From: a phage
Length of the DNA: 64,000 bases
Sequence record: OZ346212.1
Reading direction: 5' to 3' (one strand)
The position numbers were made by a program, and so were the translations under genes. Positions within the stretch are counted from its first letter, which is position 1, and each line of letters opens with the position of its first letter. Shown here piece after piece: positions 1 to 64,000 of the stretch. Below the pieces are notes generated by a model. That model searched no databases and had not been told where the DNA came from. It saw only the letters and a list, made by a program, of their open reading frames with translations.

Positions 1-1
1 C

Positions 2-1462
2 TGTGGATGTGCAAACGCAGTAGATACTTTTGCAAACAATGAGAAATTTATCCGTAGCTACGGAACAGTGGTCCTTGCAATGGACAACGATGCGGCTAAC
101 GAGGTAGAGAAGCAAAAACACGTTATCAAAGGTGTTGAAGCCACACATAATATTGCAGCATTTTTGATGGCTGACAACGTTTACCACGTGGAATATCCTG
201 GCGAGGTAAACGACCCTGATGGTGTAAAAGATATCCGTGACATGCTGAAGGCTAAAAAGCTGGAAGATATTGTAAACATGTTCCGGCATCCTGTTAAGTA
301 TGTGCCTGATGCTGTGTCGGATTTAGAAGACTTCTCTATCGAATCTTTGCGGAAAAAGACTTCCAACGGGGTAGATATCAGCGCAGAGTTTCCAAAACTG
401 CAAAAAATGCTAAAAGGCTTGCACAAAGGGACACTCGTAATGCTTACAGGTCCATCAGGAGGTGGTAAAACAACTGTAGCCAAAAAACTGGAACACTGTA
501 TTGCAAGATACCTAATGGACCCGACATGTCCAAAGGCCGATGACTACGAAGAGGATGATCGTCTATGCATGATTCATCTTGAGGAGGACCCAGAGGAAGC
601 AATTAACTCCTTGTATGCAAACCAGTTAGGGTTTGATGTTAAAGAGTTTGTTGAAGATCCTAGCCAGTTTTTAACTGATCAAGAACATGCAGAGATTCAC
701 CAATCATGGGCAAAAGCTGGAAAAATCAAAGTGTTCAAACATTTCGGGTCTATTCCAGTGGACGAGTTGATTACCAAGCTTAAGCAAATGGTCTGCCTGT
801 ACCATTGTCGCTATATTGTGCTGGATCACCTGTCTATGGTAATTTCAGGGCTTAATGTTAAAGATGAGCGAAAAGAACTGGACATGGCTATGACTCAGCT
901 GGCTGCGTTTTGTAAGCAGTTTAACGTGTTTATCTTGGTGATCGCTCACCTCAAACGTACAGAGATTGTGCCTCCTAAGGACAAGGATGGTAACCCATTA
1001 CCTTTCTGGTATCCTGTGCGAAAAGAGAATTTGCGAGGATCGGCTGGGCTTGAACAGTTGAGTTGGGTAGTCATAGGTGTCGAGGCCGAAGAAATGGTGG
1101 ATCGTTCTCGTGGGCGTGTCCGTCTGGTAGGTCTTAAAAACCGTCCAGCAAAAACTTTAGGTATTGCTGACACTTTAGTTATGGACCCACATACAGGTAA
1201 GTTCCATGATGCCAGTAATTGGTACTGGGACAAAGAAATGCAGATGTTTACAGACGGAGAAGGTGGGGAGGTTGTTTGGAGACCTCAGGCCATGTTTGAG
1301 GACCAAGAGCATGCAGTTGTAGAAACACCTATGGGCAAGGTTGTAGCCGATAAGGTTGTAACTCCTACTATTAAGCCTGTTGACACGCAGGAAGACCTTC
1401 AGTACGATGATCCATCCTCTGATCCGGTCCCCGGTTTTGAGGATGATGAAACACCTTTTTAA
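2..1462 (+). CDS. DNA primase-helicase (T7 gp4-like), 5' end outside window
   Basis: Frame open to window edge; TOPRIM-like LAMDNDAANE; Walker A GPSGGGKTT; DnaB-type motifs IVLDHL, LVIAHLKR; acidic tail DDETPF. Confidence 0.85.
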   Translation, partial: CGCANAVDTFANNEKFIRSYGTVVLAMDNDAANEVEKQKHVIKGVEATHNIAAFLMADNVYHVEYPGEVNDPDGVKDIRDMLKAKKLEDIVNMFRHPVKYVPDAVSDLEDFSIESLRKKTSNGVDISAEFPKLQKMLKGLHKGTLVMLTGPSGGGKTTVAKKLEHCIARYLMDPTCPKADDYEEDDRLCMIHLEEDPEEAINSLYANQLGFDVKEFVEDPSQFLTDQEHAEIHQSWAKAGKIKVFKHFGSIPVDELITKLKQMVCLYHCRYIVLDHLSMVISGLNVKDERKELDMAMTQLAAFCKQFNVFILVIAHLKRTEIVPPKDKDGNPLPFWYPVRKENLRGSAGLEQLSWVVIGVEAEEMVDRSRGRVRLVGLKNRPAKTLGIADTLVMDPHTGKFHDASNWYWDKEMQMFTDGEGGEVVWRPQAMFEDQEHAVVETPMGKVVADKVVTPTIKPVDTQEDLQYDDPSSDPVPGFEDDETPF

Positions 1463-1520
1463 TGTTTAACAAAGAGTGGGAGGGGTAGTACAACCGCCTC
1501 CCCTTTAAGGAGAACTGTAT

Positions 1521-3944
1521 ATGAGCATGTGGTCGTTCGACTTTGAGTCATCCGGTTTGCTGGAAGACCCAGATCTTTATTATCACTGCGGCCTGTTTAA
1601 AGAGCTGAATAAGAACCGTTTTATGCTGTTCCTTCCTCTAAATGACCGCACACACTACTCCGAGGAGGATATAGAAAAGGCTAAGAACTTCATTCTGGCA
1701 AAGAAAACTCTTTATAAAGATTTTGAAGTTCGCATAGCAGATTTTTCAGAGTTGGAAGGTTGGCTTACAGGAAATTCTGACTGGTCACCAACAGCTTTGA
1801 ACTGCCATAACTGCTACAGTTATGACTTTATGCTGATGGAAAGATTATCTGGTATTCATTTTGATATGTTCCGTGATCCTAAGTGTATGGGGACTATCAA
1901 CGATCACCAGGTTAACCTGTTTGATACGTTGGCGATGAGCCGAATCTTGTGGCCTGATCGCCCTTTACCAAAAGGTTGTCCGGACTCTGTATTCAACCCG
2001 GTTACTAAGAAAATGCAGCCTGTTGGTCCTCACGGCCTTATGGCATGGGGCTACGCCCTTGGTAACCAGAAAGTTCAAATTGATGACTGGCGCGATCTTC
2101 CGTTATGGAAGTATGTGGATCGTGTATTTGAGGACGTTATCATCCAGGAGCTGCTCTGGAAAGAGCTGGTAGCGGAATCAAAAGGTGTATTCTACGGCAA
2201 ATCTGACATGCAGAACTTTATGTACGATCCTGCCAAAGAGAAGCCGAAAGGGTTCAAGAAGATCACCTGGAAGAACGCATTACGTCGAGGCATGTTGCAG
2301 CACTTCCTGATGGAGCTGCAGGCCCGTCAGGGTGTATACTTCGACATAGATGGGGCTATTGCTTTACGTGACCGCTGCGATGCGTGGATGAAAGAGATCG
2401 CTGATCGTGTTGAACCACAACTGCCTTTAAAAGAGCTGTCAATGTCTCAGCGGCCCAAGTTCCCTGAAAAGCCGTTTAACCAAGATGGGACAATCTCTAA
2501 TAATGGTTGGAAATGGTTAAAAGATAAGCTTGGCTATCCTGTGGACATGAGTGCTTTAGAGTTCAAAGCCCCACCTAAGCGAGCATTTACCTCTACAGGA
2601 GATGTCAGTAAGATGGGGATAAAATGGTGTGAAGAGATGGGCTGCAAAGACCACGATAAGATGGCTGATTTCTTGAGAGGTTATATTAAGGGCACCTCCA
2701 CACCACAACCTTTACCTAAAGAGCTGATGGATCAGGCAATAAGCGATCTGCAACAGAAGCGAATGCCTGACTGCAAGATACCTATGAAAATCAGCAATCA
2801 GGACGACATTAAGCGATACCTGATCAGTGCTGGTTGGCTTCCGACAATGTGGAGAACTAAGGATGTAACTAAGGACAGCAAGAAGAAAGCTCTACCTGAT
2901 GCAGATGTTGATGCACGAGTATATGCATACATGGACGAGCTTTTAGAGTCAGAGTATTGTGACCTAATTATCAACTTCTGGAACAAAACTGATGCTAAGT
3001 TTCAGACAACAGTGCACAAGTTCCGAAGCTTTCCTAACTCCGAAAGGATTAAAAAGGAAGTGTTCGGGAAAATACGCAGAAAAGCCAGGGCACTTATTAC
3101 TTCTCCGCAACTGAAAGATACGTTTGGACACCTATGTCCGAATCTTGAAAAATTGAACGGAGAGATGGCTAAAGATATCGTCTTGTGGTTATCATTGCGA
3201 AACCGCAGATCGGTCCTTGATCCAATCAAGGAGGATAAGGTTGATACTGGTCTTCTTAATCACCCACGTTTGAAGATTGACCATAAGCTTCCTGCTAAAA
3301 GCTCTGGATTAACAAACACTTCCCGACAGAAACACAGTATTTGTGCAAACATGCCTAAACCATCTCCTAAAGTGGTTATGGGTAAAGAGATGCGTAGCTT
3401 GTGGGGTGTTCCTCCTGGATACTTTGAGATCGGTATTGACGGGTCCAACTTAGAGCAGCTTATCGGGGCTTGGGGTGCCTTTGAGTTCGACAACGGCTTG
3501 TACTATGATGTTGTAAGTAACGGGGACGCACACCAAAACAATGCTGAGGCATATACAAAAGTAGCAGGCAGAGAGGTGTCTCGTAACGACGGTAAACCTA
3601 TCACGTATGGGGTTATGTACGGGGCACAAAAAGATAAAGTTGCAGATATGCTGGATATCTCCCCAGAGTTGGGGCAAAGGGTGATCGATGCACTTTGGGA
3701 TGCCAACCCAGGTCTTAAGGGGCGCAAAGAGGATCTGGAGAAATTCTGGGAAGCAACAGGTAAGAAGTTTATCTACTCTTTTGATGGTCATGCTATCTGG
3801 ACCCGATCTAAACACTCTTTACTTAATGCATACCAACAAAATGGCGGCGCATCGTTGTGTGACTTAGTTGGGATACTCATGCACCATCAAATGGTGAAGC
3901 GTGGGTGGTACGATGAAGGTGTTCGTCGTATTATCTATTACCAT
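1521..3944 (+). CDS. DNA polymerase family A, exon 1
   Basis: RBS AAGGAG before ATG 1521; Exo I FDFESSG; motif B KPITYGVMYGAQ; ORF ends at the His that should start motif C (HDE). Confidence 0.85.
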
Positions 3945-4786
3945 AAATAACATTGTGGCTTCGTGCAGTGATGCACGTCGAAAACCTCTTTAATTGACGG
4001 GAAGGCTAAGTTGACTTTTACACCTAAACATGGTAAAAGCTCAATATGCTAATCCGCAGCGAAGACTAAAGGGGTGTAGTTAAAATGGCTAGATCAGTTG
4101 AGTATCACGGATATACCGTGTTTGATGATGGAACAATACCTTTATCGAAACGTGATCATACAACAATGTTTTGTTTTGATAATGGTCGAGGTTACCTTTG
4201 CGTAACCATGTTCATCGAGGGGAAGCAGTGCACAAAAGGTGTCCACCACTTGGTTGCTGAATGCTTTGTATCAAACCCTGATCCTGAAAGGCTCACATGG
4301 GTGAACCATAAGGACGGAAACAAATACAACAATGCATACTGGAACCTTGAATGGACCACCCCTGGTGGAAATATCAAACACGCTTATGATAATGACCTCA
4401 GAGTAAGGCCAGTCGGTGAGTATAATGCCAACGCTGTACTGACCGAGGATGAGGTAACGGAGATTTGCGAACTGTTACAAAGTGGTTTACGACAATGCGA
4501 GATTAGGGATCTTGGGTATCCTTATGAGACGGTCAGAGCCATAAAGCAAAGAAGACAGTGGAAACATATCTCTAAAAACTACACCTGGTAGTAACGTTCA
4601 GAGACTATCGAAAGCATAGCGCCAACATAAATTGGTGCGAAGAAGCGAGTAGAGTAGACCAGCAAGTGCGGTCGAAATGGGAGGTGCCTTGGTAACAAGG
4701 TAGTGAGATAGTCCGATCCATACAGGAAACTGTATGGCTGTGCACGTAATGGTGCGGGGTAGCTTAACGACCTACCTGAACTATTG
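3945..4786 (+). mobile_element. group I intron interrupting DNA polymerase motif C
   Basis: Exon 1 ends in T3944, intron ends in G4786; P/Q/R/S-like elements at 3994, 4051-4060 (AATCCGCAGC), 4596-4610 (GTTCAGAGACTATCG), 4705-4714 (GAGATAGTCC); contains HNH ORF. Confidence 0.7.
4085..4591 (+). CDS. HNH homing endonuclease (intron-encoded)
   Basis: RBS AAAGGGG; HNH signature NHKDGNKYNNAYWNLEW; located inside intron. Confidence 0.8.
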   Translation: MARSVEYHGYTVFDDGTIPLSKRDHTTMFCFDNGRGYLCVTMFIEGKQCTKGVHHLVAECFVSNPDPERLTWVNHKDGNKYNNAYWNLEWTTPGGNIKHAYDNDLRVRPVGEYNANAVLTEDEVTEICELLQSGLRQCEIRDLGYPYETVRAIKQRRQWKHISKNYTW

Positions 4787-5140
4787 GATGAGTACCAACT
4801 TCAAGTCCCTGACACACCGAAGTATAAGACTGTGTACACCTTCGACACAATCGAAGAACTGGAAGCATTTAAGGCAGAGCAGGAGGCCAAACTTCATGTG
4901 TTCGACGGTCATAAGTACAAAAAGGCACGCAAGGATGAGGACGGAAACGAAGTGGTTGACAGAGACGGAAACACGGTGTACGATCCTATCCTGAACGATG
5001 ACGGAAAGCTTGAACTTATCTGGAGCCCTGTGGGTGAAATGGTGGTGCATTGCTTCTGGCAAGCTTCTAAAATGATGGGCGTCCCGTTCCAGATCACGGG
5101 TGAATACCTGTGTGGTCGTAATTGGGGTGATTGTCACTAA
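4787..5140 (+). CDS. DNA polymerase family A, exon 2
   Basis: Begins with DE completing motif C (IIYYH|DEYQLQV); C-terminus GRNWGDCH matches Pol I / T7 pol ends. Confidence 0.75.
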   Translation, partial: DEYQLQVPDTPKYKTVYTFDTIEELEAFKAEQEAKLHVFDGHKYKKARKDEDGNEVVDRDGNTVYDPILNDDGKLELIWSPVGEMVVHCFWQASKMMGVPFQITGEYLCGRNWGDCH

Positions 5141-5189
5141 TGTAAACTATCAACACATGGAAGTGTTGTTGAGCAAAGAGGAGACTTTT

Positions 5190-5474
5190 ATGGTAGTAGA
5201 ACCAACAAAAACATTTACATCCATGACTATCCCTGTTATTATGCAGGTGGAGTGTGTTCAGGTATCTCAAGTGTGGCCTGGCACCAAAATCCCGACAGGG
5301 CCTGATTTCTTTCAGGTTGGCAAAGTGTACAATGTCTGGAAGGCACCAGATTGTTACCCTTTCATCAAAGATGACCGTGGGATGCTGTGGTATCTTGGAA
5401 ATGATTTGACACTGCACCTTGGGAATGCTATTATTGCAGTATTCAGACTTAACAAGAAGGAGACTGATCAATGA
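5190..5474 (+). CDS. hypothetical protein
   Basis: ORF track; start moved to ATG 5190 with RBS AAGAGGAG. Confidence 0.45.
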   Translation: MVVEPTKTFTSMTIPVIMQVECVQVSQVWPGTKIPTGPDFFQVGKVYNVWKAPDCYPFIKDDRGMLWYLGNDLTLHLGNAIIAVFRLNKKETDQ

Positions 5475-5698
5475 CGACTTTGGTTAAAGCTACCTTTGTA
5501 GAAGAAAAGATGACAGACCTGTCATTCTTTAAAGAAGGAAAGACCTACGAGGTTTATTACGATAAAGCTCGTGCAAATAAAATGATTAAAGACGAGGAAG
5601 GGGTTGCCTGGTTTATCTCCCATCTGGCAAACGGTGAGTATCATATCTACGGAACCACCCTGCTTGCCAAGTTTGTAGCTGTTGAAGAGGACCTATGA
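5471..5698 (+). CDS. hypothetical protein
   Basis: ORF track; RBS AAGGAG; ATGA overlap with upstream gene. Confidence 0.5.
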   Translation: MTTLVKATFVEEKMTDLSFFKEGKTYEVYYDKARANKMIKDEEGVAWFISHLANGEYHIYGTTLLAKFVAVEEDL

Positions 5699-5889
5699 AA
5701 GTAAAGTATCTGGCTGAGGGTATGAGTAGGTATTTCACCCTTGGTGAAGAATATTGGCCATTTACAAGCAACGGCGATGTCTACGTGAAAGATAATTTCG
5801 GCACGCCATGGTTTTTGCACCCTAACGGGTTAGGGTATTCTATTTATCGCAGTGCAATGAGCGACACAACCCTTGCAGAGTTTGTATAG
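5695..5889 (+). CDS. hypothetical protein
   Basis: ORF track; RBS GAAGAGGA. Confidence 0.45.
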   Translation: MKVKYLAEGMSRYFTLGEEYWPFTSNGDVYVKDNFGTPWFLHPNGLGYSIYRSAMSDTTLAEFV

Positions 5890-5899
5890 AGGAGGTAGA

Positions 5900-6271
5900 A
5901 TGTTAGTAAAAGGTACTCACACAGTCAAACAACGTATCGAAGTTGAGATCGATGACTGCGAGCTGAAGCATATTTTACGGTCATGTTCCAACGTTTTGCT
6001 CCTTAGTATTCTCCAGGAGCGAGCGGAGAACGAGTTCTTAAATGCACTGGCAGGCCGCCCTGGTGATTTCTGTGTGCGTAAGCGTGGTGACAACAAGTCA
6101 TGGCTGTGGGAGATAGACGCAGAATGGGATTACCATAAAAATGAGGGTATAGATGAACCTATTCGTGAATTGACGGACAACGAGGTTCAGATGTACAATG
6201 AAGTTTGTCAGTGGGCAAAAAGTCAACAAACTTATCTTGATCCTTGGTGGATGATCGAAAATAGTCGTTGA
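5900..6271 (+). CDS. hypothetical protein
   Basis: ORF track; start moved to ATG 5900 after RBS AGAGGAGG. Confidence 0.5.
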   Translation: MLVKGTHTVKQRIEVEIDDCELKHILRSCSNVLLLSILQERAENEFLNALAGRPGDFCVRKRGDNKSWLWEIDAEWDYHKNEGIDEPIRELTDNEVQMYNEVCQWAKSQQTYLDPWWMIENSR

Positions 6272-6296
6272 CAGGAAGTAAGATTAGATATAAGAT
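6268..6296 (+). promoter_or_regulatory. sigma70-like promoter (TTGACA-N17-TAAGAT)
   Basis: Hexamers read directly from sequence. Confidence 0.5.
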
Positions 6297-6347
6297 GCTT
6301 CACACAAACAGAGCGTTGATTGTTTAACACTTAAGGAGACCGCTAAG

Positions 6348-6602
6348 ATGAAAATTACTCTGAAGCCAGAATGCGTTGAAAATGACCGAGCTTTTAAAGA
6401 TTGCACAATCGGTGCAATTTATGAAGCAGAGTTTTGTGAGAACCCTTTGGTAAAAGCCCTTCTGGAAGAAGGAGCTCCTCTATCACAGGAAGAGCTTGAT
6501 GAGTTGGAAAACTCAGCACAGTGCCTTACCTTTAAAGATGATGAAGGAGACTCTGTCTGGTGCACTGTTAATGAAGTAGTTTTTGTAAAACCTGAACATT
6601 AA
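6348..6602 (+). CDS. hypothetical protein (paralog of 6666..6938)
   Basis: RBS TAAGGAGA; shares KP-Y/CVE-D-AF-DCT pattern with next gene. Confidence 0.55.
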   Translation: MKITLKPECVENDRAFKDCTIGAIYEAEFCENPLVKALLEEGAPLSQEELDELENSAQCLTFKDDEGDSVWCTVNEVVFVKPEH

Positions 6603-6605
6603 TGC

Positions 6606-6634
6606 TTGACAACAGTCATAGGGCCTACTATAAT
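6606..6634 (+). promoter_or_regulatory. consensus sigma70 promoter (TTGACA-N17-TATAAT)
   Basis: Perfect -35 and -10 hexamers, 17-nt spacer. Confidence 0.65.
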
Positions 6635-6665
6635 GGCCCTATCAAAACGAAAGGGGACCACAGCA

Positions 6666-6938
6666 ATGACCAAACAATATCAACGAATTAAAGCCAAGGT
6701 TAAGCCAGACTATCTGGAGAAGGACTCTGCTTTTCGGGACTGCACAGCTGACAAAGTTTACACAGGGGCCGTCCTGTTGAACGATGAACTTGAAGTAGAT
6801 ATTCTGGGTAAAGAGGCCACTATTAAGGACGACCAAGGCGATTATGTTTGCTGCACCACACGTGAGCTAGAAATCTTAGAATACTTCGGTGAAATCTTCA
6901 CCTCTCTTGATGATTACTTAGATGATGAGGAAGCGTGA
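6666..6938 (+). CDS. hypothetical protein (paralog of 6348..6602)
   Basis: Track TTG start at 6606 is actually the promoter -35; ATG 6666 has RBS AAAGGGGA. Confidence 0.55.
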   Translation: MTKQYQRIKAKVKPDYLEKDSAFRDCTADKVYTGAVLLNDELEVDILGKEATIKDDQGDYVCCTTRELEILEYFGEIFTSLDDYLDDEEA

Positions 6939-7327
6939 TGAAAAATATTTGGGATATCGATATCTTTGAAGCCTCTAAGCTTGATGGTGCTGATGGAGTG
7001 ATTATGGTGTCTGATGGCAAAGCAACACTAACTTCCGGAGATATCATCTATGCCTTGGACGAGCTGGCGCTTCTGAAATCTACCGGTAACACTTTAGAGG
7101 AGCGTCTTCAAGGCTTCGCCTTCAAAGAAGGCACAAATACCGCCATGATGTGCACCACACGGACAGTTCAAGTTGGTAACGGTGTCTATATGATCATTGC
7201 TGTGTGTCCTAAATTCAGCAACGTCAACAAAGATGATGCTGACGCTGTCAACGATGTGGTTGTTCTCTTCGTGGGTGACGCTATGGCAGATCTGATGAAT
7301 GCAGGAGAAGCAGCAAATGAAGACTGA
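6938..7327 (+). CDS. hypothetical protein
   Basis: ORF track; ATG 6938 after RBS GAGGAAG. Confidence 0.5.
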   Translation: MKNIWDIDIFEASKLDGADGVIMVSDGKATLTSGDIIYALDELALLKSTGNTLEERLQGFAFKEGTNTAMMCTTRTVQVGNGVYMIIAVCPKFSNVNKDDADAVNDVVVLFVGDAMADLMNAGEAANED

Positions 7328-7619
7328 AAACATCACCCCCGCAGGGTTCTTAAAAGTATACCGTGAACTGCTATATACTACAGAGGACAGTGTTCTAGAG
7401 TATCCAGAATATCTTTTGCTGTATAAGTATCTGCAGGAGGCTGGTGAAAATCTGCCAGTTAGTGCAGAAGGTGGTCCGAACTGGATATACAGCGCATGGA
7501 GAAAGGTTGACATTCTCCCAGATCCGGGTAAAGATATGGTAGTTTGGCAGCTTATCAACAACATCGGGATTCCAATCTTTGATGAAGCTGTTAAAATCTA
7601 TTTTGAACTTGACGATTAA
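7317..7619 (+). CDS. hypothetical protein
   Basis: ORF track; internal ATG 7317 with RBS AGGAG chosen. Confidence 0.45.
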   Translation: MKTENITPAGFLKVYRELLYTTEDSVLEYPEYLLLYKYLQEAGENLPVSAEGGPNWIYSAWRKVDILPDPGKDMVVWQLINNIGIPIFDEAVKIYFELDD

Positions 7620-7636
7620 TATCAGGAGACCTTAAG

Positions 7637-7882
7637 ATGGCTGAAGTAGTTGCTCGCGCAGGACAGAAAGTACGTTGTGTGGAAGTAGGTTTTGGTGGCA
7701 AAGGGTGTCAAAACTTGACTCAAGGTAAGGAATACGCTGTTATTTCTGGTGGTGGCGACGAGAGTATTGTGTTCGAGGGCCACATCCTGGATGCTGAAAA
7801 CTTTGAAATCTTTGACGACGATGGAGATCCGATCACCTGCCTGCTGGACGGGAATTGGGGAACTTTCGAAGTGATTGGCTAA
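7637..7882 (+). CDS. hypothetical protein
   Basis: ORF track; RBS CAGGAGA. Confidence 0.5.
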   Translation: MAEVVARAGQKVRCVEVGFGGKGCQNLTQGKEYAVISGGGDESIVFEGHILDAENFEIFDDDGDPITCLLDGNWGTFEVIG

Positions 7883-7965
7883 CAAATACCTATTGTAATT
7901 TACAGAAGGGGATGCTAAAATAGTGTCTCCTTCTATGTTGTTCAAATAAAATCGGAGATTCCATA

Positions 7966-8331
7966 ATGGAACAAATGAACGATCAAGCGTCGGTTGCGAT
8001 GAACGAGCAAGAACAACCTCAAGAATTTTTCTTAGGGTTAAGTAAAGATCAAGTGTCTCTTCTGCTAGTGCTTTCTTCTTTCATGGGAAGACTTCAGGAG
8101 CTCACACAACAGCCAGAGGCTGAACAATTATTCCAAGCTTTGCGTGAAGAAGAAAAATATCGTCGTTTGGACTATGCCTTAGGTTGGGTAGCTCAACAAC
8201 GAGATATGCTGATGGCCCTCTCTGGGACCACAAGTTTTGCAATGGGGCTGTTGGCTCAAGTTCAGGACAAATTAATTCAAGCAGGGTTTGCACACACGGC
8301 AAACACTAACGAAGAACAAGGAGACAAATAA
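7966..8331 (+). CDS. hypothetical protein
   Basis: ORF track; RBS TCGGAGA. Confidence 0.5.
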   Translation: MEQMNDQASVAMNEQEQPQEFFLGLSKDQVSLLLVLSSFMGRLQELTQQPEAEQLFQALREEEKYRRLDYALGWVAQQRDMLMALSGTTSFAMGLLAQVQDKLIQAGFAHTANTNEEQGDK

Positions 8332-9557
8332 TGAGCGTTATTCAACAATTCGCTAACCCGATGAATCCGCGTGAAACTGTTTTACTGGCTCACGGCATGA
8401 TTAAACGTGTCAGCATCAAGCCTATCAAAGGTGCTGATCCTACAACAGGTATTAAAACCACTGTGTGGCAAGGTAAGAAAATTGAATCCAGCCACACCAT
8501 CTCTTTACTGATTTCTGAACTGGATTCCTCTGATAACCTGCTTCAAGGTGGTGAAGAAGTTTGGATCAGCATGGGTGATAAGCTGCTTAAACCTGGTCAT
8601 CAAGACTCTGTCTCTGTTAAAATTGATGACAAGTGGGAAACCGTAACGCCGGGATGGATCGTAAATATTCCTTTGAAGGCAAACGAGCATAACGGTAAGA
8701 CCTATTACAAAGGCTCACTGGCTAAGATGGTCAAGCTGGGTGCAGGAGAGGCTCCAGCAGCGACTCAGCAGCAAAAACAGCAACAAGGTGCACAATCACA
8801 AGGCCAGAAGCAGAAACCTCAGCAGAATGCCAATCAGGACGTTTTACGCATCTATGGTGATGTGACTCAGATTGTTGGCAACGTGGTTACTGTTAATGAC
8901 CACAAGATTGGCGAAGGTGCTATGGTTGTAACTGATGAGCAGCTTAAAGACCTGGTGGTAGGTGGTCGTGTTGCAGCCATTGTTGACAAAGACACCGGAA
9001 ACATTATCAGTGGTTTCAAGGCCTATCCTCCTAAGGCAGAGAACGGCACTCAAGGCTCTGGTGGCAAGCGTAAATCCTCTTACGACCCTATCGGTGTGGA
9101 AACGGGGCATAGCATCAATGCGTTGCAGATCATCCTGGATCGCGGGTTTAAGGTAGACGACCCACTGGGCGTGGCTAAAACACTGCACGTAGTCACCATT
9201 GAGCTTAAGAAAGAGTATGCTCAAGCCACCAACCGAGCTGAAGATGAAGTAGGTGCCAGTGTCGGTAATGCGGTGTTGAACGCTTGTCGCCGTATTGACA
9301 AGAAAACGAAAGTTGATGATTTTGCAGTGGCAATTACTGCAGAAGCAAAAGATGTCTTGACTAATCTAGCTGAGCCGTTGTACGATTGGATCAAGAACGG
9401 TGCTGAGTCCACTGACCATCAAGAACCTCAGGCTGCCAAACAGGAAGCAGCTCCACAGCAAAACACTGTAGACGCTCCTCCTGTAAATGATGCGGAAGAT
9501 GACCCAATGGATCAGAATCCAGCACAGTACGTCTTTGATGATGACATCCCATTTTAA
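8331..9557 (+). CDS. ssb: single-stranded DNA-binding protein
   Basis: C-terminal DDDIPF identical to the bacterial SSB acidic tip; Q/G-rich linker; RBS AAGGAGA. Confidence 0.75.
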   Translation: MSVIQQFANPMNPRETVLLAHGMIKRVSIKPIKGADPTTGIKTTVWQGKKIESSHTISLLISELDSSDNLLQGGEEVWISMGDKLLKPGHQDSVSVKIDDKWETVTPGWIVNIPLKANEHNGKTYYKGSLAKMVKLGAGEAPAATQQQKQQQGAQSQGQKQKPQQNANQDVLRIYGDVTQIVGNVVTVNDHKIGEGAMVVTDEQLKDLVVGGRVAAIVDKDTGNIISGFKAYPPKAENGTQGSGGKRKSSYDPIGVETGHSINALQIILDRGFKVDDPLGVAKTLHVVTIELKKEYAQATNRAEDEVGASVGNAVLNACRRIDKKTKVDDFAVAITAEAKDVLTNLAEPLYDWIKNGAESTDHQEPQAAKQEAAPQQNTVDAPPVNDAEDDPMDQNPAQYVFDDDIPF

Positions 9558-9619
9558 CATTTAGTTAACATAGCCCTGCCAGAAAGGGTGGGGTATTTTT
9601 GTATAAGGAGATCTAAAAA

Positions 9620-10036
9620 ATGACATTAGAAGATATCATTGTTAAACCTGAGAACTATGACCAATACAACCTGTCAACTCAATCTGTAGACCTTGGATGC
9701 GCCACGGTCAGTGCGTGGCTGGTTAACGGAAAAGAGCTGGATAAATGCTTAGAAGCTCACATGTCTATTAACAAGTTTCTGGATGAAAATACTCACTGGC
9801 TTGAGGGTGCAGGAGTATATGCTTCATGGTTGGAAAGTATGGGATTCGACTACCAATCTGAAGAAGGGTGGTGGAGCTATTTAGCTATCTGCCCAGAGAC
9901 GCTGCAATGCTTCATGAAATATTCTGAAGATTTGGAGTACCGGGCGGTGGTTGATAGTGCTATTGCCCGTTATAGCCGTAAACCTTTTTCCCACGACATT
10001 AAAACTGTGGAAGAGTTTGTTGAAGTTTTCTGTTGA
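9620..10036 (+). CDS. hypothetical protein
   Basis: ORF track; RBS TAAGGAGA. Confidence 0.5.
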   Translation: MTLEDIIVKPENYDQYNLSTQSVDLGCATVSAWLVNGKELDKCLEAHMSINKFLDENTHWLEGAGVYASWLESMGFDYQSEEGWWSYLAICPETLQCFMKYSEDLEYRAVVDSAIARYSRKPFSHDIKTVEEFVEVFC

Positions 10037-10132
10037 CACAGGTGGAAAGGTGTGCAATTATAACTTCATAGAACGGGAGGACGTGATGAACGAAGAAAAC
10101 TGGGATGTATAACTAACAGGAGGCCACTGCCC

Positions 10133-10330
10133 ATGATTTATCGAATCCGTGTAAGAGAAGATGCACCAGGCTGTTACTTTGACTGGCGTGGGTGGTGGTT
10201 TCTCCACCCAATGGATGGACTCACAGATAGAATGCTGGATGCTGCCCTTTATACAGATACCGACATAGAATATAATCTCTATCTGAAGGACGGTATAGAT
10301 AACGGCCTGTTTGAAGCAATTCCTGTGTAA
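10133..10330 (+). CDS. hypothetical protein
   Basis: ORF track; RBS ACAGGAGG. Confidence 0.45.
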   Translation: MIYRIRVREDAPGCYFDWRGWWFLHPMDGLTDRMLDAALYTDTDIEYNLYLKDGIDNGLFEAIPV

Positions 10331-10398
10331 GAGACTGTAATAGCTATGTTTTATGATCTTCCTGTAGCACCACCACCTGTTGAACCCGGAGAACTAAG

Positions 10399-10824
10399 AT
10401 GATCTATGAAATGCCAAAACTGATTCGTGACGATGCCCAAAACGCCCACACCTTTATCATGGGCAAGCGCATGGATATTATTTGTCATAAAGATTTCTGG
10501 GAAGGTAGTTACTTCACAGAATATTTTGGTAAACTGGATAATGGTCTGCTGATCCAGTTCTACACCGATGCGGAAAACAATATCTGCTGGGAGTTCGAAA
10601 CTGAAGATATCCATAAACTTTTCACCTTCCTAGGTATTAAGGTTGAGGCCAAGTTTGAAGAAGGCGAGTGCGACGATTGTGGATTCTACGAGGTAACAGA
10701 TTTCTATCTCCCAAGTGGTGAGAACCTTTACTATGAAAGCCACTTCGGCAACTCAAATATGCCACAAGGTTGGGATGAGTTTTTTGAAATTGCGGAAGAG
10801 GAGCTGACATACCGTGATTATTGA
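10399..10824 (+). CDS. hypothetical protein
   Basis: ORF track; RBS CCGGAGA. Confidence 0.5.
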   Translation: MIYEMPKLIRDDAQNAHTFIMGKRMDIICHKDFWEGSYFTEYFGKLDNGLLIQFYTDAENNICWEFETEDIHKLFTFLGIKVEAKFEEGECDDCGFYEVTDFYLPSGENLYYESHFGNSNMPQGWDEFFEIAEEELTYRDY

Positions 10825-11272
10825 TACTGTAGCGGGAGATTTAATCTCCCTTTTTAAGAGCGGTGCTGGTCACCTGATCCACGGTTGTAACTGCTTTCAT
10901 ACAATGGGTGCAGGCATAGCGAAAGATATTGCCCGTGAGTTCCCTCAAGCACTGGCAGCCGACAAAGAGACTGCCTATGGTAATCTGGACAAGCTGGGTA
11001 TGTTTTCTTGTTGGGAGCATTTTGCCAAGAACAGGGTCGTATATGGAATCAACCTGTATACCCAGTTCTACCCAGGGCCCAATGCTGAATACTTCTCAAT
11101 AATGAAAGGTTTTGAGCGAGTCAACGAGGTATTCAAAGGTGTGTCATTGCCGTTCTACATTCCTAAAATTGGATGCGGTATTGGCGGTCTAAAGTGGGAA
11201 CATGTAGAAGATGTAATTAATCTTGCAACCACAGATATTGATGTGGTTGTAGTAGAGTACAAAAAGTGTTGA
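10814..11272 (+). CDS. macrodomain (ADP-ribose binding/processing) protein
   Basis: HGCNCFHTMGAGIAKDI resembles the macro-domain N..N / GxG(V/I) ADP-ribose pocket; GTG start. Confidence 0.6.
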   Translation: MIIDTVAGDLISLFKSGAGHLIHGCNCFHTMGAGIAKDIAREFPQALAADKETAYGNLDKLGMFSCWEHFAKNRVVYGINLYTQFYPGPNAEYFSIMKGFERVNEVFKGVSLPFYIPKIGCGIGGLKWEHVEDVINLATTDIDVVVVEYKKC

Positions 11273-11296
11273 CGACCATCTTCTGAGGTGATATAG
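11268..11296 (+). promoter_or_regulatory. sigma70-like promoter (TTGACG-N17-TATAGT)
   Basis: Read from sequence. Confidence 0.5.
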
Positions 11297-11523
11297 TTTC
11301 CACAACAACTAAGAGAGGAGAGCACTGTGGAGACTAAAATCTTAATTCTTGCTGTGGTAGATACAACCGAAGGAGCTATATTCGAATCTGCAGGGGGGTA
11401 TTTCTACCTACCATACGGAAAAAGAACTTCCGAGCCAAGTAAAGATTCAATCCTCAAGGTGTTCCCGTGTGCTTTCTGGCTGGAGATTTTGGTATAAGAT
11501 TGCAGAGGATTTGGGAGAGAATT

Positions 11524-11718
11524 ATGAGAAACAAGAAAGAGCTTTACTCTGGTGAGTGGATCAACGATCAACAGGTGGGAGAGGTAACCTGCTTCCGATG
11601 TTTTACCAGGTACAATCTTAAAACTGCACCAAAAAGTGTTCCAAAGACTGACGGTTATTACATAAAAGAACCTCATTGCCCAAAATGTAAATGCCGATTA
11701 TACTGGAGTAACCTGTAA
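11524..11718 (+). CDS. zinc-ribbon protein
   Basis: CFRC...CPKC; start moved to ATG 11524 after RBS GGGAGAG. Confidence 0.45.
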   Translation: MRNKKELYSGEWINDQQVGEVTCFRCFTRYNLKTAPKSVPKTDGYYIKEPHCPKCKCRLYWSNL

Positions 11719-11723
11719 AAGAT

Positions 11724-11751
11724 TGACATCTGAAAACTGCAGTGTATAATA
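11724..11751 (+). promoter_or_regulatory. sigma70-like promoter (TTGACA-N16-TATAAT)
   Basis: Read from sequence. Confidence 0.55.
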
Positions 11752-11781
11752 TATGCATAAACTAACAGAGAGTGATGTATT

Positions 11782-11973
11782 ATGGTAATTTTTAACCGGG
11801 ATGGTATCATAGTTAGACAGCACCCGTTCCTTGAATACTATCAAATTGAGCAATGGTGCTACGGGGATTGCAGTCACTCCTATGGGCAAAGTTGGGGATA
11901 TCGTACAGTTTTTGAATCCACAGACCTTGACAAAGTAAAACAGAAAGTTTTAGAACTTCTTAACAACAAGTGA
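11782..11973 (+). CDS. hypothetical protein
   Basis: ORF track. Confidence 0.4.
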   Translation: MVIFNRDGIIVRQHPFLEYYQIEQWCYGDCSHSYGQSWGYRTVFESTDLDKVKQKVLELLNNK

Positions 11974-11983
11974 GTATCGTGCC

Positions 11984-12316
11984 ATGGTAACATTGGAAAG
12001 ACGTAAAGCTATTGCCGCCACACTGGCAGACATCTTTTGGGATTGTAATTTAAAATCTACCCGAAATTGTGGTGCATCTGTAGATGTATTATTCCCACGG
12101 CCTACTATTGTTGCAATGGGCAACCTGCTCGATGTGGTATATGGAGCATGGGACAAGGAAGGTGGATTCTATATCTGGCAACCTGACTACGGGACTTGGA
12201 AAGAGGTTAGTGGTTCTTCGGACTTCACTCCTGCAGTGGCTAAAATGGATGGCTGGAAAATCTATGTCGGTAACGACATGGAACTGAAAGGCGAAATTGT
12301 TTACTGGTTACCTTAA
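11984..12316 (+). CDS. hypothetical protein
   Basis: ORF track. Confidence 0.45.
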   Translation: MVTLERRKAIAATLADIFWDCNLKSTRNCGASVDVLFPRPTIVAMGNLLDVVYGAWDKEGGFYIWQPDYGTWKEVSGSSDFTPAVAKMDGWKIYVGNDMELKGEIVYWLP

Positions 12317-12337
12317 GAAAGTCCAGGAGATAAAGTT

Positions 12338-12583
12338 ATGAACAAAGGGTGGACATTTGTAGACGGCGTTAAAAACATGCCTCTAGGAAAGTATATTGTA
12401 GCCATGGCAGATGAGAATGGCAAGGTTGATTTCGGAGTTTGCGAGGTTGTTCTTGCAGGATCTGGTGACTATGCTCACAAAACTGGGATAATTAACGGTC
12501 ATTTCTACTTTGATTACAACCCTGTTGTGGCGTATATGGCTATGCCAGAGTTCGAGCTCCCAAAGGAAGGTGCAGATGTTTAA
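12338..12583 (+). CDS. hypothetical protein
   Basis: ORF track; RBS CAGGAGA. Confidence 0.45.
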   Translation: MNKGWTFVDGVKNMPLGKYIVAMADENGKVDFGVCEVVLAGSGDYAHKTGIINGHFYFDYNPVVAYMAMPEFELPKEGADV

Positions 12584-12773
12584 GCTTAAATCTGCATGGA
12601 ACATCGCTGTGGGGGACGAGATCCGTATCCCAGGTGGAAAGACCATTATGAAAATATCTCGTATCGAGTACGAAGGTGATCGTGTATTTCATATCTTTGC
12701 AGAAGATGGTCGAGAGATTTATATACAGGTAGGATCTCACATCTATATTCGTAAGAAAGGGGAGGACAAATGA
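12576..12773 (+). CDS. hypothetical protein
   Basis: Start moved to ATG 12576 after RBS AAGGAAGG. Confidence 0.4.
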   Translation: MFKLKSAWNIAVGDEIRIPGGKTIMKISRIEYEGDRVFHIFAEDGREIYIQVGSHIYIRKKGEDK

Positions 12774-13099
12774 CAGAGATCATCATTTCAACTGCAGGGT
12801 ATGTATTCCTGACAATCATTGCACTGGCTATTTTGGTGACAGTGTATGGGTTTGTTATCCTTCCTATCCTTGAGACATTTAGTTTGTGTCGGTGTTGGAG
12901 AAAAGCTTACGGTCCACAACCATGGAAGGACTGGCCCCACCTGGTGCGCTTAGCGTTCTCTTATGCTTACGATCACTCCAGTAGTGCATGCATAACCGGA
13001 TACCACGCCCACAACTGGAGCTGGGAAGGGTTGAGGAAATGGAATGTTACAAAGACCATACCTCTGCGCATGTACAAACCTAAAAACAAAGACAACTGA
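12770..13099 (+). CDS. membrane protein
   Basis: N-terminal hydrophobic helix; RBS GGGGAGGA. Confidence 0.45.
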   Translation: MTEIIISTAGYVFLTIIALAILVTVYGFVILPILETFSLCRCWRKAYGPQPWKDWPHLVRLAFSYAYDHSSSACITGYHAHNWSWEGLRKWNVTKTIPLRMYKPKNKDN

Positions 13100-13705
13100 T
13101 ACTTGAAAATTCCTGGCATATCAAGTATAAGGGGGATTTCTAAAATGGATTTCCTCCTTTTGATATTTCACCGGGCTGGATATTTTAAAATTCTTAGAAA
13201 ATCAGAAAATGGATCGAAAACTAAAATGGATTTTTCAGAGTAGGCGCGACAAGCTGAATAACTCATCCTATCGTTTGCACCATATTCCAGGCCACCATTA
13301 TAGATTTCCCACACATGCTAACCTCTCCCTACTAGAACTTCCTCCACTTACCCTTGACCTTCTATGGTAACAATCTAACCGCTATCTTGAAGTTGCGGTG
13401 CAGCTTTCCAGGTACTCGATCTACTTTTCATTTCAGGGCTTGGATTTTCTGAAAATTTTTCTCGATAAATTTCTCAGTACTCGATCTGTTTTTCGTTTTC
13501 TGAATCGGATTTTCTGGAAATCGTTCCGGCTCTCAACCTGAAATTTTTGGGGACGAAATCGATTTTTCGTTTTCAGAAATGGATTTTTAAAATTTCTATA
13601 TGGGAATATTTTAGTGGATACTGTTTTATAGGAAATTGTTACGGAGGGTAATTAGCATGCTAATTAAATTTATTAAATGCGAGGAGTTCTCATTTAGAAT
13701 TTTGA
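13100..13705. repeat. AT-rich non-coding region with reiterated TGGATTTT-type motifs and ~50-bp direct repeats
   Basis: No credible ORF; motif at ~13147, 13181, 13230, 13440, 13510, 13590; direct repeats at ~13407 and ~13475. Confidence 0.6.
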
Positions 13706-14280
13706 ATGATAATCATTCTCGTTTGCAGAATAACGGGCAGGCCCGGTGATTGTCTCCCGGCCCCTGTTGCCCCGGCTTGTTATTATAGTATCACACAGGA
13801 CAAAGAAAGCAAGGACTTTTTGCATAAATTTTTAAATGATAATGATAACCGTTCTCATTTTATGCAGCGCCCATCCCCGGTGGTTGTCTCCCCCGTCACC
13901 GGTGCCTGCCGTCCTTTCGATATGTATATTGTGCCACCTGGCGGGGCCGCTGTCAACACTTTTCAAAAAATTTTTCTAACCTGGTGCGCTAACCGTTGCA
14001 ACCTGGCGGGGCCAGCCTGGCAGGACCTAACTGACCAGGTAGGGGAGAATGAAGGCTTGTAAACCTGGTGGGCCTATGCTACAGGATAGGTAACAATTGA
14101 AGAGGAGGTACAAAAATGATATGATCCCCCTGGAAAATGTAGCTATTAATGACTCTGAGGCTATCGCCCTGGTTGAAAAGGCTATGGCGGGAGCGTTGGA
14201 ACATAAAGAAGAGTACGAAAATGGTGGTTAACCTGGCGGGGGCGGCAGGTGGATTCTATCATAAAAATAATTTAAAATAG
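13706..14280. repeat. GC-rich repeat family (AACCTGGCGGGGCC) and duplicated ~60-bp segments
   Basis: Motif at ~13936, 14000, 14229 (also 20056); segments 13700-13790 and 13830-13920 share TGATAAT...CCGGTG(A/G)TTGTCTCCC. Confidence 0.55.
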
Positions 14281-14283
14281 TAG

Positions 14284-14311
14284 TTGACAACAAGGTTAAT
14301 CATGGTATTAT
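14284..14311 (+). promoter_or_regulatory. sigma70-like promoter (TTGACA-N16-TATTAT)
   Basis: Read from sequence. Confidence 0.55.
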
Positions 14312-14361
14312 TACCCTACAAGGTGAACAACACCGCACTAACCAGTAAAGAGGATAAATTT

Positions 14362-14559
14362 ATGAACGCATACGGGATCAAAGTACGTCGCAACACTCGC
14401 CAGGTGGTCACCAATCAAGTGATTTGCCGGGTGGATGTAACCATCAACAACGGGCAAGGCCTTTATAAATTTCGTCGCGGTCATAGCTATACCCTGCAAC
14501 AGCTTAATCGTTGCGCCCTGACAAAAGGTCAGATCAACCACTGGTTTAATAAAAAATAA
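14362..14559 (+). CDS. hypothetical early protein
   Basis: ATG 14362 after RBS AAGAGGA. Confidence 0.5.
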   Translation: MNAYGIKVRRNTRQVVTNQVICRVDVTINNGQGLYKFRRGHSYTLQQLNRCALTKGQINHWFNKK

Positions 14560-14623
14560 GTATTGACATACAGTCAGACACCAAATACACTAAAAGCACA
14601 AAAGACACTAAGAGGATAAAATC

Positions 14624-14809
14624 ATGAAAACCACTACCTTTAATTTTGATAATGCAGACTTTTCTTTTTCTGATGTCAAGAACTGCCGCCGTGATCGTGG
14701 ATTTTACAAGGCTTATAATCTGGTGGGCCTGGACGATGACAATAATTTGCACGAAGTAGCTGAGATCCAGCTTGACAGATTGGACGGGAAAGTACTAAAA
14801 ACTTATTGA
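14624..14809 (+). CDS. hypothetical early protein
   Basis: RBS AAGAGGA; own promoter at 14563. Confidence 0.5.
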   Translation: MKTTTFNFDNADFSFSDVKNCRRDRGFYKAYNLVGLDDDNNLHEVAEIQLDRLDGKVLKTY

Positions 14810-14811
14810 GT

Positions 14812-14856
14812 TTATTTTTAGATGGCCTTGACACCAGGGCCATCAATAAAGTAAAC
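14812..14856 (+). repeat. conserved 45-bp promoter-associated element, copy 1
   Basis: TTATTTTTAGATGGCCTTGACACCAGGGCCATCAATAAAGTAAAC; TTGACA sits in the loop of the ATGGCC/GGCCAT inverted repeat. Confidence 0.6.
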
Positions 14857-14889
14857 TAACCACAGTTGAGCGGAAAAGGAGGCTTAAAG

Positions 14890-15012
14890 ATGAGCACTAC
14901 ACGCCAGCACACAAAGGTAACCATCATCGTTTGCATCATTGGGTACATCCTGGCGCAAATGTTGATGGGTAGCGCCAACGGTGTCGCAAAATTTTTCTTA
15001 AACTTTTAATTG
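14890..15012 (+). CDS. small hydrophobic peptide (40 aa)
   Basis: Not in ORF track (<60 aa); RBS AAAGGAGG; MSTTRQHTKVTIIVCIIGYILAQMLMGSANGVAKFFLTFN. Confidence 0.45.
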
Positions 15013-15036
15013 ACAAGCTAACTTAAATCGATATAA
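15009..15036 (+). promoter_or_regulatory. sigma70-like promoter (TTGACA-N16-TATAAT)
   Basis: Read from sequence. Confidence 0.6.
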
Positions 15037-15088
15037 TAAGCACATAAACGGGAAAACTTCCCAGAACACACAAAAGGAGAAAAACACC

Positions 15089-15430
15089 ATGACTACTATG
15101 ACCGCCTCAGAAAAAGCTATGCAGATCGCTGAACTGAAAAAACAGATCGCAGACCTTGAGAATAAGATCGATAACTTTGAAATCGACGAGGACAAGTACG
15201 ACGAAAACTATGATGAATGGTTAGACGAGATCTACGGCGAAATTATGATCGGAAACATTTCTTTTCTTCCGTCGCGTATCCTCAAGGAGCTAGATCCTAT
15301 CGCTTACCGCTGCGGATTTAGCGACTACATCGACAGCCTGGATATTGAGGACGATGAAGAATACCAGGAATTACAGACAGAGTTAGAAGAAGCAAAAGAA
15401 GAGCTTGCGGAGCTGGAAGAAAACGAGTAA
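15089..15430 (+). CDS. acidic coiled-coil protein
   Basis: RBS AAAGGAGA; E/D-rich. Confidence 0.55.
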   Translation: MTTMTASEKAMQIAELKKQIADLENKIDNFEIDEDKYDENYDEWLDEIYGEIMIGNISFLPSRILKELDPIAYRCGFSDYIDSLDIEDDEEYQELQTELEEAKEELAELEENE

Positions 15431-15432
15431 GC

Positions 15433-15477
15433 TTATTTTTAGATGGCCTTGACACCAGGGCCATCAATAAAGTAAAC
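15433..15477 (+). repeat. conserved 45-bp promoter-associated element, copy 2
   Basis: Identical to copy 1. Confidence 0.6.
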
Positions 15478-15519
15478 TTTATACTGTTAACACTGAACTA
15501 ATGCATAGGAGTTAAAACC

Positions 15520-15765
15520 ATGGCAGCACTAATCACCAAATATTATGCCCCTACCAACACCAAAAGCGCCCGTATCATGGTAAAAGGCTTCGGACGTAAA
15601 AAGGTGTACACCTGGGATTATGCCTTAGACACGGAAGACAACTACACCAACGCAATGACCGATTTTATTAATGAACTAAATAAGCAGATCTTGACAAGTT
15701 ATAAAGTGACCGATATTGCTTATATAGGTGAAGGCGGGATCTGTTTTGTAGGCATTGTGAAATAG
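15520..15765 (+). CDS. hypothetical early protein
   Basis: RBS TAGGAG. Confidence 0.5.
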   Translation: MAALITKYYAPTNTKSARIMVKGFGRKKVYTWDYALDTEDNYTNAMTDFINELNKQILTSYKVTDIAYIGEGGICFVGIVK

Positions 15766-15839
15766 TTATTTTTTCGGTGGTCCTGGTTGCAGGGCCATCT
15801 ATAAAGATAATTTATTAACACCATGAAAGGAGAAAGTAC

Positions 15840-16193
15840 ATGATCAGCGGGGCAAGTTTTATTATTGGCGCTATTGCTACGGCTTTAATTGTAAATAAGA
15901 TCCAGGATAAAAAGGAAAGAGGAAGTACCGCCCTTGCAGAATATCCATTTTGGGCATTCAACGATAACGAAGATTATATTATAAAGTATAAAAATAAAGA
16001 AGGTGACCAAGTAACACCGCGACCGATCCCGGCTTACAAAATGCAGGAAACACTATACCGCCTGGAGGCGGGTGGCGCAAAAATTGTAGACTTTTGGGGA
16101 TACGACCACACAGATCAGGAAGTTATAAAGCGCCGTATCCGGGCTATTCAGGCCAATATTGAAGTTAGCAAGGGGGGAATATATGAAAATTAA
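15840..16193 (+). CDS. membrane-anchored protein
   Basis: N-terminal TM helix; RBS AAAGGAGA. Confidence 0.5.
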   Translation: MISGASFIIGAIATALIVNKIQDKKERGSTALAEYPFWAFNDNEDYIIKYKNKEGDQVTPRPIPAYKMQETLYRLEAGGAKIVDFWGYDHTDQEVIKRRIRAIQANIEVSKGGIYEN

Positions 16194-16380
16194 TTTCGAG
16201 AAAATTGTAAAGCGCCCTCATGATTCCGAAGAGCTGCCAGAACGCCGCCAGCGTAACAATAAACTGAATAAGCCAAAAAGGTTTGGGAAGATCTGGCGTA
16301 ATCATTATGATCGTAAATTGCCCGGCCTACTTTTGGAACGTGAACGACAGGCAGAACGATACCGCCATAAAGACAAATAA
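16183..16380 (+). CDS. small basic protein
   Basis: Start moved to ATG 16183 after RBS AAGGGGGG; K/R-rich. Confidence 0.45.
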   Translation: MKINFEKIVKRPHDSEELPERRQRNNKLNKPKRFGKIWRNHYDRKLPGLLLERERQAERYRHKDK

Positions 16381-16388
16381 CAACCAAC

Positions 16389-16418
16389 GCCCCGCCATTG
16401 TGCGGGGCTTTTTATTTC
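16389..16418 (+). terminator. intrinsic terminator
   Basis: GCCCCGC-cattgt-GCGGGGC followed by TTTTTATTT. Confidence 0.75.
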
Positions 16419-16537
16419 TATCCTACGAATAGCGCCCCTGGTTGGCCCTGTAAGCGCCAAAAAGGCCCCCACCTATGCAATCGCCCCTTTAACCTGAAAA
16501 CATCGCCCAGGGCCGTTTCATGGCGTTAAAAATATCA

Positions 16538-16565
16538 TTGACATCGTCAACAGGTTAGCTATACT
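16538..16565 (+). promoter_or_regulatory. sigma70-like promoter (TTGACA-N16-TATACT)
   Basis: Read from sequence. Confidence 0.55.
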
Positions 16566-16597
16566 AACCACATCAAAGAGAGAAAGGAGTAAACGCC

Positions 16598-16858
16598 ATG
16601 CGTAAATTAAAAAATTTTGATAAAGTTGATGTTATCCTGAATAATTTTTACTACTGCAACAACAAGGCTATTTGGTGGCGTGATAGTTCCACCGATAAAG
16701 TCAGGGCGCGCTTTCTTCAGGGGCACTGGCAAGGCCGCCCAGTGATTAAAATCATGGGGCAATCGGTAGCGTTTAAAAATTGCCGCCGTGTTGATGACGT
16801 TGAGGAGATTTTAAACATTTTGCGCCACAATAATTTAAAAAATAGTGTTGACAAGTAA
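16598..16858 (+). CDS. hypothetical early protein
   Basis: RBS AAAGGAG. Confidence 0.5.
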   Translation: MRKLKNFDKVDVILNNFYYCNNKAIWWRDSSTDKVRARFLQGHWQGRPVIKIMGQSVAFKNCRRVDDVEEILNILRHNNLKNSVDK

Positions 16859-16875
16859 GCCTCAATAAGTATACT
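16848..16875 (+). promoter_or_regulatory. sigma70-like promoter (TTGACA-N16-TATACT)
   Basis: Read from sequence. Confidence 0.55.
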
Positions 16876-16932
16876 TAAACACACAGGCGGGAAAACTTCC
16901 CGCCACTAACAAAGAAAATAGGAGAAAATATC

Positions 16933-17556
16933 ATGACCACCGTTAACATTACCGCAGGTTACAATTTATCTTTCGACGTGCTGACCGACGAACAAAAAGA
17001 AAAAGCCGTTGAAATGGTCCGCGAAAGAGAAGAACACAGCGGGGATAACTTTTTTGCAGAAAGTGTAATTGAATACTATAAAGAATATGTTTTTCCAGAG
17101 TATGGCCTTGAAGATACCGAAGTACATTGGTCAGGCTTTTGGTGCCAGGGTGACGGCGCGTCAATCAGTGCTGAAAACGTGGATTTAGAAAAATTTTTAC
17201 GTAAAGTAAAGGCCCTGACCAAGTTCCGATCAATTCGTCACTTGTTCGGCACAATGCACGATGGCGAGTTATCAGCCAGTGTTGAACGCGACAAGTACAG
17301 CCATTACAGCCATGAAAACACTGTAAGCGGGTACATTGATACCACTTGGCTAGATCTGACCGCCAAACAAGAAAACAAAGTGGAAGACCTGGAAGAACTG
17401 ATCACCGAGACGGTACGGGAGCTATCCCGCAAGGTTTACGTAGACCTGGAGGAGGCCTATCTAGAACAGTTCACCGCAGAAAACCTGATCGGCCTTATCG
17501 AGGCCAATGATTGGCGGTTTGATGTCGATGAATATGGTGAGATGACTTTTTCATAA
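16933..17556 (+). CDS. hypothetical early protein (207 aa, acidic)
   Basis: RBS TAGGAGA; largest ORF of the early cluster. Confidence 0.6.
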   Translation: MTTVNITAGYNLSFDVLTDEQKEKAVEMVREREEHSGDNFFAESVIEYYKEYVFPEYGLEDTEVHWSGFWCQGDGASISAENVDLEKFLRKVKALTKFRSIRHLFGTMHDGELSASVERDKYSHYSHENTVSGYIDTTWLDLTAKQENKVEDLEELITETVRELSRKVYVDLEEAYLEQFTAENLIGLIEANDWRFDVDEYGEMTFS

Positions 17557-17564
17557 ATAAAGTG

Positions 17565-17592
17565 TTGCAATAACCTAAAAACCTGCTATATT
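17565..17592 (+). promoter_or_regulatory. sigma70-like promoter (TTGCAA-N16-TATATT)
   Basis: Read from sequence. Confidence 0.5.
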
Positions 17593-17646
17593 AAAACTCA
17601 AGGGGGCAAGACGTTTGCCCCAACACAAAACAAAGAGGATAACATC

Positions 17647-18027
17647 ATGAAAAACACTACCAAGGCTATTGACACCGTTATGTTTAACCTGGTTACATTC
17701 CGTGAAGATATGAAAGATCTTCCTCGTGAAACAGTGTGCGACCATATCGAAAACTATCGCAAACTAATCAAAGAGTTGCCTTTAAAACGTGATCAATATG
17801 CGGCTAACGCCATGCTTAATGCCATGATCAAAAAGATGATCCAGTGTGATTTAACCCTGGCCTATGATTATGCAGGCGGTCGTTTTGCAGTATACAATCA
17901 GCCCGTGCCCGGTATGAGCACCACCGAAGAATTGCACGCGCTCAATCTAAAACAAGACGTGTGGGATAGTATGCCTCGCGTGGTGGTATGGGTAGAAAGC
18001 GGAAAGATTTACGGCGATAATTTTTAA
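17647..18027 (+). CDS. hypothetical early protein
   Basis: RBS AAGAGGA. Confidence 0.55.
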   Translation: MKNTTKAIDTVMFNLVTFREDMKDLPRETVCDHIENYRKLIKELPLKRDQYAANAMLNAMIKKMIQCDLTLAYDYAGGRFAVYNQPVPGMSTTEELHALNLKQDVWDSMPRVVVWVESGKIYGDNF

Positions 18028-18037
18028 TCAGGTAGCA

Positions 18038-18063
18038 GGCGGCATATTTGCCGCCTTATTGTT
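18038..18063 (+). terminator. intrinsic terminator
   Basis: GGCGGCA-tattt-GCCGCC followed by TTATTGTT. Confidence 0.6.
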
Positions 18064-18091
18064 AATCAGAACTGTAAAAGAGGTACATAGA

Positions 18092-18463
18092 ATGGAATTT
18101 ATTATTTTGGCTGTATTGGTTGCCTTGTTTAACGCCTGGATCGCTGGCAAGATGGGAAGATCCGCCTTTTTATGGTTTATTATATCTATTTTCCTGGGGG
18201 TGGTTGCAACTATTGTATTGGTTATCCTTGCAATTGTTGACAAGGGGAATAATAGAAAGGGTAAAGTATTTTCAGACCTGTACGACGCTCAAACGTTTGT
18301 CAACGCCTATTATAGTGATCTTCCAGTCTCCCTACGTTGCAGCCTTGCACAACAGGTTTTCGATGAAGCTAAAACCAGAGATCACGCCCATGAGATTTGT
18401 TTAACTGAGGCGGATCGCCTATTTGAGAGGAATAGAAAATATGTGGACCAGCCGTTTAAATAA
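18092..18463 (+). CDS. membrane protein
   Basis: Start moved to ATG 18092 after RBS AAGAGG; two hydrophobic helices. Confidence 0.5.
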   Translation: MEFIILAVLVALFNAWIAGKMGRSAFLWFIISIFLGVVATIVLVILAIVDKGNNRKGKVFSDLYDAQTFVNAYYSDLPVSLRCSLAQQVFDEAKTRDHAHEICLTEADRLFERNRKYVDQPFK

Positions 18464-18682
18464 TGCCACGTTAATTAACCCCTTTAGTAAAGATTTGAAG
18501 CCAGCCGCCTGGCGGGATGGATTCAATAACGAACGCTTTATTTTCAGGCCTGATCTTGAGGAATTTTATAACAATGGATCGAACAACAGCGGAGATAATT
18601 TTTCTTGTGGTGTGTGTCGTGATAGGACTCCTGGGGGCCATTGTAGATCGCGTCACTACTACCAGAAGGAAAGGGGGAGACG

Positions 18683-18802
18683 ATGACAACCAAGGATAAG
18701 CCCCGCACCGATAAGGTGCGCCGTGTTATGGTATGGCTTGAGATCATCGCCCTTGAAATATTGTTAGGCGTAGGGATGTATTTTATCTCTGTAAGTAACT
18801 GA
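18683..18802 (+). CDS. small membrane peptide (39 aa)
   Basis: Not in ORF track; strong RBS AAGGGGGAGA; MTTKDKPRTDKVRRVMVWLEIIALEILLGVGMYFISVSN. Confidence 0.45.
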   Translation: MTTKDKPRTDKVRRVMVWLEIIALEILLGVGMYFISVSN

Positions 18803-18806
18803 TAAC

Positions 18807-18838
18807 GGCCCCCGATCCCTGGGGGGCCTAACTTTTTT
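18807..18838 (+). terminator. intrinsic terminator
   Basis: GGCCCCC...GGGGGGCC followed by TTTTTT. Confidence 0.7.
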
Positions 18839-18861
18839 CAAAAAATTTTTCTTCCGGGGTG

Positions 18862-18890
18862 TTGCAATCCGGTCCTGAATATGGATAATA
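18862..18890 (+). promoter_or_regulatory. sigma70-like promoter (TTGCAA-N17-ATAATA)
   Basis: Read from sequence. Confidence 0.5.
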
Positions 18891-18945
18891 ACAATCAACG
18901 GGGAAACATCCCCACCAACACAAAAACCAGAAAGGAGAAACAAAA

Positions 18946-19146
18946 ATGAGCAACAATATCCGCGTTATTAACTTCAAAAAAGAAGAAAAAATTGCCGTGC
19001 TGATTGACGGTCAAGAAATCTTCAAGGGCGACTATGAAGATCATCAAACGGCGATTAGTATCACTCGCGTGATTGGTTACCATAATTTTTACCCCCAAGG
19101 CGCTGAGGCGGCGGTTAAACGAATCAAAGAGATTGTAGGCCTGTAA
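18946..19146 (+). CDS. hypothetical early protein
   Basis: RBS AAAGGAGA. Confidence 0.5.
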   Translation: MSNNIRVINFKKEEKIAVLIDGQEIFKGDYEDHQTAISITRVIGYHNFYPQGAEAAVKRIKEIVGL

Positions 19147-19149
19147 AAT

Positions 19150-19194
19150 TTATTTTTAGATGGCCTTGACTCTAGGGCCATCAATAAAGTAAAT
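19150..19194 (+). repeat. conserved 45-bp promoter-associated element, copy 3
   Basis: Two substitutions relative to copies 1 and 2. Confidence 0.6.
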
Positions 19195-19233
19195 TTAAAC
19201 CCTGTTAAAATACCACGCAGTTAACAAGGAGTA

Positions 19234-19539
19234 ATGATCATGTTTATCCAGGCTAATAATCTTTATTTCTTTGATGGTCAGATCGTAGATGGTGTGGAAG
19301 TGGAGATCACTGGGTGCCCTGGTGGTCAGGCTATGACTTTTCGGAATAATGCCTTTGATGATTCTCATATCGTTATGAGAATGGAAGTTACAAAGCTGGA
19401 CGACAAGAAAACGCTCATTGACTATTCCGTGAAAGATCATCCAGACTACCACATGATCTATGGTGATTTGTGCATTGTTGACCGTGACAAGGTGGGCGGC
19501 ATTGTGATCGCTATTGTGAACGATGTTTTCTCTGTATAG
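19234..19539 (+). CDS. hypothetical early protein
   Basis: RBS CAAGGAG. Confidence 0.5.
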   Translation: MIMFIQANNLYFFDGQIVDGVEVEITGCPGGQAMTFRNNAFDDSHIVMRMEVTKLDDKKTLIDYSVKDHPDYHMIYGDLCIVDRDKVGGIVIAIVNDVFSV

Positions 19540-19600
19540 TTCCGGCAAATGATGCAAAATAAGGCCCCTAGCAGGGCCTACAGCGATATAATCACATAAA

Positions 19601-19630
19601 GGCCATGCAACCGCATGGCCTTTATTATTT
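19601..19630 (+). terminator. intrinsic terminator
   Basis: GGCCATGC-aacc-GCATGGCC followed by TTTATTATTT. Confidence 0.7.
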
Positions 19631-19678
19631 TGGCGTTACAGCGGCCCCAAGGCGCTTAAAAATTTTTTAAAGAAGTAC

Positions 19679-19706
19679 TTGCATCAAGCCCTACAATATG
19701 GATAAT
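19679..19706 (+). promoter_or_regulatory. sigma70-like promoter (TTGCAT-N16-GATAAT)
   Basis: Read from sequence. Confidence 0.5.
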
Positions 19707-19717
19707 AGGACGTGTCA

Positions 19718-19731
19718 GGGGGGGGGGGGGG
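19718..19731 (+). repeat. G14 homopolymeric tract in 5' leader
   Basis: 14 consecutive G between the -10 box and the RBS of gene 19771. Confidence 0.9.
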
Positions 19732-19770
19732 AGGCCCCAATCATTAACCGGATAGATAGGAGTTAAAACC

Positions 19771-20055
19771 ATGGCTATTGTTACCGCTGGCGATGTAGTA
19801 GAAATGGAAGCAAAATACTTAAAAGCGGGTATGCATATCCTACGCAACGATCTTGAACTGGTCCTGACAATGGTTGACTATAACCCAGGGCAAGATTATC
19901 CAAGTGTTGACTACTTTTTTGAGTATGTTGATGAAGAGTTGAAAGAGGATGAGGCCTATTGCGGTGAGTTCTGCAACTTCTTTTGTCCTGATGAGGTTGT
20001 AAAGGTTATCTATCAACCTGGCGTAGCTTTCCCGCTGCACGCTATCAATAAATAA
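19771..20055 (+). CDS. hypothetical early protein
   Basis: RBS TAGGAG. Confidence 0.5.
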   Translation: MAIVTAGDVVEMEAKYLKAGMHILRNDLELVLTMVDYNPGQDYPSVDYFFEYVDEELKEDEAYCGEFCNFFCPDEVVKVIYQPGVAFPLHAINK

Positions 20056-20117
20056 ACCTGGCGGGGCCGAAAAGGCCCCCGCCTGAAATTATGAAAAATA
20101 AAAAGAGGCAAACTATC

Positions 20118-20351
20118 ATGATGGAACAAATTAAACGCGCTGAGGCTATTAATGGCAATGTAATCTATTTTGTCAGCAAAAACGAAAAAGGCGTACCCTA
20201 TGCGGCGGTAATAGTACAGCCTGACGGCGATTATTGGTGCACTGTGTACGGCGCTTATTCTTTTGGGCGTCCAGTGCATGATAAAATTTTGAAAGTAGCG
20301 AACCCTACCGGGAAAAATATTACAGCAGAAAAATTTTTTGAAAAAAGTTGA
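20118..20351 (+). CDS. hypothetical early protein
   Basis: Start moved to ATG 20118 after RBS AAGAGG. Confidence 0.5.
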   Translation: MMEQIKRAEAINGNVIYFVSKNEKGVPYAAVIVQPDGDYWCTVYGAYSFGRPVHDKILKVANPTGKNITAEKFFEKS

Positions 20352-20375
20352 CATGACCATATAAAACTGTAGTAT
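20348..20375 (+). promoter_or_regulatory. sigma70-like promoter (TTGACA-N16-TAGTAT)
   Basis: Read from sequence. Confidence 0.5.
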
Positions 20376-20427
20376 ATAAATCAAAGGGGGCAACAAGCCC
20401 CACCAACCACAAAGAGGATAAAAAATC

Positions 20428-20607
20428 ATGGCTATTATTGCAAAGACCGAGATCGTAGGCTTAGATTCTATTCTCCTCGCATATGAGGAAGCTATAGAAA
20501 TGTATGTGGTTTCCTATGGTGAGTATATCCGTGAATATGAATCTATTGATCTAGCTTTTGAATGTTATATTCGCCAGGTTAATAAAGCGTACGATGATTA
20601 TCGTTAA
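20428..20607 (+). CDS. hypothetical early protein (59 aa)
   Basis: Not in ORF track; RBS AAGAGGA. Confidence 0.45.
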   Translation: MAIIAKTEIVGLDSILLAYEEAIEMYVVSYGEYIREYESIDLAFECYIRQVNKAYDDYR

Positions 20608-20698
20608 AATAGTTTGACAACAAACAACCATCTAACAAAGCATAATACATAAGGTGGTAGAATGATCCGCCACCCGGAACAAAGAAGAGGTAAACACC

Positions 20699-20944
20699 AT
20701 GAAAAGCAATAAAGGTTATAACGGTTACAAAAACAAAACTCATTGGAATGTAAGCCTTTGGATTAATAACGATGAGTCATTGTACCGGTTGGCCCAAGGA
20801 TTTATTAACGCTAATGCTAATCGTAATGATGCGGCGCGGGATATGATGCTTTTTCTGGAGCTAACCGGACAAGATAAGACCCCGGACGGCTTCAAGTACA
20901 GCACTACGGCGATCCGTGCCGCGATGGTTGGAATGAAACACTAA
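20699..20944 (+). CDS. hypothetical early protein
   Basis: RBS AGAAGAGG. Confidence 0.5.
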   Translation: MKSNKGYNGYKNKTHWNVSLWINNDESLYRLAQGFINANANRNDAARDMMLFLELTGQDKTPDGFKYSTTAIRAAMVGMKH

Positions 20945-21271
20945 AAGCACATAGCCGCCAGATCTCAGAATTTACGTACGCTCACCAGTCTATAGCCTGC
21001 TAAGTATTTATTCCAACCATAGAATAACGGAATAGTCAATACCTGCATAAAATAATTATTCGTGTAAACTGCATAACATAAATCGGCTAGGATGTCAACA
21101 TTTTTCGTAAACAGCTCGAAATTATAACGGTGAGTTATAATAAACAGAGAAATCTTTAGTCGTCTAATGTTTACTGTACATTACTATACTGACTGGAATC
21201 ATTAGATGACTAAGAGAAAGATAAGAAATCATTAACAATGCAATTGTTTTATTCGTAACAATAAGGCAACT

Positions 21272-21563
21272 ATGCAAACGGATGGCATGGCGCGACGGAG
21301 TCGCGACATAATATAAAAGCAGTAACCATCACCCCCGTGATAGTTTGTCTGCAAACTATTAATCAGATCATAGTTGCCTTGTATTTAGTTAATCATGACA
21401 TAACAAGCAAGGCAACTATAGATCTGCTAATAGTTGCCCTGCTTTTATATTATGTCATAGATTATTAGCCTGTTAATTGTTAGTCAGTCAAATCAACAAC
21501 GTTATCATTTCAGTCTTTATTGTTGTTGATCGTTATTGTTATCATGCAAACGAATGGCATGGC
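21272..21563. repeat. dyad-symmetry cluster bounded by 20-bp direct repeats
   Basis: ATGCAAACG(G/A)ATGGCATGGC at 21272 and 21544; between them AGGCAACTAT in both orientations, ATGACATAA/TTATGTCAT and CGCGAC/GTCGCG palindromes. Confidence 0.6.
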
Positions 21564-21936
21564 TTATCATTTTTGAGTAAACAATCTATACGTGAACAGT
21601 GAGGCAAGTTAGCAGCCGATAGATTAGATATTAACCTGCAGACTTCTGACCGTCTAGACGTCTAAACGCCCACACAACAAGGATTATACATACAATACTG
21701 AATGTAAACAGGGCCGCAAAAATGCTACCATACCACAGATTGTAAATTTTTCATGCAGCACTTGACAAAGAGGAGAACTTAATTTTATCAGGATAGGCAA
21801 GAATGTCAAGGCATGACTGCTCACTAAACAAGCAAACAGTCATGTGTGGGAGGTAAGTGATTGTGGTGGTAGGAAATTTAGTTGAAAGATGTGTTATAGG
21901 TGCTTCCAGCACTTTAGCCGGGCAGCTAATTGTGTG

Positions 21937-22152
21937 TCAGTCCAGCGGTTCATCCTCTACTTCACTGAAATCAATGTTCATGGTCTCTTCCCAACCATCG
22001 ATCTCAGCACAAGAGTGGAGTTCTTTAGGGTTTACTCCTAAAGCCTCAGCAACAGAGTCTATATTTAACACCTCTGGCAGGTATGATTCATCAAATTCAA
22101 GGTAAATCAGGCCACGAGTGTTGTCAGCTCCACCAAATATTTCTATCTTCAT
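21937..22152 (-). CDS. hypothetical acidic protein
   Basis: ORF track. Confidence 0.45.
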   Translation of the reverse strand: MKIEIFGGADNTRGLIYLEFDESYLPEVLNIDSVAEALGVNPKELHSCAEIDGWEETMNIDFSEVEDEPLD

Positions 22153-22273
22153 AAAATCTCCTCTGGAAATGAGAGTGTGAACAGGGTTTTATACGTCCCA
22201 ATGCACAGGAATTATGCACGTTTTCCTCTTCAGGCCATGCTTTAGCATGAGGAACCTGTGTGGGCTCGGTGCT

Positions 22274-22486
22274 TCATAGTCTACCACCTCTGAACTCTTC
22301 GTGCTCAGGCATAATAGAGAACCAGATATCTACGATGTCCTCCCACGTCAGGTCATCAGCCTCAGGATCTGTCTGGGACGAAGATGAAGAGTCCTCAGAA
22401 TCTAAGTTTTCCTCTTTAACTGGCTCATCCAAGGGACATATGGTCACTCCTTCGGATGTCTCTTCAGATGCATGTGTGTTGATCAT
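22274..22486 (-). CDS. hypothetical acidic protein
   Basis: ORF track. Confidence 0.45.
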   Translation of the reverse strand: MINTHASEETSEGVTICPLDEPVKEENLDSEDSSSSSQTDPEADDLTWEDIVDIWFSIMPEHEEFRGGRL

Positions 22487-22780
22487 GTTCCACCCGTGAG
22501 TATTCCGGCAACAGCTGCTATGGACGTAATGATCATCAGGATCACCACTAAAACTTCGGACAATGTTCTCATTGTGTACTCCATATTCTACAAACTATGT
22601 GTGGATACTATCACTGGATCGGTAATGTGTCAACAGAAACGCCGCGAGGGTTTGGTTAAAATCCGAGCGTATGGTGATTTGGGTCAAAACGGACGTGCGT
22701 TCTCGCTACGCTCGAAAGAGAGATTTGTTTGTAGGAAGCTCTTAAACGCTCTGTAATGAGATTATCTGTCCAAGGTATGC

Positions 22781-22812
22781 AATCGTGCACCAGATAAAGA
22801 AAAGGACGCCAC
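22781..22812 (-). terminator. intrinsic terminator (minus strand)
   Basis: AGGACGC-loop-GCGTCCT followed on minus strand by TTTCTTTAT. Confidence 0.55.
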
Positions 22813-22846
22813 AGAGCGTCCTAGGTGTCTTAAATTTGATATTTTG

Positions 22847-23158
22847 CTATACCCATGAGGGCTTATCAAGGTTGGAGTAGCTGAAAGGTGTCAAAAGGTG
22901 ACTGTCAAAATCTCTCAAACTATCTAAATCTTTTTCCTCGTCCTGACACCATCTGTGCCTACATTTATTGTTGTAGTGCATAGAATGCATAGCGTTCTGC
23001 AACTTAACAGGTACAAGTGATTCAGGAGTAGATAGTATTGTTGGGTATGCCAGAATCACCTCAAACAGTGGAAACACATCGAAACTAAAGTCTACCTCTG
23101 CAGAGGTTGATGGCATATAGGAGTATTTAGCCGCCTTTGTAGACATAATCCACCTCAC
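22847..23158 (-). CDS. hypothetical protein
   Basis: ORF track. Confidence 0.5.
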   Translation of the reverse strand: MRWIMSTKAAKYSYMPSTSAEVDFSFDVFPLFEVILAYPTILSTPESLVPVKLQNAMHSMHYNNKCRHRWCQDEEKDLDSLRDFDSHLLTPFSYSNLDKPSWV

Positions 23159-23481
23159 ACAGGTTTGATAATACCTTTACCGAATAATTCTTCGTATCTA
23201 ATCTTATCCGGATCCCACTCTTGGATAATTTCGAAGACAATATCCAACCCAGGGATAATCACTTCTCCAGTGTCAAGTTTGGCAAGAACAAAACCAGAAG
23301 GCTGAATGGTTTCCCAGTTGCGCCGATTGGAATAGAAGACCTCGAAAATATCGCCGACCTTTATCTGTTGATCAAGATGTTCAAGATTCTCTTTCATATA
23401 GACGCAGCGGATTTTTCGTGCAGGCCATAGACCACCTGCATCACGTTCATTTAGCTCTTTTACAGTAATCGGTATACCCAT
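23155..23481 (-). CDS. hypothetical protein
   Basis: ORF track; ATGA coupling. Confidence 0.5.
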   Translation of the reverse strand: MGIPITVKELNERDAGGLWPARKIRCVYMKENLEHLDQQIKVGDIFEVFYSNRRNWETIQPSGFVLAKLDTGEVIIPGLDIVFEIIQEWDPDKIRYEELFGKGIIKPV

Positions 23482-23534
23482 CTCAAATCTCCTTCATAGA
23501 TAGTAAAGAGGGGCCCAAGCCCCCCTCTTTGTCA

Positions 23535-23840
23535 TCATTCTACAGAGCGTTTGAACAGAATGTCTGCCTCAGACATGTGCTCAACCTCTTCTTCGATTTT
23601 AGCGCGACGTTTTTCAGCCTCATAGCGAATATCGAACTCGGTAGCCACCAGAGATTTGATGAATTTAGGAGAATACAGGTGATCCTGCTTCTCAACGAGA
23701 ATGATATCCTTAATGGCATCTTTCAGATCTTTAATCTGAAGTTGGAGTTCTACCAGTTCTTCGATTGTTTTGCGAAGGCGATCACGCTCTGCAGTGTCAG
23801 AAGGAAGAGAGGTGAACAGTTCAACTTTAGATTTAGCCAT
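23535..23840 (-). CDS. hypothetical protein
   Basis: ORF track. Confidence 0.5.
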   Translation of the reverse strand: MAKSKVELFTSLPSDTAERDRLRKTIEELVELQLQIKDLKDAIKDIILVEKQDHLYSPKFIKSLVATEFDIRYEAEKRRAKIEEEVEHMSEADILFKRSVE

Positions 23841-23868
23841 AGTAAGAGTCTCCTTATGTTGTTTTAAA

Positions 23869-24120
23869 TTAACGTTCTACAAAAATACCGTTCAGTTCAA
23901 TAACCAGGAATTTCTGGTCTTCACTATCGTCTCGTGCCAGCACCTCACAGACGTATCGGTCATCCCCATCATCATCGCAGTCAAATACAAGACTGAGGAC
24001 TTTATCATGGTAAACCTTCGCCACTACCGCCTCGTAAGTATTGCCGATTGTGAATCCAAGATAATCTCCGATGCATTTGACAACAACATGGTCTCCAGCA
24101 TTTAAGTCAATCTTCGTCAT
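23869..24120 (-). CDS. hypothetical protein
   Basis: Start moved to ATG at 24120 after RBS AAGGAG. Confidence 0.5.
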   Translation of the reverse strand: MTKIDLNAGDHVVVKCIGDYLGFTIGNTYEAVVAKVYHDKVLSLVFDCDDDGDDRYVCEVLARDDSEDQKFLVIELNGIFVER

Positions 24121-24247
24121 TACTGCGCTCCTTGGGTAATAATACTGTATGTAAAACTTTAACCAGAGATGTGAATAACGCCCCAAAACACACCGATAGC
24201 GCTAAAACAGACAAGGCCATCATTAAAGCTTCAGTAAAATCAGTCAT
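24107..24247 (-). CDS. small membrane protein (46 aa)
   Basis: Not in ORF track; RBS AGAGGTGAG; hydrophobic core. Confidence 0.4.
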   Translation of the reverse strand: MTDFTEALMMALSVLALSVCFGALFTSLVKVLHTVLLPKERSNDED

Positions 24248-24275
24248 TCCTCACCTCTTGTTAGCCACTATACTA

Positions 24276-24539
24276 TCATTTATCCTTTTCGTCAAGAACT
24301 TTTTTAAATCTTTCAGGGATATCTCCCGTTCTTAGATAGTTCATGACCTCGCAAGGTTCCCACTTGAATTTCTTACAGAGCAGGGCGGCTGAGATTGTTT
24401 CATTGCGAAAAGAAAGGATATTAATATCCCACTCTGAGAACCCCAACTTCCGAAGGGTAGCTACAGAAATCCTCACCGCAACCCAGCAGCAAAAACATGC
24501 AACAAACGCCACTGCTACAACCCACATCAGGATGTTCAT
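24276..24539 (-). CDS. membrane-anchored protein
   Basis: N-terminal TM helix. Confidence 0.5.
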   Translation of the reverse strand: MNILMWVVAVAFVACFCCWVAVRISVATLRKLGFSEWDINILSFRNETISAALLCKKFKWEPCEVMNYLRTGDIPERFKKVLDEKDK

Positions 24540-24628
24540 ATAAGCACCTTACTGAAATACAAGACACAGTGTTAAGGTTACTGACCAGCAAATAATTAGC
24601 AGGACCATTGCAACCTTGGCAAGATTTA

Positions 24629-24916
24629 TCATAGTGCCTCTAAGATTTCATATCCTTCAGGTCGAAATACAAGCCACTCCGTGGCTCCGTTTGGTCGATA
24701 CGCTTTATACAGAACAACCTGATCTCGGCACATGCACATGGCTACATAGTTTTCATCCACACCTGCAGCCTGCATTGCATCTTCTTCTCCGGCAACTGCT
24801 TTGCTTACAACTTCCTTGGTAGGTAGGTGTGCGATCAGCTCGTCACCATCATTAATTCCAAAATGACTGAGTTCTCCATTGGTATCTTTAATCTTAATCT
24901 TAACCAGATCTTTCAT
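24629..24916 (-). CDS. hypothetical protein (small acidic family)
   Basis: ORF track. Confidence 0.5.
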   Translation of the reverse strand: MKDLVKIKIKDTNGELSHFGINDGDELIAHLPTKEVVSKAVAGEEDAMQAAGVDENYVAMCMCRDQVVLYKAYRPNGATEWLVFRPEGYEILEAL

Positions 24917-25245
24917 TAGTCTTTCTCCAGGTTCAAAGGTCCTAAGATTTCATATGCCAGATTAGAAGTTACCAGAGGGTCTTCTGCATCTTTAGTATTG
25001 TACCACCCGTGAATAACCAGAGTCCCACTTTGTTTCATATCCAACTGGAACTGTTCTGCAGTTTCCTCATCCAGCTCCAAGATTTCCATAAGGTATTTGA
25101 TGTTAGGAAGGTATGCAGCTGTTACAGTTCCCTCCACCAAACCTTCGGGCCAACCTACATCCGGATGACAAGTAGGAACCAGGTTGGTCAACTTAATGGT
25201 GTACGCTTTTTCTGCACGAGCCTTCAGTAACGGGTCAATCTTCAT
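24916..25245 (-). CDS. hypothetical protein
   Basis: ORF track. Confidence 0.5.
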   Translation of the reverse strand: MKIDPLLKARAEKAYTIKLTNLVPTCHPDVGWPEGLVEGTVTAAYLPNIKYLMEILELDEETAEQFQLDMKQSGTLVIHGWYNTKDAEDPLVTSNLAYEILGPLNLEKD

Positions 25246-25595
25246 TATTCGTCCTCCTCTTCGGTGCCTGCTTCCAGTAATAAGTTAAGAATATCTTCTG
25301 CACAAGGCTCATAGAACTCTTGGCCTTCATTATCGATGATTTTGTAGTCATCTCCACGAATAATCAGGGGATCACTCTCAAAATTATCGAGACCTTTAAC
25401 AACGACAACACGATCGATTGCCATCATTGTAAGAACTTTATCGACATCTTCCTCTGCTACACCATACTGCAGCAGAATGTCTTTGGTAGGAGGAACAGCA
25501 TCCACCACAACGCCGTTACCAAAACCTTCTGGAAGTTTAGCTAAAATATCTTCCGGAACCACATTCACATCAAAACCGGTAATTTCTACTTTCAT
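25245..25595 (-). CDS. hypothetical protein (MK(V/I)(E/K)I family)
   Basis: ORF track. Confidence 0.5.
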   Translation of the reverse strand: MKVEITGFDVNVVPEDILAKLPEGFGNGVVVDAVPPTKDILLQYGVAEEDVDKVLTMMAIDRVVVVKGLDNFESDPLIIRGDDYKIIDNEGQEFYEPCAEDILNLLLEAGTEEEDE

Positions 25596-25856
25596 TTACA
25601 GCACCTCTTCGTCAACTACTTCATAAAAATGGCCTGGGATTGCAATAGCGTTCTCACCTTCACCTGCAAACACAGTTCCGTCAAGAATCAACATCATAAG
25701 AATTTCTGTAATATCCTCTTCCGGAACGTTGCCAAAACCTTTAATCAGCTCGTAGGTTGGAATATTTACATCTAAGATGTCACCATCTTTAGAACGGAAA
25801 TCAACACCGTCCTGAATCTCTGCCGTTTCAAGGTTTTTCAATTTAATCTTCATCAA
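25596..25856 (-). CDS. hypothetical protein (MK(V/I)K family)
   Basis: ORF track. Confidence 0.5.
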   Translation of the reverse strand: MMKIKLKNLETAEIQDGVDFRSKDGDILDVNIPTYELIKGFGNVPEEDITEILMMLILDGTVFAGEGENAIAIPGHFYEVVDEEVL

Positions 25857-25932
25857 TCGGTCTCCTGTCTTGTTAAGATGAAGGTATTATTTCACACAGG
25901 GTTGGCGTTGTCAACACCTGTGTGCAAGAAAA

Positions 25933-26328
25933 TTACTGAAACAGTGCGGATAAATTACCTTCTGGTGGGAACTTATCTGCCAAAAACGGTGTTAGCACAG
26001 TAGCCTTCTGAAGATCTGGGGTCCACTCGTTGTTCAGAACATCCCAGTAGTACGCAATGTTGCTGTGTGGGTGCCGCATTACGAACTTTTTCCCTTCGTA
26101 GTCGTCTGAAACCTCTACAGAAGAAATAACAACAGAATCTTCAAGGGTTTCTTCATAGAAAGATCCCCCTTCAAATTTCCAACGAGATGCAAGAGCCCCT
26201 GCCTTGAACGCTGCAGATAACGGACTGTCGGCAAGAACATACATTTCTTGCACTCTGTCGCTGCGATCTTTGCTTCTTACGTTGTATACAGTATCTGAGC
26301 TATACTCAACACGGTATAGGCTTACCAT
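25933..26328 (-). CDS. hypothetical protein, paralog of 28140..28538
   Basis: Shared FV(M/I)(R/V)HP.S...YW.....(E/T)WTP block. Confidence 0.55.
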   Translation of the reverse strand: MVSLYRVEYSSDTVYNVRSKDRSDRVQEMYVLADSPLSAAFKAGALASRWKFEGGSFYEETLEDSVVISSVEVSDDYEGKKFVMRHPHSNIAYYWDVLNNEWTPDLQKATVLTPFLADKFPPEGNLSALFQ

Positions 26329-26660
26329 TACCGCACCTCCTCAATAACTTCCACATCTGAACCTACCACAAATGCAAAAGGACAGGTTTCATGAAAGACA
26401 TCTGGATCGCCGCCAAGCTTGCTAACAATCTCTCCACCACTAATAAACACAAGCTCACCGATATTCATCAGATTGCTGAAATAGTAACCATAATGATTAA
26501 AGAATGCAGCAGGGTCAGGTAGACTGGTAGCCTCAAGCACTACATCGGTTGAGGTTACTTTCTTATCATAACCTCTCGCCTTTTGAGATGCAAGATCTGC
26601 AGAATCCTCAGGAGACCGGAGATGCACAGGAATTGTTTCACCAATAAAGCGTACTTTCAT
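26328..26660 (-). CDS. hypothetical protein
   Basis: ORF track; start uncertain (26660 or 26687). Confidence 0.45.
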   Translation of the reverse strand: MKVRFIGETIPVHLRSPEDSADLASQKARGYDKKVTSTDVVLEATSLPDPAAFFNHYGYYFSNLMNIGELVFISGGEIVSKLGGDPDVFHETCPFAFVVGSDVEVIEEVR

Positions 26661-26664
26661 ATTA

Positions 26665-26928
26665 TCACCCAACAACCATAGCTTCAAAAGGAGTCATGAA
26701 CGAATAAACGGCATCATCATCTGCTTCAGGGAATGCTCCCAAAGACTTCATATCTGAACCCTTGACAAATACAAGGTTTTGATCAAAGGCTTCTTGGGGG
26801 TCAATCCGATACATATTTCGTAGAATATCGCTTACCTCCTCATCAAGAGGTGAGTATGCTGTGCACGTTTTTCCGATCAAGCTTTGAGAATCAGGGTATC
26901 CACCTGAAGTTTTAAAATAAACAATCAT
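26665..26928 (-). CDS. hypothetical protein
   Basis: ORF track. Confidence 0.5.
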   Translation of the reverse strand: MIVYFKTSGGYPDSQSLIGKTCTAYSPLDEEVSDILRNMYRIDPQEAFDQNLVFVKGSDMKSLGAFPEADDDAVYSFMTPFEAMVVG

Positions 26929-27019
26929 ATAGTATCACCTCTGGTAAGAGATTGGGATTCCTTTCCCACAAATAATTACAAATCTTCCTTATCGAGGAAG
27001 TATGCTAATCCAAGCAGGA

Positions 27020-27289
27020 TTATTCCTCTACAATCTCATACACATCAGGAGTTACAATCAACTCTTCTCCGTTACCCGGTGCAACAAACACCACCAAACC
27101 TTCAGGTGTGTGCTTTTTAGCCATCTCGATAACATCTTCTCGCAGAGCTGGCTCCATCAGATCAAAACCTTCACCCAGGGCATCACGAACCACCTTCATA
27201 TAGTCAACTGGTTGTGCTTCAACAATCATGCCTTCAACCAGTCCACAGTTTTTGTCTGCCAGCTCAGTTTTGAATAATTTAATTTTCAT
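27020..27289 (-). CDS. hypothetical protein (MKIK family)
   Basis: ORF track. Confidence 0.5.
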   Translation of the reverse strand: MKIKLFKTELADKNCGLVEGMIVEAQPVDYMKVVRDALGEGFDLMEPALREDVIEMAKKHTPEGLVVFVAPGNGEELIVTPDVYEIVEE

Positions 27290-27315
27290 TTAGAGGTCTC
27301 CTCAATTATTTGATA

Positions 27316-27417
27316 TTAATAGCCGTAACCTAACACATTAACTACAACTGCGATTGCAAACATAATTTCAAAGCATGCAATCTCTACATTTGGGACTAAT
27401 TTCTTAATCACACCCAT
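27316..27417 (-). CDS. small membrane peptide (33 aa)
   Basis: Not in ORF track; RBS GGAGAATGAGG; hydrophobic. Confidence 0.4.
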   Translation of the reverse strand: MGVIKKLVPNVEIACFEIMFAIAVVVNVLGYGY

Positions 27418-27426
27418 TGTAGCACC

Positions 27427-27747
27427 TCATTCTCCAAAGTCAATCTTTACTTTGCCTTTCCCCTTACCTTTCTTTCCACCGCATTTAGCCAGCTGACGTG
27501 CTGCAACATCTACCATACGGTCAGTTGCCTCGTAAGCATCACTGCCTTTAGCCTTGGCAATAACTTCTTTTCCAGAATTGTCAAAAATGAACGCCATAAC
27601 TTCCTGGTGATCATTTTCAACTTTTACACTTACACGTGCATAGTTAACAGAGGGATGTAAACGCTCCAGCTTGGACATTTTGCGGGAAATAAAAGATACC
27701 ATACCTTCTGTGATTTCTACATTGTTGCCAGTGATTTCAATTTGCAT
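27427..27747 (-). CDS. hpf: ribosome hibernation promoting factor (HPF/RaiA family)
   Basis: MQIEITGNNVEITEGM...KLER...YEATDRMVDVAARQLAK aligns along its length with E. coli HPF as I recall it (MQLNITGNNVEITEAL...KLEQ...YAAIDGLIDKLARQLTK). Confidence 0.8.
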   Translation of the reverse strand: MQIEITGNNVEITEGMVSFISRKMSKLERLHPSVNYARVSVKVENDHQEVMAFIFDNSGKEVIAKAKGSDAYEATDRMVDVAARQLAKCGGKKGKGKGKVKIDFGE

Positions 27748-27796
27748 AACGTGTTCCTTTTAAGGAAGAGGGAATAACTATCTCTCTTTGAAAACA

Positions 27797-27825
27797 ATGA
27801 TACTAAATCTGAAGCGTTGTGTCAA
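27797..27825 (-). promoter_or_regulatory. sigma70-like promoter for hpf (TTGACA-N17-TATCAT)
   Basis: Read on minus strand. Confidence 0.5.
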
Positions 27826-27831
27826 CAGTTT

Positions 27832-28122
27832 TTACAGCTTGTTGTCGATAGTTTTTAAAATATCCACAGCAAGATCTGCCATTTTTCGAACATACTCTGC
27901 AAACTCAACAGGATCCTTGATCAAAGAATTCACAGGGTCGTACCCTAGAGCGTTTAAAATGGCTGCAGCATCTACAACCTTCTCATCATTTGCGAAGATC
28001 TCTCCGTCAAACTTGTAGGTCTATTTTGAGTCAACCTTAGCAGAGCAGGGTTTGTCCATGCTTGTTACACCATCGTCTTTAAACTCTCCTGCGTTATCAA
28101 TATTTAGAATTAAATCCATCAT
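27832..28122 (-). pseudogene. ORF interrupted by in-frame TAG (33 aa + amber + 62 aa)
   Basis: ATG 28122..28120; TAG at 28023..28021 in frame; same frame stays open to TAA at 27834..27832. Confidence 0.4.
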
Positions 28123-28139
28123 GGTGACACCTCACTGTT

Positions 28140-28538
28140 TCAGTTTAGCTTTTCTTCAACAACCCCATAACTTGGGGCAGAGTCAAGAGCTTTCTGGTTT
28201 AAAAGTGGCGTAGCAGAATCTGCAAACGGTGTCCAAGTTTTTGTTCTGGAATTCCAGTAATGCTTCACTCTGGAATCTGGATGCACTATAACAAAAACTT
28301 TTTCACTTGTCAACACATTAATTTCTTCTACACCCTTGCTGATAATTTCTCCGTCATAGCCCCCAGTCTGGTATCCTTCGTACCAGGTTCTTGCATAGGC
28401 ATAGCCAGCCTGCCAGCATGCAGCCTCCTCCGAGGTGGAGACTACGTAGAAGTCTTTCTCAAATTCCGGAATACGCCCTTGCTTTACGCTCCAAGCTCCG
28501 CGAATTTTCATTGTTACTTTGAAAAGCTTGTTCTTCAT
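28140..28538 (-). CDS. hypothetical protein, paralog of 25933..26328
   Basis: Shared motif block. Confidence 0.55.
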   Translation of the reverse strand: MKNKLFKVTMKIRGAWSVKQGRIPEFEKDFYVVSTSEEAACWQAGYAYARTWYEGYQTGGYDGEIISKGVEEINVLTSEKVFVIVHPDSRVKHYWNSRTKTWTPFADSATPLLNQKALDSAPSYGVVEEKLN

Positions 28539-28539
28539 A

Positions 28540-28794
28540 CTACCGCTCTACAATCTCTACGTCTGTTCCTACACCGAAGGCATAGTAATGTTCTTCCCCA
28601 AAGTAATACTTGGGGACACCCGCTTTGATCAGATCTAACCCGCGAATAAATACCACACCGTGTGATACAGTGGAATGCTTCTGACGCACAGGATCGTTGT
28701 CAGGCAACCATTCAAAGTACACCGCAGGTACAACCTTTCCCTTCAGGAAGGATTGTCCCAAGTAGACGTTAGAATCAAGAATTTTAACCTTCAT
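28540..28794 (-). CDS. hypothetical protein (MKVK family)
   Basis: Paralog of 28784..29011 and 32434..32667. Confidence 0.5.
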   Translation of the reverse strand: MKVKILDSNVYLGQSFLKGKVVPAVYFEWLPDNDPVRQKHSTVSHGVVFIRGLDLIKAGVPKYYFGEEHYYAFGVGTDVEIVER

Positions 28795-29011
28795 TCTCGT
28801 CCTCCACTATCTCTGCATCCTCACCAAGGGCAAAGTTGTAGGTCCACTGGCTGTCAAAGCAGTCCTGAGATGCACCAGCGGCAATAAGATCTGCACCTTT
28901 TATTTTTAAAAGGTCAGGATAATCTTCGTTAGGGATAGCGGTAAACACTTTCCCCACTAAGGGCTCCTGACCAATATAGAAGCTTGAATCTAAAACTTTA
29001 ACTTTCATCAA
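28784..29011 (-). CDS. hypothetical protein (MKVK family)
   Basis: ORF track. Confidence 0.5.
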   Translation of the reverse strand: MMKVKVLDSSFYIGQEPLVGKVFTAIPNEDYPDLLKIKGADLIAAGASQDCFDSQWTYNFALGEDAEIVEDENEG

Positions 29012-29295
29012 CGGTCTCCCTCAGGCGGTTGTGGGACGTAAACACTGTTACGAATATCGTCAGCAGTGTAGTAATAAGTGGTTCCAACCCTATCTCGGGC
29101 TGCAATGTACTCTGCTATACCAACAAGTGCCATTGATTTGGTGGCGTATCTTCCCCACTCGTTAGCTCCCCAGTAGAATTTAGACCAGTAGGGAATAAGA
29201 CCGAACAAATATACCTTTTGACGAACTTCCCAGTAAGTGCCTTTTCCGACAAGTTTAAACTCTACTTCACTACTGTTAATCTTTTTCATTATCAA
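29008..29295 (-). CDS. hypothetical protein
   Basis: ORF track; ATGA coupling. Confidence 0.5.
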   Translation of the reverse strand: MIMKKINSSEVEFKLVGKGTYWEVRQKVYLFGLIPYWSKFYWGANEWGRYATKSMALVGIAEYIAARDRVGTTYYYTADDIRNSVYVPQPPEGDR

Positions 29296-29588
29296 TCTCC
29301 CTCTACCGTGGTCGGATTGTCAGTAAGAAATTGAGCATTGGCTGGAGGCACGCCTGACATTTTCCACACAACCATAAGTTTATAACCAGGCACTCTATTA
29401 AGTGCAGATCGAGTAGAGTTTGTGCACGTATACTTTCGCTTTCCAAACCCGTTCTCCATCATAATCCAGTACCCAGTATCTTTGTCACCAGGTATCGGTA
29501 GACCACCTTCATCAACCCACTGAATTGACCACGGCACGATGGCTACAGCTTTATATTTAAACTTTTTAAACCACTCAAAAAGTTTCAT
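29292..29588 (-). CDS. hypothetical protein
   Basis: ORF track. Confidence 0.5.
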   Translation of the reverse strand: MKLFEWFKKFKYKAVAIVPWSIQWVDEGGLPIPGDKDTGYWIMMENGFGKRKYTCTNSTRSALNRVPGYKLMVVWKMSGVPPANAQFLTDNPTTVEGD

Positions 29589-29888
29589 AATTCAGCCCCG
29601 CATAGACATAATCACTATAAATAGGCAAACAATGAATCCGAATGCCACGCCACCCATAAACGTTAATATTGATGCAATCATAGTCAATCAGCCTCGCCTG
29701 GCAACTCTTCTACCTTAACATGCCGAAAAGTGTTACCGTAATGGTTGATCCATGACATCAGCTCACTTTCTTGCTCTTCCTCTGGGATGAACTCTCGAAT
29801 ACTGACAAGTTTTAAGAAAACCTAATCACAATCTGCACCCATTCTACCAGACAGACAATAGTGCTTCATAAAAACCCTCCCGCCCGGT

Positions 29889-30083
29889 TTAGAATATTGC
29901 TTCTTCCATTGCGCCTGAGAGCAACAAAGAGGTGATCTGGCTAACATTCATCTCAGACTCTACTTCCTCCCCTTTGAAAGGTTCGCGGCAGAATAGGACT
30001 GTTTCAGGACTTTTACTTCGAACAATATAATACAAATCATTCAATGTGTTGTAGTAATAAGTGTTAAAACGTAAGTTTTTCAT
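29889..30083 (-). CDS. hypothetical protein
   Basis: ORF track. Confidence 0.45.
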   Translation of the reverse strand: MKNLRFNTYYYNTLNDLYYIVRSKSPETVLFCREPFKGEEVESEMNVSQITSLLLSGAMEEAIF

Positions 30084-30367
30084 TTTCTAGTCCTCTTCTT
30101 AGATTTTTGGGGAGAAACGCTTTCTGCAATACGAGACAGACGTTCTTCTGAAGCCTTACCTACTCCAGGTTTTTTGAGTGGATTATCTTTATGACCACAA
30201 TCCAACTGGATATTGGATACCTCTCCAACTTTGTAAGTCAATTCTAGCAAAAGGTTGTCGTCCTTGTCAAATGTTTTTACGATAAATTTTTTATCGTTCT
30301 CCTGAACTTCATATCTGGTACCTGCAGTATACAGCATGGTGCCATCAGCATAGGATATCCAGATCAT
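30080..30367 (-). CDS. hypothetical protein
   Basis: ORF track. Confidence 0.5.
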   Translation of the reverse strand: MIWISYADGTMLYTAGTRYEVQENDKKFIVKTFDKDDNLLLELTYKVGEVSNIQLDCGHKDNPLKKPGVGKASEERLSRIAESVSPQKSKKRTRK

Positions 30368-30711
30368 TGAGCCTCCTTTTGCTGCAACAGCATTAACTCT
30401 TTGTTAGAGATCTTTACTGCTGTTTTTATTGTTCCATCTTCACGAAACCACGACCAGAACTCTACAGTGTCACCACTATCAAGTAAAGCATGCCCATGGT
30501 AAAAATCTTTGTCCTTAGACAGTTTCTCATCTATATCTGCATCAACACATTCGTGATCCAGAGCATTTTGCCTGAACGCATCGGTTATGCCAATGCACGC
30601 CTTGCTCTCAAGACTGGTATATCCGATATCTTTTAATTCAGTTTCCCAAGTCCAGTACCCTATAAAAGCTAAAACAGCTACCCACAGTAATAACGTTTTA
30701 ATCTTTGGCAT
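30364..30711 (-). CDS. secreted/membrane-anchored protein
   Basis: N-terminal signal-like hydrophobic segment. Confidence 0.5.
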   Translation of the reverse strand: MPKIKTLLLWVAVLAFIGYWTWETELKDIGYTSLESKACIGITDAFRQNALDHECVDADIDEKLSKDKDFYHGHALLDSGDTVEFWSWFREDGTIKTAVKISNKELMLLQQKEAQ

Positions 30712-30773
30712 TCTCTCTACCTCTTTCTTAGTTTATTTCACTATGGCACATCCTTTGTGCCATATCTCAACTA

Positions 30774-31244
30774 CTACTTAAATAGTAGTTCAAAATAGTG
30801 CAAAATTAACAGAAGTTGAACTACACCTAGTGCAACGGCGAGTATGTTAATCTTAGAATCGAAAAACTTCTTAACTTTTACTCTAAAAGGTTCCTTAATG
30901 TCCTTTACGATCCTATCTATAGATGACCTCATATCTCTGATTACCATCCTGAACATTAAAGACGGATGCTCCCCCATCTCCGTAACGGAATCGAAAACAT
31001 ACTCTCTTCGGTCATAAGGGCCGCCAGCTCTGCGTATTAACCTCTCCACAGAGACCTCGAACGTCACACCTGTAACGTAATCATCTATAACAAGTCGTGA
31101 CGGGTCTTTACCTTTACTATCAAGAGGTATCAAAGTTATCTTTCCAGATTTTGTTAAAATTTCCCCTTTTTCAAGCAAGGTGTACCAATGCTCTCTGCCA
31201 AGACTGTTGAGGCACGTTTTTACATATTTAACAAACATCGTCAC
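30774..31244 (-). CDS. hypothetical protein with C-terminal TM helix
   Basis: ORF track. Confidence 0.5.
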   Translation of the reverse strand: MTMFVKYVKTCLNSLGREHWYTLLEKGEILTKSGKITLIPLDSKGKDPSRLVIDDYVTGVTFEVSVERLIRRAGGPYDRREYVFDSVTEMGEHPSLMFRMVIRDMRSSIDRIVKDIKEPFRVKVKKFFDSKINILAVALGVVQLLLILHYFELLFK

Positions 31245-31444
31245 CCCTCATCGCACGTCTGATATAACCACTCTATAAAATCTTGATACCATTCGCCCTC
31301 TGAGCGCTCCGTAGGCCAATAATCTTCACCCTCTCGTGCATTAAAATCTGAGTATTCAACTTTCCACTCCTTTACCAGCTCGTGGAGAAGGTTTTCAGCC
31401 TGCTCTAAAGATTTATTTTTTACCATTGCTGTCTCCTTTTTCAA
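31241..31444 (-). CDS. hypothetical protein
   Basis: ORF track. Confidence 0.5.
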   Translation of the reverse strand: MKKETAMVKNKSLEQAENLLHELVKEWKVEYSDFNAREGEDYWPTERSEGEWYQDFIEWLYQTCDEG

Positions 31445-31509
31445 GATAGTTATACATCAGAACTGCACCACCTAAGATGGCTACCAGTAACAATATCCCA
31501 GATAGCATC

Positions 31510-31662
31510 TCAATAAACATGGCTTGAAACACTGGAAGGTCTCCCTAAATTAACGCACCATTTTAAATACATGCTCTTTTCCCATAAAGGTGCCTGGCTA
31601 AGATCTGCGTAGAACGCAATCTCTTTAAGAACAGTATAGATAGTTTTAGGTGCGGTCTCCAT
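31510..31662 (-). CDS. hypothetical protein
   Basis: Start moved to ATG at 31662 after RBS AGGAAGGAGA. Confidence 0.35.
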   Translation of the reverse strand: METAPKTIYTVLKEIAFYADLSQAPLWEKSMYLKWCVNLGRPSSVSSHVY

Positions 31663-31873
31663 CCCTACTCTCCTTCCTGATATTCTTGTAGTAATCAACT
31701 AGGCACATTATTACGATGAAGATAACAACAGGCCAAAAAGGTGCAGCAGTGATGATGGTGATAAAATCATCAAACTTCACCCTTCGTCTGGACACGATGC
31801 ATACACCTGTCAAGAATACCGCTGTTATAACGGACATTACCAGGTAACCTATTAGCACAACATTTATACTCAT
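31646..31873 (-). CDS. two-TM membrane protein
   Basis: Two hydrophobic helices, charged C-terminus; holin-like topology but no adjacent lysin. Confidence 0.5.
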   Translation of the reverse strand: MSINVVLIGYLVMSVITAVFLTGVCIVSRRRVKFDDFITIITAAPFWPVVIFIVIMCLVDYYKNIRKESRDGDRT

Positions 31874-31903
31874 TGGTCCTCCCTTTGTAGGTTAAATTGT
31901 ATA

Positions 31904-32437
31904 CTACAAATGGTCGCTGAGGGTGTCAAGAAAATTATCCCGTTCTTTCTCAGAGTTTTCATGTGTGTAGCTGAAAAACATATCGAGAATAACCTTATTG
32001 ATATATTCCAGCTCCTCTGTGTTCAGATGCTTAGCAGGATCTACAATGACATCCCAAATATCATACAGACCGCACTCATGATACCCATAACGCCACTCAA
32101 TTGTCAAGCTGAGCGGCAAATCTTTACCTTCACAAACAACCTTCCATCTACATATGTTGGTATCTGGTCGTACCTGTGCACGGTACACCTGCACAAAATC
32201 CAATTTGAATTTGAGGTACTCGTCATACAATTTAAGCACAAAGCTCTCGATTTGTGGAGACACTTTTGCAGCAAACTGTGCGTATTCGTACTTGCACTGG
32301 ATGATCTTTCTGCGTTTTGCAGTTAAATTTTTTGCCGCCAGTTGTTCTTCAGTGTATCTCCACCTACGATCAACAAACGCAACAGGGTCTTTGTCCCCAT
32401 AGAGGTCTTCCCAGTTAATCAGAAGCATACCTGTCAC
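31904..32437 (-). CDS. hypothetical protein
   Basis: ORF track. Confidence 0.55.
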   Translation of the reverse strand: MTGMLLINWEDLYGDKDPVAFVDRRWRYTEEQLAAKNLTAKRRKIIQCKYEYAQFAAKVSPQIESFVLKLYDEYLKFKLDFVQVYRAQVRPDTNICRWKVVCEGKDLPLSLTIEWRYGYHECGLYDIWDVIVDPAKHLNTEELEYINKVILDMFFSYTHENSEKERDNFLDTLSDHL

Positions 32438-32667
32438 TCCTCCACAACTTCAAGGCCTTTACCGCCTCGCTCTGGCAGATTACTTAAAGATAGGTAATAC
32501 ATATAATCAGGAGAGATCCTGCCAGACTCTGCACCTGCAGCTAGTAAATCCTTCCCTTTAACCAGGACAACATTCTCGTTTGCAGATAGCCGTTTTGCTT
32601 CCACAATTTTACCAACACAGTCAACCAAGGAAGGGTACCCTAAATCTGTAAGAAATTTAACTTTCAT
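32434..32667 (-). CDS. hypothetical protein (MKVK family)
   Basis: ORF track. Confidence 0.5.
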   Translation of the reverse strand: MKVKFLTDLGYPSLVDCVGKIVEAKRLSANENVVLVKGKDLLAAGAESGRISPDYMYYLSLSNLPERGGKGLEVVEE

Positions 32668-32704
32668 GCTACCTCCTACCTACCGTCCCTGGTAAGATAA
32701 ATTA

Positions 32705-33103
32705 TTACTGAACAGAGCGCGGTGCTGGGAAGGATAACTCTTCTAAAGAGAAGATTTCATTTCCTACCACCCAAGTTGCTGGGTCATCTGGATCAACAGG
32801 TTGGATAATCATTACCTCATCCGCCTCGCACACACGTTTCCCACCCATAGTAGCGTCAGCCACTAACATACGCGGCTCTTCAGAAATGCACAGGTAGCCA
32901 CCTCGGCCCACTGTTCCTTCCACGGGATCCTGCCCTTTGACCACAATGAATACCTTCTCTCCTGTGGCGATATTACTTTTCACACTAACAGTTTGACCAA
33001 CTTTAGATGTACCGATCTTGGTGGCTTCAAACATTAAATCCCGAATTACTGTTGCATAGTTGCCGGACACTTTCTTACCTTCTTTAGTAATCTCAATCTT
33101 CAT
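32705..33103 (-). CDS. hypothetical protein
   Basis: ORF track. Confidence 0.5.
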   Translation of the reverse strand: MKIEITKEGKKVSGNYATVIRDLMFEATKIGTSKVGQTVSVKSNIATGEKVFIVVKGQDPVEGTVGRGGYLCISEEPRMLVADATMGGKRVCEADEVMIIQPVDPDDPATWVVGNEIFSLEELSFPAPRSVQ

Positions 33104-33339
33104 AACCTAGGCTCCTTAAATGAATCTATGTAATCAATTAAATCCCAAGCATCGCGATGGGCTGTCAGAGGGTATACTTCTCCGAGAGGGATCATAGCAA
33201 TAAGTCTATCAAAAACCCAGTCTGGACGCAACATTTTATGGTGATATTCCCACTCACCTTCCACAGATTTTTTCTGAGTGATCAGGATCTCTGTGTAGTG
33301 TTTCGCCTGTCTTGAGTAGATTGAAAATGACTTGTACAT
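33100..33339 (-). CDS. hypothetical protein
   Basis: Start moved to ATG at 33339. Confidence 0.45.
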   Translation of the reverse strand: MYKSFSIYSRQAKHYTEILITQKKSVEGEWEYHHKMLRPDWVFDRLIAMIPLGEVYPLTAHRDAWDLIDYIDSFKEPRL

Positions 33340-33374
33340 AAAGACCCCCTCTTGTTGAAAACAACAATACACAA

Positions 33375-33659
33375 CTACCAGGTTACTGTCAAGTAGGCAA
33401 CCGTATTATTTTTCTCTGGGGAGATGCCAACAACATCTACCTGCAGACCTCCTGCCCTTAAATCTCCAACAATGTGCGGGAAGTAATCTGAGAGATGCGA
33501 GGGTAGATTTATCGAAAATCCGCACCCCAGAAAGCCTGCTAACGCTTTATTTTGTATCTCCCCTACAATCGCATCATAAATGGAGTTAAGCTCGTCAGGG
33601 AGCGTTACAGGACGTTTTAGCGCTAACTGGTGTAATTTGTCCTTAGCACTCATTTTCAT
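33375..33659 (-). CDS. hypothetical protein
   Basis: Start ATG 33659 overlaps upstream TGA (ATGA). Confidence 0.5.
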   Translation of the reverse strand: MKMSAKDKLHQLALKRPVTLPDELNSIYDAIVGEIQNKALAGFLGCGFSINLPSHLSDYFPHIVGDLRAGGLQVDVVGISPEKNNTVAYLTVTW

Positions 33660-34189
33660 TTCAGGTCTACCTCTGGTGGTGCCAACCACATAAATGGCGG
33701 CAAGCCTAAACGGTTTTTCTTATCCCACACAAAATATGCATATGCTTGCCCGTCAGTTCTGCCATTTGATTGAAAAGATGGACGCTTAGATATTGTGATC
33801 ACAGTGGTAGGTGCATTATCAAGCCACCATTCAAATCTGGCTTTGCTTTCCAGAAAATTAAGACGCAAAAGCATAATAACTACGTCAGCATCTTTCAACG
33901 CCTTGTCTACAAACTCACGAGCCAAACTGTATGGTGGGTTGGTGATAATACAGTCAACATGGTTGTATTCTGTATTCAGATAGTCAACACCTTCTTGGAT
34001 TTCTCCCCATGCAGATCCTAACGGCATACGGGAGTAGAACACACCTGAGGCACTATTCCTGCAAGGCTCTAAGTAGGTCCAGTCTTCTGGGAACGGAATA
34101 AGGTCATACAGCCCTTCTGCACACCACTCCGGTGTCACATACTCATCGTAGGCGTTACGTTGTTCATCAGGTTTTCGAGCACAAGTCAT
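33656..34189 (-). CDS. DNA N6-adenine (or N4-cytosine) methyltransferase, small phage type
   Basis: Catalytic motif IV in VDCIITNPPYSLA. Confidence 0.6.
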   Translation of the reverse strand: MTCARKPDEQRNAYDEYVTPEWCAEGLYDLIPFPEDWTYLEPCRNSASGVFYSRMPLGSAWGEIQEGVDYLNTEYNHVDCIITNPPYSLAREFVDKALKDADVVIMLLRLNFLESKARFEWWLDNAPTTVITISKRPSFQSNGRTDGQAYAYFVWDKKNRLGLPPFMWLAPPEVDLK

Positions 34190-34240
34190 GCAAATCTCCA
34201 GATCATAAAAGCCCTCCGAAGAGGGCTTTAGAATTAATGT

Positions 34241-35290
34241 TTAAGCTTCTTCGACAATTCCTGCACCCAGGATTTTTTCATTGAGCTCTTTTGCTGTTTT
34301 AATAATATTGTCCACCAGACGCTTGCGAGTCTTATCTTTTACCTTAACCTCTTCACCGCCGTTCAGGGTTGTCTTCAATTGGGACAGAATGTCTTGAAGT
34401 TCAACGACAGAGAATCGCTGCAGATCTTCTGAGGTAATCTCGCCTAAGGCAATCTTAACGGTCTCACCACTTTCCATCTGCAGGTTCAGGAACACAGTGT
34501 GAACATCACCTTTCGAACCACCCGCTTTTGCAGATTCAACAGCATGAACTAGCTCATCTAAAGAGGTGCACTGGTGAATCTCCGGAAGACCTGCTTCACC
34601 TAGCACACCTTCTTCATCACCTTTTGCCAAAAGCTTTTTAGGTTTTTGTCCGTTCTGGATGCGTTGTATGTTGCCTTCATCCAGAATGATAGCTCCAGTT
34701 CGAGCTGCCAGCTCCTCTCCGTCCAACCACACTTCGCCACCCGCTGTGATGGATGCGATCTCATCTTCTGTCAGCACCCAACCGTAGTATTTTTCGATCA
34801 GGCGTTCGAAACGTTTTTTCCAGTAGCTGACCTGAGTATTCATGTTCACACCATTGCCATAAGTGCCGCCTTGATAGTAGTGGAACATAAACTCTGTGTC
34901 CGGAGCCACAGTGCGTTCTTTGCAACCCAGCCATAGGATTGTTCCAGCAGAGCAGCACATCCCTTCAGCATGTGCAACAACGCTTGCCTGAGACTCGCGG
35001 AATGCCTGTAGATAAGCCATTGCAATGTGCACGCAACCCCCAGGGCTATTGATGATCACACGAATGCTTTCTTCCGGCTGAGCCATACGGATCGTCTGCA
35101 GACGAGACATATGATCCTGCAGGTCCTCCAAATCGTCGATATAAAGAACGTGGTCAACAACAGGTGTTGGGTAGCTGTATGTTTCCATAATACCACCCGG
35201 CATACCAAACATTTTATTACTCATAGGTTCGAAACCGTTCTGTTTTTCTTTCATGCCGTGTACCATGGTTCTGCGAGGTGTTAAATTCAT
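34241..35290 (-). CDS. ClpP-family serine peptidase with C-terminal extension
   Basis: IINSPGG, GMCCSAG (Ser), MFHYYQGG (His) parallel ClpP INSPGG / GQAASMG / MIHQPLGG; ~130 extra C-terminal residues. Confidence 0.7.
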   Translation of the reverse strand: MNLTPRRTMVHGMKEKQNGFEPMSNKMFGMPGGIMETYSYPTPVVDHVLYIDDLEDLQDHMSRLQTIRMAQPEESIRVIINSPGGCVHIAMAYLQAFRESQASVVAHAEGMCCSAGTILWLGCKERTVAPDTEFMFHYYQGGTYGNGVNMNTQVSYWKKRFERLIEKYYGWVLTEDEIASITAGGEVWLDGEELAARTGAIILDEGNIQRIQNGQKPKKLLAKGDEEGVLGEAGLPEIHQCTSLDELVHAVESAKAGGSKGDVHTVFLNLQMESGETVKIALGEITSEDLQRFSVVELQDILSQLKTTLNGGEEVKVKDKTRKRLVDNIIKTAKELNEKILGAGIVEEA

Positions 35291-35350
35291 GAGAAATCCT
35301 TAATATTGGAAGTTGAAAGCTATTTATTTAAACCTGATTCACATTTACCT

Positions 35351-35662
35351 TTATTTAGCAATCACTATGGAATACTTACGATTGTCAGAAGCATCACAAC
35401 TCAATGATTGCCAGTCTACCACATACCACGTATCATTGTCAACAATTACTTTATCGCCTGTTCTGTAGCAAGTGCTGCTTTCAATAATTCGAGACTCGAT
35501 AAAGAATCTGTGTCGGCGCTCACGTAGCAACGCTAAGTTAATTATATTACCACCGCTGTCCTTGGTCCACACATTCTTGGATCCCTTATTTGCCAAAATT
35601 GTCTCGCCGTTATAGACAAACAGGCAGTATATTTTATTCAGTTTCTCTTGTATTGTAGCCAT
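35351..35662 (-). CDS. hypothetical protein
   Basis: ORF track. Confidence 0.5.
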   Translation of the reverse strand: MATIQEKLNKIYCLFVYNGETILANKGSKNVWTKDSGGNIINLALLRERRHRFFIESRIIESSTCYRTGDKVIVDNDTWYVVDWQSLSCDASDNRKYSIVIAK

Positions 35663-35763
35663 ACTGTCCTTCTCTCTGTTTTGTCCGATAATAATATCTA
35701 AAGCTTACCTATTTGTCAACAACTGTTTTAGATATTTAAGGGTGGAATAACCACCCTTCTGTA

Positions 35764-36552
35764 TTACTCGGAAACAGGGGTCCAAATATGATTTGCACGA
35801 TCCTCAATAAGATTGAGTGCGATCTGACGACCCAACCCAGAACGAACGACATCGTCTGGACTATCAAAGCTGATCATTCCAACCTCAGGATCTGGATGAC
35901 GAGTAAAGAAATCCGTCACCCATGCAAGGCCAGATTTACCAGGGATGTCACGTTGGCTATTATCACCCATAATTACAAGGGTGGCTTGATCAGAGATCCT
36001 TGTGATAATTGACAACATTTCTTCAGGGTTAGTTTGCTGTGCCTCGTCAATCAGGACAAAGCATCGCTCATCGAAACTACGACCACGAATGCTTTCAACT
36101 TCACAAATCTCGATACGGCTGTTCTGACCGTCTCCCAGCATTGCGGCAAAAGCACCTTTGCCAACACGACGACAAATCGTGTCCATCATGCTTCGAAGAT
36201 AGGGCCACAGTTTCTGCATTGCATTTCCAGGTTTAAATCCTGAAGTCTTTCCTGTCTGAACGTAAGGACGTGCAACAATAATCTTATCAATCTCGTTCTT
36301 ACGCAGAAGATCACCTGCATATGCAGATGCCATGAATGTCTTACCGGATCCAAACACACCGTTTACAATAATAATCTTACGTGACCCTAGATAATCAAGA
36401 TACTTTTGCTGCTTCTTATTCATTGGTCTGAGAGCTGGAGCGGTGTGCTCTCTTTCGTCAGCAAATTTCTCAGCAGCCTTACGCAGGCGATCAGATTTGC
36501 GAGCCTCTCTAGCTTCATCACGCATGCGTTTTGTTTCTTTAGCTCGACCCAT
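35764..36552 (-). CDS. phoH: PhoH-like ATPase
   Basis: Walker A GVFGSGKTFMA; Walker B VLIDEAQ; basic N-terminus. Confidence 0.75.
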   Translation of the reverse strand: MGRAKETKRMRDEAREARKSDRLRKAAEKFADEREHTAPALRPMNKKQQKYLDYLGSRKIIIVNGVFGSGKTFMASAYAGDLLRKNEIDKIIVARPYVQTGKTSGFKPGNAMQKLWPYLRSMMDTICRRVGKGAFAAMLGDGQNSRIEICEVESIRGRSFDERCFVLIDEAQQTNPEEMLSIITRISDQATLVIMGDNSQRDIPGKSGLAWVTDFFTRHPDPEVGMISFDSPDDVVRSGLGRQIALNLIEDRANHIWTPVSE

Positions 36553-36590
36553 GTTGGGACTCCTTTCAGATTGAGATGTGCCAAGTACTT

Positions 36591-36941
36591 TTACTGCAAC
36601 AGTTTTTCAATAGCCGCTTCCATGCTGCTTGCAACAGCCTGAACTCGGATATTCATCTCTTCTTGGTGGATCAGCTCCTTAAGCTCTTTAATGGTAAATT
36701 CTTTAGAGAAACCTTCCACCATAATCTTGTGCAAGGCTTCTTGCGTGTCTACTTGCAAGAACTTTTCCAGTTTGTTGGCAGAGGCTTCTAAATCAGCCCG
36801 AATACGAGGGTCATCTGTGCGATTCAGCATTAGGCGTAAGCCATCAAGATTAGTAGAAATAGCATCTGCATGTTGAGTAACTAACCGTGGCAAAATGAGA
36901 TCTACAAACTTATTAGCCAAATCGATACGTTCTTGTGTCAC
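36591..36941 (-). CDS. hypothetical protein
   Basis: ORF track; GTG start. Confidence 0.5.
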   Translation of the reverse strand: MTQERIDLANKFVDLILPRLVTQHADAISTNLDGLRLMLNRTDDPRIRADLEASANKLEKFLQVDTQEALHKIMVEGFSKEFTIKELKELIHQEEMNIRVQAVASSMEAAIEKLLQ

Positions 36942-37051
36942 TGTTGCACCCCCTCTTCATCTTCATGATGTTTCTTTTCACGCTTGTGTTTTTTCTTAAG
37001 CTCAAGCGCAATCTCTTTCTTGTACGCCTTCTTCAAGGCTTTTTTAGCCAT
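36938..37051 (-). CDS. small basic protein (37 aa)
   Basis: Not in ORF track; strong RBS AGAGGAGG; MAKKALKKAYKKEIALELKKKHKREKKHHEDEEGVQQ. Confidence 0.45.
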   Translation of the reverse strand: MAKKALKKAYKKEIALELKKKHKREKKHHEDEEGVQQ

Positions 37052-37113
37052 TTGGCACCTCCTCTGCTTTCATTACGGCAATTATAACCAACTCAACAAA
37101 GCTTTGTCAACAA

Positions 37114-37587
37114 CTAGTCTACCTGAACCCAACCGCCTGATACTTTTTTAAACATTCTTTGGTTATCACTGCCTCGGAACGGTTTCTTGGTTGGTAAATC
37201 TTTTACATACTTACCGTCAATGATGATATCAGCCAGTTTAATAACATCACTAGAGATATGGTCAAATGTGAACCCAGTATATACAAGAATAGTTTTCTTG
37301 TCACCAAATTTTTCCTTAATTTTCTCCATCAGGCTAATAATATCTGGCTCATTATAGTATGCTAAGGGTTCTCCACCCAGTAGAGAGATACCGCACACAG
37401 ACGGGTTATCTAAATCTGACAAGATTTTTTGCAAGTCTTCTTCAGTGAACTTCCTCCCCTTATCTTTTGACCAAAATGCCTGATTAAAGCAACCAGGGCA
37501 AGCGTGTGGGCACCCAGATACCCACAAGGCAGTTCTAATACCTGGTCCTTCGGTGTAAGATATTTCTGTGTATCCAGCAATGTTCAT
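37114..37587 (-). CDS. nrdG: anaerobic ribonucleotide reductase activating protein
   Basis: Radical-SAM cluster motif CPHACPGC. Confidence 0.8.
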   Translation of the reverse strand: MNIAGYTEISYTEGPGIRTALWVSGCPHACPGCFNQAFWSKDKGRKFTEEDLQKILSDLDNPSVCGISLLGGEPLAYYNEPDIISLMEKIKEKFGDKKTILVYTGFTFDHISSDVIKLADIIIDGKYVKDLPTKKPFRGSDNQRMFKKVSGGWVQVD

Positions 37588-37700
37588 AGATACTCCGCAT
37601 CACATTTAGGGCAATGCCAAATAAAATCGTCTAGTGCCTTGCACCAACGAAGATTACAACTACAGCCGCACTTGCAAATTTTATAAATACCTGATGACAT
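37584..37700 (-). CDS. small Cys-rich zinc-ribbon protein (38 aa)
   Basis: Not in ORF track; RBS AGGAGG; CxCxCxC...CxxC; stop overlaps nrdG start (ATGA). Confidence 0.5.
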   Translation of the reverse strand: MSSGIYKICKCGCSCNLRWCKALDDFIWHCPKCDAEYL

Positions 37701-37763
37701 ACTGCACCTCCTAGCTCACTGTGTGTCAATAATATGCCACATCCTTGTGGCTTTTGTCAAGAA

Positions 37764-39035
37764 TCAGCAACCACAACTTCCGTAGTGCTTAACTCGCTCG
37801 ATAACTTCCGCTTGCTTACCTTTATTGTAAGGACGGGAGTTAGGACTGGAAAGGTATCCAGACACACGTCGAATTACACTGATCGTTCCCTCTTCATGGT
37901 TTCCACACTCTGGGCATACAAAGCCTTTAGCTGTTGCACTGAACTCACCAGAGAAACCACACTTGAGACATTTATCCACAGGTTGGTTAATACCAAAATA
38001 CATAATGTGTTTATACCCGAAGTCAACAAGAGCCTCTAAAGCATCCAGGTTGTTTTTCAGGTTAGGTGTTTCTACGTATCCGATGTTGCCACCAGAGGAT
38101 ATCATAGCAAAACCTTCTTCATACTCCCACTTATCAAAAGGAGAGCTATTGATCCATACTGGCTGATGGAAACTGTTGGTGAGATATTCATGCTCGTGCT
38201 TCAACACTTCAGGATATTCACGATCCAGACAGGTTGCAGCTTTATAGCATAGACTCTCAGAAGGGGTGCCGTACAAACTAAACGCTAGTCTACTTTTCTT
38301 CTTGTATCGCTCACAAGCATCTCTCATGTGCTGAAGTATTCCAAGAGCTAAAGCCTTGTCACCCTCTCTGCCCAAAATCTGACAGGTTTCATACACACCA
38401 ATATACCCAATACTGATGGAAGCGTACCCGTCATAGAAGAGTTTATCAATACTCTCTTCAGGATCCAGGCGAGCAAGAGCGCCTTCACACCACATGATAG
38501 GGTTCTGCCCTGCCTTAGTGCCTTTCAGACGGTTAACCCTTACAAGGTGAGCTTCATATGCCAAATCCAGATACTCGTCAAGAACGGAAAAGAAATCAAC
38601 ACCTTCCGTCTTAGCTTTTGCCGCAATCATTGGCAGGTTAAGACTAACAACACCCAAGTTGAATCTGCCGAGGTATTTCTCCTCACCTGTTTCCAAGTCA
38701 TTGTATTTGCTAAGAAAACTCCGGCAACCCATGCTCGTTACTTTACCATCTGTCGAGCCTGTCACTTTACGATTTAGTGGAACAGAAACAAAGTCAGGAT
38801 AAATCCGCTCTGCAGAGCATTCCAGAGCTAATCGTTTCAAATCATAGTTAGGATCTCCAGGGTTCATGTTGACACCCTCTTCTAGGAAGAACAACACTTT
38901 AGGGAACACAGGTGTGATACGTTCTTCACCAAGACCCATTTTGTGGACTTTCAAGTAGTTTTTGGTAATCATTCTACCAAAGACTGAGGTGTCCAGACCT
39001 AAACTTAATGTGATGAATGGAGTCTGCTGTCTCCT
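37764..39035 (-). CDS. nrdD: anaerobic ribonucleotide reductase NrdD, exon 2
   Basis: Glycyl-radical motif RRVSGYL near C-terminus; frame open upstream of the track start to 39065. Confidence 0.8.
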   Translation of the reverse strand, partial: RRQQTPFITLSLGLDTSVFGRMITKNYLKVHKMGLGEERITPVFPKVLFFLEEGVNMNPGDPNYDLKRLALECSAERIYPDFVSVPLNRKVTGSTDGKVTSMGCRSFLSKYNDLETGEEKYLGRFNLGVVSLNLPMIAAKAKTEGVDFFSVLDEYLDLAYEAHLVRVNRLKGTKAGQNPIMWCEGALARLDPEESIDKLFYDGYASISIGYIGVYETCQILGREGDKALALGILQHMRDACERYKKKSRLAFSLYGTPSESLCYKAATCLDREYPEVLKHEHEYLTNSFHQPVWINSSPFDKWEYEEGFAMISSGGNIGYVETPNLKNNLDALEALVDFGYKHIMYFGINQPVDKCLKCGFSGEFSATAKGFVCPECGNHEEGTISVIRRVSGYLSSPNSRPYNKGKQAEVIERVKHYGSCGC

Positions 39036-39832
39036 CCCTGTGTTTCCACAGGGCCAGACTATCTCTTACTCTACTTCAATAAGATAATAACCCTTTATTG
39101 TGAGATGCTTACCTTCGGCATTTCCTTCGATAGCCCTATGAACGTTACCTACGTTCAAATTTAAGGCTTTTGCACAGGCATAGAGTGAAGGATATTCACC
39201 CACCAAGGTTTTACCTTTGTATGCCTGCACTTTCCTATAGCACTTACCTGGACAAAGTCCTGTTCGGAAAGCATGTCTCTTATTATCTTCCGGCAAAACC
39301 CACTCTAGGTTAGACGGATGATCATTCAATGTATTGCCATCTTTATGATTCACTTCCCAGTTTTCAGGGTCTTCTGGGACATCCGGCAAACAATACAAGG
39401 CAACAATCCTTGAGGTTTGGATTCGAATCTTTTTACCTTTGTGGTTGAAAGAGTACATATAACGGCGTTTAACATGCTTGTTACCTTTTCCATAACCTCC
39501 CCACAATATTGGGTGTAGCATTCCACGTTTTCCGTATACGTTTCCAACCTCATCAATCACATAGTTTGATTCTTCACCATTAAGAATGATCTTTTTCATA
39601 GAGCCTCTCCATTTCGAAGTTAGTATTTCAACTAACCCCTACACTACTTGGTTCAGAAATGTTTGTCAAGCATTTCTGCCTTTCGTTAGTCGTTACAACC
39701 GTTCCAACTCCTGTAAGAACTAGTCACGGGATTGGCATAGCTTTCGCCTTAGCGTTCCCCGTTAGCCGGATTTACCGACCCCTCTTATGAGGTTAGGAGA
39801 GTTTTACAACGGCCAGTTTGTTAACCGTTGAC
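39036..39832 (-). mobile_element. group I intron in nrdD
   Basis: 5' intron core contains ACGGGGAAC...CAATCCCGTG as in T4 td/nrdB/nrdD introns; ends in G before exon 2; HNH ORF inside. Confidence 0.7.
39066..39599 (-). CDS. HNH homing endonuclease (intron-encoded)
   Basis: NHKDGNTLNDHPSNLEWV; paralog of the HNH at 4085..4591. Confidence 0.8.
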   Translation of the reverse strand: MKKIILNGEESNYVIDEVGNVYGKRGMLHPILWGGYGKGNKHVKRRYMYSFNHKGKKIRIQTSRIVALYCLPDVPEDPENWEVNHKDGNTLNDHPSNLEWVLPEDNKRHAFRTGLCPGKCYRKVQAYKGKTLVGEYPSLYACAKALNLNVGNVHRAIEGNAEGKHLTIKGYYLIEVE

Positions 39833-40684
39833 AGAAGTTAACGTGTTGATTTGATAGAGCAAAGTCTGCATGCTGTCAAATACGTCTTTATCTGTCATTT
39901 GCATTGCAACAGTTTCAGCATCCGGCAACCAATGTTCCTGGCAAAATTTAAGGTTCTTCTCATAGGTTGCTTCAGCATACTGTGCCAGATAATGATCAAT
40001 ATGGCTCATAGTCTGACCACCATATTGAGCACTAGCTACCGCACTAGAGATTTGGCTAAGGATTGTTGTTGCAACCCCTATTGACTTCGGCTTACTGACA
40101 TGGGCGTTACCAATGTTGAATCCGTTTTCCAACATATCTGGATAATTTACCAAACAACAGTTTGTTAACGGACTGATCAAGTAGTCAAGATCATGCACAT
40201 GGATGAATCCTTTATTGTGCTCTTCGGAGACACGGTCTGGCAGGATCTGTGTTGATGCAAGGTGTTTGCTAAGAATACCTGCAAGCAGGTCGCGATGAGT
40301 GTGTACATGATTAGTAGGCTTATTTGCGTTTTCTTTTGTAAATTCATCACAAGTTCGATCCAAGAAGCCACTAATATCTGCAAGCAGTTTTCCACCTGCC
40401 TCTCTGTTATTATCTCTTGTCTGTCTATACTGGATGTATTCTCTGGCTGCACATTTTAAACCCATATCCATAAGAGCATCTTCAACAAGGATATGGATAT
40501 TTTTTACAGAGATCGTGCACTGGTCGGTTGGTAGATTGTTAGCAACAACTTCATTAACCGCGCAGGCGATCCGGTAAGCTTCTTCTTCAGTATGTCCAGA
40601 CTCAAGTAAGGCGGACTCTGCCGCCTTGATCACCTTAATTCCGTTATAGAACTCTTCTCTACCGTCCCGTTTTACAACTTTCAC
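39833..40684 (-). CDS. nrdD: anaerobic ribonucleotide reductase NrdD, exon 1
   Basis: N-terminal ATP-cone MKVVKRDGREEFYNGIKVIKA; exon end placed at TCT (Ser), boundary +/- a few codons. Confidence 0.8.
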
Positions 40685-40959
40685 TTTTTCTCTCCAAAAC
40701 CATTCTTAACAAAAGAGATGAAATCGTCGGCACCGCCTATATGGACACTGTCAAGATCGCTTTCTAAGAAGATCTGCGGCAACGTTCTGGGGACAATTGG
40801 ACTGCACTTCTCAATAAGCTCTTCTTTTGTGTAGCCCTCGCCAAGTGTCTTATATACAAAAGGCAGACCTTTGCTGATTGCAAATTCTTTTGCTCTGACA
40901 CAATGTGGGCAGTTATCATTACCGTAAATGATGATGAAAAAAGATTTTTCGCAGCTCAT
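40681..40959 (-). CDS. glutaredoxin / NrdH-like redoxin
   Basis: CPHC active site and TLPQIF motif. Confidence 0.65.
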   Translation of the reverse strand: MSCEKSFFIIIYGNDNCPHCVRAKEFAISKGLPFVYKTLGEGYTKEELIEKCSPIVPRTLPQIFLESDLDSVHIGGADDFISFVKNGFGEKK

Positions 40960-40962
40960 ATA

Positions 40963-42051
40963 TTAAAACTCCCAAATTTCTTCTTCAGCGTCGTTAACAG
41001 TTGTGTTGACGCGGTAGTCAGTGTTCGACATTTCTTGGTTCGCCGTCTGTTGTAATGAAGGTTTCATCCACACCTGCATAAACGGTAGCGGGTCCTTTGT
41101 TGGCGGCACAAAGTCTTTGTCGATGTCGTAGTAATCATAAATCGGTGAGCAGTTATAGTCAACCCACTCTTTAAGCAACGGTGAGTTAAGACCTATAATC
41201 GCTCTTCCTTCGCTGAAAATATAGTCACTCCAACCGTACTCTTTGGTTCGTACTTCATCAAGAATCTCTTTTAACTCCCCCTTTATCTCAAGGAAGCTTT
41301 TCTCCCATGCGGGATCATTAAGCAAGATATCAATGATGGCAAAATCACCTTTCGAATGTAGCATTTCGTCAAGCATGATTTTTTGAACAAGCTGCGCCAC
41401 CTGAACAAAGATACCCTGTTCAGCTACTGCGAAAGTGCATGCAAAACTTGCAATAAACTCAATACTTTCCAGAGCTAAAAGTGCAAAAAGCGCTCTAAGA
41501 ATGCATTTCCGCACAACATCTTCTTCAACACTAGAAGGATCCAGTCGGTATTTTGCACCAATAACCTCAAGCTCTTGCATGTATTTGACAATAACGCCAG
41601 ATCTGCTCAGAACGTTTTGGTTTTCCTGAATCTCTTCTATAATCTCACGGGCATTGGGGAGGCATTGTCTAACAATCTCTGAGTAAGTTAGTGCGTGAAG
41701 AACTTCAATCTCTGACTGTTTCATCAATAGAGTGAAAAGCTCACTATTAGTGATGAATGGTGAAAAGAGGCAGATGATCGATCTTGCCGCAACGCTATCA
41801 GCCTCCCATTGCCACATCAAGGTCTGCACCATCACGTCATAAGTTGACTTTGAGCATGTTACAAAATCTGAAATAGATTGCGACAAATCCACTTCATCCT
41901 CTGCCCAATCTTGCTCTTTTTGTTTTTTGTATAGTTCAAACAGTTGTGGATATTTTTTGTTGATAGAGTCGTACATACCCATTTGCTGTCCCAGAAACAG
42001 CGGATAGTCACCAGTTTTATGAGCGGTGTTCTCAGCATTAAATACAGCCAT
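40963..42051 (-). CDS. nrdB: ribonucleotide reductase small subunit
   Basis: Ferritin-like diiron residues; start moved to ATG at 42051 after RBS GAGGTAG. Confidence 0.85.
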   Translation of the reverse strand: MAVFNAENTAHKTGDYPLFLGQQMGMYDSINKKYPQLFELYKKQKEQDWAEDEVDLSQSISDFVTCSKSTYDVMVQTLMWQWEADSVAARSIICLFSPFITNSELFTLLMKQSEIEVLHALTYSEIVRQCLPNAREIIEEIQENQNVLSRSGVIVKYMQELEVIGAKYRLDPSSVEEDVVRKCILRALFALLALESIEFIASFACTFAVAEQGIFVQVAQLVQKIMLDEMLHSKGDFAIIDILLNDPAWEKSFLEIKGELKEILDEVRTKEYGWSDYIFSEGRAIIGLNSPLLKEWVDYNCSPIYDYYDIDKDFVPPTKDPLPFMQVWMKPSLQQTANQEMSNTDYRVNTTVNDAEEEIWEF

Positions 42052-42089
42052 TATTCTACCTCTAAAATGGGGCCGAAGCCCCTTTAAAA

Positions 42090-44405
42090 TTATAGTGCAC
42101 AGCTTTCGCAATACGGATCTTCAACTGAACTATCTGCAATCAAAGGATAGTTCTTTCTGGTTTCATCTTCAGCCTGTTTCTTGGCATGGAGTTCCTCTGC
42201 CAAGGAGTCACCAGCACCAACCCTAGAGTTTAAATAATACCATGTCTTCATCCCGAATTTAGTGGCACGGATAAGGTACCCTAGCTGCTCCTTCATTGAA
42301 ATTTTACCATCTTTCAACTTGGTGTAGTCTATGTATAAATCCGCGCTGATTGCCTGACCTGTGAATTTTTGAATCACAGCATACATATCGATCATGTCGT
42401 TAGTATCAACGTCCCAAGCCGAAGTGTAATACTCTTTCAACTCATCGTATTCAGGAACGATAAACAGCACCTGCCCTTGTGGCGACTTTTTAAAGATAAT
42501 GTGCTCACGGACAGGATAAACCCCGTTAGTGGTGTTTGTTGCCAGCGAAGAGCTTTCATTAGGCATATATGCTTCAAGAACGCTATTACGTAGCCCACCA
42601 TTTTCAATGATTTCTTTACGTAACCCTTCCCAATCCTGTTTAAGAGAAGGATCTTTCACCACACTATCGACCTCTTTGTTATAAGTGTCGATTGGTAACC
42701 AACCTTCTGGATATTTTGTTTTATACATCCACTCGCAGACACCACGCTCTTTTGCCAACCGTAAACTTGCCTTATGCAAGCTGTAGCTGTGAAGTTCTGC
42801 AAGATCGTGAACAAGCTGTTTACTTTCAGGAGATCCGTAAGTAACCTTGTGGCTGGCAATAAAATGTGCAACATTGGTAAGGCCAACCCCGATGGATCTG
42901 CGTTTTTTAACAGTACTCTCCATGTTTTCATACGGATATGCCATGATTTCCATAACATTGTCAATCATAAGCACCGTGTAGTATGCAACATCCTCATACT
43001 CCTCTGGGGTAACCCTTCCAGCTACAAGAGATGACAGGAAGCACAATGCAACCTCACCATCATCAACATCGTACTTGAAGATATTACGCATATCTGAATA
43101 GCCTTTTGTCGGGAGGGCTATTTCTGCACACAGGTTGCTTGAATAGATCACATCTTTAAAAGGTGTATGTCTATTCATCTCATCTGTCCAGTATACGTAC
43201 AGCCTTCCCACCTCAGTACGCTGCGTGATCAGCTCAACAGCAAGATCTCTAGCCCGGATCCATGTCTTAGGAATACTGTCATCTTTAGCAATACGCTCAA
43301 CCTCTGCATCGAACTCCTCCATAGACATGGTGAAGATACCCTCATACAGTTGAGGAGCGTGCTTATAAGAAACAAGCATCCAATCTAAATTCTTAGCCAC
43401 ACGGTTGATAAACGACCTATTAATACCGATGGAGTAGTCCATGGTGTTGATTCTTTTTGAAGCAACAGTCATAGGGTTTCTCAAACGGATTAGCTCATCA
43501 ATCTGCGGGTCCAGTGCAAGGAATGATACTGTTGCAGAACCGCCACGTGATTGTTGTCTGTTCTCCTTAACACCAGCATCAATACCTCGATAATATGGAA
43601 TCTTACCCATGTGTTTAATAGTGTTACCGCGAACACCATCACCTGCAGATCTTGATGATAAATAGTAGCCGATACCTGCTTGGTTAACCGTCATTGTGTA
43701 CGCAACTTCACGTGCCACACCAATAGATTTTGCTGTATCGTCAGCTTTTATTACACAACAAGATGCATACCCTGTCTTACCTGTGCGCAGCCCGTTTAAG
43801 TACGGTGTCGGGGCATTGATCTTTAAGTCGGACAGATAAGTGTATAATTTTACAACATCGTTGATACGACGTTCTTTCGGCATATTCTTCATGACAGCCA
43901 TTGCTATCCCCATAAACATCATCTGGGGAGATTCAAACAAGGTGTCTTTAAGAGTATCCTTGATCCCGTATTTGTCGCGAAACTGTTTAAGGACTGCATA
44001 GCCATAGCCGAGATCTTTACTGTGGTCAATAACAGCGTCTAAAGTGTTTAGCTCGGTAAAGCTATATCCCATATCCTCCCAATACCCTTTCTCAACCATG
44101 TCGTTGTAAAATGATGGTAAGGAAGGGATCTTTGTAAACCCTCCAAAAGCCTCTTTATAAATCTGACCAATAAGAACACGACCAGCCATACGGGAATGTG
44201 CTTCGTCTTTACGGCTAACACAGGAGTCTATGATAGCTTGGTTAACTTCTTTGGTTGTACATCCATCATACAGTCGTTTGTATGCATCCAGTGCAATATG
44301 TGACCAATTGCCGTTACCGTCGTCACCGAAAATAGCTGCCTTATTTAAACGTTCTGGATCGAATGCCACTTCACATCCGTTGCTTTTAATTACCTTGGTG
44401 ATCAA
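42090..44405 (-). CDS. nrdA: ribonucleotide reductase large subunit
   Basis: 771 aa; ATP-cone VIKSNGCEVAFDPERL; class I RNR catalytic region. Confidence 0.9.
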   Translation of the reverse strand: MITKVIKSNGCEVAFDPERLNKAAIFGDDGNGNWSHIALDAYKRLYDGCTTKEVNQAIIDSCVSRKDEAHSRMAGRVLIGQIYKEAFGGFTKIPSLPSFYNDMVEKGYWEDMGYSFTELNTLDAVIDHSKDLGYGYAVLKQFRDKYGIKDTLKDTLFESPQMMFMGIAMAVMKNMPKERRINDVVKLYTYLSDLKINAPTPYLNGLRTGKTGYASCCVIKADDTAKSIGVAREVAYTMTVNQAGIGYYLSSRSAGDGVRGNTIKHMGKIPYYRGIDAGVKENRQQSRGGSATVSFLALDPQIDELIRLRNPMTVASKRINTMDYSIGINRSFINRVAKNLDWMLVSYKHAPQLYEGIFTMSMEEFDAEVERIAKDDSIPKTWIRARDLAVELITQRTEVGRLYVYWTDEMNRHTPFKDVIYSSNLCAEIALPTKGYSDMRNIFKYDVDDGEVALCFLSSLVAGRVTPEEYEDVAYYTVLMIDNVMEIMAYPYENMESTVKKRRSIGVGLTNVAHFIASHKVTYGSPESKQLVHDLAELHSYSLHKASLRLAKERGVCEWMYKTKYPEGWLPIDTYNKEVDSVVKDPSLKQDWEGLRKEIIENGGLRNSVLEAYMPNESSSLATNTTNGVYPVREHIIFKKSPQGQVLFIVPEYDELKEYYTSAWDVDTNDMIDMYAVIQKFTGQAISADLYIDYTKLKDGKISMKEQLGYLIRATKFGMKTWYYLNSRVGAGDSLAEELHAKKQAEDETRKNYPLIADSSVEDPYCESCAL

Positions 44406-44632
44406 TTTGCTTCCTCCACTTCATCAACGTATTTATCAAGGCAGGTATCAGTATCTTGCTGGATAAAGGTATCCTCTTCTACAGAGATATTTATAATTTT
44501 GCCTGTATACTCGTCATAATAAACATCATCATACATTTTAATATCGTTTGTCAGGCCGTTGAACCAAAGCCAACCAACATACTCTGACCGACTTGCAAAA
44601 CCAAGATCCTTCCACTTGGAGTTATGACTCAT
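44402..44632 (-). CDS. hypothetical protein
   Basis: Start moved to ATG at 44632 after RBS AAGGTGG. Confidence 0.45.
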   Translation of the reverse strand: MSHNSKWKDLGFASRSEYVGWLWFNGLTNDIKMYDDVYYDEYTGKIINISVEEDTFIQQDTDTCLDKYVDEVEEAN

Positions 44633-44642
44633 CTTCACCACC

Positions 44643-45143
44643 TTAGCTTTCAATACCGAATAATTTTTCCAGGCGATGCAGATCTTCAAAATTGAAAGGT
44701 TCATCAACAATATGAATATCTTCAGCCTTTTCAGATTGTTTTGTATACTTTCTTACATTAACACGATCCTCTACAGGAATATCATACGGAAGATCTTGAA
44801 CAAGCATTGCCTCACCAGGTGCTTTATCCACATCTAAAATATCTACACCGTTATACATTTGCGGGTATCTAAAGTCTGCACGCATGACACCAGCAAATAC
44901 ATCTGCCTTTCGATAATGTGTTGGCTTATTTTTGCATCGAACGTTTTTTCCACGAAGAACATCAATACTTTTTAAATCAAACCCTACGGCAAAGAGTGCA
45001 GCTCGGAGACCGTTTCGTGTGCGAACGTTAAACCCGGGAACGGTAGATAGGAAATCCAAAGTAACTGAAATAAATGTCTTTTTAGGAATCATAACATTAC
45101 TCATATCTGTCTCCATTTCTGGCTCACCAACAAAGTGAGCCAT
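44643..45143 (-). CDS. hypothetical protein
   Basis: ORF track; start uncertain. Confidence 0.5.
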   Translation of the reverse strand: MAHFVGEPEMETDMSNVMIPKKTFISVTLDFLSTVPGFNVRTRNGLRAALFAVGFDLKSIDVLRGKNVRCKNKPTHYRKADVFAGVMRADFRYPQMYNGVDILDVDKAPGEAMLVQDLPYDIPVEDRVNVRKYTKQSEKAEDIHIVDEPFNFEDLHRLEKLFGIES

Positions 45144-45202
45144 TATTATAGATTATCTAATACTATTAGTCAACACAAAAGTTACCTATCGCTGTGATAG
45201 GA

Positions 45203-46186
45203 TTAACCTTTCACGAAGTGGTTATTAAGCAGTTGTCTGTGCTGAACCCACCCACAAAAGTTGGCAGACCAGAATTTACCATCACGGTCTTGATGGGTTA
45301 CACCTTCCTGCCAAGTACTGATGTCTTGTGTGATTTCACATGAAGACAGGTAGTAGTTTAAACGTTCCATTGCGTTATCGTGATCCATAGGTGTTGCCTG
45401 GTGCTCGTAAGGGCTTGCATGAATACGATCCCCACCAATCAATTTTTTAGCCACACTGTCTGCCTTTTCAAACGTGCTGTCAATATTTCGATAAGATACT
45501 TGTGCACAGCAACTAGCACTGATAGACAGAGCTTCTTTAGTATCGAGAATGCAGAGCTTTCCTTCTGTGTCACGTACAGCGTAGTTAAACTCCCCGTCCA
45601 AATAAACGTGCTCTACATATGGAGTGTGCCATTGACCCGGTTTAAGGATTTCAGGAGTGCTATTCACAAGAGCCTCCCACATACAATTAGCTAACATCTG
45701 AATCGTAGGATCCGCATCGTGCCAGCAACGGAGGTGGAAAAAATTATTCCACTCGGTGCTTGTTACAACTGTTTTCATGCGCTGAAAAGGCTCCACTAAG
45801 CGGTTACATACTTGCTTATGGTAACCAGCAAGGGCAAACTTCTCTGCATGCCAAGCGGCGTTTTTTGCAGCTTCTTTCCAAAACTCTTCCGGAGTTAGCT
45901 CCATATCAGTGTACTCTACACGGATCTTTTGATCGTGTTCCCCACCATCTTCCATTCCTCGCTTATTTACACCGAAGCGAACTGGCATTGCCGGATTCTC
46001 CACAATCTGTTGCAGCATCTTTCCGACAGGCACTGCACGGGAAGACATGGCGTTTCGGCTGAACACTCGGTGCGTCATAAGCTCTGAGTGAATAATTCGA
46101 GGATACTCTAGCTCAAAAGTGGTGATGCGCTTACCTTTCTCGGAAATGCTGTCAGCAATGATCTTTGCAGTGCACAGTTTTAGCAT
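45203..46186 (-). CDS. thyX: flavin-dependent thymidylate synthase
   Basis: ThyX-type motif THRVFSRNAMSSR (H-R-X7-S). Confidence 0.65.
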   Translation of the reverse strand: MLKLCTAKIIADSISEKGKRITTFELEYPRIIHSELMTHRVFSRNAMSSRAVPVGKMLQQIVENPAMPVRFGVNKRGMEDGGEHDQKIRVEYTDMELTPEEFWKEAAKNAAWHAEKFALAGYHKQVCNRLVEPFQRMKTVVTSTEWNNFFHLRCWHDADPTIQMLANCMWEALVNSTPEILKPGQWHTPYVEHVYLDGEFNYAVRDTEGKLCILDTKEALSISASCCAQVSYRNIDSTFEKADSVAKKLIGGDRIHASPYEHQATPMDHDNAMERLNYYLSSCEITQDISTWQEGVTHQDRDGKFWSANFCGWVQHRQLLNNHFVKG

Positions 46187-46386
46187 TATTTAGCTCTCCT
46201 TGTTTTAATTTTGGAAATTTCGTCTGGGTTTATGTTGGCCTTAAATGCAAGGTATCTGTTGAACATATCGGAGCACATGTCTTGGGTGATCCTGGAGGCA
46301 TACACCAGCTTACCTCCCAGATCATACACCTCTAGCCAGTCACCGTATCTGACTACAGGATCGCCACCTTTAGAACATCTGCCCAT
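46186..46386 (-). CDS. hypothetical protein
   Basis: ORF track. Confidence 0.45.
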   Translation of the reverse strand: MGRCSKGGDPVVRYGDWLEVYDLGGKLVYASRITQDMCSDMFNRYLAFKANINPDEISKIKTRRAK

Positions 46387-46387
46387 T

Positions 46388-46981
46388 TCAAATACCTTCT
46401 AAAAACTTTCCTATTTTATACCAGCTATTAGCGGTATAGTCAACACTGACCTTTAACTCCTCAAATTGCTCATAAGGCGTATCTTTTAGGATTTTAATAA
46501 CTTCAGGGCGTGAAGCGAATTGGTTCAGGTATTCATGCCTGTCGTCAATTATAACATCTACAGCCACATTTCCCTTGAAATGCGTGGCGTAGAAGCCGTG
46601 ACCCTGGGTGTGATCGTCCAGATCCATAAAATCACTAGTCCAACGCTTTAAGAACCTTGATTTAGATGCAAGGTGACCTTTCTTGCATACCGAGATAAAT
46701 GCAAGCTTGTGACCACGAGCCACCAAATCTTTCATAACCTCAATAGCCCCCTCTTCAGGCTTAAGAAAGTCGTAGAGGAACGGGTCACTCCAGAAATCAA
46801 AAGGCCCTATGATGTTTTCTTTGGGGCGATCAGGCCAATACTTTGACAGATCGTAATACATTAACCCATTAGAAGGTTTAGTGACTGTCTTACTGGCTGG
46901 ACCATATAAACGCTCCAACCACTCCCACCATGCTGTTCCTGAATCTACCAGTGTCAAATCTACATCAATACCGATTAACAT
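46388..46981 (-). CDS. HAD-family 5'-nucleotidase / deoxyribonucleotidase
   Basis: HAD motif I DVDLT at N-terminus. Confidence 0.55.
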   Translation of the reverse strand: MLIGIDVDLTLVDSGTAWWEWLERLYGPASKTVTKPSNGLMYYDLSKYWPDRPKENIIGPFDFWSDPFLYDFLKPEEGAIEVMKDLVARGHKLAFISVCKKGHLASKSRFLKRWTSDFMDLDDHTQGHGFYATHFKGNVAVDVIIDDRHEYLNQFASRPEVIKILKDTPYEQFEELKVSVDYTANSWYKIGKFLEGI

Positions 46982-47592
46982 TCTTCTTGGGCCTCTTTAG
47001 CATCAATATACTTGCACACAATCTCCGATGCACATTCCCAAGGTGCACCTTCAGGGTTTACAACATCGAACTCAATTCCTTTTATTCCGTTCTTTTCCAG
47101 ACTTAGATAGGTTCTGGAATCATTTCCCCAGTCATATCCGACACGGTGAATACGGAACAACAACAGATCTCCACCTGTGCTGTACGCGTACTCGCTAAGG
47201 CATGCCAGCTCCTCTTTGAATCCACCATCGGAGTAAACAACAACCCCTTTACCTTTAGGGAAATCTTTCTTCAAAGATGCGACTGCGGCTTTACCGAAAG
47301 CATCTTCACCAAAGATAGGTTTAATCAGATTTTCACTACAATGGATCATCCATTCTCGCGGAGAAACATGCTTGCCGTCTATCATTAAGAAAGGGCAAGG
47401 CTCTTCTTTGTAGTGGCGGTCATAAAGTGCATTCCAGAGTTGAGGAGTTACACCAGCTGCCTTAATTGCCACACTGAAGAGCATCTCCTTAACCTCACGG
47501 TGGTGTGAGTTAGGAATAGCTTCCAACAAGAGATCTGCAATGTGATCCTTACCACTGCTGGGTGGGGCGTTAAGAACAATAATATCCATCAA
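46975..47592 (-). CDS. deoxynucleoside monophosphate kinase
   Basis: P-loop NAPPSSGKD like T4 gp1 SGKD. Confidence 0.6.
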   Translation of the reverse strand: MMDIIVLNAPPSSGKDHIADLLLEAIPNSHHREVKEMLFSVAIKAAGVTPQLWNALYDRHYKEEPCPFLMIDGKHVSPREWMIHCSENLIKPIFGEDAFGKAAVASLKKDFPKGKGVVVYSDGGFKEELACLSEYAYSTGGDLLLFRIHRVGYDWGNDSRTYLSLEKNGIKGIEFDVVNPEGAPWECASEIVCKYIDAKEAQEEC

Positions 47593-47792
47593 AAACCTCC
47601 GTGGTATTCTTCAACTGCATCAATAATACTTTTACACTTATCTACCAGCTCGTTAGCCACTACAGCATCGTCTTCCCAAACAGCTTCCTCGATCTGATCA
47701 AGCAATGATCGCATCTTACCCATCATTTCTGGGATAAAGTCTTCTGAAAAGCTGTCTGGAATTGTTAACTTTAGTGTCATTGCGTTCTCCAA
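47589..47792 (-). CDS. hypothetical protein
   Basis: ORF track. Confidence 0.45.
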   Translation of the reverse strand: MENAMTLKLTIPDSFSEDFIPEMMGKMRSLLDQIEEAVWEDDAVVANELVDKCKSIIDAVEEYHGGF

Positions 47793-47807
47793 TCATACTA
47801 TGCGTTA

Positions 47808-48266
47808 TTAGAAGTTTGTTTTTACACGTCCCTTTTCATCAACCTCGTTGTTGGCTAGAAGCGTTACAAAGTCTGTGAAACGGACATGAAGAACTCTTTT
47901 CTTATCAAGGTATCCTAAAGCCACCCCTGAGAAATTTAGCATCAAAGGGGCTAAAGAAGCTCTGGCACTGAAATGCTGTTGTTCTACCCTTCCAACACCC
48001 TTAGTGTAGGATGGGTTAAGATTGTAAGTTCTGAATCCCAGTTTTGTTGGAGCTTTAGAATTAAAAACAACTTTATAGCGTTTCTTACTCAACTTATGCT
48101 CCAGGATAAGCATTCCCTTATCACCCTTGATAAGTTGAAAATCTGTAAAGTGCTCTTTTAATACGAAAGGTAGTGCCAGTCCCATCGCCTGCCCCCTTTG
48201 TACCGCTGTCTCACCAAAAGCTTTTGCATCAGTAAGTTCTTTGGTCAAGTCTATGCTTTTGATCAT
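47808..48266 (-). CDS. hypothetical protein; possible 2H-phosphoesterase fold
   Basis: Two H-x-T/S motifs (EHFTDF near residue 39, QHFSAR near residue 98); weak. Confidence 0.5.
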   Translation of the reverse strand: MIKSIDLTKELTDAKAFGETAVQRGQAMGLALPFVLKEHFTDFQLIKGDKGMLILEHKLSKKRYKVVFNSKAPTKLGFRTYNLNPSYTKGVGRVEQQHFSARASLAPLMLNFSGVALGYLDKKRVLHVRFTDFVTLLANNEVDEKGRVKTNF

Positions 48267-49047
48267 ACCTAGTCTCCAAAATGTATTGTAGTTCTTTCTT
48301 ACCTATACTCTTCATTCCGGCAGTCTTACCTGCTTCTTCTTGAAAAGAAGAATAGCATTCAGCAAACACTCTGTCAACACCGTCAACTAAAGATTTTATG
48401 AAATATGTTGATTCTTCAGATTTTGGGTCATCCTCCCCCAATACTTTTCCAGCATTATACCCAACACGTCTTACACAGAAGTCGTAGTCATCTGGAGTGC
48501 TAAAAGAAAATAACTTATTCTCCCCAATCTCTACAGGATCCCTGTTGCACGCCTTTTTCTCCCAAATTTGGAAAACACACGGCACGTCATAAGGTTTGCC
48601 ATTAAGTAGAAACGAGTTCTTAGGGCACCTTTCACTGTAGACAAGGTGCATCGACATGTCCAGTTTGTTTGCAAAAAATATTTTTTCAAATGTCCGTGGC
48701 AAGATGAAGGCTATAGCCCCTCCAAGCTCTAGCAATGATGCACAATGGTTAAAGAATTTGCAAGCTAAAGATGAATTCTTGCCAAATGGTGGGTTACCTA
48801 TGAAGACATCTGCCTTGGGATGCACCTCCAAGAAGTTTGCCTGAATGCACGGTGTTGGTCCTTCAAATTCAGGATCTGGTACTAGATCGTAAGACAGTAT
48901 CTCTGAAAATAGTTTTGAAAAAGAACCCCTTCCAGCAGAAGGCTCAACGTATGCACAATTTCCATACTTATCTTTTACTTTACCAACAAGATATTCTGCA
49001 TACTCAGGGTTTGTGTAATATTTGTCGTTGGACTCTTTCTTGCTCAA
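48229..49047 (-). CDS. DNA N6-adenine methyltransferase
   Basis: Motif I VEPSAGRGSF, motif IV FIGNPPFG; TTG start after RBS GGAGG. Confidence 0.7.
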   Translation of the reverse strand: MSKKESNDKYYTNPEYAEYLVGKVKDKYGNCAYVEPSAGRGSFSKLFSEILSYDLVPDPEFEGPTPCIQANFLEVHPKADVFIGNPPFGKNSSLACKFFNHCASLLELGGAIAFILPRTFEKIFFANKLDMSMHLVYSERCPKNSFLLNGKPYDVPCVFQIWEKKACNRDPVEIGENKLFSFSTPDDYDFCVRRVGYNAGKVLGEDDPKSEESTYFIKSLVDGVDRVFAECYSSFQEEAGKTAGMKSIGKKELQYILETRYDQKHRLDQRTY

Positions 49048-49056
49048 AGTGCCTCC

Positions 49057-49084
49057 AAAAGGAAAAGGGAGGCGCAAGCCTCCC
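49057..49084 (-). terminator. intrinsic terminator (minus strand)
   Basis: GGGAGGC-loop-GCCTCCC followed on minus strand by TTTTCCTTTT. Confidence 0.55.
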
Positions 49085-49093
49085 TATACTTGA

Positions 49094-50083
49094 TTAGATT
49101 ATCTGAATCAGGGTGTTTTTCATTTCTTCTCTGGTACGGATGTTGTTACGGTCACGAACAACAGATCCACAACCTTCGCAGCGATATGTTTTAAATGCAC
49201 TCAGTTGAGTATACGCCAAAGCTTCTTCCTCGTGAAGGTGTTCTCCACCGCAGCGTGGGCAACGAACTTTTGGCTCCTCATCCTGGTAGTACAATGACAT
49301 ATTGGGGTGCTGCTTAGCAAACGGGCGTGCCAGCAAATACAGGCCTTCCAGAGATAGGATATCACCAACATTGTACTCCCGCATCTGTTTAAACGCCTCA
49401 AGATCACCATGAACACACTTGATCCACATTTCAAATGTGTGGTCAATCAGTTTCTGTCGGGCAAGTTGGAAGTATTTGCATGCATACTCCAAAGTGTTTG
49501 CATTCAAACGGAATGCCTTCTTGATCATTTTAAGGGTGTCAACCTCTTTGTATGGGCTTGTTGGAGGCAACCCGTGAAATGCAAATCGTTGGTTTGCCCA
49601 CCCACAGTCAAAACCTGAATTGTGGGCTACTGCGACATCACATTTATCCAGATAATACCACAAGTCCTGAATCAATTCGAGGTCATTGTGAATATCCTCA
49701 TCCCACATTTTGTAATCGGGAAGAGCGCAGTCAACCACACTAGGACTGTCTAACCACTTACCTGCGAAAGTTAGCATATAGGGCATAATTTCAATACCGC
49801 AGGTTTGAATGTTGGTCTTATAGTGCCCAAAGAACCAGCCGTTTGTTGGTGATGTTTCTGTATCATACACCCAAACTTTAGCTCCTTTGTGTTCTTCAAG
49901 GAAGCGCTCAGTTGCTTCTCCTACAATCTCTGACATATTCTCTTGTGCACGTTTAAGCTGTAGTCGGATCCAACTCTCACGTGACTCACGGCCTAAAAAT
50001 TCACGAGCAATTTGTCTATTAGTGTATCCCTGCTGCTTTAGTGTTAAAATTTGCTCAAGAGTTAACTTTGTCATCATCGTCAA
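49094..50083 (-). CDS. DEDD-type 3'-5' exonuclease with N-terminal HTH and C-terminal zinc ribbon
   Basis: Exo I VYDTETS; Exo III VAHNSGFD; CPRCGG...CEGCG. Confidence 0.7.
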   Translation of the reverse strand: MTMMTKLTLEQILTLKQQGYTNRQIAREFLGRESRESWIRLQLKRAQENMSEIVGEATERFLEEHKGAKVWVYDTETSPTNGWFFGHYKTNIQTCGIEIMPYMLTFAGKWLDSPSVVDCALPDYKMWDEDIHNDLELIQDLWYYLDKCDVAVAHNSGFDCGWANQRFAFHGLPPTSPYKEVDTLKMIKKAFRLNANTLEYACKYFQLARQKLIDHTFEMWIKCVHGDLEAFKQMREYNVGDILSLEGLYLLARPFAKQHPNMSLYYQDEEPKVRCPRCGGEHLHEEEALAYTQLSAFKTYRCEGCGSVVRDRNNIRTREEMKNTLIQII

Positions 50084-50089
50084 AATTCC

Positions 50090-50311
50090 TTAGTAAAACT
50101 GAAGAATGTCTTTTAAAGCGAAGTCACGATATTCGCCCTTGTCTACATCAAAGGCATGCATCAACCACTGCTCTTCTTTATGATACTCTGTAGAGCCAAA
50201 CCATAAATTAGGCTCAGTAACGCAGCGATCTGCAACAACACCTTTCCAGTTACGGTATTTCATCCTGATCAGGACTGAGTCGCAAGGATTGAATACCTTT
50301 TTCATCCCCAT
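50090..50311 (-). CDS. hypothetical protein
   Basis: ORF track. Confidence 0.4.
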   Translation of the reverse strand: MGMKKVFNPCDSVLIRMKYRNWKGVVADRCVTEPNLWFGSTEYHKEEQWLMHAFDVDKGEYRDFALKDILQFY

Positions 50312-50855
50312 AGAAATCTCTCTCCTCAGTTTTCTTTATAAACTCCTGCATGTAGGACTCAATAGCCTCATGCTTGGTGCACTCTGGATTAATGACAAGA
50401 TTGAGATCTGATTCTGCTCGTGCAATAATCGTAGCTTTAGAGCATCTCCTCAAGAACTTTGTCATATCATCTCTGTAGTTTTTGTGGAGCGGGAAGTCGC
50501 TGTAGTCTTTCTCCAGATAGTCAGCCATCCGGCGCAACGCCTCTGATAAACTGCAATCTGTATACTCGTTACAGTATTTCATCCAGTATTTAAGCACATA
50601 CCCCTCAAAGGTATTAGTGCACTGAGACAAAACACCCCTGCAACGACCAGTCAGATGATCATGATCTAAACAAGGCTTACGAAGTGGCTCGCACAAGATC
50701 GGATCAAGACCATCCTGCTCCTCTGACAATTCTTTTCGAAAGTTGGCTATGTCCTTAGAATCTTTTAGCCACCCGCTATGAACGGGGGCTTTGACAGCTT
50801 TCTTTCTTATTTTACGCTTTGCGATAACCCCTCCAGATGCGCCCTGCCTATCCAA
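50250..50855 (-). CDS. HNH endonuclease (free-standing)
   Basis: CLDHDHLTGRCRGVLSQCTN; overlaps both neighbours, start uncertain. Confidence 0.6.
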   Translation of the reverse strand: MDRQGASGGVIAKRKIRKKAVKAPVHSGWLKDSKDIANFRKELSEEQDGLDPILCEPLRKPCLDHDHLTGRCRGVLSQCTNTFEGYVLKYWMKYCNEYTDCSLSEALRRMADYLEKDYSDFPLHKNYRDDMTKFLRRCSKATIIARAESDLNLVINPECTKHEAIESYMQEFIKKTEERDFYGDEKGIQSLRLSPDQDEIP

Positions 50856-51436
50856 TAAGCATCTGCGAGATCGGCCTTACCTTGTACCAAATTGATCCCA
50901 TCTAGGAACCCAGGTTCAGATACTTCGCAGGCCTTAACCATCAACTTTTTATCCATCGTAACAGGTTTCTTCACAGTATGCTCTTTACCTGTCTTTTTGT
51001 CAAGCTTTTTCTTCTCCTCAAAAGCAAGTTCCTCAGGAAGATGACTACGAGCAAACTTTTTGGCAGTTGTTGGTGTCACAGTGTGGACCTTAAACAGGCC
51101 GTCATTTTCACAATCAGCTAAAGCATCCCAAAGCATAACTTCAAGACCGTAAAACAACCCAGCCAGTTCGCGTGTGGCATCCCCGCGTGATCCAAAGGAA
51201 AGCCCTTCCATAACCACGGTGTCAACGCCGTGCGTGTGGATGTAATATCTGACCTGTTTGCAGATCCAGTCAATACGCTCAGCAGCTGTTGCAAAAGAAA
51301 CCGTCCCTGGTTTCTTCTCTTTTGCAGATGAGCTTTGAGTTCGTAACACAACCTTATGAACAGGCTTTCCATCGTCCCATACAACGCAAGCTGTGTGTGT
51401 CAACGACTGGTCTATGGATAATAGACGCTCTCTCAT
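50807..51436 (-). CDS. RuvC-like Holliday junction resolvase
   Basis: LSIDQSLTHTACVV (cf. RuvC GIDPG), VVMEG, DLADAYWIG. Confidence 0.65.
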   Translation of the reverse strand: MRERLLSIDQSLTHTACVVWDDGKPVHKVVLRTQSSSAKEKKPGTVSFATAAERIDWICKQVRYYIHTHGVDTVVMEGLSFGSRGDATRELAGLFYGLEVMLWDALADCENDGLFKVHTVTPTTAKKFARSHLPEELAFEEKKKLDKKTGKEHTVKKPVTMDKKLMVKACEVSEPGFLDGINLVQGKADLADAYWIGRAHLEGLSQSVK

Positions 51437-51765
51437 GCTTCCTCGTCCTCCTCTCCTTCATCAGGAGCATAAGCCTTATCTTTGAACAAGACGAGAGAGC
51501 AAAGCTTAACATCTGTTTCCACACTGGTGAACATGCATAACCGCTCGCCCTCAATCAGCTCACAATCCTCTTTTAAAACAGCAGACCATACACGGTCATC
51601 TGCGTAATCATCCGTGTACAGGATGTATGAAATGGTGTCATCTTCATACAACCGCCACATACCTGTGGCAACAACGAATGTATTTTTTGTTTTAAGTGTC
51701 CCTGTTGTGTGATCATCCTCAAAAACAGCTTCCATAATTGCGTTATCTACAGCATTTTTAGTCAT
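51433..51765 (-). CDS. hypothetical protein
   Basis: ORF track. Confidence 0.5.
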   Translation of the reverse strand: MTKNAVDNAIMEAVFEDDHTTGTLKTKNTFVVATGMWRLYEDDTISYILYTDDYADDRVWSAVLKEDCELIEGERLCMFTSVETDVKLCSLVLFKDKAYAPDEGEEDEEA

Positions 51766-52904
51766 CAGATTGCTCCAACATTTCTAAGAACGTTAACAAG
51801 TTTTGTCTGGTCATTAAATGTCCGCTTCATATACAAACAGTCAAAAATTATACTCATCCATTGACCTACGGAAATTCTACGATCAATACCATTGAAGTCA
51901 GTATACTTAACAACACCTTTCGGGAACCACTTCTTGTACTGATCAATAATAGCCACCCACATCTCCTTTGGAGTGCTGCACTGAGACAGTAGGTAGAATG
52001 CTGAGGCATCCCCGAACTTACCCTTACCGATAAGTCCTTGATACGGCTTGATGTTGTCAGCAGAGTCACCACACAGCATTTGGTATCCGAAGAACAGCAT
52101 CCCGTAACCGCCAACCTCTCCATTGGGCTTCATGAAGATGTTCCCCATACCGTTATCGATCAGCATAGGGGTTTCCCTTACAAAATCTCCCTTATCGTTT
52201 CGCATGGGATCGAACACAAGCCCCGGTAGTGTTCTTTGGTCCTTATCAATAGAGATAATAAACTTGTTGAACTTACCTGTTTTTTGGTAGTGGTTCCAAC
52301 CTTCAAATTGCTGGATAGCTAACCAGTCGTCAGCCTCGATACCGTTGATCACTTGAGCATTATACTGCTTTTGGAGATACTGTCTTGCATCTCCAAGCAG
52401 CAGTGGTCGAAGAGTATTGTTACGGTTGGCTTTATATCTTTCCGGCATGGGAAGATCTAGTCTGAAATTACCTGTGCCTCCAAGTACCCCCACGCACCGA
52501 TCTTCCGGAATACCGAGATAATTAAGGACTGCATTAGCTTTACACTTAATTGTGTGCAAGCAGTTCTCTACAGGATCAGGGGTTTGGATATCCAAGACAT
52601 CGAAATCTTCTCGTGTCCACGGAATAAACTCCTTGCCAGCCTTTTTACATGCAGCTTCACGGTTGGTATTCTCAGCTTTTAACCAACCACCAACGGTGTT
52701 CTTCTGCCGCCCCCAGAACTCTGTTCGTGTTTTAAACATCTTCTTACGTCCGGAGGCTTTGTGTGTTACCTCAATTGTCCTTTTTTCACAACTTGCTGCA
52801 GCTTGATATGCAACCTGATCGAAGTCATAATAAACTATAGCGTCAGGTTCAAGAAGATCAGCCAGACAATCTATGGACTCAATAAGTGGATATTCTCTAC
52901 TCAA
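51765..52904 (-). CDS. 5'-3' exonuclease / flap endonuclease
   Basis: GIEADDWLA and LCGDSADNIKPYQGLIGKGK match the Pol I 5'-nuclease / T4 RNase H family. Confidence 0.7.
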   Translation of the reverse strand: MSREYPLIESIDCLADLLEPDAIVYYDFDQVAYQAAASCEKRTIEVTHKASGRKKMFKTRTEFWGRQKNTVGGWLKAENTNREAACKKAGKEFIPWTREDFDVLDIQTPDPVENCLHTIKCKANAVLNYLGIPEDRCVGVLGGTGNFRLDLPMPERYKANRNNTLRPLLLGDARQYLQKQYNAQVINGIEADDWLAIQQFEGWNHYQKTGKFNKFIISIDKDQRTLPGLVFDPMRNDKGDFVRETPMLIDNGMGNIFMKPNGEVGGYGMLFFGYQMLCGDSADNIKPYQGLIGKGKFGDASAFYLLSQCSTPKEMWVAIIDQYKKWFPKGVVKYTDFNGIDRRISVGQWMSIIFDCLYMKRTFNDQTKLVNVLRNVGAI

Positions 52905-53205
52905 AGACCCTCCTGTTAGTTATTCTGCAAGATGGTTGGATGCTGTAATGGAATGCATCATCACTCTCTGCAATAAGTGACTCAACATCCCAATACTTTT
53001 CAAAAAGGAACGGATTAGACCCCCAGTGGTGGGTTATTTTCATCAAGGAGTCTGGTATCATATAACCACAGATCTTAATTACATCGCCAGGTTGAATTGT
53101 GTTTTCATGAAGGTTGCTTGCCTTCTTCAGAATCATACCTTTATGATTCTCGTTTGCATACAACTGGACAATATCTTTATCTTCAACAATAAAAATTTTA
53201 AGCAT
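52897..53205 (-). CDS. hypothetical protein
   Basis: ORF track. Confidence 0.5.
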   Translation of the reverse strand: MLKIFIVEDKDIVQLYANENHKGMILKKASNLHENTIQPGDVIKICGYMIPDSLMKITHHWGSNPFLFEKYWDVESLIAESDDAFHYSIQPSCRITNRRVFE

Positions 53206-53264
53206 ATCTAGTTCTCCTAGTTTATAGATATCTGACCGATAATATCAGATTAATAACACTTTTG

Positions 53265-53558
53265 TCAAGACTTTTTAGTCTTTCTTGGAGAGCTTTTTGT
53301 TGATCTTTTCCTTTTGTGGTAGATTCCAAGTGCAGCGTTTTCTTGGGCGCACGTTTTAACAGTTCTCAGAGAAGAACTTTCAGCTTTAGGCAGGTTTAAC
53401 TCCCACCAACCGAGCCAGTAAAGTTCTGATTCCGACAGCTGCTCAGATTCAGCCTTCCGATACAATGATTGCATACCTCTAATGATGTCGTCCAGAGGTG
53501 TATCGAATACAAAAGCTGTCTTATCGAATTTCTCTTTTACAGGTCTCTTAGCCATCAA
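53265..53558 (-). CDS. hypothetical protein with basic C-terminus
   Basis: ORF track. Confidence 0.45.
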   Translation of the reverse strand: MMAKRPVKEKFDKTAFVFDTPLDDIIRGMQSLYRKAESEQLSESELYWLGWWELNLPKAESSSLRTVKTCAQENAALGIYHKRKRSTKSSPRKTKKS

Positions 53559-54063
53559 GGTAACCCTCTATCCACGAAAAGTCAGTCTTCCATTCTGGAA
53601 CTTTACTAAGCTCACGCCACTCTGCAAAGCAGTCTCGGTAATACGCCTCTGCCATACTCTTGGTGATCTTATTCACCTTAGCCAACTGATTAACTGCCTG
53701 AGCATACTTTCCACGGATATTTGCTAACCCAGGATGCACCGATGTGTGACAATCCGGGCACAGTGCTATCAGTCCGACAAGCCGGATCACTCCCTCTTCG
53801 AAAGTGTAAAGTTCATGACACTCCACTGGGTGTTTGCTGCCTTTACCGCCGCACACCTCACAAGTGTAGTTGGCTTCTCTATAGCACTTCTTACGTATCT
53901 TATCCCACTCACTCTTCTTCACAGCGTTTCGGAGGTTATTATACCAAGCTGTTTCTGGGATCAGTTGCACAATAAGCCTGCGTTCAGACTTCATTAAACG
54001 TCCGTCTTCCACGTGTTCTCCCTCATTCAAAGAAATGGGTGCGAGGGCAGGAACCTGCCTCAC
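53548..54063 (-). CDS. zinc-finger protein, possible HNH-like nuclease
   Basis: CEVCGG...ECHELY...CPDCH. Confidence 0.4.
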   Translation of the reverse strand: MRQVPALAPISLNEGEHVEDGRLMKSERRLIVQLIPETAWYNNLRNAVKKSEWDKIRKKCYREANYTCEVCGGKGSKHPVECHELYTFEEGVIRLVGLIALCPDCHTSVHPGLANIRGKYAQAVNQLAKVNKITKSMAEAYYRDCFAEWRELSKVPEWKTDFSWIEGYLDG

Positions 54064-54229
54064 CTTGTTTCACAAGCTCGTAGAGCTCACCTTGACTTGT
54101 CTCATAAAGGCAAATACGTTTACCATTGTCCCGATATACATCGACAAGATACGCTGTTTCACCTGCAAACACGACACCACAGGCCAGACATGCTACCATG
54201 AACAAAATTGCCAATAGAAAATCTTTCAT
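54023..54229 (-). CDS. small signal-peptide protein, possible lipoprotein
   Basis: MKDFLLAILFMVACLACG; directly downstream of endolysin. Confidence 0.45.
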   Translation of the reverse strand: MKDFLLAILFMVACLACGVVFAGETAYLVDVYRDNGKRICLYETSQGELYELVKQGEAGSCPRTHFFE

Positions 54230-54292
54230 GGTTAAGCCCTCCTAAACATTTTATGAGGTAACAATACCACGTCCGTGTGGTTATGTCAATGA

Positions 54293-54763
54293 TCAATCAA
54301 GGACAACACCGCCTGCCTTTTTAAACACCTCGATCAACTTCTCGATCTTCTGTTCATGCTGACCATATCCAGCACCAGGTAACGAAGCCCAGCGGGAACG
54401 GCATTTATGGATAGCCTCGTGGATACGCCCTTCGTCAATGTCGGCGAGAGCCTTGCACTCACGGATCAGTTGCAACGCAATCTTGTCCTGACTGGCGGGG
54501 CCAAAATCTGGCAATCCTAACTGTTCCATGTAGTGTTTAGCAAACTTCTCCAAAACCTGGTAACGACCAGCAGCGGAGGAGGTAAGTTTAGCATTTAGCT
54601 TAACGTACACACCTGGATGCTTGCTGTAATCGCTAAACAGCTTGCCACCAACTATGACATCGTATCCCCGATCCTTAGTGGGTTGCCTACCATTATCTGT
54701 GCCTTCCGAATATGCGATCATGTCCAAGAAAGCTTTTCGTTGAACATTTTTATCAAGTTTCAT
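54293..54763 (-). CDS. endolysin (lambda R-type lytic transglycosylase)
   Basis: NVQRKAFLDMIAYSEGTDNGRQ...DVIVGG...SAAGRYQ...WASLPGAGYGQ closely parallels lambda R as I recall it. Confidence 0.9.
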   Translation of the reverse strand: MKLDKNVQRKAFLDMIAYSEGTDNGRQPTKDRGYDVIVGGKLFSDYSKHPGVYVKLNAKLTSSAAGRYQVLEKFAKHYMEQLGLPDFGPASQDKIALQLIRECKALADIDEGRIHEAIHKCRSRWASLPGAGYGQHEQKIEKLIEVFKKAGGVVLD

Positions 54764-54886
54764 TTTTCATACTCTCCAGTTTACTCATAACTAACACGAT
54801 CAACAACACTACACAGTGTGGTTATGTAGGTGCCGATTGAAAACCATCATTCAATTGGCTACCGTTACCTACTGAACCTTCCTACA

Positions 54887-56170
54887 TCATTCAAGCACCT
54901 CCCAAGTGTCTGGGTTAACATTTCGGACGCAGATACCGACAGGGAATTGGTAATTGTTGTCTTCTGTCCTTGCTTGGTATTTGAAGGTGACAAACTTGCC
55001 GATCATTTCCTGCATCCTGTCATAGCTACGCTCCTCGTGCGTGCCTTTCATCTTCATTTTAACAACAACACCTTCCTTGTCAACACAGATAAGAACACCT
55101 TCATCATTCTTATCTTTCTCAACGTCAATAACTTTCACCTCTGCGTCGTTGAACTTTTTCCATTTCAATGCTTCAGATGTTCGCTGACCATACTCATATT
55201 TACCGCAGAAATTACGCATGATAGTACCTTCATATCCTTCGGACATGAATATACCAACAGATTCTTCGCAATGATCAACTGTGTACGCAAGCTCTGCGTC
55301 AACAACCTTGATATGATCAAGCATCAGAGTGGTAACGGTATCCTCTGCATCCATAAGATCCTTGCAGCGTCCAGACTCTGTTTCTGGATCCCACCACACC
55401 TTGTCGCTAGGAATATCAAAAATGTGATACTCCAGATCGTAGCTACAGTATCCACCGTAACGCAAATCATCACGAACAGGCTCAACATCGACAGGAATAT
55501 CTACCTTGTTGAAGTTTTTGTATGTTGATAAGCCTGCCTTAATTGCTGCATGACGGCGTTTTTTATCTGCCTCATAGTCTTTATCGATCTCGGCCTGAAT
55601 CTCTTCCTGTGTGCGCCACCGTTTAGCAAGAGACACTATTTTCTGCAAAGGAAGACCATGAATGTATAGTTCCCCATCAAGTTGTTTAATCCCAGTGGTA
55701 GAATGGAAAGAACGAAGTTGCTCTAAAAGCTTTCCTTGAATAGGGTAGGACTTATTACCACGGGAAATAAATTTAGGCTCACCATTTTGGAAAACAACAA
55801 GCAGACGAAGGCCATCTAACTTACGCAAGATCCAGCAAGGTAATTTAAGTGCCTTGCCACGCTTCAGGTAGTCATGCACCAGCATAGGTAAAAGATCAAC
55901 ACCCTGCTCGCAATCTTCCATGTTTTCAACATACCCCAGACGGACTTGTTTTTCCCACTTGCTGATAGCCTCAAGCTCGGCCTGTTGCTCAGCTGTAGTC
56001 TCGTTGGCACGACCTACGTTTTTAGGTGTACATACCGTCTCTTTGTACTGCAATTTACCGTCAAGCTTGCCAAACTCTACGATAACCTTTTCGCCATCAG
56101 TGAATACTTTCCACTGTTGGTAGCTGCCATCTTTGTTCAGTGCGTACAGTGTTGTTTTGATTTGATGCAT
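54887..56170 (-). CDS. ATP-dependent DNA ligase
   Basis: Motif I RKLDGLR, motif IV EGTIMR, motif V LKWKKF. Confidence 0.8.
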   Translation of the reverse strand: MHQIKTTLYALNKDGSYQQWKVFTDGEKVIVEFGKLDGKLQYKETVCTPKNVGRANETTAEQQAELEAISKWEKQVRLGYVENMEDCEQGVDLLPMLVHDYLKRGKALKLPCWILRKLDGLRLLVVFQNGEPKFISRGNKSYPIQGKLLEQLRSFHSTTGIKQLDGELYIHGLPLQKIVSLAKRWRTQEEIQAEIDKDYEADKKRRHAAIKAGLSTYKNFNKVDIPVDVEPVRDDLRYGGYCSYDLEYHIFDIPSDKVWWDPETESGRCKDLMDAEDTVTTLMLDHIKVVDAELAYTVDHCEESVGIFMSEGYEGTIMRNFCGKYEYGQRTSEALKWKKFNDAEVKVIDVEKDKNDEGVLICVDKEGVVVKMKMKGTHEERSYDRMQEMIGKFVTFKYQARTEDNNYQFPVGICVRNVNPDTWEVLE

Positions 56171-56439
56171 TACTCGGCCTCTTCCTTAAAAATTTTAAAC
56201 ATCTCTTCTTTACTCATTACCAACCAGTCTCCCATAAAGTCAACTAACCAATCTCCCTGGTACAAAACCAAGTTGCCAAACGGCTCAACAAGCTCACACA
56301 TGCGACGAATATCTCTGGTCCGAACAGGTGACGATGTAAACACACCTGTATCAATCCACCGTTGCAGATCAGATACTGATGAAGAGCTTCCATCAAACTG
56401 GTGTGCTTCTACAGGTTTAGCAAGATTAAATAACGGCAT
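56170..56439 (-). CDS. hypothetical protein
   Basis: ORF track. Confidence 0.45.
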   Translation of the reverse strand: MPLFNLAKPVEAHQFDGSSSSVSDLQRWIDTGVFTSSPVRTRDIRRMCELVEPFGNLVLYQGDWLVDFMGDWLVMSKEEMFKIFKEEAE

Positions 56440-56734
56440 TGCAGTCCTCCTTCTGTAGTAGGTCTTTTATAGGATAAACAAGTAAGTGTGGATCGGAATA
56501 ACGTATAGTCCTATTCTGCCACACTATGAACTTTATTACAACCAAATTTACAATATCTTTATCACCATGTAGCCCAACACACACATTTGTCCATATTTTG
56601 TGGTTGAAGATCTTGCTATCGATGTAGATTTTAGTGTCAAACTTATCTTCCATTCTACCTATAAGTTTGATCAGCTCCTTCATCTGGTCGCCAAACACAG
56701 CATCTTTTTCAAGATCTCTGGAATGCTTGTACAT
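56426..56734 (-). CDS. hypothetical protein
   Basis: ORF track. Confidence 0.45.
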   Translation of the reverse strand: MYKHSRDLEKDAVFGDQMKELIKLIGRMEDKFDTKIYIDSKIFNHKIWTNVCVGLHGDKDIVNLVVIKFIVWQNRTIRYSDPHLLVYPIKDLLQKEDCNAVI

Positions 56735-56796
56735 AACTAACTACCTCACTGCATACTTTCCATAATAAGTAAAGCCGGGTAATCCCGGCTATGTTG

Positions 56797-57510
56797 TTAA
56801 ATATACTCTGTTACATCCTTGAAGCTCGAAGGCTTCATAATCTTACCTTTACTGTCAAGGAATATAATAACTTTATTACCGTTGTAGAACTCCTCTTTAG
56901 CAACGAAACCTTCGTAGCGACCACCAAAACGACGCTCAAGATCTTCAATCTCTAACTCTATGAGCAATTCAGTAGACATATCTGCACTGGCACCGTGAGA
57001 ATATCGTAGATGGTTGATCCGTGCAAACTTGCTGTCATTAGATTTGAGAACCTTCCGCATCATCCCACACACATCGCCGCGAAGCTGGAACAGCAAAGCT
57101 GTTGACAACTCCGCTAAGCGGTAAGCTGACGCTCTTTGCTTGGATGTGTTTTTCGCAGCGATCAGTGTATCATAGAACTCACCGATCTTGAACTTAAGAC
57201 CTCGTGGATTATCAAACAGGTTTGACCACTTTTCGTGATTATCATTAACAAGATAAGCGGCATAACTTGTGACAACGTGAAGATCGCAGGCCTCTTTTAG
57301 CAGGTGATCTCCACCATCACCTTTCTCCAGCTCTTCCAAAACCTCATTGAACTCTTCCTCAATGAAGCTAAGCTGTAATTCGAATGGTGTGTATGATTTT
57401 TTCACTTTAGCTGCCACACGGTTCCAGTTTTCCACCCAGTTGGCAGACCAAAGGTAGTTTTCAGGCTGAGACAGTTTTTCCAGGTTGTCGATCAGTTTAG
57501 TATTCAGCAT
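56797..57510 (-). CDS. hypothetical protein, possible MazG-like NTP pyrophosphohydrolase
   Basis: EEEFNEVLEELEKGD...LLKEACD; weak. Confidence 0.5.
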   Translation of the reverse strand: MLNTKLIDNLEKLSQPENYLWSANWVENWNRVAAKVKKSYTPFELQLSFIEEEFNEVLEELEKGDGGDHLLKEACDLHVVTSYAAYLVNDNHEKWSNLFDNPRGLKFKIGEFYDTLIAAKNTSKQRASAYRLAELSTALLFQLRGDVCGMMRKVLKSNDSKFARINHLRYSHGASADMSTELLIELEIEDLERRFGGRYEGFVAKEEFYNGNKVIIFLDSKGKIMKPSSFKDVTEYI

Positions 57511-57523
57511 TAAAGGTCTCCTT

Positions 57524-58285
57524 TTAAAGTTCCATAAAGTTTTCTACAGTTTCAATAAATGCTTTATCAGAGAAAGCGTCAACAGCACCGTTAAACCATA
57601 CAGGGATCCCGCGATCCTCATATTGATAAAGGTCGCTACGTGAAATGCCACTCCCATCTGCACTCTGCGAGTCATACTTGTTTACAATCAGCAGTTTTGT
57701 GCCTTTACAAGTAGCAGGAAACAATTCCCAGTTAAAATTAATAACTGTGTTAGAACAACCTACTAGGATCACCATATCATTGCTTGTGAGAGATGTCAAC
57801 AGGTCATACATGTCTGTATACTTAGGAGCAACCTCACCGAAGAACACTACATTGGGCTTAACCCAGGTATACTTGCCTGTATCTACCTCCGTGTATCCGA
57901 TATTTTTAATTACATCATTACCTTCAGCATCTTCGTAGGTGATTTCAGGCAAATACCCGTGGACATGTAAAATATCTTCATGTTTTACACCAGCACGCTC
58001 CAGCAAATCATCTACATTGGTGGTAAGGTTGATCACACGACCAGACCAGCGGGAATACCACTCAGCGATCCGAAGATGTGCAAGGTTAGGATCAACACTG
58101 CCCAGAGCTACACGACGTGCATTGTAAAAGTCATGCACCTTATAGTAGTTCTTGGCAAAGGTGTGGATGTTGCACACCTCATCGATGCTGAAATTCTCCC
58201 ACATTGCAGTGCTACCAGATCGGAAAGTGGGAATACCAGATTCAGCGCTCAAACCAGCACCGGAGATAATAATCAGTCGTCGCAT
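57524..58285 (-). CDS. Sir2-family (sirtuin-like) NAD-dependent protein
   Basis: N-terminal GAGLSAESGIPTFRSGSTAMW matches sirtuin GAGIS..SGIP.FR. Confidence 0.75.
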   Translation of the reverse strand: MRRLIIISGAGLSAESGIPTFRSGSTAMWENFSIDEVCNIHTFAKNYYKVHDFYNARRVALGSVDPNLAHLRIAEWYSRWSGRVINLTTNVDDLLERAGVKHEDILHVHGYLPEITYEDAEGNDVIKNIGYTEVDTGKYTWVKPNVVFFGEVAPKYTDMYDLLTSLTSNDMVILVGCSNTVINFNWELFPATCKGTKLLIVNKYDSQSADGSGISRSDLYQYEDRGIPVWFNGAVDAFSDKAFIETVENFMEL

Positions 58286-58293
58286 AAGTGTCC

Positions 58294-58644
58294 TCAGTAG
58301 ATGTTTTGTTTAATCTCTATTCCAAACTTCTTGAATGAGTCAGCAGCAAGCATAAATTTACGAGCTGCCGATGGATTAGAAGTATGCACGAAAATAATCA
58401 CGTTGTCAATAAGTGGTGGCTTTCCGAATACAAGTTTCTCCTCTAGCGCAGAGAAGCAGTCGTACCCTTCAAGCACTTCACCTAGATCATTGTCAAAATA
58501 CCACTCAGATACGCGTCTGTAGAGCTTTCTCTTATCATTAAGAAAATCCATAAACTCAGAAGAATTCTTTAGCCACAGAGCGTCTGGGAGTCCATAATCT
58601 GACGGATCTCTAAAATCATCAAGCCACACAATCCACTTCTTCAT
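58294..58644 (-). CDS. hypothetical protein
   Basis: ORF track. Confidence 0.5.
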   Translation of the reverse strand: MKKWIVWLDDFRDPSDYGLPDALWLKNSSEFMDFLNDKRKLYRRVSEWYFDNDLGEVLEGYDCFSALEEKLVFGKPPLIDNVIIFVHTSNPSAARKFMLAADSFKKFGIEIKQNIY

Positions 58645-59576
58645 TGCATATAGTCCTCGTTGTGGAAATAGTAGTCCAGTATCTCACGACGCTCCTGCTC
58701 TAATAAGCAATTCCACACATCTTCTGTATAGTTGCTACGAATAAATTTTACCATACCGTAAAACTCTTCGTCAACACGTTTAAAGATATCATCATCCCAA
58801 ATCTTCCAAGCTTTACCCCTCATTACTGCCTTCCGTGCCAGATAGTATGGAGACTTGATCTTCAGCTGCAGATCATAAGGGTAGTAAGGCTTACGAATCA
58901 TATACCCTTCACCTCTTGTTTCTGCAGCTAATTCTTTTGCATAGCTGAACGGAATTTCACGCACAGTGTTAGGACGTTTTGCACCAAGGTATTTGGCAAT
59001 CCCATCTAAAGCTGCTTCTGGTAGCATTATTCCAGAATCATTATATCTGCAACCTATCAAATATGCGCCATGGTCTTCTTGAACAATATGCGGATCTGAA
59101 GGGTGACAAATTTCAAACATGAATGTCATGTTTTCATTGCCCATAACCTTCTTGATAAGATCTAAATTACCACATTGCTCTTGGATGGTTTCCTTTGCAA
59201 GGTTACAATATGGAGAATCAAGAGACCCGGTTGTTGAGAACAATAGGTCACCTTTATGAGATGATACCACACCAAGGAATCCGTTCTTTTTCTCTACCGC
59301 AGTCACAAGCTTATTGTCAGGCAGGTTGGTGGAGTTTTCTCCCAAGTTAAACACTTTTGTGAAGGGCCATGCCACAACATTTCCTTCATTACCTACAACA
59401 ATGCCTCGGCACTCCAGTAAACGAGGGGACAAATGCCATAAATTGTTGTAAAATACTTTTCTAGCATATTTATAGATCTTTAACCCGAGATCTGGGTAAT
59501 ACCTACTGGTTACAAGACCTTTGTCAACTAGGTCGTCTGCATTAAAATACTTCATTATATGTTCCTCATTTGTCAT
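58641..59576 (-). CDS. RNA ligase (nucleotidyltransferase superfamily)
   Basis: Motif I VEKKNGF (KxNG), motif IV EGYMIRK, motif V LKIKSPYY; alternative start at 59555 has the better RBS. Confidence 0.6.
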   Translation of the reverse strand: MTNEEHIMKYFNADDLVDKGLVTSRYYPDLGLKIYKYARKVFYNNLWHLSPRLLECRGIVVGNEGNVVAWPFTKVFNLGENSTNLPDNKLVTAVEKKNGFLGVVSSHKGDLLFSTTGSLDSPYCNLAKETIQEQCGNLDLIKKVMGNENMTFMFEICHPSDPHIVQEDHGAYLIGCRYNDSGIMLPEAALDGIAKYLGAKRPNTVREIPFSYAKELAAETRGEGYMIRKPYYPYDLQLKIKSPYYLARKAVMRGKAWKIWDDDIFKRVDEEFYGMVKFIRSNYTEDVWNCLLEQERREILDYYFHNEDYMQ

Positions 59577-59619
59577 TTTGTCAGTCTATCCTGCCACACA
59601 AATAACCTAGTGTCAACAC

Positions 59620-59648
59620 TTGAAATTAACAAAACAGTTAGGTATACT
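59620..59648 (+). promoter_or_regulatory. sigma70-like promoter (TTGAAA-N17-TATACT)
   Basis: In the divergent intergenic region. Confidence 0.5.
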
Positions 59649-59676
59649 ACCGTTGAAATTAAAACGGAGGGTCGCT

Positions 59677-60087
59677 ATGTCTAAAATGCTATATATCGTG
59701 CGTGGTCTACCAGGGTCTGGCAAATCAACACTGGCAAATGAGCTATCTTTAGAGGGTCTGTATCCACATTTTGAGAACGACATGTTCTGGTATGACGATG
59801 ACGGCAATTACAACTGGGATGCAAGTAAAGTAACACTCGCAGCAAAATGGTGCAAAGATAACGTAGAAGATATGATGCGTATGGGATACGACCGTATCGT
59901 GGTAAGTAATACGTTTACAAAAGAAAAACATGTGCAGGAATATGTTGACATGGCAATCACTCACGGGTATAGTTATACCGTGATCGTGGTTGAAAACCGC
60001 CACGGTAATAAAAGCATTCATGATGTTCCAGACAAGGTTGTGGATCGTATGGAACGCCAGCTTAAAAACTGCATTAAACTTAAATGA
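59677..60087 (+). CDS. polynucleotide kinase-like P-loop kinase
   Basis: MLYIVRGLPGSGKSTLA (cf. T4 Pnk GCPGSGKST); start moved to ATG 59677 after RBS ACGGAGGG. Confidence 0.65.
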   Translation: MSKMLYIVRGLPGSGKSTLANELSLEGLYPHFENDMFWYDDDGNYNWDASKVTLAAKWCKDNVEDMMRMGYDRIVVSNTFTKEKHVQEYVDMAITHGYSYTVIVVENRHGNKSIHDVPDKVVDRMERQLKNCIKLK

Positions 60088-60094
60088 GGAATGT

Positions 60095-60649
60095 ATGAAA
60101 TACTTTGTAACAAGCGACACACACTTTCTCCACCAGCGGGTCATGGAGTTTGATTCATGTCAAAAACACAGATCTCAGTATGATCACAATCTTGACAGTA
60201 TGAATGCAGGAATCATCGCCGAGTGGAACTCTGTTGTGTCACCTGCAGACACTGTGTTCCACTTGGGAGATATTGCGTGCACTAATGATAAGAATATCAA
60301 CAACTTACTTCCAGATATTCTAAATATGTTGAACGGACATATTATTCTTGTTCGTGGCAACCATGACACAAGGACGACTGTCAGAATTATGAAAGAGTTC
60401 GGTCATGAGGTTGTAGATTATTACGAGCTTCGCCACAACAAGAATTTGATCTGTATGAGCCATTACCAGTTTGCAAAGTGGAACAGAAAGCCTCACGGAT
60501 CAGTCCAACTGTTCGGTCATGCTCACGGAACCACACAACAGTTGTTTGGCAGGCAGCTTGATGTCGGTTGGGATGTGTGGGGGAGACTCTTACCATTAGA
60601 AGAGGCATACCGTATTGCAATGAGTTTTGATATTGACAGCAGGGAGTAA
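60095..60649 (+). CDS. calcineurin-like metallophosphoesterase
   Basis: DTHF, GDIACT, VRGNHD, GHAHG motifs; start moved to ATG 60095. Confidence 0.8.
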   Translation: MKYFVTSDTHFLHQRVMEFDSCQKHRSQYDHNLDSMNAGIIAEWNSVVSPADTVFHLGDIACTNDKNINNLLPDILNMLNGHIILVRGNHDTRTTVRIMKEFGHEVVDYYELRHNKNLICMSHYQFAKWNRKPHGSVQLFGHAHGTTQQLFGRQLDVGWDVWGRLLPLEEAYRIAMSFDIDSRE

Positions 60650-60696
60650 TCCCTGCTATTTTAAAGAAAATTGCCACACAAGGAGAATCAGGAGAT

Positions 60697-61047
60697 ATGA
60701 AAGATGGGGATAAGCTGCTATATCTTAAAGTCCCCCTTGAAATACTATCTATGTCAAAAGTTTTGAATGACACAACTGGGGAGGTTGTTGTTCTTGACTT
60801 GTATGACAAGATCGTATACTGCTACCTGCACAACTGGTATAAGCTTGGAGGAAATTCACGCTTCACACCAAGCACAAGGAAAATTGCAGCAGATGTTGGG
60901 ATAAAGAAAACAAAAGCAGCAGCGTGCGTTAAAACTTTAGAATGTGCAGGAGTGGTTGAAACATCCACACAAGGGAGAGGTAAAAGATGCACATTTTCCA
61001 AAGTTTTGCCACCAGAAGAAGTTATTCGGATGTCAACAACTGGTTAG
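60697..61047 (+). CDS. HTH DNA-binding protein (possible initiator/regulator)
   Basis: RBS AAGGAGA; helix-turn-helix-like STRKIAADVGIKKTKAAACVKTLECAGVVE. Confidence 0.5.
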   Translation: MKDGDKLLYLKVPLEILSMSKVLNDTTGEVVVLDLYDKIVYCYLHNWYKLGGNSRFTPSTRKIAADVGIKKTKAAACVKTLECAGVVETSTQGRGKRCTFSKVLPPEEVIRMSTTG

Positions 61048-61122
61048 ACCAGTAAAAACTTAAATATCTGTACTATAAGGATTCGTATGTTTTATGTTCG
61101 CCATGGAACGGATACTATTAAC

Positions 61123-61203
61123 TGTCCGTGATACGGACACTACTGTCCGTCACGCGGACACATCTGCCCGTAATACGGACACTAACTGTCCGTGATACGG
61201 ACA
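61123..61203. promoter_or_regulatory. array of four 17-bp palindromic sites (TGTCCGTgatACGGACA) at 21-22 bp phasing
   Basis: Sites at 61123, 61144, 61165, 61187; followed by a ~120-bp AT-rich tract. Confidence 0.65.
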
Positions 61204-61329
61204 CATAAAGAATATAACTAAAATAACTAAATAATAAAAAATAAAAGATCTAGTACTTATGGTACTAAGTACATATACTTAACTTATGTAGAATATACTA
61301 GATCCTAAGTACCATGTTTTAAATTTATT

Positions 61330-61600
61330 ACTTACTATGGGCAGTGTCGGCCCTTCATTGGCACTCGCCTACGAGGGGGCGAGATGCCGGGCCTCCTTGG
61401 CGCACACAATAACAGAAGTTCATACATGCAGGTCTGTTAACATGTGTGGGAGCGAAGCGATAGCGCAGGCCAAAGGCCGAGCACTGATGTGGACCACCGA
61501 CGAAAGCTTGCCAGCGCCGTAAGGAGTCGGTTGAGAGTCTCCCGCGCGAGCTTGGATGAAGTTTATGTGTGGAAACTGACAAGAAGGCCCCTAAATCGCT
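61330..61600. ncRNA. GC-rich island, candidate structured RNA
   Basis: Local GC jump; only overlapping both-strand ORFs without RBS; several short hairpins. Confidence 0.25.
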
Positions 61601-61708
61601 CCACAGCTATATAAACTATACCAGGTAATGCAATCGCACCAGTTTGATAGAAAAGCTCGTTACAAAGCGATACAGTGAGTTTTTCTATAACTTGAAGAGG
61701 AGGCAGCT

Positions 61709-62287
61709 ATGGGTTCACGCAAAGATGACCGTGAAAAGATTGCAAAACGTTATCAGAATGAAGAACAGATGGAGAAAACTTTCAAGTGGAAGCCAGGTTT
61801 CCAGCGTAATCATTCTAACGCTCGTGATCGTAAGCATCCGGATAAGTGGCTAACACCGCCAAATGATGGCATGCAGGTTGGGGATGAGAAGGAGATGTCG
61901 CCTGGAAAAGATGGCAACTACATTCGCACTAAGGACGCTGGTCCAAAGGATGACAGCTATCTTGTAGATAAGGTTCTTGATGGTATCAATGTAGATGTTG
62001 ACACTGCACGAAACCTTTTTCTTGGGTGGTATCGCACAGGTTTTTTCGACATCAAGGCTATTCGTCGTGTTTGTGATATTAAAAAGTCTGCATATGATGA
62101 CGACTCGTTACATCGCACCCTGAGACAATATTCAGAAAGATATGGTCATCCGGTTATCACTCTTGACGATGTTAACGAAGTGATGTATCATGCAGAGGTT
62201 GTTGCAGGAAGATTCGGTGATGCATATCTTGATATCCTTTCTGCAAAGGATGAGGTAATGTTAAATAAGATTTACTATGAACGCTGA
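61709..62287 (+). CDS. hypothetical protein
   Basis: Strong RBS AGAGGAGG. Confidence 0.55.
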   Translation: MGSRKDDREKIAKRYQNEEQMEKTFKWKPGFQRNHSNARDRKHPDKWLTPPNDGMQVGDEKEMSPGKDGNYIRTKDAGPKDDSYLVDKVLDGINVDVDTARNLFLGWYRTGFFDIKAIRRVCDIKKSAYDDDSLHRTLRQYSERYGHPVITLDDVNEVMYHAEVVAGRFGDAYLDILSAKDEVMLNKIYYER

Positions 62288-62297
62288 GGAGCGCTTA

Positions 62298-62486
62298 ATG
62301 AACAACCCGGTAGCAAAGAACTGTAATAAGTTCAACAAGTCTGCAATTCACACTGACAGGAAAAAGAGCTGGTCTCCTGACATTGACGAGGAGCTTGAGA
62401 GTTACTTTGAAGACCTGGTCACTAATGCAGATGAGGTTGCGATTAAAGAATACGCAGACAGGAAGGATAAGGCCGGAATCTGTTGA
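62298..62486 (+). CDS. hypothetical protein
   Basis: Start moved to ATG 62298 after RBS GAGGAG. Confidence 0.45.
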   Translation: MNNPVAKNCNKFNKSAIHTDRKKSWSPDIDEELESYFEDLVTNADEVAIKEYADRKDKAGIC

Positions 62487-62511
62487 CAAAAATAGTGTTA
62501 CCTGATAAGAT
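62483..62511 (+). promoter_or_regulatory. sigma70-like promoter (TTGACA-N17-TAAGAT)
   Basis: Read from sequence. Confidence 0.5.
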
Positions 62512-62562
62512 CTGCAATATGATGTGATGCAATTTTAACTTACGAGGTCTACAGGTAATGCT

Positions 62563-62805
62563 ATGTTTAAGGTTAAGCTCGTTTTTCGTTCCATGAATGA
62601 GGATTATTTAGAAGATGAAGGTGAATTTCGTGCACTGGATGATGCAATAGATTTTGCCAACGACTTAGCTTGTATGAATACGGGTTATGGGCTATGCTGT
62701 TGGGATGGTGGTGTTCAGATCGGTGATAGCAAGATCTTCTACTTCTACCCTGAGCCTGATAACAAACAAATTAAGTATGTTTTATTTATTTGTGCTTTAC
62801 AATGA
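62563..62805 (+). CDS. hypothetical protein
   Basis: ORF track. Confidence 0.45.
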   Translation: MFKVKLVFRSMNEDYLEDEGEFRALDDAIDFANDLACMNTGYGLCCWDGGVQIGDSKIFYFYPEPDNKQIKYVLFICALQ

Positions 62806-62829
62806 GGTTGTTTTCGTGTATCATGATGA

Positions 62830-63092
62830 ATATCCAATTTAAAGATGAATTTGATGGCTTTATCTCCGGATGCTTTGAAACAGGGTTCGGAGAAGGCTGA
62901 GTTCCCCTTAGAGGGCTTGATAGTGCACCACACTTAAAATGGTAGGGGCAGCCAGCACATGACGATGTGACCCCAGCCAACCTGTAATAAGGTCGAGCCA
63001 AAGTGCGGTAATGGGCTCTGGTAACCCACTTGTTGGGTCTTGCTGGTCCAGGACGCTGGACAAGTCGCAGGGAATACCACCCTGCGGCGAAC
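62830..63092. ncRNA. GC-rich island, candidate structured RNA
   Basis: GC-rich, overlapping short ORFs on both strands, no RBS. Confidence 0.2.
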
Positions 63093-63121
63093 TTGACAAT
63101 CAGTATTTGCTATGATAAAAT
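63093..63121 (+). promoter_or_regulatory. sigma70-like promoter (TTGACA-N17-TAAAAT)
   Basis: Read from sequence. Confidence 0.55.
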
Positions 63122-63149
63122 CCACCTATCACGTGATAATGGAGGAAAC

Positions 63150-63488
63150 ATGGCGGATACAACTAAAAAGCGTCGCCGTAGAGGCAGACCTCTGAAAGAG
63201 GAGTCCAACGCCATTCAGCTAGAGAAGAACATCCTTGATATGAAGGAATCTTTTATAGCGATGGTTCCAGAAGCTCACAAAGTTTTAAGAGAGCTGATGT
63301 TGGACCCGAAAACCAAACAAAATATTCGTCAAAGCATTGCAGAGTATGTTCTTGATAAGGCAGACCGAATGCAGGAAGAATATGATGAGATGTTTGGTGA
63401 AGAGGAAGAGGTGGTAGTAGAAGAGGCTGAAAAACCAGCACCTTTTATGCCATTCACCACAGAAATACAGCCTGTTGGCAATAGTTAA
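63150..63488 (+). CDS. hypothetical protein with basic N-terminus
   Basis: Start moved to ATG 63150 after RBS GGAGGA; KKRRRRGRP then acidic tail. Confidence 0.5.
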   Translation: MADTTKKRRRRGRPLKEESNAIQLEKNILDMKESFIAMVPEAHKVLRELMLDPKTKQNIRQSIAEYVLDKADRMQEEYDEMFGEEEEVVVEEAEKPAPFMPFTTEIQPVGNS

Positions 63489-63497
63489 AATATTTTC

Positions 63498-63526
63498 TTG
63501 ACAAACTTTGCTTAACAGTGTAATAT
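63498..63526 (+). promoter_or_regulatory. sigma70-like promoter for tRNA cluster (TTGACA-N17-TAATAT)
   Basis: Read from sequence. Confidence 0.55.
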
Positions 63527-63584
63527 TGTAAACATGGTCTCCCACCTTTTCTGGCGGCTAAGGTGTAAAAGAAAGCCACCCAGT

Positions 63585-63659
63585 GCCCTGTTAGCTTAGT
63601 GGATAAAGCAGCGGCCTTCTAAGCCGTTGACACTGGTTCGAGTCCAGTACGGGGTGCCA
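63585..63659 (+). tRNA. tRNA-Arg (anticodon TCT)
   Basis: Cloverleaf folded by hand: acceptor GCCCTGT/ACGGGGT, D-stem GCTT/AAGC, anticodon loop CTTCTAA, T-loop TTCGAGT, encoded CCA. Confidence 0.8.
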
Positions 63660-63663
63660 AATT

Positions 63664-63750
63664 GGGGAGTTATCCCGTAGAGGTAGCGGTGTAGACTGTA
63701 AATCTATTGTCATTGCGACTCGGGTGGTTCGACTCCACCACTCCCCACCA
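63664..63750 (+). tRNA. tRNA-Tyr (anticodon GTA)
   Basis: Acceptor GGGGAGT/ACTCCCC, anticodon loop CTGTAAA, long variable arm, T-loop TTCGACT, encoded CCA. Confidence 0.8.
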
Positions 63751-63864
63751 AATTTATATTTTTAGATGCATAAATAATACAGATAATGGCATTGATATTT
63801 ATCGTCGTTTATACTAGTCACTAACTGCTCGAAAATCAGTGTCATTATCAGTATTATTTATAAA

Positions 63865-63955
63865 GGAGGGTAGGGAGCAATGGTGCTCAATCGGTCTTGA
63901 AAACCGTCCCGTTGAGGATGACTCGATGATGGTTCGATTCCATTACTCTCCGCCA
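63865..63955 (+). tRNA. tRNA-Ser (anticodon TGA)
   Basis: Acceptor GGAGGGT/ACTCTCC, anticodon loop CTTGAAA, long variable arm, T-loop TTCGATT, encoded CCA. Confidence 0.7.
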
Positions 63956-64000
63956 CATTGTTGACCTTGTAATTAAGCGAAAGTCGGAAGCAGAACCGGA

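Follow-up and report, generated by a model that had tools for sequence, protein, structure and literature searches.

The analysed stretch (hereafter the window, 64,000 nt of sequence record OZ346212.1) comes from an rV5-like E. coli phage (Vequintavirus) and contains three short ORFs, A, B and C, that correspond to rV5 gp193/ORF193, gp181/ORF181 and gp174/ORF174 (GenBank DQ832317; Table 1). Each matches a PHROG profile over its full length: residues 1–39 of the 39-position profile for A (phrog_16391, E=1.8e-31), 1–39 of 39 for B (phrog_13629, E=2.8e-31) and 1–59 of 59 for C (phrog_9374, E=7.8e-39). As in rV5, A is flanked by homologues of ORF194 and ORF192, and B is placed after the gp182 homologue and before a terminator. 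With the same length, gene order and position and 80–100% identity, A and B are direct orthologues of gp193 and gp181, from which they show no difference of substance. An earlier note on this DNA had described the ORFs as unannotated, which is wrong. In Table S3 of Kropinski 2013, where gp174 is also found, gp193 and gp181 are entered as "membrane protein, 1 TMD" on the basis of TMHMM/Phobius (PMC3606486), and the ORFs are likewise annotated in AlexBoehm, isim, A51.2 ("putative membrane protein") and other phage records. The finding on A and B as submitted was thus already in the public record through the 2013 rV5 annotation and PHROGs, and as both have been known as membrane proteins since then, what is new is limited to a third ORF, which codes for a 41-residue membrane peptide in the +1 frame and has almost never been annotated. 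The note located B and C correctly but ran A 3 nt too far, to 15012, and its 39–40 aa reduce to 39 aa for both peptides.

Table 1 Features of the window around ORFs A, B and C and the +1-frame ORF.
Feature	Position	Strand	Remarks
Repeat promoter 5' of ORF A	14812..14857	+	TTATTTTTA, then palindrome GATGGCC/GGCCATC bracketing -35 TTGACA (14828)
Shine-Dalgarno of ORF A	14876..14882	+	AAGGAGG, 7 nt before start
ORF A	14890..15009	+	ATG 14890, stop 15007-15009; 39 aa; rV5 gp193, phrog_16391
Consensus sigma-70 promoter	15010..15037	+	TTGACA-16-TATAAT, 12/12 match; begins right after ORF A stop
Promoter-like site	17565..17592	+	TTGCAA-16-TATATT, extended -10 TG; Gotham promoter prediction at equivalent place
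gp183 homologue	18092..18463	+	123 aa; two N-terminal TM helices and soluble C-terminal part; phrog_13090
gp182 homologue	18441..18686	+	81 aa; phrog_12060
Presumed translation-initiation region	18559..18578	+	GAGGAA, spacer, ATG of +1-frame ORF
+1-frame ORF	18574..18699	+	41 aa; overlaps gp182 tail and first 17 nt of ORF B
Shine-Dalgarno of ORF B	18673..18679	+	GGGGGAG, 3 nt before start; inside invariant run 18675-18687
ORF B	18683..18802	+	39 aa; rV5 gp181, phrog_13629
Intrinsic terminator	18807..18838	+	7 G-C pairs, then TAACTTTTTT; closes gp184-gp181 unit
Promoter-like site	20348..20375	+	TTGACA-16-TAGTAT; upstream of ORF C
ORF C	20428..20607	+	59 aa; rV5 gp174, phrog_9374; AAGAGGA Shine-Dalgarno upstream

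A and B sit within a cluster of short genes with sigma-70-type promoters. The repeat promoter upstream of A has an 18-nt spacer and the -10 element TAAACT; it is present in three copies in the window (14821, 15442 and 19159), BLAST finds three per relative, and the copy in front of A aligns in all relatives. The consensus promoter that follows A is the 'P192' annotated for rV5 in DQ832317. The site at 17565 probably drives gp184-gp183-gp182/alt-gp181. In this unit, gp183 has a pN/pS of 0.08; it appears as 'membrane protein, 1-2 TMD' in the rV5 listing (PMC3606486) and as 'putative holin' in BASEL records. Judging from promoter type and gene order, we infer that expression is early. We found no infected-cell transcriptome, Ribo-seq or proteome for Vequintavirus in the literature; the only proteomics found for the phage group is that of the rV5 paper, which deals with structural proteins (PMC3606486).

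The ribosome-binding sites that the earlier note had seen ahead of the ORFs are present, and that of A is kept as GGAGG or GGGGG in relatives. ORF A encodes MSTTRQHTK, the TM segment VTIIVCIIGYILAQMLM and the tail GSANGVAKFFLNF. Its Kyte-Doolittle 17-residue maximum is 2.39 and its N-terminal flank is basic (K+R in the N/C flanks 2/1), so the positive-inside rule predicts an N-in/C-out topology. ORF B is composed of MTTKDKPRTDKVRRV, the TM segment MVWLEIIALEILLGVGMYFISV and a final SN, with a maximum of 2.23 and K+R flanks of 6/0; by the same rule it would be N-in and essentially tail-anchored, ending 2 residues past the helix. The +1-frame peptide, made up of MDRTTAE, the TM segment IIFLVVCVVIGLLGAIV and DRVTTTRRKGGDDDNQG, has the highest maximum (3.34), K+R flanks of 1/4 and the predicted topology N-out/C-in. 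Each of the three shows one hydrophobic stretch of about 17–23 residues with asymmetric basic flanks, which would place them among the single-pass inner-membrane micro-proteins, a structural class and not a homology family.

For coding signals, 14–17 distinct relatives were compared. Both A and B have a pN/pS of 0.22, with changes by codon position of 15/10/25 and 8/9/21, respectively, and A, found in 113 phage records, keeps its reading frame in 14/14 distinct relatives. In A, B and the 41-aa ORF alike, a Shine-Dalgarno sequence is present, the frame is open in all close relatives and changes fall mainly at third codon positions, while alternative frames of A, B and C have pN/pS near or above 1 or contain stops; for these three ORFs, every sequence has stops in both other frames. 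Neighbouring genes are more tightly constrained (pN/pS <0.1) than A, B and the 41-aa ORF (0.2–0.4). Purifying selection, hydropathy and open frames in relatives thus bear out A and B as genuine and conserved, each gene coding for a peptide with a single helix. ORF C, which had been listed alongside them, is not hydrophobic: a hydropathy maximum of only 1.55 and a net charge of -6 exclude a membrane peptide and indicate an acidic, soluble protein. The pI of gp174 is given as 4.3 (rV5 Table S3, PMC3606486). ORF C is strongly constrained (pN/pS 0.03, changes by codon position 3/1/15), and its AF2 model, which shows two helices but has a low pLDDT (62.6), suggests that it is probably a two-helix hairpin.

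Among GenBank phage records, only that of Gotham has the +1-frame ORF annotated (F10B_0188). The ORF is open in every relative retrieved from the phage collection and from IMG/VR. Its open frame might be incidental, with gp182 as the sole product there, a possibility that we take seriously while leaning against it. gp182 is the annotation in rV5, AlexBoehm, isim and most other records examined, and in the Logan contig L028 the gp182 frame is open but the +1 ORF is broken, by a stop at codon 7 and by the loss of 1 nt from a G-run. Moreover, the SD-like GAGGAA of the +1 ORF is poorly spaced, lying as far as 11–12 nt from the ATG. However, the coding constraint on gp182 is weak and confined to the first ~45 codons, with a pN/pS of 0.35 for the N-terminal part and 1.06 for the tail. 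Its stop position differs between relatives, at least five of which have an earlier in-frame stop, and the CPT annotation of phage Mangalyan omits it. Within the overlap, substitutions are distributed 6/9/16 over the codon positions of the +1 frame (p=0.027) and 16/6/9 over those of gp182, corresponding to a pN/pS of 0.38 versus 1.06. Between 18441 and 18802 the dominant variable phase is first that of gp182, then that of the +1 frame (18561-18650, counts 10/2/4 and 10/4/6) and finally that of ORF B. As a control, 933 sliding 90-nt windows were taken from 14 established genes of the neighbourhood. The wobble position was the dominant phase in every one, hence a dominance of codon position 1 as found here for gp182, which is the +1 wobble position, occurred in none of them. 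In addition, the 20 nt surrounding the +1 ATG (Table 1) form the longest invariant stretch of a region with 27.6% variable sites, and stay unchanged even in L028 and L013, which are more divergent. The usual gp182 annotation is therefore probably partly wrong, as the selection signal sits in the other-frame ORF for the 41-aa membrane peptide. Tracking the wobble phase over ~20 close genomes is a cheap finder of missed small genes.

The TM helix of B is under unusually strict, sequence-specific selection. Its core VWLEIIALEILLGVGMYFI (codons 17–35) holds 10 synonymous and no replacement variants, compared with 8 synonymous and 16 replacement variants in the flanks (Fisher p=0.0004), and includes a GxG motif and two invariant Glu. 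This helix, with two membrane-embedded Glu, is unchanging and its flanks vary freely, which points to a sequence-specific contact within the membrane. These therapeutic-candidate phages have many orphan genes, and such strict selection recommends gp181 as one of the first for which to seek a target.

Searches for homologues of A, B and C outside rV5-like phages found none. Pfam, NCBIfam and PADLOC gave no significant match for A, B or the 41-aa ORF, PHROGs matched the peptides to families of unknown function alone, and an exhaustive hmmsearch with ORF B over 1.84 billion representatives returned only its own family. A PDB sequence search with gp183 and ORF C was uninformative. ORF B homologues 56% identical to the window peptide keep the motif VW-EIIALE--LG-GMYF; the genes around them, on a 132-kb contig, have almost no DNA similarity to known phages. 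Immediately 5' of the ORF B homologue, these divergent contigs have an ORF for a 33-aa single-TM peptide that was left uncalled although its SD is perfect, in the position of the 41-aa ORF in the window. The divergent contigs L027 and L029 also carry, ~600 nt ahead of the ORF B homologue, a 39-aa gene of the Kil family, which shows ORF B to move in the company of small host-directed genes. Lambda Kil is a soluble inhibitor of FtsZ and in this differs from ORF B, which has no match to PF06301; in the window, PF06301 matches no peptide and tblastn with the Kil-like protein of L027 finds nothing.

Taken together, we see an about even chance that A, B and probably the +1 ORF are translated single-pass inner-membrane micro-proteins of 39–41 residues, that C is an unrelated acidic cytoplasmic protein and that B acts by helix contact. 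The three peptides would be members of a sigma-70-driven accessory gene cluster of rV5-like coliphages and appear too small for enzymes. The most likely mode for B would be a sequence-specific helix-helix contact inside the bilayer, either with a host inner-membrane protein or with the co-transcribed gp183 and 41-aa peptide, and the outcome may be an altered host membrane function during infection.

Several known systems resemble this proposal in part. AcrZ, MgrB and type I toxins such as TisB are bacterial small membrane proteins. So is YohP, with 27 aa (PMC7549839; bioRxiv 10.1101/2025.05.06.652344). Like A and B, these have fewer than 50 aa, one TM helix and no catalytic domain. Their mode of action is either binding to larger membrane proteins or membrane depolarisation. 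Unlike A and B, they are encoded by chromosomal rather than phage genes, and they share no sequence similarity with them. In Staphylococcus aureus, the small early-gene membrane protein Gp11 of phage PhiNM1 binds MurG and DivIC and blocks division (PMC11237401). It matches the helix-contact proposal as a small phage membrane protein contacting host membrane-associated proteins, but host and phage are different, there is no homology, and its target was found experimentally.

Superinfection exclusion is an unlikely alternative role, in which the inner-membrane peptides would stop the DNA entry of later phages. The model is T4, whose Imm and Sp are early inner-membrane superinfection-exclusion proteins with larger extramembrane parts; Imm blocks DNA entry of later-arriving phages. 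By analogy, A and B may likewise be small phage membrane proteins that act at the cell envelope and are made before lysis. The T4 proteins are longer (83–97 aa), however, and have no sequence similarity to A or B. Membrane location, the sigma-70-driven accessory cluster and the retention of ORF B in divergent relatives would suit such a role. Yet no match to Imm or any exclusion family was obtained in Pfam, NCBIfam or PADLOC, which removes A, B and the 41-aa ORF from the Imm-type family, and with 2–13 periplasmic residues the peptides could not reach outer-membrane receptors.

Equally improbable is that B, alone or joined by gp183 and the 41-aa peptide, oligomerizes into a Glu-lined pore. Like a holin, antiholin, viroporin or type I toxin, such a pore would depolarise the membrane and so serve host shut-off or the timing of lysis. 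Two invariant acidic residues within the TM helix, the 'putative holin' label of the adjacent gp183 and the opposite predicted topologies of B and the 41-aa peptide would agree with this. However, the gp183 label is based on TM helices alone, with no family match, B ends without a charged C-terminal tail, and both the lysin (gp89) and gp129, the holin candidate of the rV5 paper, are encoded tens of kb away. Holin or antiholin membership was rejected, as neither Pfam nor NCBIfam nor any annotated holin PHROG gave a match and the endolysin lies far off.

More speculative still, and with a slim chance in our estimate, the last two cistrons of the gp184-gp181 unit might form a conserved pair of oppositely oriented micro-proteins, the 41-aa peptide N-out/C-in and gp181 N-in and tail-anchored with its invariant di-glutamate/GxG helix, whose hetero-oligomer in the inner membrane would conduct ions or clamp a host membrane protein. 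If true, the small TM ORF 5' of the gp181 homologue in a very divergent lineage would make this an old two-peptide module, and one systematically missed by gene callers.

It is very improbable that A and B are non-functional, either as chance ORFs or as short leaders in which translation rather than the product matters: they are very short, confined to one phage group and lack known homologues, but their low pN/pS, frames open in 113–119 phage records and a 19-residue core of B that is invariant in spite of 10 synonymous changes all speak against this. For the chance test, ATG-initiated ORFs of 30–60 aa with an SD and a TM-like stretch were counted on the + strand between 13000 and 22000 and in 200 dinucleotide-preserving shuffles. 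Three such ORFs were observed, against an expectation of 0.05 ± 0.22 and a shuffle maximum of 1.

All close megablast matches of window 14000-21000, which hit 279 phage records, are Vequintavirus, that is rV5-like myoviruses with a genome of ~137 kb, and the best of them is Escherichia phage AlexBoehm (94.7% identity). The GC skew of the window gives a + strand gene block to ~22 kb followed by a - strand block, and by synteny the former corresponds to the rV5 unit spanning genes 238 to 164. The homologous regions of ~20 relatives were fetched and substitutions counted by codon position and with the Nei-Gojobori method. Since only two close IMG/VR loci were available for the neighbouring 207-aa protein, relatives were drawn one at a time from the phage collection. 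Some 17-22 records that are named 'Campylobacter phage' (MG0656xx) and give Campylobacter jejuni as host share 93-95% identity with the E. coli rV5-like region of the window; these host labels look doubtful.

The three small ORFs singled out in the earlier note, here ORF A, ORF B and ORF C, are real genes. Their codon-position changes and pN/pS values among the relatives are listed in the table, and the alternative two frames contain stops in every sequence compared. As calibration, the wobble position was the dominant variable phase in 933/933 sliding 90-nt windows over 14 established neighbouring genes. Constraint on A and B is weaker than in larger neighbouring genes. A tblastn search placed ORF A in 113 phage records and ORF B in 119; all of these are of the Vequintavirus type, and identity is 80-100%. 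The boundaries first proposed for B and C hold, while the end of A had been placed at 15012, 3 nt too far. A and B are indeed RBS-preceded single-TM peptides, both of 39 aa, each with a Shine-Dalgarno (SD) sequence, one hydrophobic stretch (17-residue Kyte-Doolittle maximum 2.39 for A and 2.23 for B) and a basic N-terminus ahead of it. ORF C does not belong among the small hydrophobic peptides where it had been placed: its product, acidic (net charge -6) and reaching a 17-residue maximum of 1.55, is not a membrane peptide. An AF2 model of C from single sequence gave a helical hairpin of low confidence (pLDDT 62.6). Between 13000 and 22000 on the + strand, an SD and a TM-like stretch occur together in three ATG ORFs of 30-60 aa, against an expectation of 0.05 +/- 0.22 from 200 dinucleotide-preserving shuffles.

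Small ORFs, neighbouring genes and putative signals in the window.
Feature	Position	Strand	Description	pN/pS	Changes at codon positions 1/2/3
Promoter repeat TTATTTTTAGATGGCCTTGACACCAGGGCCATCAATAAAGTAAAC	14812-14857, 15433-15478, 19150-19195		three copies, 44-46 nt
ORF A	14890..15009	+	39 aa; ATG at 14890, stop at 15007-15009; AAGGAGG 7 nt 5' of start	0.22	15/10/25
Promoter-like site	17565		ahead of gp184-gp183-gp182-gp181
gp183	18092..18463	+	5' of gp182
gp182 (annotated)	18441..18686	+	between gp183 and ORF B
+1-frame ORF	18574..18699	+	41 aa, encodes MDRTTAEIIFLVVCVVIGLLGAIVDRVTTTRRKGGDDDNQG
ORF B	18683..18802	+	39 aa; GGGGGAG 3 nt 5' of start	0.22	8/9/21
Strong terminator	18807-18838		end of probable gp184-gp183-gp182-gp181 unit
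ORF C	20428..20607	+	59 aa; upstream AAGAGGA	0.03	3/1/15

None of the three is new to annotation. The description 'unannotated' arose from the 60-aa cutoff used in that first inspection. Each ORF matches a PHROG family (function not assigned) over its full length, has a counterpart in rV5 (ORF193, ORF181 and ORF174, respectively) and is a CDS feature in AlexBoehm, isim, rV5_ev156, MiataMamis, FFH2 and further records, with the label 'putative membrane protein' in A51.2 and HMD-6. In Table S3 of Kropinski et al. 2013 (PMC3606486), the entries for gp193 and gp181 both read "membrane protein, 39 aa, 1 TMD", and gp174 is entered with 59 aa and pI 4.3. As the same table holds seven single-TMD proteins of <=50 aa, tiny genes of this kind are a known feature of the rV5-like group. 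Pfam, NCBIfam and PADLOC gave no significant match for the small peptides, PDB sequence searches gave none for gp183 and ORF C, and sub-threshold matches of gp183 to NEMP, DUF805 and PycTM are TM-composition noise. Profile searches confined ORF A to the rV5-like group. For ORF B, an exhaustive profile search of 1.84 billion representatives returned its own family and one repetitive false match only, and a search of 5.8 billion proteins gave no family beyond its own.

The small peptides are thus already on record and of ordinary interest; what the analysis adds is that the helix of gp181 is under strict selection and that gp182 is probably mis-annotated. Codons 17-35 of ORF B (VWLEIIALEILLGVGMYFI) carry 10 synonymous codon variants and 0 amino-acid changes among the relatives, against 8 synonymous variants and 16 replacements in the 19 flanking codons (Fisher p=0.0004). 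The helix holds a GxG motif and two invariant Glu residues. Even the most divergent homologues, which align to the window peptide at 56% identity, retain VW-EIIALE--LG-GMYF; one of them lies on L027, a 132-kb metagenomic contig, among genes that share almost no DNA similarity with the window or with any collection phage. If the helix were no more than a membrane anchor, exchanges between hydrophobic residues would be tolerated; the functional part therefore appears to be the sequence of the helix itself.

Directly 5' of ORF B, the annotated gp182 probably masks a gene for a 41-aa membrane peptide in the +1 frame, an ORF that the earlier note missed. With a Kyte-Doolittle maximum of 3.34 the peptide is more hydrophobic than A and B, and it is predicted to lie N-out/C-in because its basic residues are on the C-terminal side. 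The dominant variable phase follows the gp182 frame weakly at 18441-18560, moves to the +1 frame at 18561-18650 (10/2/4 and 10/4/6) and then to the ORF B frame. Within the overlap, the +1 frame has a pN/pS of 0.38 with changes of 6/9/16 (wobble excess p=0.027), and the gp182 frame has a pN/pS of 1.06 with changes of 16/6/9, concentrated on the first codon position. The +1 ORF is open with its ATG kept in all relatives taken from the phage collection and IMG/VR, 118 records align to it (tblastn), and no stretch of the region stays unchanged for longer than the 20 nt that contain GAGGAA, its spacer and the ATG of the +1 ORF. The gp182 stop is polymorphic (18660-18686). A TGA that overlaps the start of ORF B (ATGA) ends the gene in the window and in most of the relatives examined; in at least five relatives the stop falls 20 nt earlier, giving 73 aa vs 81. 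Among GenBank phage records the 41-aa ORF is annotated in Gotham only (F10B_0188), it has three metagenome gene calls, and the Mangalyan record (CPT annotators) leaves the stretch of gp182 and the 41-aa ORF empty. Against the ORF stand its long SD spacing of 11-12 nt and the modest statistics. In one Logan contig (L028), codon 7 of the +1 ORF is a nonsense codon, and the loss of 1 nt from a G-run joins the gp182 frame to the +1 C-terminus. Weighing these points, we lean modestly towards a real translated gene. Programmed +1 frameshifting from gp182 into this frame was rejected, as there is no slippery site and the only rare-codon candidate, TTC AGG (18543-18548), is not conserved, being AAA in two relatives (L013 and L004).

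A similar arrangement occurs in L027 and a second divergent contig, L029. Both keep an uncalled 33-aa single-TM ORF (MLAGLIKNPEIFCGLLFIVICLVAGFYLSNFRK; L027 4889-4990, L029 462-563) located 10 nt 5' of the ORF B homologue, the position of the 41-aa ORF in the window, with a perfect SD (AAGGAGG) in L027 and GGAGG retained in L029. Homology between the 41-aa and L027 33-aa peptides is not established, the BLASTP match being 12 hydrophobic residues only. A third small TM ORF 3' of the L027 ORF B homologue was dropped, its ATG being lost in L029. About 600 nt upstream of the ORF B homologue both contigs carry a 39-aa gene of the Lambda_Kil family (PF06301; L027 4285-4404, L029 33-152); the window has no Kil homologue.

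The small peptides are too small for catalysis. The best-supported proposal is that they would act as intramembrane binders, most clearly gp181, where the invariant polar helix implies a specific partner. The partner could be a protein of the host inner membrane, or else gp183 and the 41-aa peptide, which are co-transcribed with it. The proposed mode may be likened to that of PhiNM1 Gp11 and of bacterial small membrane proteins, with no claim of homology. Two rivals stand on an equal footing: the peptides might serve exclusion at the level of the inner membrane, or they might form a depolarising pore lined by Glu or take part in lysis timing. BASEL records label gp183 "putative holin" solely on account of its TM helices. 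The rV5 paper (PMC3606486) proposes gp129 as the holin; gp129 and the lysin gp89 are both far from the small-peptide genes.

ORF A is preceded by a 45-nt repeat with a -35 TTGACA, an 18-nt spacer and a -10 TAAACT, in which a 7-bp palindrome (GATGGCC/GGCCATC) flanks the -35. Each copy begins 3-4 nt past a stop codon. Relatives have three copies apiece by BLAST, the copy 5' of ORF A being confirmed by alignment, and in the rV5 record it lies without annotation between ORF194 and ORF193. The repeat may act as a promoter under operator control, or as a hairpin for RNA processing or stability; a terminator is ruled out because no T-run follows. A perfect consensus promoter (rV5 "P192") begins right at the 3' side of the ORF A stop, and ORF B is probably the final cistron of gp184-gp183-gp182-gp181. 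From these sigma-70-type promoters and the gene order we infer early expression; a literature search found no transcriptome or infected-cell proteome for the Vequintavirus group.

Just 5' of ORF A, window 14624-14809 has a 694-nt deletion compared with AlexBoehm and rV5, with a 7-nt microhomology (GAGATCC) at the junction (14762-14768). The resulting 61-aa ORF joins codons 1-48 of rV5 ORF195, in frame, to the final 13 codons of ORF194, and therefore most of gp195 and gp194 is dispensable in this phage. An 83-aa protein on an 86-kb Logan contig (P0035) has the C-terminal 18 residues of ORF A (AQMLMGSANGVAKFFLNF) as its own C-terminus, behind an unrelated N-terminus, apparently another deletion-fusion in a relative. 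An Rfam search gave no match in the small-ORF region, and two tRNA genes at 63585-63745 are the sole matches within the 64 kb. Where the gene blocks diverge, window ~20950-21850 is without convincing ORFs and corresponds to the 'no ORFs' region 104013-106618 of the rV5 paper (PMC3606486). Four copies of ATAGTTGCCYTG in both orientations lie within 21262-21441, together with an 18-nt perfect inverted repeat at 21305/21439, and this stretch may be an origin or regulatory region.

Follow-up and report, generated by a model that had tools for sequence, protein, structure and literature searches.

A 14-nucleotide G-run in the leader hairpin of a putative early gene of a Vequintavirus phage, probably a slippage expansion at a length-variable site

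The phage and the locus

The window analysed here, the whole stretch of 64,000 nucleotides, comes from a Vequintavirus (an rV5-like E. coli myophage) and shows 92-96% identity to more than 100 phage records. Its first 25 kb are at ~95% identity to FFH2, APECc02 and the BASEL phages, and the 1.2 kb surrounding the tract described below match 133 phage records at 80-95% identity. Since no identical record is found among these matches, the window represents a distinct isolate or assembly. Among the matches are also 21 GenBank records named 'Campylobacter phage' (UNVERIFIED, with C. jejuni given as host, e.g., MG065646, MG065647 and MG065662) that are Vequintavirus, 92-95% identical to this region. 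Complete-length Vequintavirus contigs (~136-138 kb) are found under GCA_019973235, GCA_025270055, GCA_000614405, GCA_022979955 and GCA_002509925 (L029, L031, L033, L037 and L038 in our set), which would suggest phage carriage or culture contamination if they stem from bacterial genome assemblies.

The intergenic region 19540-19770 consists, in this order, of a small hairpin, a terminator, an A5T6A3 block, a promoter, the G14 tract with the adjoining AGG and CCCC, and a Shine-Dalgarno sequence (SD) leading to an ATG. The features of the locus are:

19596-19632, + strand: rho-independent terminator of the upstream 99-aa gene (terminator scan)
19658-19671, + strand: A5T6A3 block upstream of the -35 hexamer, resembling an UP element and putatively acting as one (sequence)
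19679-19706, + strand: sigma-70-type promoter, TTGCAT-16 nt-GATAAT (pattern scan)
19679-19684, + strand: -35 hexamer TTGCAT, separated from the -10 hexamer by the 16-nt spacer
19701-19706, + strand: -10 hexamer GATAAT (pattern scan)
19718-19731, + strand: G14, the lengthened 5' arm of the stem-loop in the leader; 11 nt separate it from the -10 hexamer and 26 nt from the SD
19732-19738, + strand: loop AGG (19732-19734) and 3' arm CCCC (19735-19738) of the stem-loop (RNA folding)
19758-19762, + strand: Shine-Dalgarno sequence AGGAG, 8 nt before the ATG (sequence)
19771-20055, + strand: gene of 94 aa with its ATG at 19771, homologue of rV5 ORF 176 / gp171 (ORF list)
20060-20083, + strand: GC-rich hairpin GGCGGGGCC-GAAAA-GGCCCCCGCC past the stop codon, with no clear T-run (sequence)

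An earlier note on this DNA had placed the homopolymer between a -10 box at 19701 and the ribosome binding site of the gene starting at 19771, and both the tract and these landmarks are confirmed in the sequence. The terminator consists of a stem, ATAAAGGCCATGC/GCATGGCCTTTAT, and a T-rich tail; its homologue is t177 of rV5 (Table S4 in PMC3606486), and the record of phage Alma likewise lists a terminator for this element. In phage Gotham the corresponding promoter carries an annotation, as a PhagePromoter prediction, and both promoter and leader are nearly invariant among the 52 relatives that we compared. Transcription would start at ~19712-19714, ~7 nt past the -10 hexamer. A role of the leader hairpin as a terminator or attenuator was rejected, as no T-run follows it; the hairpin past the stop codon may form the 3' end of the transcript or serve as a partial terminator.

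The 94-aa protein belongs to phrog_12610 (E=6.6e-64), a PHROGs family without known function, and a Pfam search with it returned no family above the cut-off. Its 21 database homologues are all Vequintavirus-like and none has a functional name, and its AlphaFold2 model is of low confidence (pLDDT 58). From the gene order and the sigma-70-type promoters, it appears to be an early gene. Further downstream, at the switch from + to - strand genes, ~1 kb of the window (20945-21940) holds only short ORFs (at most 53 aa), and the bin 20001-22000 has a low G+C content of 0.39. For the genome map of rV5, a 'non-coding' box is mentioned (PMC3606486) that may or may not correspond to this stretch. Three clustered tRNA genes (Arg-TCT, Tyr-GTA and Ser-TGA) are found at 63585-63955, at the right end of the window.

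A single long homopolymer in a window depleted of them

The 14 consecutive G at 19718-19731 form the sole homopolymer of at least 7 nt, of any base, across the 64,000 bases; the second-longest G-runs in the window are three runs of six, at 11393, 16172 and 18821. A first-order Markov model of the window predicts 3.7e-5 runs of 14 or more G, and the tract is thus far beyond chance. The same model predicts, for homopolymers of at least 7 nt over positions 1-64000, ~12 A-runs, ~10 T-runs, ~1 C-run and ~1 G-run, and no A-run or T-run of this length is observed in the window. Apart from G14, homopolymer avoidance is therefore strong over the whole window. With 14 nt, the tract is long enough for the frequent slippage (from ~7 nt upwards) that is expected of hypermutable simple sequence repeats or contingency loci.

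A conserved stem-loop in the leader and in sister leaders

The G-run is one arm of a stem-loop that is retained at the same position in all 52 relatives, in the form of a G-run, a loop of 3-6 nt and a C-rich run, and RNA folding keeps the GGGG/CCCC stem paired in the window as in all of the relatives' variants. Three sequence types are found: Gn-(A/C)GG-C4-7; Gn-CGGUGAGG-CCUCC, with a G.U pair; and GGAGG-UGAUG-CCUCC (in the relatives L015, C7 and L057). Across these types one stem pair shifts from G-C to G.U to A-U (GGGGG/CCCCC, GGGGG/CCUCC, GGAGG/CCUCC), a covariation of a single base pair that is supportive of a hairpin conserved through compensatory change.

The earlier note had also stated that paralogous leaders carry a hairpin of the GGGG..CCCC type at the position of the tract. 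Such leaders do exist: a promoter and hairpin scan found four more + strand promoters of the window followed, 10-12 nt after the -10 hexamer, by a G-run, a loop and a C-run:

-10 hexamer ending at 15037, + strand: leader hairpin GGGAA..TTCCC
-10 hexamer ending at 16875, + strand: leader hairpin GGCGGGAA..TTCCCGCC
-10 hexamer ending at 18889, + strand: leader hairpin GGGGA..TCCCC
-10 hexamer ending at 20375, + strand: leader hairpin GGGGGC..GCCCC

Counted from the predicted transcription starts, the hairpin would begin at about +4 to +6 in the G14 leader and in the four others, a placement that would fit 5'-terminal stabilising stem-loops. In the literature searched, we found no study on the function of this recurrent leader design for the genus.

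The length of the G-run varies among relatives

The homologous leader was taken from 52 relatives, comprising GenBank phages, IMG/VR and metagenome contigs (of which a pattern scan yielded one and three, respectively), and contigs from NCBI, ENA and Logan that were chosen as encoding exactly the 94-aa, 99-aa or 81-aa protein of the window. The G-run is G4 in 3 relatives, G5 in 18, G6 in 16, G7 in 7 and G8 in 3, so that 47/52 lie between G4 and G8; single relatives have G11 (Logan assembly ERR11560377, L044) and G17 (phage V18, NC_041937), and in two relatives the arm is interrupted by an A. The 3' arm varies as well, from C4 to C7.

Lengths differ even where the flanks do not. The haplotype of the window, GTGTCA-Gn-AGGCCCC, has just 4 variable sites over 134 flanking nt, and in it n is 5 once, 6 six times and 7 twice, beside the 14 of the window. 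The haplotype Gn-CGGTGAGGCCTCC has n = 5, 5, 6, 6, 6, 7, 8, 8, 8 and 11, and Gn-CGGCCCCC ranges from n = 4 to n = 7. Each flank-identical haplotype has four to five length states, and the run differs between relatives as a hypermutable tract does. Over 19552-20959, the three closest relatives are 98.5-98.7% identical to the window and share the flanks of the run, which is G6, G7 and G6 in them; no closer assembly came up in the exact-protein look-ups, and hence no independent copy of this genome that would confirm G14. Against its nearest haplotype the window shows a clean insertion of ~8 G. Because several lengths coexist inside flank-identical haplotypes, the leader G-run is a hotspot of recurrent and independent length change. 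The comparison with relatives that the earlier note had proposed as a check therefore finds a G-run polymorphic in length, with several lengths per haplotype, and its suggestion that the tract is prone to slipped-strand length variation is borne out by the G4-G8, G11 and G17 alleles at the same site.

Other intergenic homopolymers also differ in length within the genus. The A-tract upstream of the 18862 promoter is A6 in the window (18840-18845) and A10-A12 in rV5, the IMG/VR contig and APECc02 (L003:138-147, L004:3640-3651 and L028:19610-19621); that at 13965-13970 is A6 in the window and A10-A15 in phages RudolfGeigy and WalterGehring (L026:15271-15285 and L027:13387-13396). Both sit just upstream of other early promoters. 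Within the A5T6 block (19658-19668 in the window) upstream of the promoter of the G14 leader, phage nomine has A10 (L019:199-208) and the metagenome contig CYGL01001998 has T9 (L013:942-950; the stored strand reads A9). Given these expansions, the genus as a whole seems prone to slippage in non-coding homopolymers. Runs in coding sequence are kept to at most 6. The Vequintavirus literature that we searched yielded no mention of homopolymers.

A real expansion or an artefact

Could the 14 G be an error of base-calling, polishing or consensus at a G-rich hairpin, with a true tract that is short (~G6-G8) or of some other length? Long G-runs are hard for every sequencing platform, and the exact count in any of them is uncertain. 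Within its haplotype class, moreover, no sequence but the window exceeds 7 G, its nearest relatives having G5-G7. A further point in favour of an error comes from V18, in which G17-CTCC spans 21 nt; the G8-CGGTGAGGC-CTCC of phages nimi and ECP32 is exactly as long, as though four bases (C, T, A and C) were misread as G, and this match in length hints that the G-rich hairpin may provoke sequencing problems. The G17 of V18 (L008:458-474 in NC_041937) could itself be genuine or stem from faulty base-calling, and a literature search for the sequencing method of V18 returned nothing useful.

Against an error, both flanks of G14 are intact and identical to those of relatives, and the extra G fall exactly in the run that is polymorphic in independent assemblies. 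In the alleles of intermediate length, G8 and G11, the CGGTGAGGCCTCC downstream is intact, so that they are pure length changes. Homopolymer noise is not seen elsewhere in the window, where no other run reaches 7, and no gene in its 1-26 kb shows a frameshift signature when compared with three relatives. A consensus built from error-prone long reads tends to make long homopolymers too short or to miss their length by 1-2, which also speaks against an error of this kind. One specific source of error, dark-cycle poly-G, was rejected: the poly-G tails of two-colour chemistry run to the ends of reads and cannot rejoin a correct flank, whereas here the correct sequence lies on both sides and the AGGCCCC flank is rejoined. 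We thus regard an artefact as a lesser though appreciable chance, and consider it probable, from the sequence comparisons above, that G14 is a real slippage expansion, best read as neutral.

Predicted effects on the leader RNA

The leader was folded by partition function with n = 0 to 20 G. The CCCC arm is predicted to be paired (probability 0.94 or higher) once the G-run reaches 5. The predicted unpaired probability of the SD (0.37-0.44) and of the AUG (0.39-0.56) does not depend on n and stays level between n = 4 and n = 20, so that by nearest-neighbour rules the expansion leaves ribosome access unchanged. An effect of tract length on the accessibility of the SD or AUG was accordingly rejected at this level of folding.

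G-quadruplex formation is predicted to depend on length. With the ViennaRNA gquad option, the energies of which are approximate, no quadruplex is predicted for n up to 7, a two-tetrad quadruplex becomes possible from n = 8, and a three-tetrad one from n = 15, as in V18. For the G14 of the window, this rough energy model gives a minimum free energy of -37.7 kcal/mol with a two-tetrad quadruplex versus -24.6 kcal/mol without it. Long alleles are therefore predicted to cross into the quadruplex-capable range and to put ~10 nt ahead of the hairpin, and either the quadruplex capacity or the added 5' nucleotides could alter mRNA stability or promoter escape.

Comparison with known systems

Hypermutability has been reported for homopolymers of at least 6 nt in phages that include T2 and T4, and in Fletchervirus genomes the genes for receptor-binding proteins contain poly-G tracts of G7-G11 (Gomez, Barrick and Waters; bioRxiv 10.1101/2025.10.21.683753). 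The G14 run resembles these phage contingency tracts in being a homopolymer well above the slippage threshold whose length differs between close relatives, with polymerase slippage as the presumed mechanism in both cases. Yet the phage tracts lie mostly inside ORFs and act by frameshifting, whereas G14 is non-coding and sits in a 5' leader as one arm of a conserved hairpin.

In bacteria, poly-G or poly-C tracts in promoter regions underlie phase variation of porA and opc in Neisseria and of fim in Bordetella; these tracts lie in the -35/-10 spacer or in an activator site and change the geometry of the promoter. G14 is likewise a non-coding homopolymer near a promoter that varies in length, putatively by slippage, but it is located past the -10 hexamer, and the spacer does not vary. 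For the stem-loop itself the closest parallel is the 5' UTR hairpin of ompA, which reportedly, from work of Emory, Bouvet and Belasco in 1992, protects the message against 5'-end-dependent decay by RNase E. The leaders described here have a comparable short, GC-rich hairpin predicted at ~4-6 nt from the 5' end, recurring in five leaders of the phage and conserved, in the case of the G14 leader, among relatives with one covarying pair. Unlike in ompA, the hairpin would with G14 be preceded by ~15 unpaired nt, which in the ompA paradigm would weaken the protection.

The nearest precedent for a leader G-repeat is tlpB of Helicobacter pylori, where a G-repeat of variable length tunes expression together with the small RNA RepG (PMC8295292). 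As in tlpB, G14 is a homopolymeric G-repeat whose length varies between strains and which lies in the 5' UTR upstream of the SD. It differs in that it pairs in cis with the adjacent C-run, no C/U-rich partner having been found in the 64-kb window, and in that it belongs to the genome of a lytic coliphage. The kind of element is thus already known, hypermutable homopolymers from phages and expression-tuning G-repeats from bacteria; judged by its sequence, G14 has both the length and the polymorphism between relatives that mark a hypermutable tract.

Neutral hotspot or regulatory switch

We propose the following explanation. The sigma-70-type promoter would drive a short unit of transcription with an accessory gene of 94 aa, whose mRNA is predicted to open with a small stem-loop made of the G-run as 5' arm and the C-run as 3' arm; this stem-loop, recurring in the leaders of small genes, probably protects the message. 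As both arms are homopolymeric, the replisome of the phage presumably slips on them, which would make the G-run a mutational hotspot. Its length would drift between G4 and G8 in most relatives, and in the window it would have grown by ~8 to G14; since longer runs slip more, a long right tail (G11, G14, G17) would result. The expansion is predicted to retain the GGGG/CCCC hairpin and to leave the SD and AUG as accessible as before, while adding ~10 extra G on the 5' side and giving the leader RNA, as well as the non-template strand of the DNA, the capacity for a two-tetrad G-quadruplex. Most likely, a dispensable gene would be expressed at a modestly changed level or just as before. The economical view is that of a neutral hotspot.

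Alternatively, selection may act on the length of the G-run as a rheostat that reversibly adjusts the early gene, with short runs giving a 5' hairpin and long ones a G-quadruplex or a single-stranded 5' extension, and hence heterogeneous expression within the phage population. Such an adaptive RNA contingency locus would fit with a site that is recurrently polymorphic on three haplotype backgrounds, and with a quadruplex predicted by ViennaRNA from n = 8 (three tetrads from n = 15) and for no n up to 7. It also has precedents in the contingency loci and poly-G tracts documented in phages (bioRxiv 10.1101/2025.10.21.683753) and in the variable leader G-repeat that tunes tlpB in H. pylori (PMC8295292). 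Nevertheless, the predicted accessibility of the SD and AUG does not change between n = 4 and n = 20, the quadruplex energy model is rough and the downstream gene is without known function. In addition, the 47/52 relatives at G4-G8 are what neutral slippage combined with a hairpin constraint would give, and other intergenic homopolymers vary similarly. We therefore find selection for a rheostat unlikely. The more elaborate form of this idea, in which subpopulations with the hairpin (G5-G7) and with a G-quadruplex or extended tail (G8 or longer) would tune the dose of the phrog_12610 protein as bet-hedging, perhaps towards host defences able to detect this protein, seems to us improbable.

A third idea, that a C/U-rich RNA (a small RNA or an anti-SD-like sequence) docks onto the G-run, with the length of the run setting the regulatory outcome in the style of RepG and tlpB, draws on that analogy only (PMC8295292) and on the 3' arm CCUCC of many relatives, which resembles an anti-SD; it is very hard to credit, as a scan of both strands of the 64-kb window for C/U-rich partners returned nothing but the complement of the tract itself and SD sequences in reverse complement, an Rfam scan of 18700-20500 at a permissive threshold gave only chance-level hits (E 0.4-0.7), and the adjacent C-run is the obvious pairing partner of the G-run.

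Implications for Vequintavirus genomes

If the tract is real, the neutral slippage that we favour would provide a clear and easily assayed hotspot in a well-sampled genus of therapeutic and biocontrol phages. It would also mark a position at which Vequintavirus assemblies are not to be trusted to the base, and where SNP or indel differences between isolates are expected noise. The alleles from G4 to G17 would form a natural series in an otherwise invariant promoter-leader, which could serve to test the part that 5' hairpins, single-stranded extensions and G-quadruplexes play in the expression of early phage mRNAs. If the length of the run did tune expression, it would extend the recently proposed contingency loci of phages from frameshifts in coding sequences to control at the level of RNA.

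Follow-up and report, generated by a model that had tools for sequence, protein, structure and literature searches.

Replication origins of the iteron and palindrome type, such as lambda ori, P4 ori/crr and HSV oriL/oriS, combine short direct and inverted boxes with AT-rich DNA and a palindrome that is prone to deletion. Palindromic repeats are also found between enterobacterial genes, where ERIC/IRU and REP/BIME form multi-copy families. In PhiTE, a phage related to rV5, the pseudo-ToxI locus consists of intergenic non-coding tandem repeats whose copy number shifts by slippage (PMC3475682). The genome of rV5 itself was described with a grey "non-coding" box, devoid of ORFs, at the locus equivalent to the one analysed here (PMC3606486). 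A change in skew at this box coincides with a switch in the direction of transcription, to which the authors ascribed it, and a bidirectional terminator was expected between rV5 genes 163 and 164 (PMC3606486). Widely used in the biocontrol of E. coli O157 and in phage-therapy cocktails, the rV5-like phages still lack a defined replication origin, packaging signal or non-coding RNA.

Here, we describe a module within this non-coding region, as it occurs in a 64,000-nucleotide stretch of sequence record OZ346212.1 (the window). The module is a previously undescribed, conserved palindromic repeat-box element that presumably acts in cis; our search of the literature found no paper describing the palindromic module, its 20-mers, the adjoining arrays or the deletion in phage FV3 that is presented below. 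It shares with lambda ori, P4 ori/crr and HSV oriL/oriS its boxes, its AT-rich DNA, a deletion-prone palindrome and adjacent arrays of variable copy number, and it differs from origins of this type in having no nearby cognate initiator gene, in lying where transcription converges rather than diverges, and in being dispensable. With ERIC/IRU and REP/BIME it has in common an imperfect palindrome of 100-150 bp, an intergenic position at the ends of operons, and presence/absence polymorphism, but it is single-copy, absent from E. coli, and far more conserved than its surroundings. The tandem units of pseudo-ToxI are ToxI-like and 36 nt long, whereas those next to the module measure 15-16 nt, give no ToxI-like Rfam match and lie at a different locus.

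The convergent gap and the anatomy of its core

The window is part of the genome of a Vequintavirus, an rV5-like E. coli myovirus. The open reading frame list, the GC skew and the rV5 annotation together delimit a gene-free gap of 992 bp (20945-21936), in which the plus-strand and minus-strand gene blocks converge, as the initial annotation had proposed for this strand switch; the sign of the GC skew flips there. The cumulative GC-skew maximum of the window sits at this convergent junction, a terminus-like setting, and the bin 21001-22000 has the lowest GC content of any 1-kb bin (0.37). The gap is collinear with rV5 104013-106618, the stretch of about 2.6 kb between ORF164 and ORF163; the window's version of the rV5 non-coding box falls short of it by 1.6 kb and is partly inverted. 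The 20 flanking ORFs scanned included no initiator or DNA-binding gene next to the gap; all fall into PHROGs of unknown function except for one "transcriptional regulator", which lies at a distance of 1.6 kb.

Two copies of a 20-mer, ATGCAAACG(G/A)ATGGCATGGC, lie 272 bp apart on the plus strand of the gap. Copy 1 (ATGCAAACGGATGGCATGGC, 21272-21291) has A at position 10 in other genomes, and copy 2 (ATGCAAACGAATGGCATGGC, 21544-21563) is embedded in the invariant context TCATG...GGCTTATCAT. Both copies had been noticed at the outset; no further copy occurs in the 64 kb when up to 3 mismatches are allowed, and shuffled sequences are expected to contain none. A shorter box, AGGCAACTAT, had been reported to occur four times in alternating orientation. 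Exact copies begin at 21264 (plus), 21370 (minus) and 21410 (plus) and nowhere else in the window; the remaining copy at 21430 (minus), GGGCAACTAT, matches at 9 of 10 positions, so that the alternating pattern stands with three exact boxes and one near match, at coordinates about 2 nt from those first given. With one mismatch allowed, AGGCAACTAT has 12 matches in the window against an expected 4.6 +/- 1.9, a count reached by none of 100 shuffles. Box 1 (21264-21273, plus strand), which is invariant in 10 genomes, adjoins 20-mer copy 1 and overlaps its start, and the other three boxes lie in the inner palindrome described below. Direct copies of the 10-mer and of the 20-mer cannot pair with one another, which argues for sequence-specific recognition rather than for pairing alone.

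Bracketed by the two 20-mers, the core (21256-21459) contains a palindrome of 152 nt, which folds into a three-way junction composed of a perfect, AT-rich outer stem of 18 bp, a side hairpin, and an inner palindrome with arms of about 30 bp each. Inverted-repeat searches and folding place the left arm of the outer stem, GACATAATATAAAAGCAG, at 21305-21322 and the right arm at 21439-21456, where the minus strand also reads an extended -10-like TGACATAAT. A second inverted repeat, of 15 nt, pairs 21405-21419 with 21430-21444, and both repeats bear out the early mention of further palindromes; of the six local inverted repeats of at least 15 nt in the whole window, three lie at 20913-21456. An invariant GC mini-hairpin, CGCGAC-GGA-GTCGCG (21291-21305), precedes the outer stem. 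The side hairpin, AACCATCAC-CCCC-GTGATAGTT (21324-21345), is followed on the minus strand by a T-rich tail that gives it a terminator-like look. Boxes 2 to 4 lie in the inner, long imperfect palindrome (21347-21443). It is built from two inverted 30-bp units with centres 60 bp apart, O1 (TGCAAACTAT-N10-ATAGTTGCCT, 21350-21379) and O2 (AGGCAACTAT-N10-ATAGTTGCCC, 21410-21439), each with a GATC in its spacer. As judged from their sequence, O1 and O2 would be operator-like units with GGCAACTAT half-sites and 10-bp spacers. Within the core, variation is greatest in the apical loop between them (21382-21407), where rV5 carries a 33-bp insertion. Folded as RNA, 21256-21462 scores z = -8.1 on the minus strand and -8.6 on the plus strand against shuffled sequences, and z = -8.6 as plus-strand DNA; the core is thus a strongly structured palindrome, which supports the suggestion that it could form a cruciform. 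Between the core and 20-mer copy 2 lies a hypervariable indel zone (21460-21535), in which relatives carry differing mini-hairpin insertions; the outer arms of the palindrome and the zone 21460-21540 are AT-rich.

Each 20-mer starts with ATG, and a coding function for the repeats was considered. Copy 1 opens an invariant micro-ORF of 14 codons (21272-21316) with an SD-like AAGG upstream; its invariance holds at the nucleotide level. The ORF that begins at copy 2 varies from 10 to 50 codons and runs into the repeat array. Its differences show no codon-position bias (for example 3,4,3 and 6,3,2 at the three positions), and its frame is broken by 6- and 7-nt spacers and by 16-nt spacings; it is therefore not coding, and the coding reading of this ORF and the array was ruled out.

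Conservation, deletion and rearrangement of the module

The core matches 120 phage records, all of them Vequintavirus and each with one copy; the adjacent 71-aa gene matches 118. Across 10 genomes, nucleotide diversity is 0.005 at 21261-21340 and 0.02-0.04 at 21341-21460, compared with about 0.08 (range 0.014-0.18) in the flanking coding and non-coding DNA. The few sites that vary among 19 core copies lie mostly in the apical loop and in internal loops, and unpaired positions of the core are invariant as well. Apart from the loop insertion in rV5, the core of the window is 99-100% identical to that of rV5. The module is non-coding and under strong purifying selection, and it is the most constrained sequence of the rV5-like non-coding region. 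No match to the core was found in 5,426 E. coli genomes or in genuine plasmids, the sole plasmid match being a 137.5-kb record of the size of a Vequintavirus genome, and no copies were found in other phage groups. Among 185,579 bacterial species genomes, the 20-mer was no commoner than chance predicts, with 3 single matches in unrelated MAGs, and scans of metagenomes and IMG/VR gained only five more Vequintavirus copies.

When relatives were compared for presence or absence of the segment between the 20-mers, one natural isolate, FV3, was found to be precisely without it. FV3 reads AACAATAAGGCAACT-ATGCAAACGAATGTCATGGC-TTATCAT, with a single 20-mer that is flanked on the left as copy 1 is and on the right as copy 2 is; nothing of the palindrome remains. 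This exact junction is what would be expected if the 252-bp segment were a selfish or relic insertion of a miniature palindromic element into the 5' end of a small ORF, with FV3 preserving the empty site and the 20-mers representing a 20-bp target duplication. FV3 indeed joins the SD and ATG of copy 1 to a 36-codon ORF, which in other phages has no SD and is 10 to 50 codons long. However, the downstream ORF has no coding signature, a 20-bp target duplication is unusual in transposition, and the empty junction is confined to FV3 (deposited twice) among the 120 records. In the trees built from either flank, moreover, FV3 falls among phages that carry the module. Its right flank shares 95.4% identity with that of isim, its left flank is nearest those of SKEL, nom and NHEP1, and its single 20-mer is the T14 variant found in copy 2 of isim, A142, JES2013 and SKEL; isim, A142, JES2013, SKEL, nom and NHEP1 all carry the module. 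Since the kin of FV3 on both flanks retain the segment, the parsimonious reading of these sequences is that FV3 arose by a deletion, through recombination or slippage between the direct 20-mers, and does not represent an ancestral empty site. A decaying relic would not be more conserved than the surrounding genes, nor have we found copies of the segment in other phages, E. coli, genuine plasmids or bacterial genomes; a relic insertion is accordingly the least probable of the explanations considered here, and we regard it as highly improbable.

These results also bear on two suggestions of the initial annotation, a recombination site and a small inserted element with terminal repeats. The 20-mers are recombinogenic, as FV3 demonstrates, but there is no evidence for a dedicated site-specific system. 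The presence/absence polymorphism that an inserted element would produce does exist, but its polarity is that of a deletion. In contrast to MITE-like elements, for which several copies, or copies at different loci or in different genomes, and ancestral empty sites in relatives are expected, the module occupies one place per record in the 120 phage records, and its sole empty site is the secondary deletion in FV3. Being single-copy, nearly invariant and without copies elsewhere, the module gives no support to mobility.

Other rearrangements have occurred on both sides of the module. To its left, a single copy of the 9-mer ATAGCCGCC (20951-20959) marks the scar of a 2,825-bp deletion relative to FFH2, in which the 9-mer stands at both ends of a 2,825-bp segment containing about five genes and a terminator. 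To its right, 20-mer copy 2 is followed in the window by a two-unit remnant of a GTRAAYAGT array on the plus strand (21577-21600), GTAAACAAT at 21577 and GTGAACAGT at 21592; relatives carry 1 to about 11 units at a spacing of 15-16 bp. In relatives the GTRAAYAGT array is succeeded by an RTGTCA array, the 170-bp segment B, the 1.07-kb segment C and a strong sigma-70-like site that adjoins the rightward gene block. In the window, 160 bp of inverted segment B replaces 1,317 bp comprising the remaining arrays and segment C, and segment B (21607-21777) is inverted with respect to all 15 relatives examined. The inverted segment contains a promoter-like match on the minus strand, TTGTCA-18-TACAAT. 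Next to it lies the best sigma-70-like site of the gap, TTGACA-16-TAAAAT with TG (21782-21809, minus strand, 11/12), which is conserved in rV5, points towards the core in the window phage and borders a stretch of low diversity at 21807-21846. Thus, the window phage has lost 2.8 kb to the left and 1.3 kb to the right of a module that it has kept at 99-100% identity. Phage V18 is without 20-mer copy 2 and the array; together with the loss of the palindrome in FV3, this indicates that none of the parts of the module is required for plaque formation. The region rearranges readily at short repeats, and its short direct repeats account for its being a hot spot of deletion and rearrangement; the palindrome is retained in all but one lineage.

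A positional analogue in Seunavirus and Mydovirus

Phages of the sister genera carry an element of the same design. In Salmonella phage KE23, a perfect inverted repeat of 21 bp surrounds a domain of 194 nt with several hairpins (7373-7608; z = -10.8). The element lies close to a convergent junction, where the DNA is AT-rich and poorly coding. PVP-SE1 118025-118389 is a further example of this Seunavirus/Mydovirus module, and 72 records from these genera and their neighbours contain it at 68-82% identity, mostly in unannotated DNA. The position of the two modules can be compared through rV5 ORF172, which has 73% protein identity to KE23 10238-10462 and lies 2.5-3 kb upstream of the module, in the same orientation, in both genera. 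Synteny based on the homologue of gp158, the regulator gene near the gap, proved unusable, as in other genera this gene lies in the middle of a co-directional block.

Among ten diverse copies of the KE23-type module, 9 of 59 predicted pairs are doubly compensatory and only 2 are one-sided, and 561 of 581 ungapped cells are Watson-Crick, with the non-Watson-Crick positions split between the strands. Invariant boxes (CCACGATAAC...) occur in direct and inverted orientation, and a hypervariable AT-rich centre gathers mini-hairpin insertions. A likeness of one KE23-type hairpin to a Fur box was ruled out, as the compensatory changes keep the hairpin and lose the Fur-like sequence. The Vequintavirus core has the same position, orientation and design, but it is so invariant that, against the 9 of 59 covarying pairs of its counterpart, one double change was found in its stems, in a single lineage; of its wobble-only stem positions three favour the minus strand and three the plus strand.

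An nhmmer profile of the Seunavirus-type module gave no match to the core of the window, and a by-eye likeness between the two (TGGCGCGA...GCGACA) was dropped on the same grounds. The equivalence of the two modules is thus one of position and architecture, with no demonstrable homology. Both may nevertheless belong to a single, undescribed class of structured single-stranded element found throughout the subfamily, either a new non-coding RNA, for example one with a regulatory or anti-defence role, or a hairpin signal for single-stranded DNA initiation by the T7-like primase-helicase. If so, the sequences would have diverged past recognition while position, multi-hairpin architecture and pairing were retained; we consider this rather unlikely. 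With a natural knock-out in FV3, a minimal version in the window and a covarying analogue in sister genera, the role of the region is directly testable.

Candidate roles of the module

We tentatively favour a reading in which the module is a protein-bound, structure-forming DNA site, possibly an accessory zone of replication initiation or priming, although our confidence in it is well short of even. We infer that such a site would act in cis. One or more sequence-specific proteins of the phage or host would bind the repeated boxes and the 20-mers, the AT-rich arms would then open and the palindrome fold, and the resulting nucleoprotein structure could serve a DNA transaction, most plausibly accessory and non-essential initiation or priming of replication. 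This reading is suggested by repeats that are far above chance, confined to the gap and present in orientations that do not pair, and by the invariance of unpaired positions together with the lack of strand bias in either genus. It is also consistent with the adjoining arrays of variable copy number, whose non-coding units, 1 to about 11 of GTRAAYAGT, resemble arrays of binding sites, and with a conserved core that varies mainly in its loops within an AT-rich gap. The retention of the module despite the 2.8-kb and 1.3-kb losses beside it, and the positional analogue of the same design in sister genera, point in the same direction. Finally, the divergent junction at about 59.6 kb of the window is free of repeats, so that no rival origin-like site is present there.

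Iteron origins have at least three initiator-binding repeats, alike in orientation and evenly spaced, next to an AT-rich region that unwinds. The window has two 20-mers, four 10-mers in alternating orientation and just two GTRAAYAGT units, against up to about 11 in relatives; an AT-rich region, the 1-kb bin of lowest GC in the window, is present. Several observations weigh against a DNA site. No initiator gene lies near the gap, and the setting is convergent and terminus-like. The losses in FV3 and V18 show that no part is essential. A multi-hairpin domain closed by a long-range stem is seen more typically in RNA or single-stranded DNA than in a cruciform extruded from a duplex, and contiguous invariance over about 200 nt is equally typical of a structured RNA.

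These last properties lead to the possibility of a structured small RNA encoded by the minus strand of the core, with a regulatory or anti-defence role. Such an RNA, which we hold to be nearly as likely as a DNA site though still improbable in absolute terms, could conceivably start near 21442 at the extended -10-like TGACATAAT, which includes a TG, and end near 21313 at the side hairpin (21345-21324) and its U-rich tail, for a predicted length of about 130 nt. In rV5 another minus-strand terminator-like hairpin lies just upstream and would insulate the unit. The strong fold of the minus strand, the invariant stretch with its variable loops and tolerated loop insertion, and the multi-branch fold closed by a long stem all fit a single-stranded molecule, as do the small covarying hairpins of the sister-genus analogue. 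Dispensability suits an accessory RNA, and the related phage PhiTE has a functional non-coding repeat RNA in pseudo-ToxI (PMC3475682). The signals expected of a transcription unit are, however, not enriched: the gap contains 10 promoter-like sites, compared with 6.0 +/- 2.6 in shuffles, and 1 terminator-like site, compared with 1.2. The latter is a marginal site on the minus strand, with 9 pairs, of which 3 are GC, and an interrupted T-run; the plus strand yielded none. Starting where proposed, within the outer stem, the RNA would be without most of one arm, and three elements of equal invariance, box 1, 20-mer copy 1 and the GC hairpin, lie outside the transcript. Neither genus shows a strand bias of wobble positions. 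No promoter equivalent to that of the proposed RNA was detected beside the KE23 module, and a conserved promoter reading into the module in both genera was not supported. When the gap, its rV5 counterpart and the window as a whole were scanned against Rfam 15, only tRNAs were returned at the gathering score, the best sub-threshold matches (E >= 0.14) being to unrelated eukaryotic microRNA and snoRNA families.

The same hairpins could instead act in termination. In that case the cluster would be a bidirectional terminator, insulator or 3'-end stabiliser for the convergent gene blocks and for promoters within the gap, in line with the terminator that the rV5 authors expected here. Beyond the side hairpin the sequence is T-rich on the minus strand and reads AGTTTGT on the plus strand, and in the window phage the left block has lost its own terminator while two promoter-like sites now face the core. 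On the other hand, a canonical terminator of the left block stands about 600 bp ahead of the core in relatives, and the hairpin and T-tract are weak, with terminator-like sites at the level of chance. Termination has no need of four near-identical boxes, two 20-mers and 200 nt of invariant sequence, and we consider a role of this kind unlikely.

A further candidate is a pac site or another packaging or concatemer-processing signal. The pac site of phage P1 consists of clusters of short repeats with GATC sites around the cleavage region, a design to which the module has some likeness. Vequintaviruses are reported to be circularly permuted and to package DNA by the headful mechanism (PMC8407724, PMC13211470), and several GenBank records begin inside the gap. 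We rejected these record starts as evidence for termini, however, as start points are arbitrary in permuted genomes. The terminase genes lie far from the gap, FV3 packages its DNA without the palindrome, and just 2-3 GATC sites are present, which together make a packaging role very unlikely.

For the DNA-site reading, two likenesses to other replication systems were noted. GTGAACAGT resembles TGTTCACC, the iteron of the phage P4 alpha protein; this likeness was set aside, as it extends over a mere 7-mer and the window encodes nothing like P4 alpha. Nine copies of the same 9-mer in a viral contig of no relation lie upstream of a Prim-Pol/DUF3987 replication gene. No relative of this protein is encoded in the window, and the comparison of the nine-copy cluster with the module may be taken as an analogy only. 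The inverted-box pattern of the module has 25 matches in IMG/VR outside the genus, which is about the number expected by chance, and these are mostly isolated hairpins.

Rearrangements of the non-coding gap

The phage of the window is set apart from all relatives examined by a deletion and an inversion. The deletion, of 2,825 bp, lies between two ATAGCCGCC repeats, of which the window keeps a single copy (20951-20959), and has removed about five genes. Segment B, a part of the relatives' non-coding box to the right of the module core, is inverted (21607-21777). Alongside this inversion 1.3 kb comprising repeat arrays and segment C is gone, and microhomology of 1-7 bp is found at the junctions of the inversion and the 1.3-kb loss. 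This arrangement is matched by no database record. The missing segment C, which in phage rV5 spans 1.07 kb of the non-coding box (4025-5095), is flanked by two promoter-like sites that face each other and contains hairpins rich in G/C; it has no match in Rfam.

Among the matches to the window are approximately 20 GenBank records titled "Campylobacter phage" (MG0656xx, UNVERIFIED). These are Vequintavirus genomes with >94% identity to E. coli phages, and their Campylobacter host label is likely to be wrong.

Hairpins and repeats in other viral genomes

A conserved, non-coding, multi-hairpin palindromic module is also present in Seunavirus/Mydovirus, for example in Salmonella phage KE23 (L053, PP856722; 7373-7608) and in PVP-SE1 (GU070616; 118025-118389). 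Compensatory base changes are clear in this module (9 of 59 pairs), of which no description was found in the literature searched. Short perfect mini-hairpins, with stems of 5-6 bp and loops of 3-4 nt, build up as runs in the variable zones of both Vequintavirus and Seunavirus modules (rV5 3547-3600 and records L007, L009, L062 and L065); examples include CACCC-GAAG-GGGTG, GTGACC-AAA-GGTCAC and CTGGC-ATA-GCCAG. In rV5, the motif GGCATAGCC is found again in two separate insertions.

The unrelated viral contig L033 (IMGVR_UViG_3300020577_009303) carries nine direct and inverted copies of (T)GGCAACTAT at 248-635, just upstream of a gene encoding a 703-aa protein with Prim-Pol and DUF3987. These copies are probably origin iterons of an unrelated element, and their match to the window's 9-mer is probably coincidental.

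Features elsewhere in the window

A second ORF-poor stretch (13100-14300), without a match in Rfam, contains two Fur-box-like sequences (13702-13725 and 13836-13860), each followed by GC-rich, hairpin-prone DNA. The latter differs from the 19-mer consensus GATAATGATAATCATTATC by at most 3 mismatches, a level of similarity at which chance would yield 0.01 matches. They may represent promoters that respond to iron, or else small RNAs. Finally, the interval between the genes for tRNA-Tyr and tRNA-Ser holds a 30-nt inverted repeat at 63770-63861 (87% complementary, spacer 32 nt).

Follow-up and report, generated by a model that had tools for sequence, protein, structure and literature searches.

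The block of small genes at 22847-33659 of a Vequintavirus (rV5-like coliphage) genome contains three separate families of paralogs, A, B and C, with five, five and two members respectively. Together they account for 12 of the 36 genes, the other 24 being singletons in all-against-all blastp and searches with the three family HMMs. Since so few genes have a detectable paralog, the whole 11 kb is not one multigene family, as the initial annotation had described it. What survives of that description is the presence of diverged small duplicates, some of them in tandem. The block is shared by all rV5-like E. coli phages, so that the finding, although real, is a fairly ordinary one. Our best guess, held with about even confidence, is that the paralogs encode small stoichiometric binders of host factors that tune the infected cell.

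Layout of the gene block

The window, meaning the whole stretch of 64,000 nucleotides analysed, belongs to a genome of ~136 kb that shares 99.2% identity with phage magaca across the block. Members of the three families are confined to the array, with none elsewhere in the genome. Genes are named below by their left coordinate (Table 1). The predicted tight minus-strand run of about 35 small ORFs with ATGA overlaps is borne out: the coding sequences form an unbroken run and pair one-to-one with magaca_2 to magaca_37, and likewise with the annotations of CM1, FV3 and WM. Neighbouring genes overlap by ATGA in four cases, by one base (TAATG or TGATG) in four, and by longer stretches in five. In the window, 34 of the 36 genes are intact and the remaining two are interrupted by TGG to TAG changes; the magaca_18 orthologue is unbroken in CM1, Bas59, FV3 and WM.

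Table 1. Coordinates of the array, its family members and associated features in the window
Feature	Position	Strand	Length	Remarks
Terminator-like hairpin	22803..22822	-		Intrinsic type; closes array; annotated terminator in phage Gotham
Whole array	22847..33659	-	33-174 aa	36 small CDS, from ORF list; distal part of long leftward transcription unit, downstream of ClpP-like protease and Dam-like methyltransferase
B tandem run	24629..25853	-		Four genes, all very acidic, pI 4.1-4.7
B member	24629-24916	-	95 aa
B member	24916-25245	-	109 aa
B member	25245-25595	-	116 aa
B member	25596-25853	-	85 aa
Sigma-70-like promoter	25886..25914	-		TTGACA, 17 nt, AATAAT, with TG; in gap upstream of B tandem run
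C member	25933..26328	-	131 aa	phrog_7379 at 2e-66
A member	26328..26660	-	110 aa	Annotated start MKVRF at 26660; long inserts
A member	26665..26928	-	87 aa	~20-aa insert in strand 2-3 loop
B member	27020..27289	-	89 aa	Query of structure model
HPF/S30AE homologue	27427..27747	-		Ribosome hibernation promoting factor; Pfam PF02482, 4.2e-15
Sigma-70-like promoter	27797..27825	-		11/12 matches; upstream of HPF gene
magaca_18 orthologue	27832..28122	-	96 aa	TGG to TAG at codon 34, 28021-28023
C member	28140..28538	-	132 aa	phrog_7379 at 8e-74
Variable sub-segment	28226..32031	-		Deleted in EduardKellenberger (Bas59); blastn junction
A member	28540..28794	-	84 aa	Tandem neighbour of 28784; insertion in strand 2-3 loop
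A member	28784..29008	-	74 aa	pI 4.1; query of structure model
Sigma-70-like promoter	29677..29704	-		Upstream of 29292-29588
magaca_24 orthologue	29684..29869	-	61 aa	TGG to TAG at codon 16, 29822-29824
A member	32434..32667	-	77 aa	Isolated copy
Gene outside the families	32705..33103	-		Listed in MK(V/I)K group; has its own PHROG, phrog_5748
Sigma-70-like promoter	33364..33392	-		Near array head
Dam-like methyltransferase	33656..34189	-		By annotation; conserved upstream flank
ClpP-like protease	34241..35290	-		By annotation; conserved upstream flank; homologue anchors PVP-SE1 synteny

Each array gene tested matches a PHROG, and the HPF gene alone has a Pfam match. The four tabulated promoters coincide with the independent annotation of phage Gotham, and the best sigma-70-like promoters all lie on the coding strand, in gaps. 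As consensus matches only, 48 such promoters were observed against 32.4 +/- 5.3 expected. No Vequintavirus transcriptome was found in the literature.

Three families of paralogs

Significant pairwise similarity was found on proper alignment, with blastp E values as low as 7e-15 within families. This lowest value joins the tandem A genes 28540 and 28784 (41% identity), and 26328 matches 28540 at 5e-4. An HMM built solely from distant relatives outside the window picks exactly the five A genes from its 473 ORFs (E = 2e-24, 4e-20 for 32434, 1e-17, 2e-8 and 6.5e-7), the next-best ORF scoring 0.15. Genes 26665 and 26328, at 3.8e-5 and 1.3e-4 in the first round, reach 1.7e-8 and 6.5e-7 with this profile. 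PHROGs separates these two (phrog_13920 and phrog_13661 respectively) from the remaining A genes, which match phrog_5009 at 4e-27 (28540) to 6e-37, with 32434 at 8e-36.

Family A is part of a larger, uncharacterised phage family that is found in lambdoid prophages too. The larger family has 41 representatives among 1.84 billion proteins, with two- and three-domain fusions, and falls in phrog_5009/13367/7345, the distant relatives bridging phrog_5009 and phrog_13367. These PHROGs, like phrog_7379 of family C, are labelled 'unknown function'. Across distant phages the motif (K/I)G-x-(D/E)L(I/L)-x-AGA is highly conserved, and this may point to a single common partner and not to diversified ones. 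In lambdoid prophages, one A homologue has its place in the late operon, in a group of ~10 small ORFs bounded by the Q antiterminator and the holin, a placement at odds with an obligatory early role. The isolated copy 32434 shares 51% core identity with the lambdoid-prophage protein P0032 and 17-33% with its in-genome paralogs; transfer rivals in-situ duplication as the origin of at least this copy.

Iterated hmmsearch recovered four B genes, at E up to 6e-4. The fifth, 24916, scores 17.4 bits, a value reached by none of 1000 shuffles (maximum 6.8). Similarity among B genes exceeds that of shuffled sequences and runs collinearly from end to end. FV3, WM and Bas59 also carry these five genes. 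PHROGs assigns every one to a separate family and does not record their relationship. Several GenBank records, such as those of magaca and WM, label 27020 a 'sigma 54 modulation factor'. This is a propagated misannotation: 27020 has no PF02482 match and is rejected as an HPF/S30AE protein, the true HPF gene being its neighbour (Table 1).

The pair 25933/28140, already singled out in the initial annotation, is confirmed as family C: the two genes are 28% identical across 111 aa in blastp (E = 4e-9) and match phrog_7379 along their full length. A search with 28140 found only four clusters among 5.8 billion proteins. The MK(V/I)K group proposed alongside this pair was partly right. Its genes 28540, 28784 and 32434 fall in A, and 25245, 25596 and 27020 in B, but the grouping fuses the two families, omits 26328, 26665, 24629 and 24916, and wrongly adds 32705. 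The latter scores 2.4 bits against A and 1.2 against B, within the range of 1000 shuffles, and is rejected as a member of either.

Paralogs share 17-46% identity over the core columns they have in common, with no residual DNA similarity between them; judged from the sequences, the duplications are ancient. The gene order A-A-C occurs twice (permutation P = 1e-4), with the HPF gene between the two groups and adjoining 27020. A sequence link between A and B was not significant in hhalign, run with or without secondary-structure strings (P 2e-4 to 0.02, probability 3-35%), so that sequence support for a single A+B superfamily is weak.

AlphaFold (AF2) models of one member each, 28784 for A and 27020 for B, predict an SH3-like five-strand barrel in both (pLDDT 90 and 93). 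Judged by their identical strand order and common SH3/KOW/PsaE matches (e.g. 2vkn_A, 4zn3_A, 7k9b_A and 2akl_A), the modelled proteins have the same fold and topology, one common to many uncharacterised small phage proteins. The CM1 orthologue of 26665 is itself a structural match to the A model in BFVD (TM 0.81). In both families the members consist of a single domain, measure 70-116 aa and are for the most part very acidic. Their barrel strands are conserved and the strand 2-3 loop accepts inserts of 0 to ~30 residues, helical in B. The strand order and number are those of SH3 domains, Spt5/NusG KOW, PsaE and NdhS, proteins that commonly serve larger complexes as docking modules. Structural scores are low, the 30-residue helical insert of the B model sets it apart, and proline-peptide binding is not a supported trait. 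No A or B member matched Pfam even at E up to 1, and neither family is accepted as a canonical member of the SH3, KOW or PsaE families despite the five-strand barrel.

Conservation and possible function

The block was matched in 123 records, 116 of which cover at least 80% of it at 90-99% identity. Every paralog is under purifying selection (dN/dS 0.02-0.22), and for 27020 and 25933 identity stays at 95-100% across about 118 genomes (119 phage records in the case of 25933). Fast evolution is not seen within the genus, where gene order is also nearly invariant. In synteny comparison the block is lineage-specific. In the sister genus, PVP-SE1 carries ~26 small genes (gp154-179) at the same position, one alone annotated as rV5-like and none belonging to A, B or C.

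Some of the array is dispensable and variable in its gene content. Bas59 has naturally lost 3.8 kb and with it 12 genes, among them two A copies and the greater part of a C copy. It keeps three A copies and every B copy, and its complete genome holds no other copies of the lost genes. The metagenomic contig L013 has a further deletion, and in metagenomic relatives the tandem A genes are merged into one chimera. The most divergent interspecies alleles (28540, 29008, 29292, 31646 and 31904) lie in or beside the segment lost in Bas59. Among A genes the extreme is 28540, with 77% amino acid identity to CM1, FV3 and WM and dN/dS of ~0.2.

In our preferred explanation, tandem duplication enlarged the families (as in the B run and in 28784/28540), perhaps together with duplication of a three-gene A-A-C segment, and one A copy was possibly gained from other phages. 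Copy number is still shifting through unequal recombination and deletion. Host RNA polymerase would transcribe the block from scattered sigma-70-type promoters. The products would then probably dock onto host macromolecules as small stoichiometric binders, with partners differing among paralogs. They would serve to tune the infected cell and not as building blocks of the virion, bringing a benefit in nature while being dispensable, at least in part, under laboratory conditions. We infer early timing, binder function and a distinct partner for each paralog; no homology connects any A, B or C member with a partner or a phenotype.

The initial annotation pointed to host-interaction or anti-defence effectors; in the latter case the paralogs would be immune-system inhibitors, duplicated and diverged for different systems or variants. 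Such an anti-defence role is possible but unsupported, and we think it rather unlikely. Counter-defence genes are known from phage accessory regions (bioRxiv 10.1101/2023.04.06.535777), and small acidic proteins would fit among them when encoded, as here, by a block that is lineage-specific, in part dispensable and equipped with sigma-70-like promoters, as would the accessory position of the A homologue in lambdoid prophages. However, in published data Bas59 plates like its full-array siblings Bas57 and Bas58 on 10 of 11 defence systems and is not the worst on EcoPI, a comparison that concerns the 28226-32031 segment only and a phage that retains redundant paralogs. Moreover, the Vequintavirinae are reportedly exceptionally susceptible to restriction-modification systems (PMC8594841), the members are conserved and purified by selection within the genus rather than hypervariable, and none matches a named family in Pfam.

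A role as translation or RNA factors is more doubtful still. Here the SH3/KOW-like barrels would bind ribosomes or RNA and act with the phage HPF homologue, whose gene has one A-A-C group on either side and is next to 27020. Adjacency in a block of 36 genes is weak evidence, though, and the suggestive tag on 27020 is the misannotation described above. The strong acidity of most members (pI 4.1-4.7) is unusual among RNA binders, and the KOW and ribosomal structural matches are no better than generic SH3.

Small virion-associated or morphogenetic proteins, whether internal, decoration or assembly factors, are a very improbable reading. It draws on the neighbouring gene 30774-31238, annotated as a possible structural protein, which we take to be rV5 gp133. 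The latter is reported as prominent in virion mass spectrometry (PMC3606486). Against this, the structural module lies far from the block and is encoded on the other strand, members of A, B and C are absent from the virion proteins named for rV5 (PMC3606486), and viable Bas59 lacks the putative structural gene. Finally, chance resemblance of short MKxK ORFs, with the paralogy or the genes not real, could appeal to the insignificant A-B link and to 32705, one false member among seven listed, but is refuted for A, B and C taken separately by the within-family E values, the recovery of exactly five A genes with an independent profile, the shuffle controls, dN/dS far below 1 in all members and orthologues in >115 genomes.

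Comparison with known systems

Like the accessory regions that carry counter-defence genes (bioRxiv 10.1101/2023.04.06.535777), the array consists of small non-essential genes at a fixed site between conserved genes, with content turning over between lineages. It differs in its low variability within the genus, in having no known counter-defence neighbour, and in a natural deletion without a defence phenotype in the published data for 11 systems.

The host-takeover module of Bacillus phage SPO1 is likewise a cluster of about two dozen small genes that have promoters of the host type (PMC6873191, PMC8208478, PMC8892312). Individually, its small products bind host proteins (same sources), which is the mechanism proposed for the array. 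As with the SPO1 module, the array belongs to a large virulent myophage and is ~1 kb away from its terminal repeat, by the Gotham annotation. To our knowledge, paralog families have not been described in the SPO1 module. It has no sequence relationship to the array.

The hyperplastic regions of T4-type phages (PMC4122927, PMC2839356) differ from the array in two respects. Gene order in the array is near-invariant within the genus, and PeSL-like promoter/terminator cassettes or other DNA repeats are absent, a repeat search of 21000-36000 returning short chance-level matches only. In other respects the two are alike. In both, small and mostly ORFan genes are clustered at a site flanked by conserved core genes, and many sigma-70-type promoters are present. 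Both are lineage-specific, here between PVP-SE1 and the rV5-like phages, with indels between close relatives. In PVP-SE1 the ClpP and methyltransferase genes are conserved and the small genes downstream of them unrelated. The block can be likened to these hyperplastic regions.

Extent, gene content and expression signals of the array

The 10.8-kb array (22847-33659, minus strand) aligns over its full length with Escherichia phage magaca at 99.2% identity. It matches 123 phage records, 116 of which cover at least 80% of it, nearly all at 90-99% identity, and almost all of these records belong to Vequintavirus, the rV5-like Escherichia coli myophages. Few coliphages are isolated more often than these, which also go into cocktails for biocontrol and therapy; one third of their genes are still unannotated. 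Eighteen GenBank records of the MG0656xx series ('Campylobacter phage ...') are also ~95-98% identical over the whole array, and their Campylobacter jejuni host labels look doubtful.

GC skew places the coding strand on the minus strand from ~22 kb to ~59 kb, and the array is the distal part of this long leftward unit, downstream of the protease and methyltransferase genes. All 36 magaca coding sequences lying between the equivalents of positions 22847 and 33659 (33-174 aa) map to the minus strand of the window. This bears out the initial annotation, which had described about 35 packed minus-strand genes with ATGA overlaps: four junctions are ATGA overlaps, four are one-base TAATG or TGATG overlaps, and five are longer. 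In the window, 34 of the 36 genes are intact and two carry TGG to TAG changes. The two are orthologues of the magaca genes magaca_18 and magaca_24, broken at a Trp codon by amber codons at 28021-28023 and 29822-29824 (minus strand), respectively. Both genes are intact in the related phages magaca, CM1, FV3 and WM; magaca_18 is also intact in phage Bas59, and magaca_24 falls within a deletion there. The amber codons could be true nonsense mutations in dispensable genes, could reflect a suppressor host on which the phage grew, or could stem from errors in sequencing.

A Pfam search of all array proteins returned no family except that of the ribosome hibernation promoting factor (HPF) homologue, a mid-array gene conserved across the genus (dN/dS 0.03). 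Every array protein tested has a PHROG, nearly always labelled 'unknown function', and an Rfam search gave no match within the array. Four singletons (24107-24247, 24276-24539, 30364-30711 and 31646-31873) contain hydrophobic stretches that by eye resemble membrane spans. To the left of the array, ~20950-21780 is largely non-coding and rearranged relative to close relatives. It includes perfect 18-nt inverted repeats (21305-21322 and 21439-21456) and a 171-bp piece (21607-21777) that lies in opposite orientation in the matches to phages Gotham and Bas59 and overlaps the 459 bp that the Gotham record annotates as a terminal repeat at its end.

Sigma-70-type promoter matches are in excess, with 48 observed against 32.4 ± 5.3 in shuffles, and all seven 11/12 matches lie on the coding strand. 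Intergenic 11/12 matches occur at 27825, 25914 and 35719 (the last outside the array), accompanied by a 10/12 match at 29704; the remaining 11/12 matches are within coding sequence or lie beyond the array. For most of the sites in the array, Gotham has an independently annotated promoter or terminator at the same place, and 33 E. coli-type promoters are reported to be spread over the rV5 genome (PMC3606486). Because we found no Vequintavirus transcriptome in the literature, we infer the timing of expression.

Paralog families and flanking features of the array, in window coordinates
Feature	Coordinates	Strand	Basis or position
Family A	28784-29008	-	blastp and hmmsearch
Family A	28540-28794	-	blastp and hmmsearch
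Family A	32434-32667	-	blastp and hmmsearch
Family A	26665-26928	-	blastp and hmmsearch
Family A	26328-26660	-	blastp and hmmsearch
Family B	25596-25853	-	blastp and hmmsearch; head-to-tail run
Family B	25245-25595	-	blastp and hmmsearch; head-to-tail run
Family B	24916-25245	-	blastp and hmmsearch; head-to-tail run
Family B	24629-24916	-	blastp and hmmsearch; head-to-tail run
Family B	27020-27289	-	blastp and hmmsearch
Family C	25933-26328	-	E=4e-9, 28% identity over 111 aa, with 28140-28538
Family C	28140-28538	-	as 25933-26328
HPF/S30AE homologue	27427-27747	-	PF02482, 4.2e-15
Dam-like methyltransferase	33656-34189	-	upstream flank of array
ClpP-like protease	34241-35290	-	upstream flank of array
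Terminator-like hairpin	22803-22822		end of array

Three paralog families and their predicted folds

All-against-all blastp of the called genes, combined with iterated hmmsearch against the 473 window ORFs of at least 40 aa, resolved three families comprising five (A), five (B) and two (C) genes. The all-against-all alignment proposed in the initial annotation thus yields significant similarity within each family and none for 24 of the 36 genes, so that its paralog groups hold for 12. The pair 25933/28140 that it singled out is family C. Its larger group of seven genes, defined by an MK(V/I)K(V/I/F)L/I start, survives in part: six belong to A or B, the link between A and B is not significant, and 32705-33103 was rejected as a family member since its scores (2.4 and 1.2 bits) lie within the range of shuffled sequences in HMM comparisons.

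A profile built from distant relatives, and free of window sequences, recovers exactly the five A genes (E 2e-24 to 6.5e-7; next ORF E=0.15), and 24916, the B gene with the least support, reaches 17.4 bits against a shuffle maximum of 6.8 (n=1000). The magaca_18 orthologue, considered as a degenerate A copy on account of a common DSxWTYxF motif, was rejected at 2.4 bits. No A, B or C member occurs in the other 72 kb of the magaca genome; an unannotated magaca ORF on the strand opposite the MoxR ATPase gene (locus L003, 21952-22221, minus strand) matches the A profile at E=0.007 and 11.6 bits, which is probably noise. PHROGs places three A genes together in phrog_5009 and both C genes in phrog_7379, and splits the other A genes and all B genes. 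Paralogs, duplication and gene families go unmentioned in the rV5 genome paper (PMC3606486), and we found nothing relevant in the literature on Vequintavirus paralogs.

The B gene 27020-27289 lacks any S30AE match, yet the records of magaca, WM, ime and others call it 'sigma 54 modulation factor'. The name was apparently carried over from the true HPF gene next to it; the present analysis corrects this propagated misannotation.

Structure prediction was also proposed in the initial annotation. AlphaFold2 runs on the family alignments of A and B gave confident models, on the basis of which both are predicted to be SH3-like small barrels. The A model (28784; pLDDT 89.8) has strands at residues 2-5, 21-26, 33-37, 56-61 and 65-69 and one short helix. 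In the B model (27020; pLDDT 92.9) the strands lie at 2-5, 22-27, 66-69, 76-79 and 84-88, and an insertion of three helices (30-60) separates the second strand from the third. The two families also agree in their terminal strands, MK(V/I)K(V/I/L) at the N-terminus and (Y/A)E(I/V)VE at the C-terminus, and three A members carry inserts in the same loop that bears the B helices. By sequence, neither family falls within the definitions of SH3, KOW or PsaE, and sequence searches with A, B and C turned up no related solved structure.

Profile-profile similarity between A and B was never significant (hhalign P 2e-4 to 0.02, probability 3-35%) with window-only, enriched or deep alignments, in local or global mode, or with AlphaFold2 secondary-structure strings added. 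Sequence comparison thus does not establish homology, and we report a shared fold only. Nevertheless, fold, termini, insert position and adjacency together make it somewhat probable that A and B are homologous.

Distribution, divergence and loss

A word-indexed search of 5.8 billion proteins returned 36, 44 and 4 clusters for A, B and C, essentially all from Vequintavirus-like contigs. An exhaustive HMMER search of 1.84 billion proteins with the A profile found 41 representatives. Some 33 of them are distant relatives, 63-87 aa long, that share the consensus MKVKLLNDGGY...GKVVEA...I.G.ELI.AGA...F...Y.F..G.E.EVIEE, and a few are two- and three-domain fusions. The distant relatives are assigned to phrog_5009, 13367, 7345 and 8603 (unknown function) and to no Pfam family. 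Searched against the phage collection, one of them (P0104) has one match in each of seven records, from Citrobacter, Proteus, Aeromonas, Morganella, Pseudomonas and Pantoea phages, while another (P0032) occurs in lambdoid E. coli prophages, in a group of ~10 small ORFs that has the Q antiterminator on one side and the holin on the other. Three others (P0095, P0097 and P0120) consist of two or three fused A domains, P0095 with an extra C-terminal domain matching phrog_2652/11651. A Foldseek search of BFVD found many uncharacterised small phage proteins of the same fold, including proteins of Cronobacter phage CS01, Citrobacter phage Merlin and RB49.

The initial annotation regarded the array as a duplicated, diverging multigene family in an accessory region. 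Its duplicates, lineage specificity and partial dispensability fit this description; on the other hand, there are three families, and they are under purifying selection. FV3 and WM, which are separate species, keep orthologue order and copy numbers (A5/B5/C2), and dN/dS against them is 0.02-0.22 for every family member (Nei-Gojobori), indicating that all A, B and C members are maintained by selection. The B protein 27020 and the C protein 25933 are 95-100% identical in ~118 records, and A 28784 is mostly 90-95% identical. A 28540 has only 77% identity to CM1, FV3 and WM, and together with 29008 (72%), 29292 (61-64%), 31646 (54% in FV3) and 31904 (51% in FV3) it represents the most divergent alleles, at ~28.5-32.4 kb. 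The Salmonella phage PVP-SE1, from the sister genus, has ClpP and methyltransferase genes followed by ~26 small genes, one of them annotated as rV5-similar, and no A, B or C member at this site.

The stretch of divergent alleles is also the one missing from Bas59 (EduardKellenberger), which has cleanly lost window 28226-32031, so that the 5' portion of the 31904 gene now runs into the 3' portion of the C member 28140. The complete Bas59 genome holds no second copy of any of the 12 lost genes. By size and annotation, two of these appear to correspond to rV5 products: 31646-31873 to gp129, a 78-aa protein with two transmembrane segments, and 30774-31238 to gp133. In rV5, gp129 was proposed as the holin and gp133 is prominent in virions (PMC3606486); the BASEL authors annotated a different putative holin. 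As both are missing from a viable phage, neither the putative holin nor the virion-associated protein would be essential if this inferred mapping holds.

Several lines of evidence concern how the copies arose. Paralogs share 17-46% identity on core columns, no DNA similarity among them was found, and we found no DNA repeats or PeSL-like cassettes. In metagenomic Vequintavirus contigs (loci L012 and L013), the tandem A pair has collapsed to one 70-aa chimera (P0012), with a 28784-type N-terminus and a 28540-type C-terminus, that stands for both genes, as would be expected from unequal recombination; four further genes are absent from one such contig. Another metagenomic protein (P0028) joins a lambdoid P0032-type N-terminus to a 28784-type C-terminus. 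These chimeras suggest that paralogs have recombined with one another, and perhaps phage types as well. For 32434, identity is 51% to the lambdoid P0032 and only 17-33% to its in-genome paralogs; consequently, horizontal acquisition competes with in-situ duplication for that copy. In transcription order, A-A-C occurs twice (28784, 28540, 28140; then 26665, 26328, 25933; P=1e-4 for random order), which may reflect duplication of a three-gene segment. The identities do not support a simple block duplication, since 28784 and 28540 are mutual closest relatives.

Functional readings and known parallels

The family proteins are small, and most of them are strongly acidic (B: pI 4.1-4.7, net charge -7 to -21). 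These properties, together with a docking-type fold, host-type promoters, lineage specificity, partial dispensability and a prophage homologue in an accessory-gene position, argue for a host-directed accessory role. From these indications and the Bas59 defence comparison below, we propose that A, B and C proteins would act as small stoichiometric binders of host macromolecules, tuning the infected cell. Our confidence in the descriptive part of this account is high; the generic binder mechanism has, at best, an even chance of being correct.

The initial annotation pointed to host-interaction or anti-defence effectors; an anti-defence role we now consider unlikely. Bas59, set against the full-array phages Bas57 and Bas58, amounts to a natural knock-out test, covering 11 systems in phages that differ elsewhere and with three A and all five B copies remaining, and plating efficiencies are indistinguishable on 10 of these systems (BASEL, PMC8594841). 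All three phages plate similarly on EcoKI and EcoCFT_I, at ~1e-4 to 1e-3 on EcoRI, without plaques on EcoRV and EcoCFT_II, and at ~1 on RexAB, PifA, Old and Tin; EcoPI varies among them, with full-array Bas58 the most sensitive, and lysis host range on six strains is identical (PMC8594841 supplement). Vequintavirinae are described as exceptionally susceptible to restriction-modification systems (PMC8594841).

A bolder version of the binder proposal, which we regard as quite unlikely, would make A and B one phage-specific SH3-like binder scaffold, present in ten copies in Vequintavirus, that keeps the barrel and rebuilds the strand 2-3 loop (0 to 30 residues, helical in B) for different host targets, and that also occurs as single copies and two- to three-domain fusions across virulent and temperate Proteobacteria phages. 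If true, this scaffold would be a natural phage 'monobody-like' library. A role in translation or on RNA, suggested by the HPF neighbour gene and KOW-like matches, is improbable, and a role in the virion even more so. Function screens now have a practical starting point: 12 of the 36 ORFans fall into three families, SH3-like barrels are predicted for two of these, and one extends into lambdoid prophages and T4-like phages.

The array is a lineage-specific small-gene feature, real but ordinary, of a well-sequenced phage genus; its three paralog families are old, and it overturns nothing in current views of phage genome organisation. Its layout resembles that of the SPO1 host-takeover module (PMC6873191), with no sequence similarity. 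Although it lacks the repeated PeSL cassettes of the T4-type hyperplastic region, it behaves like that region (PMC4122927, PMC2839356).
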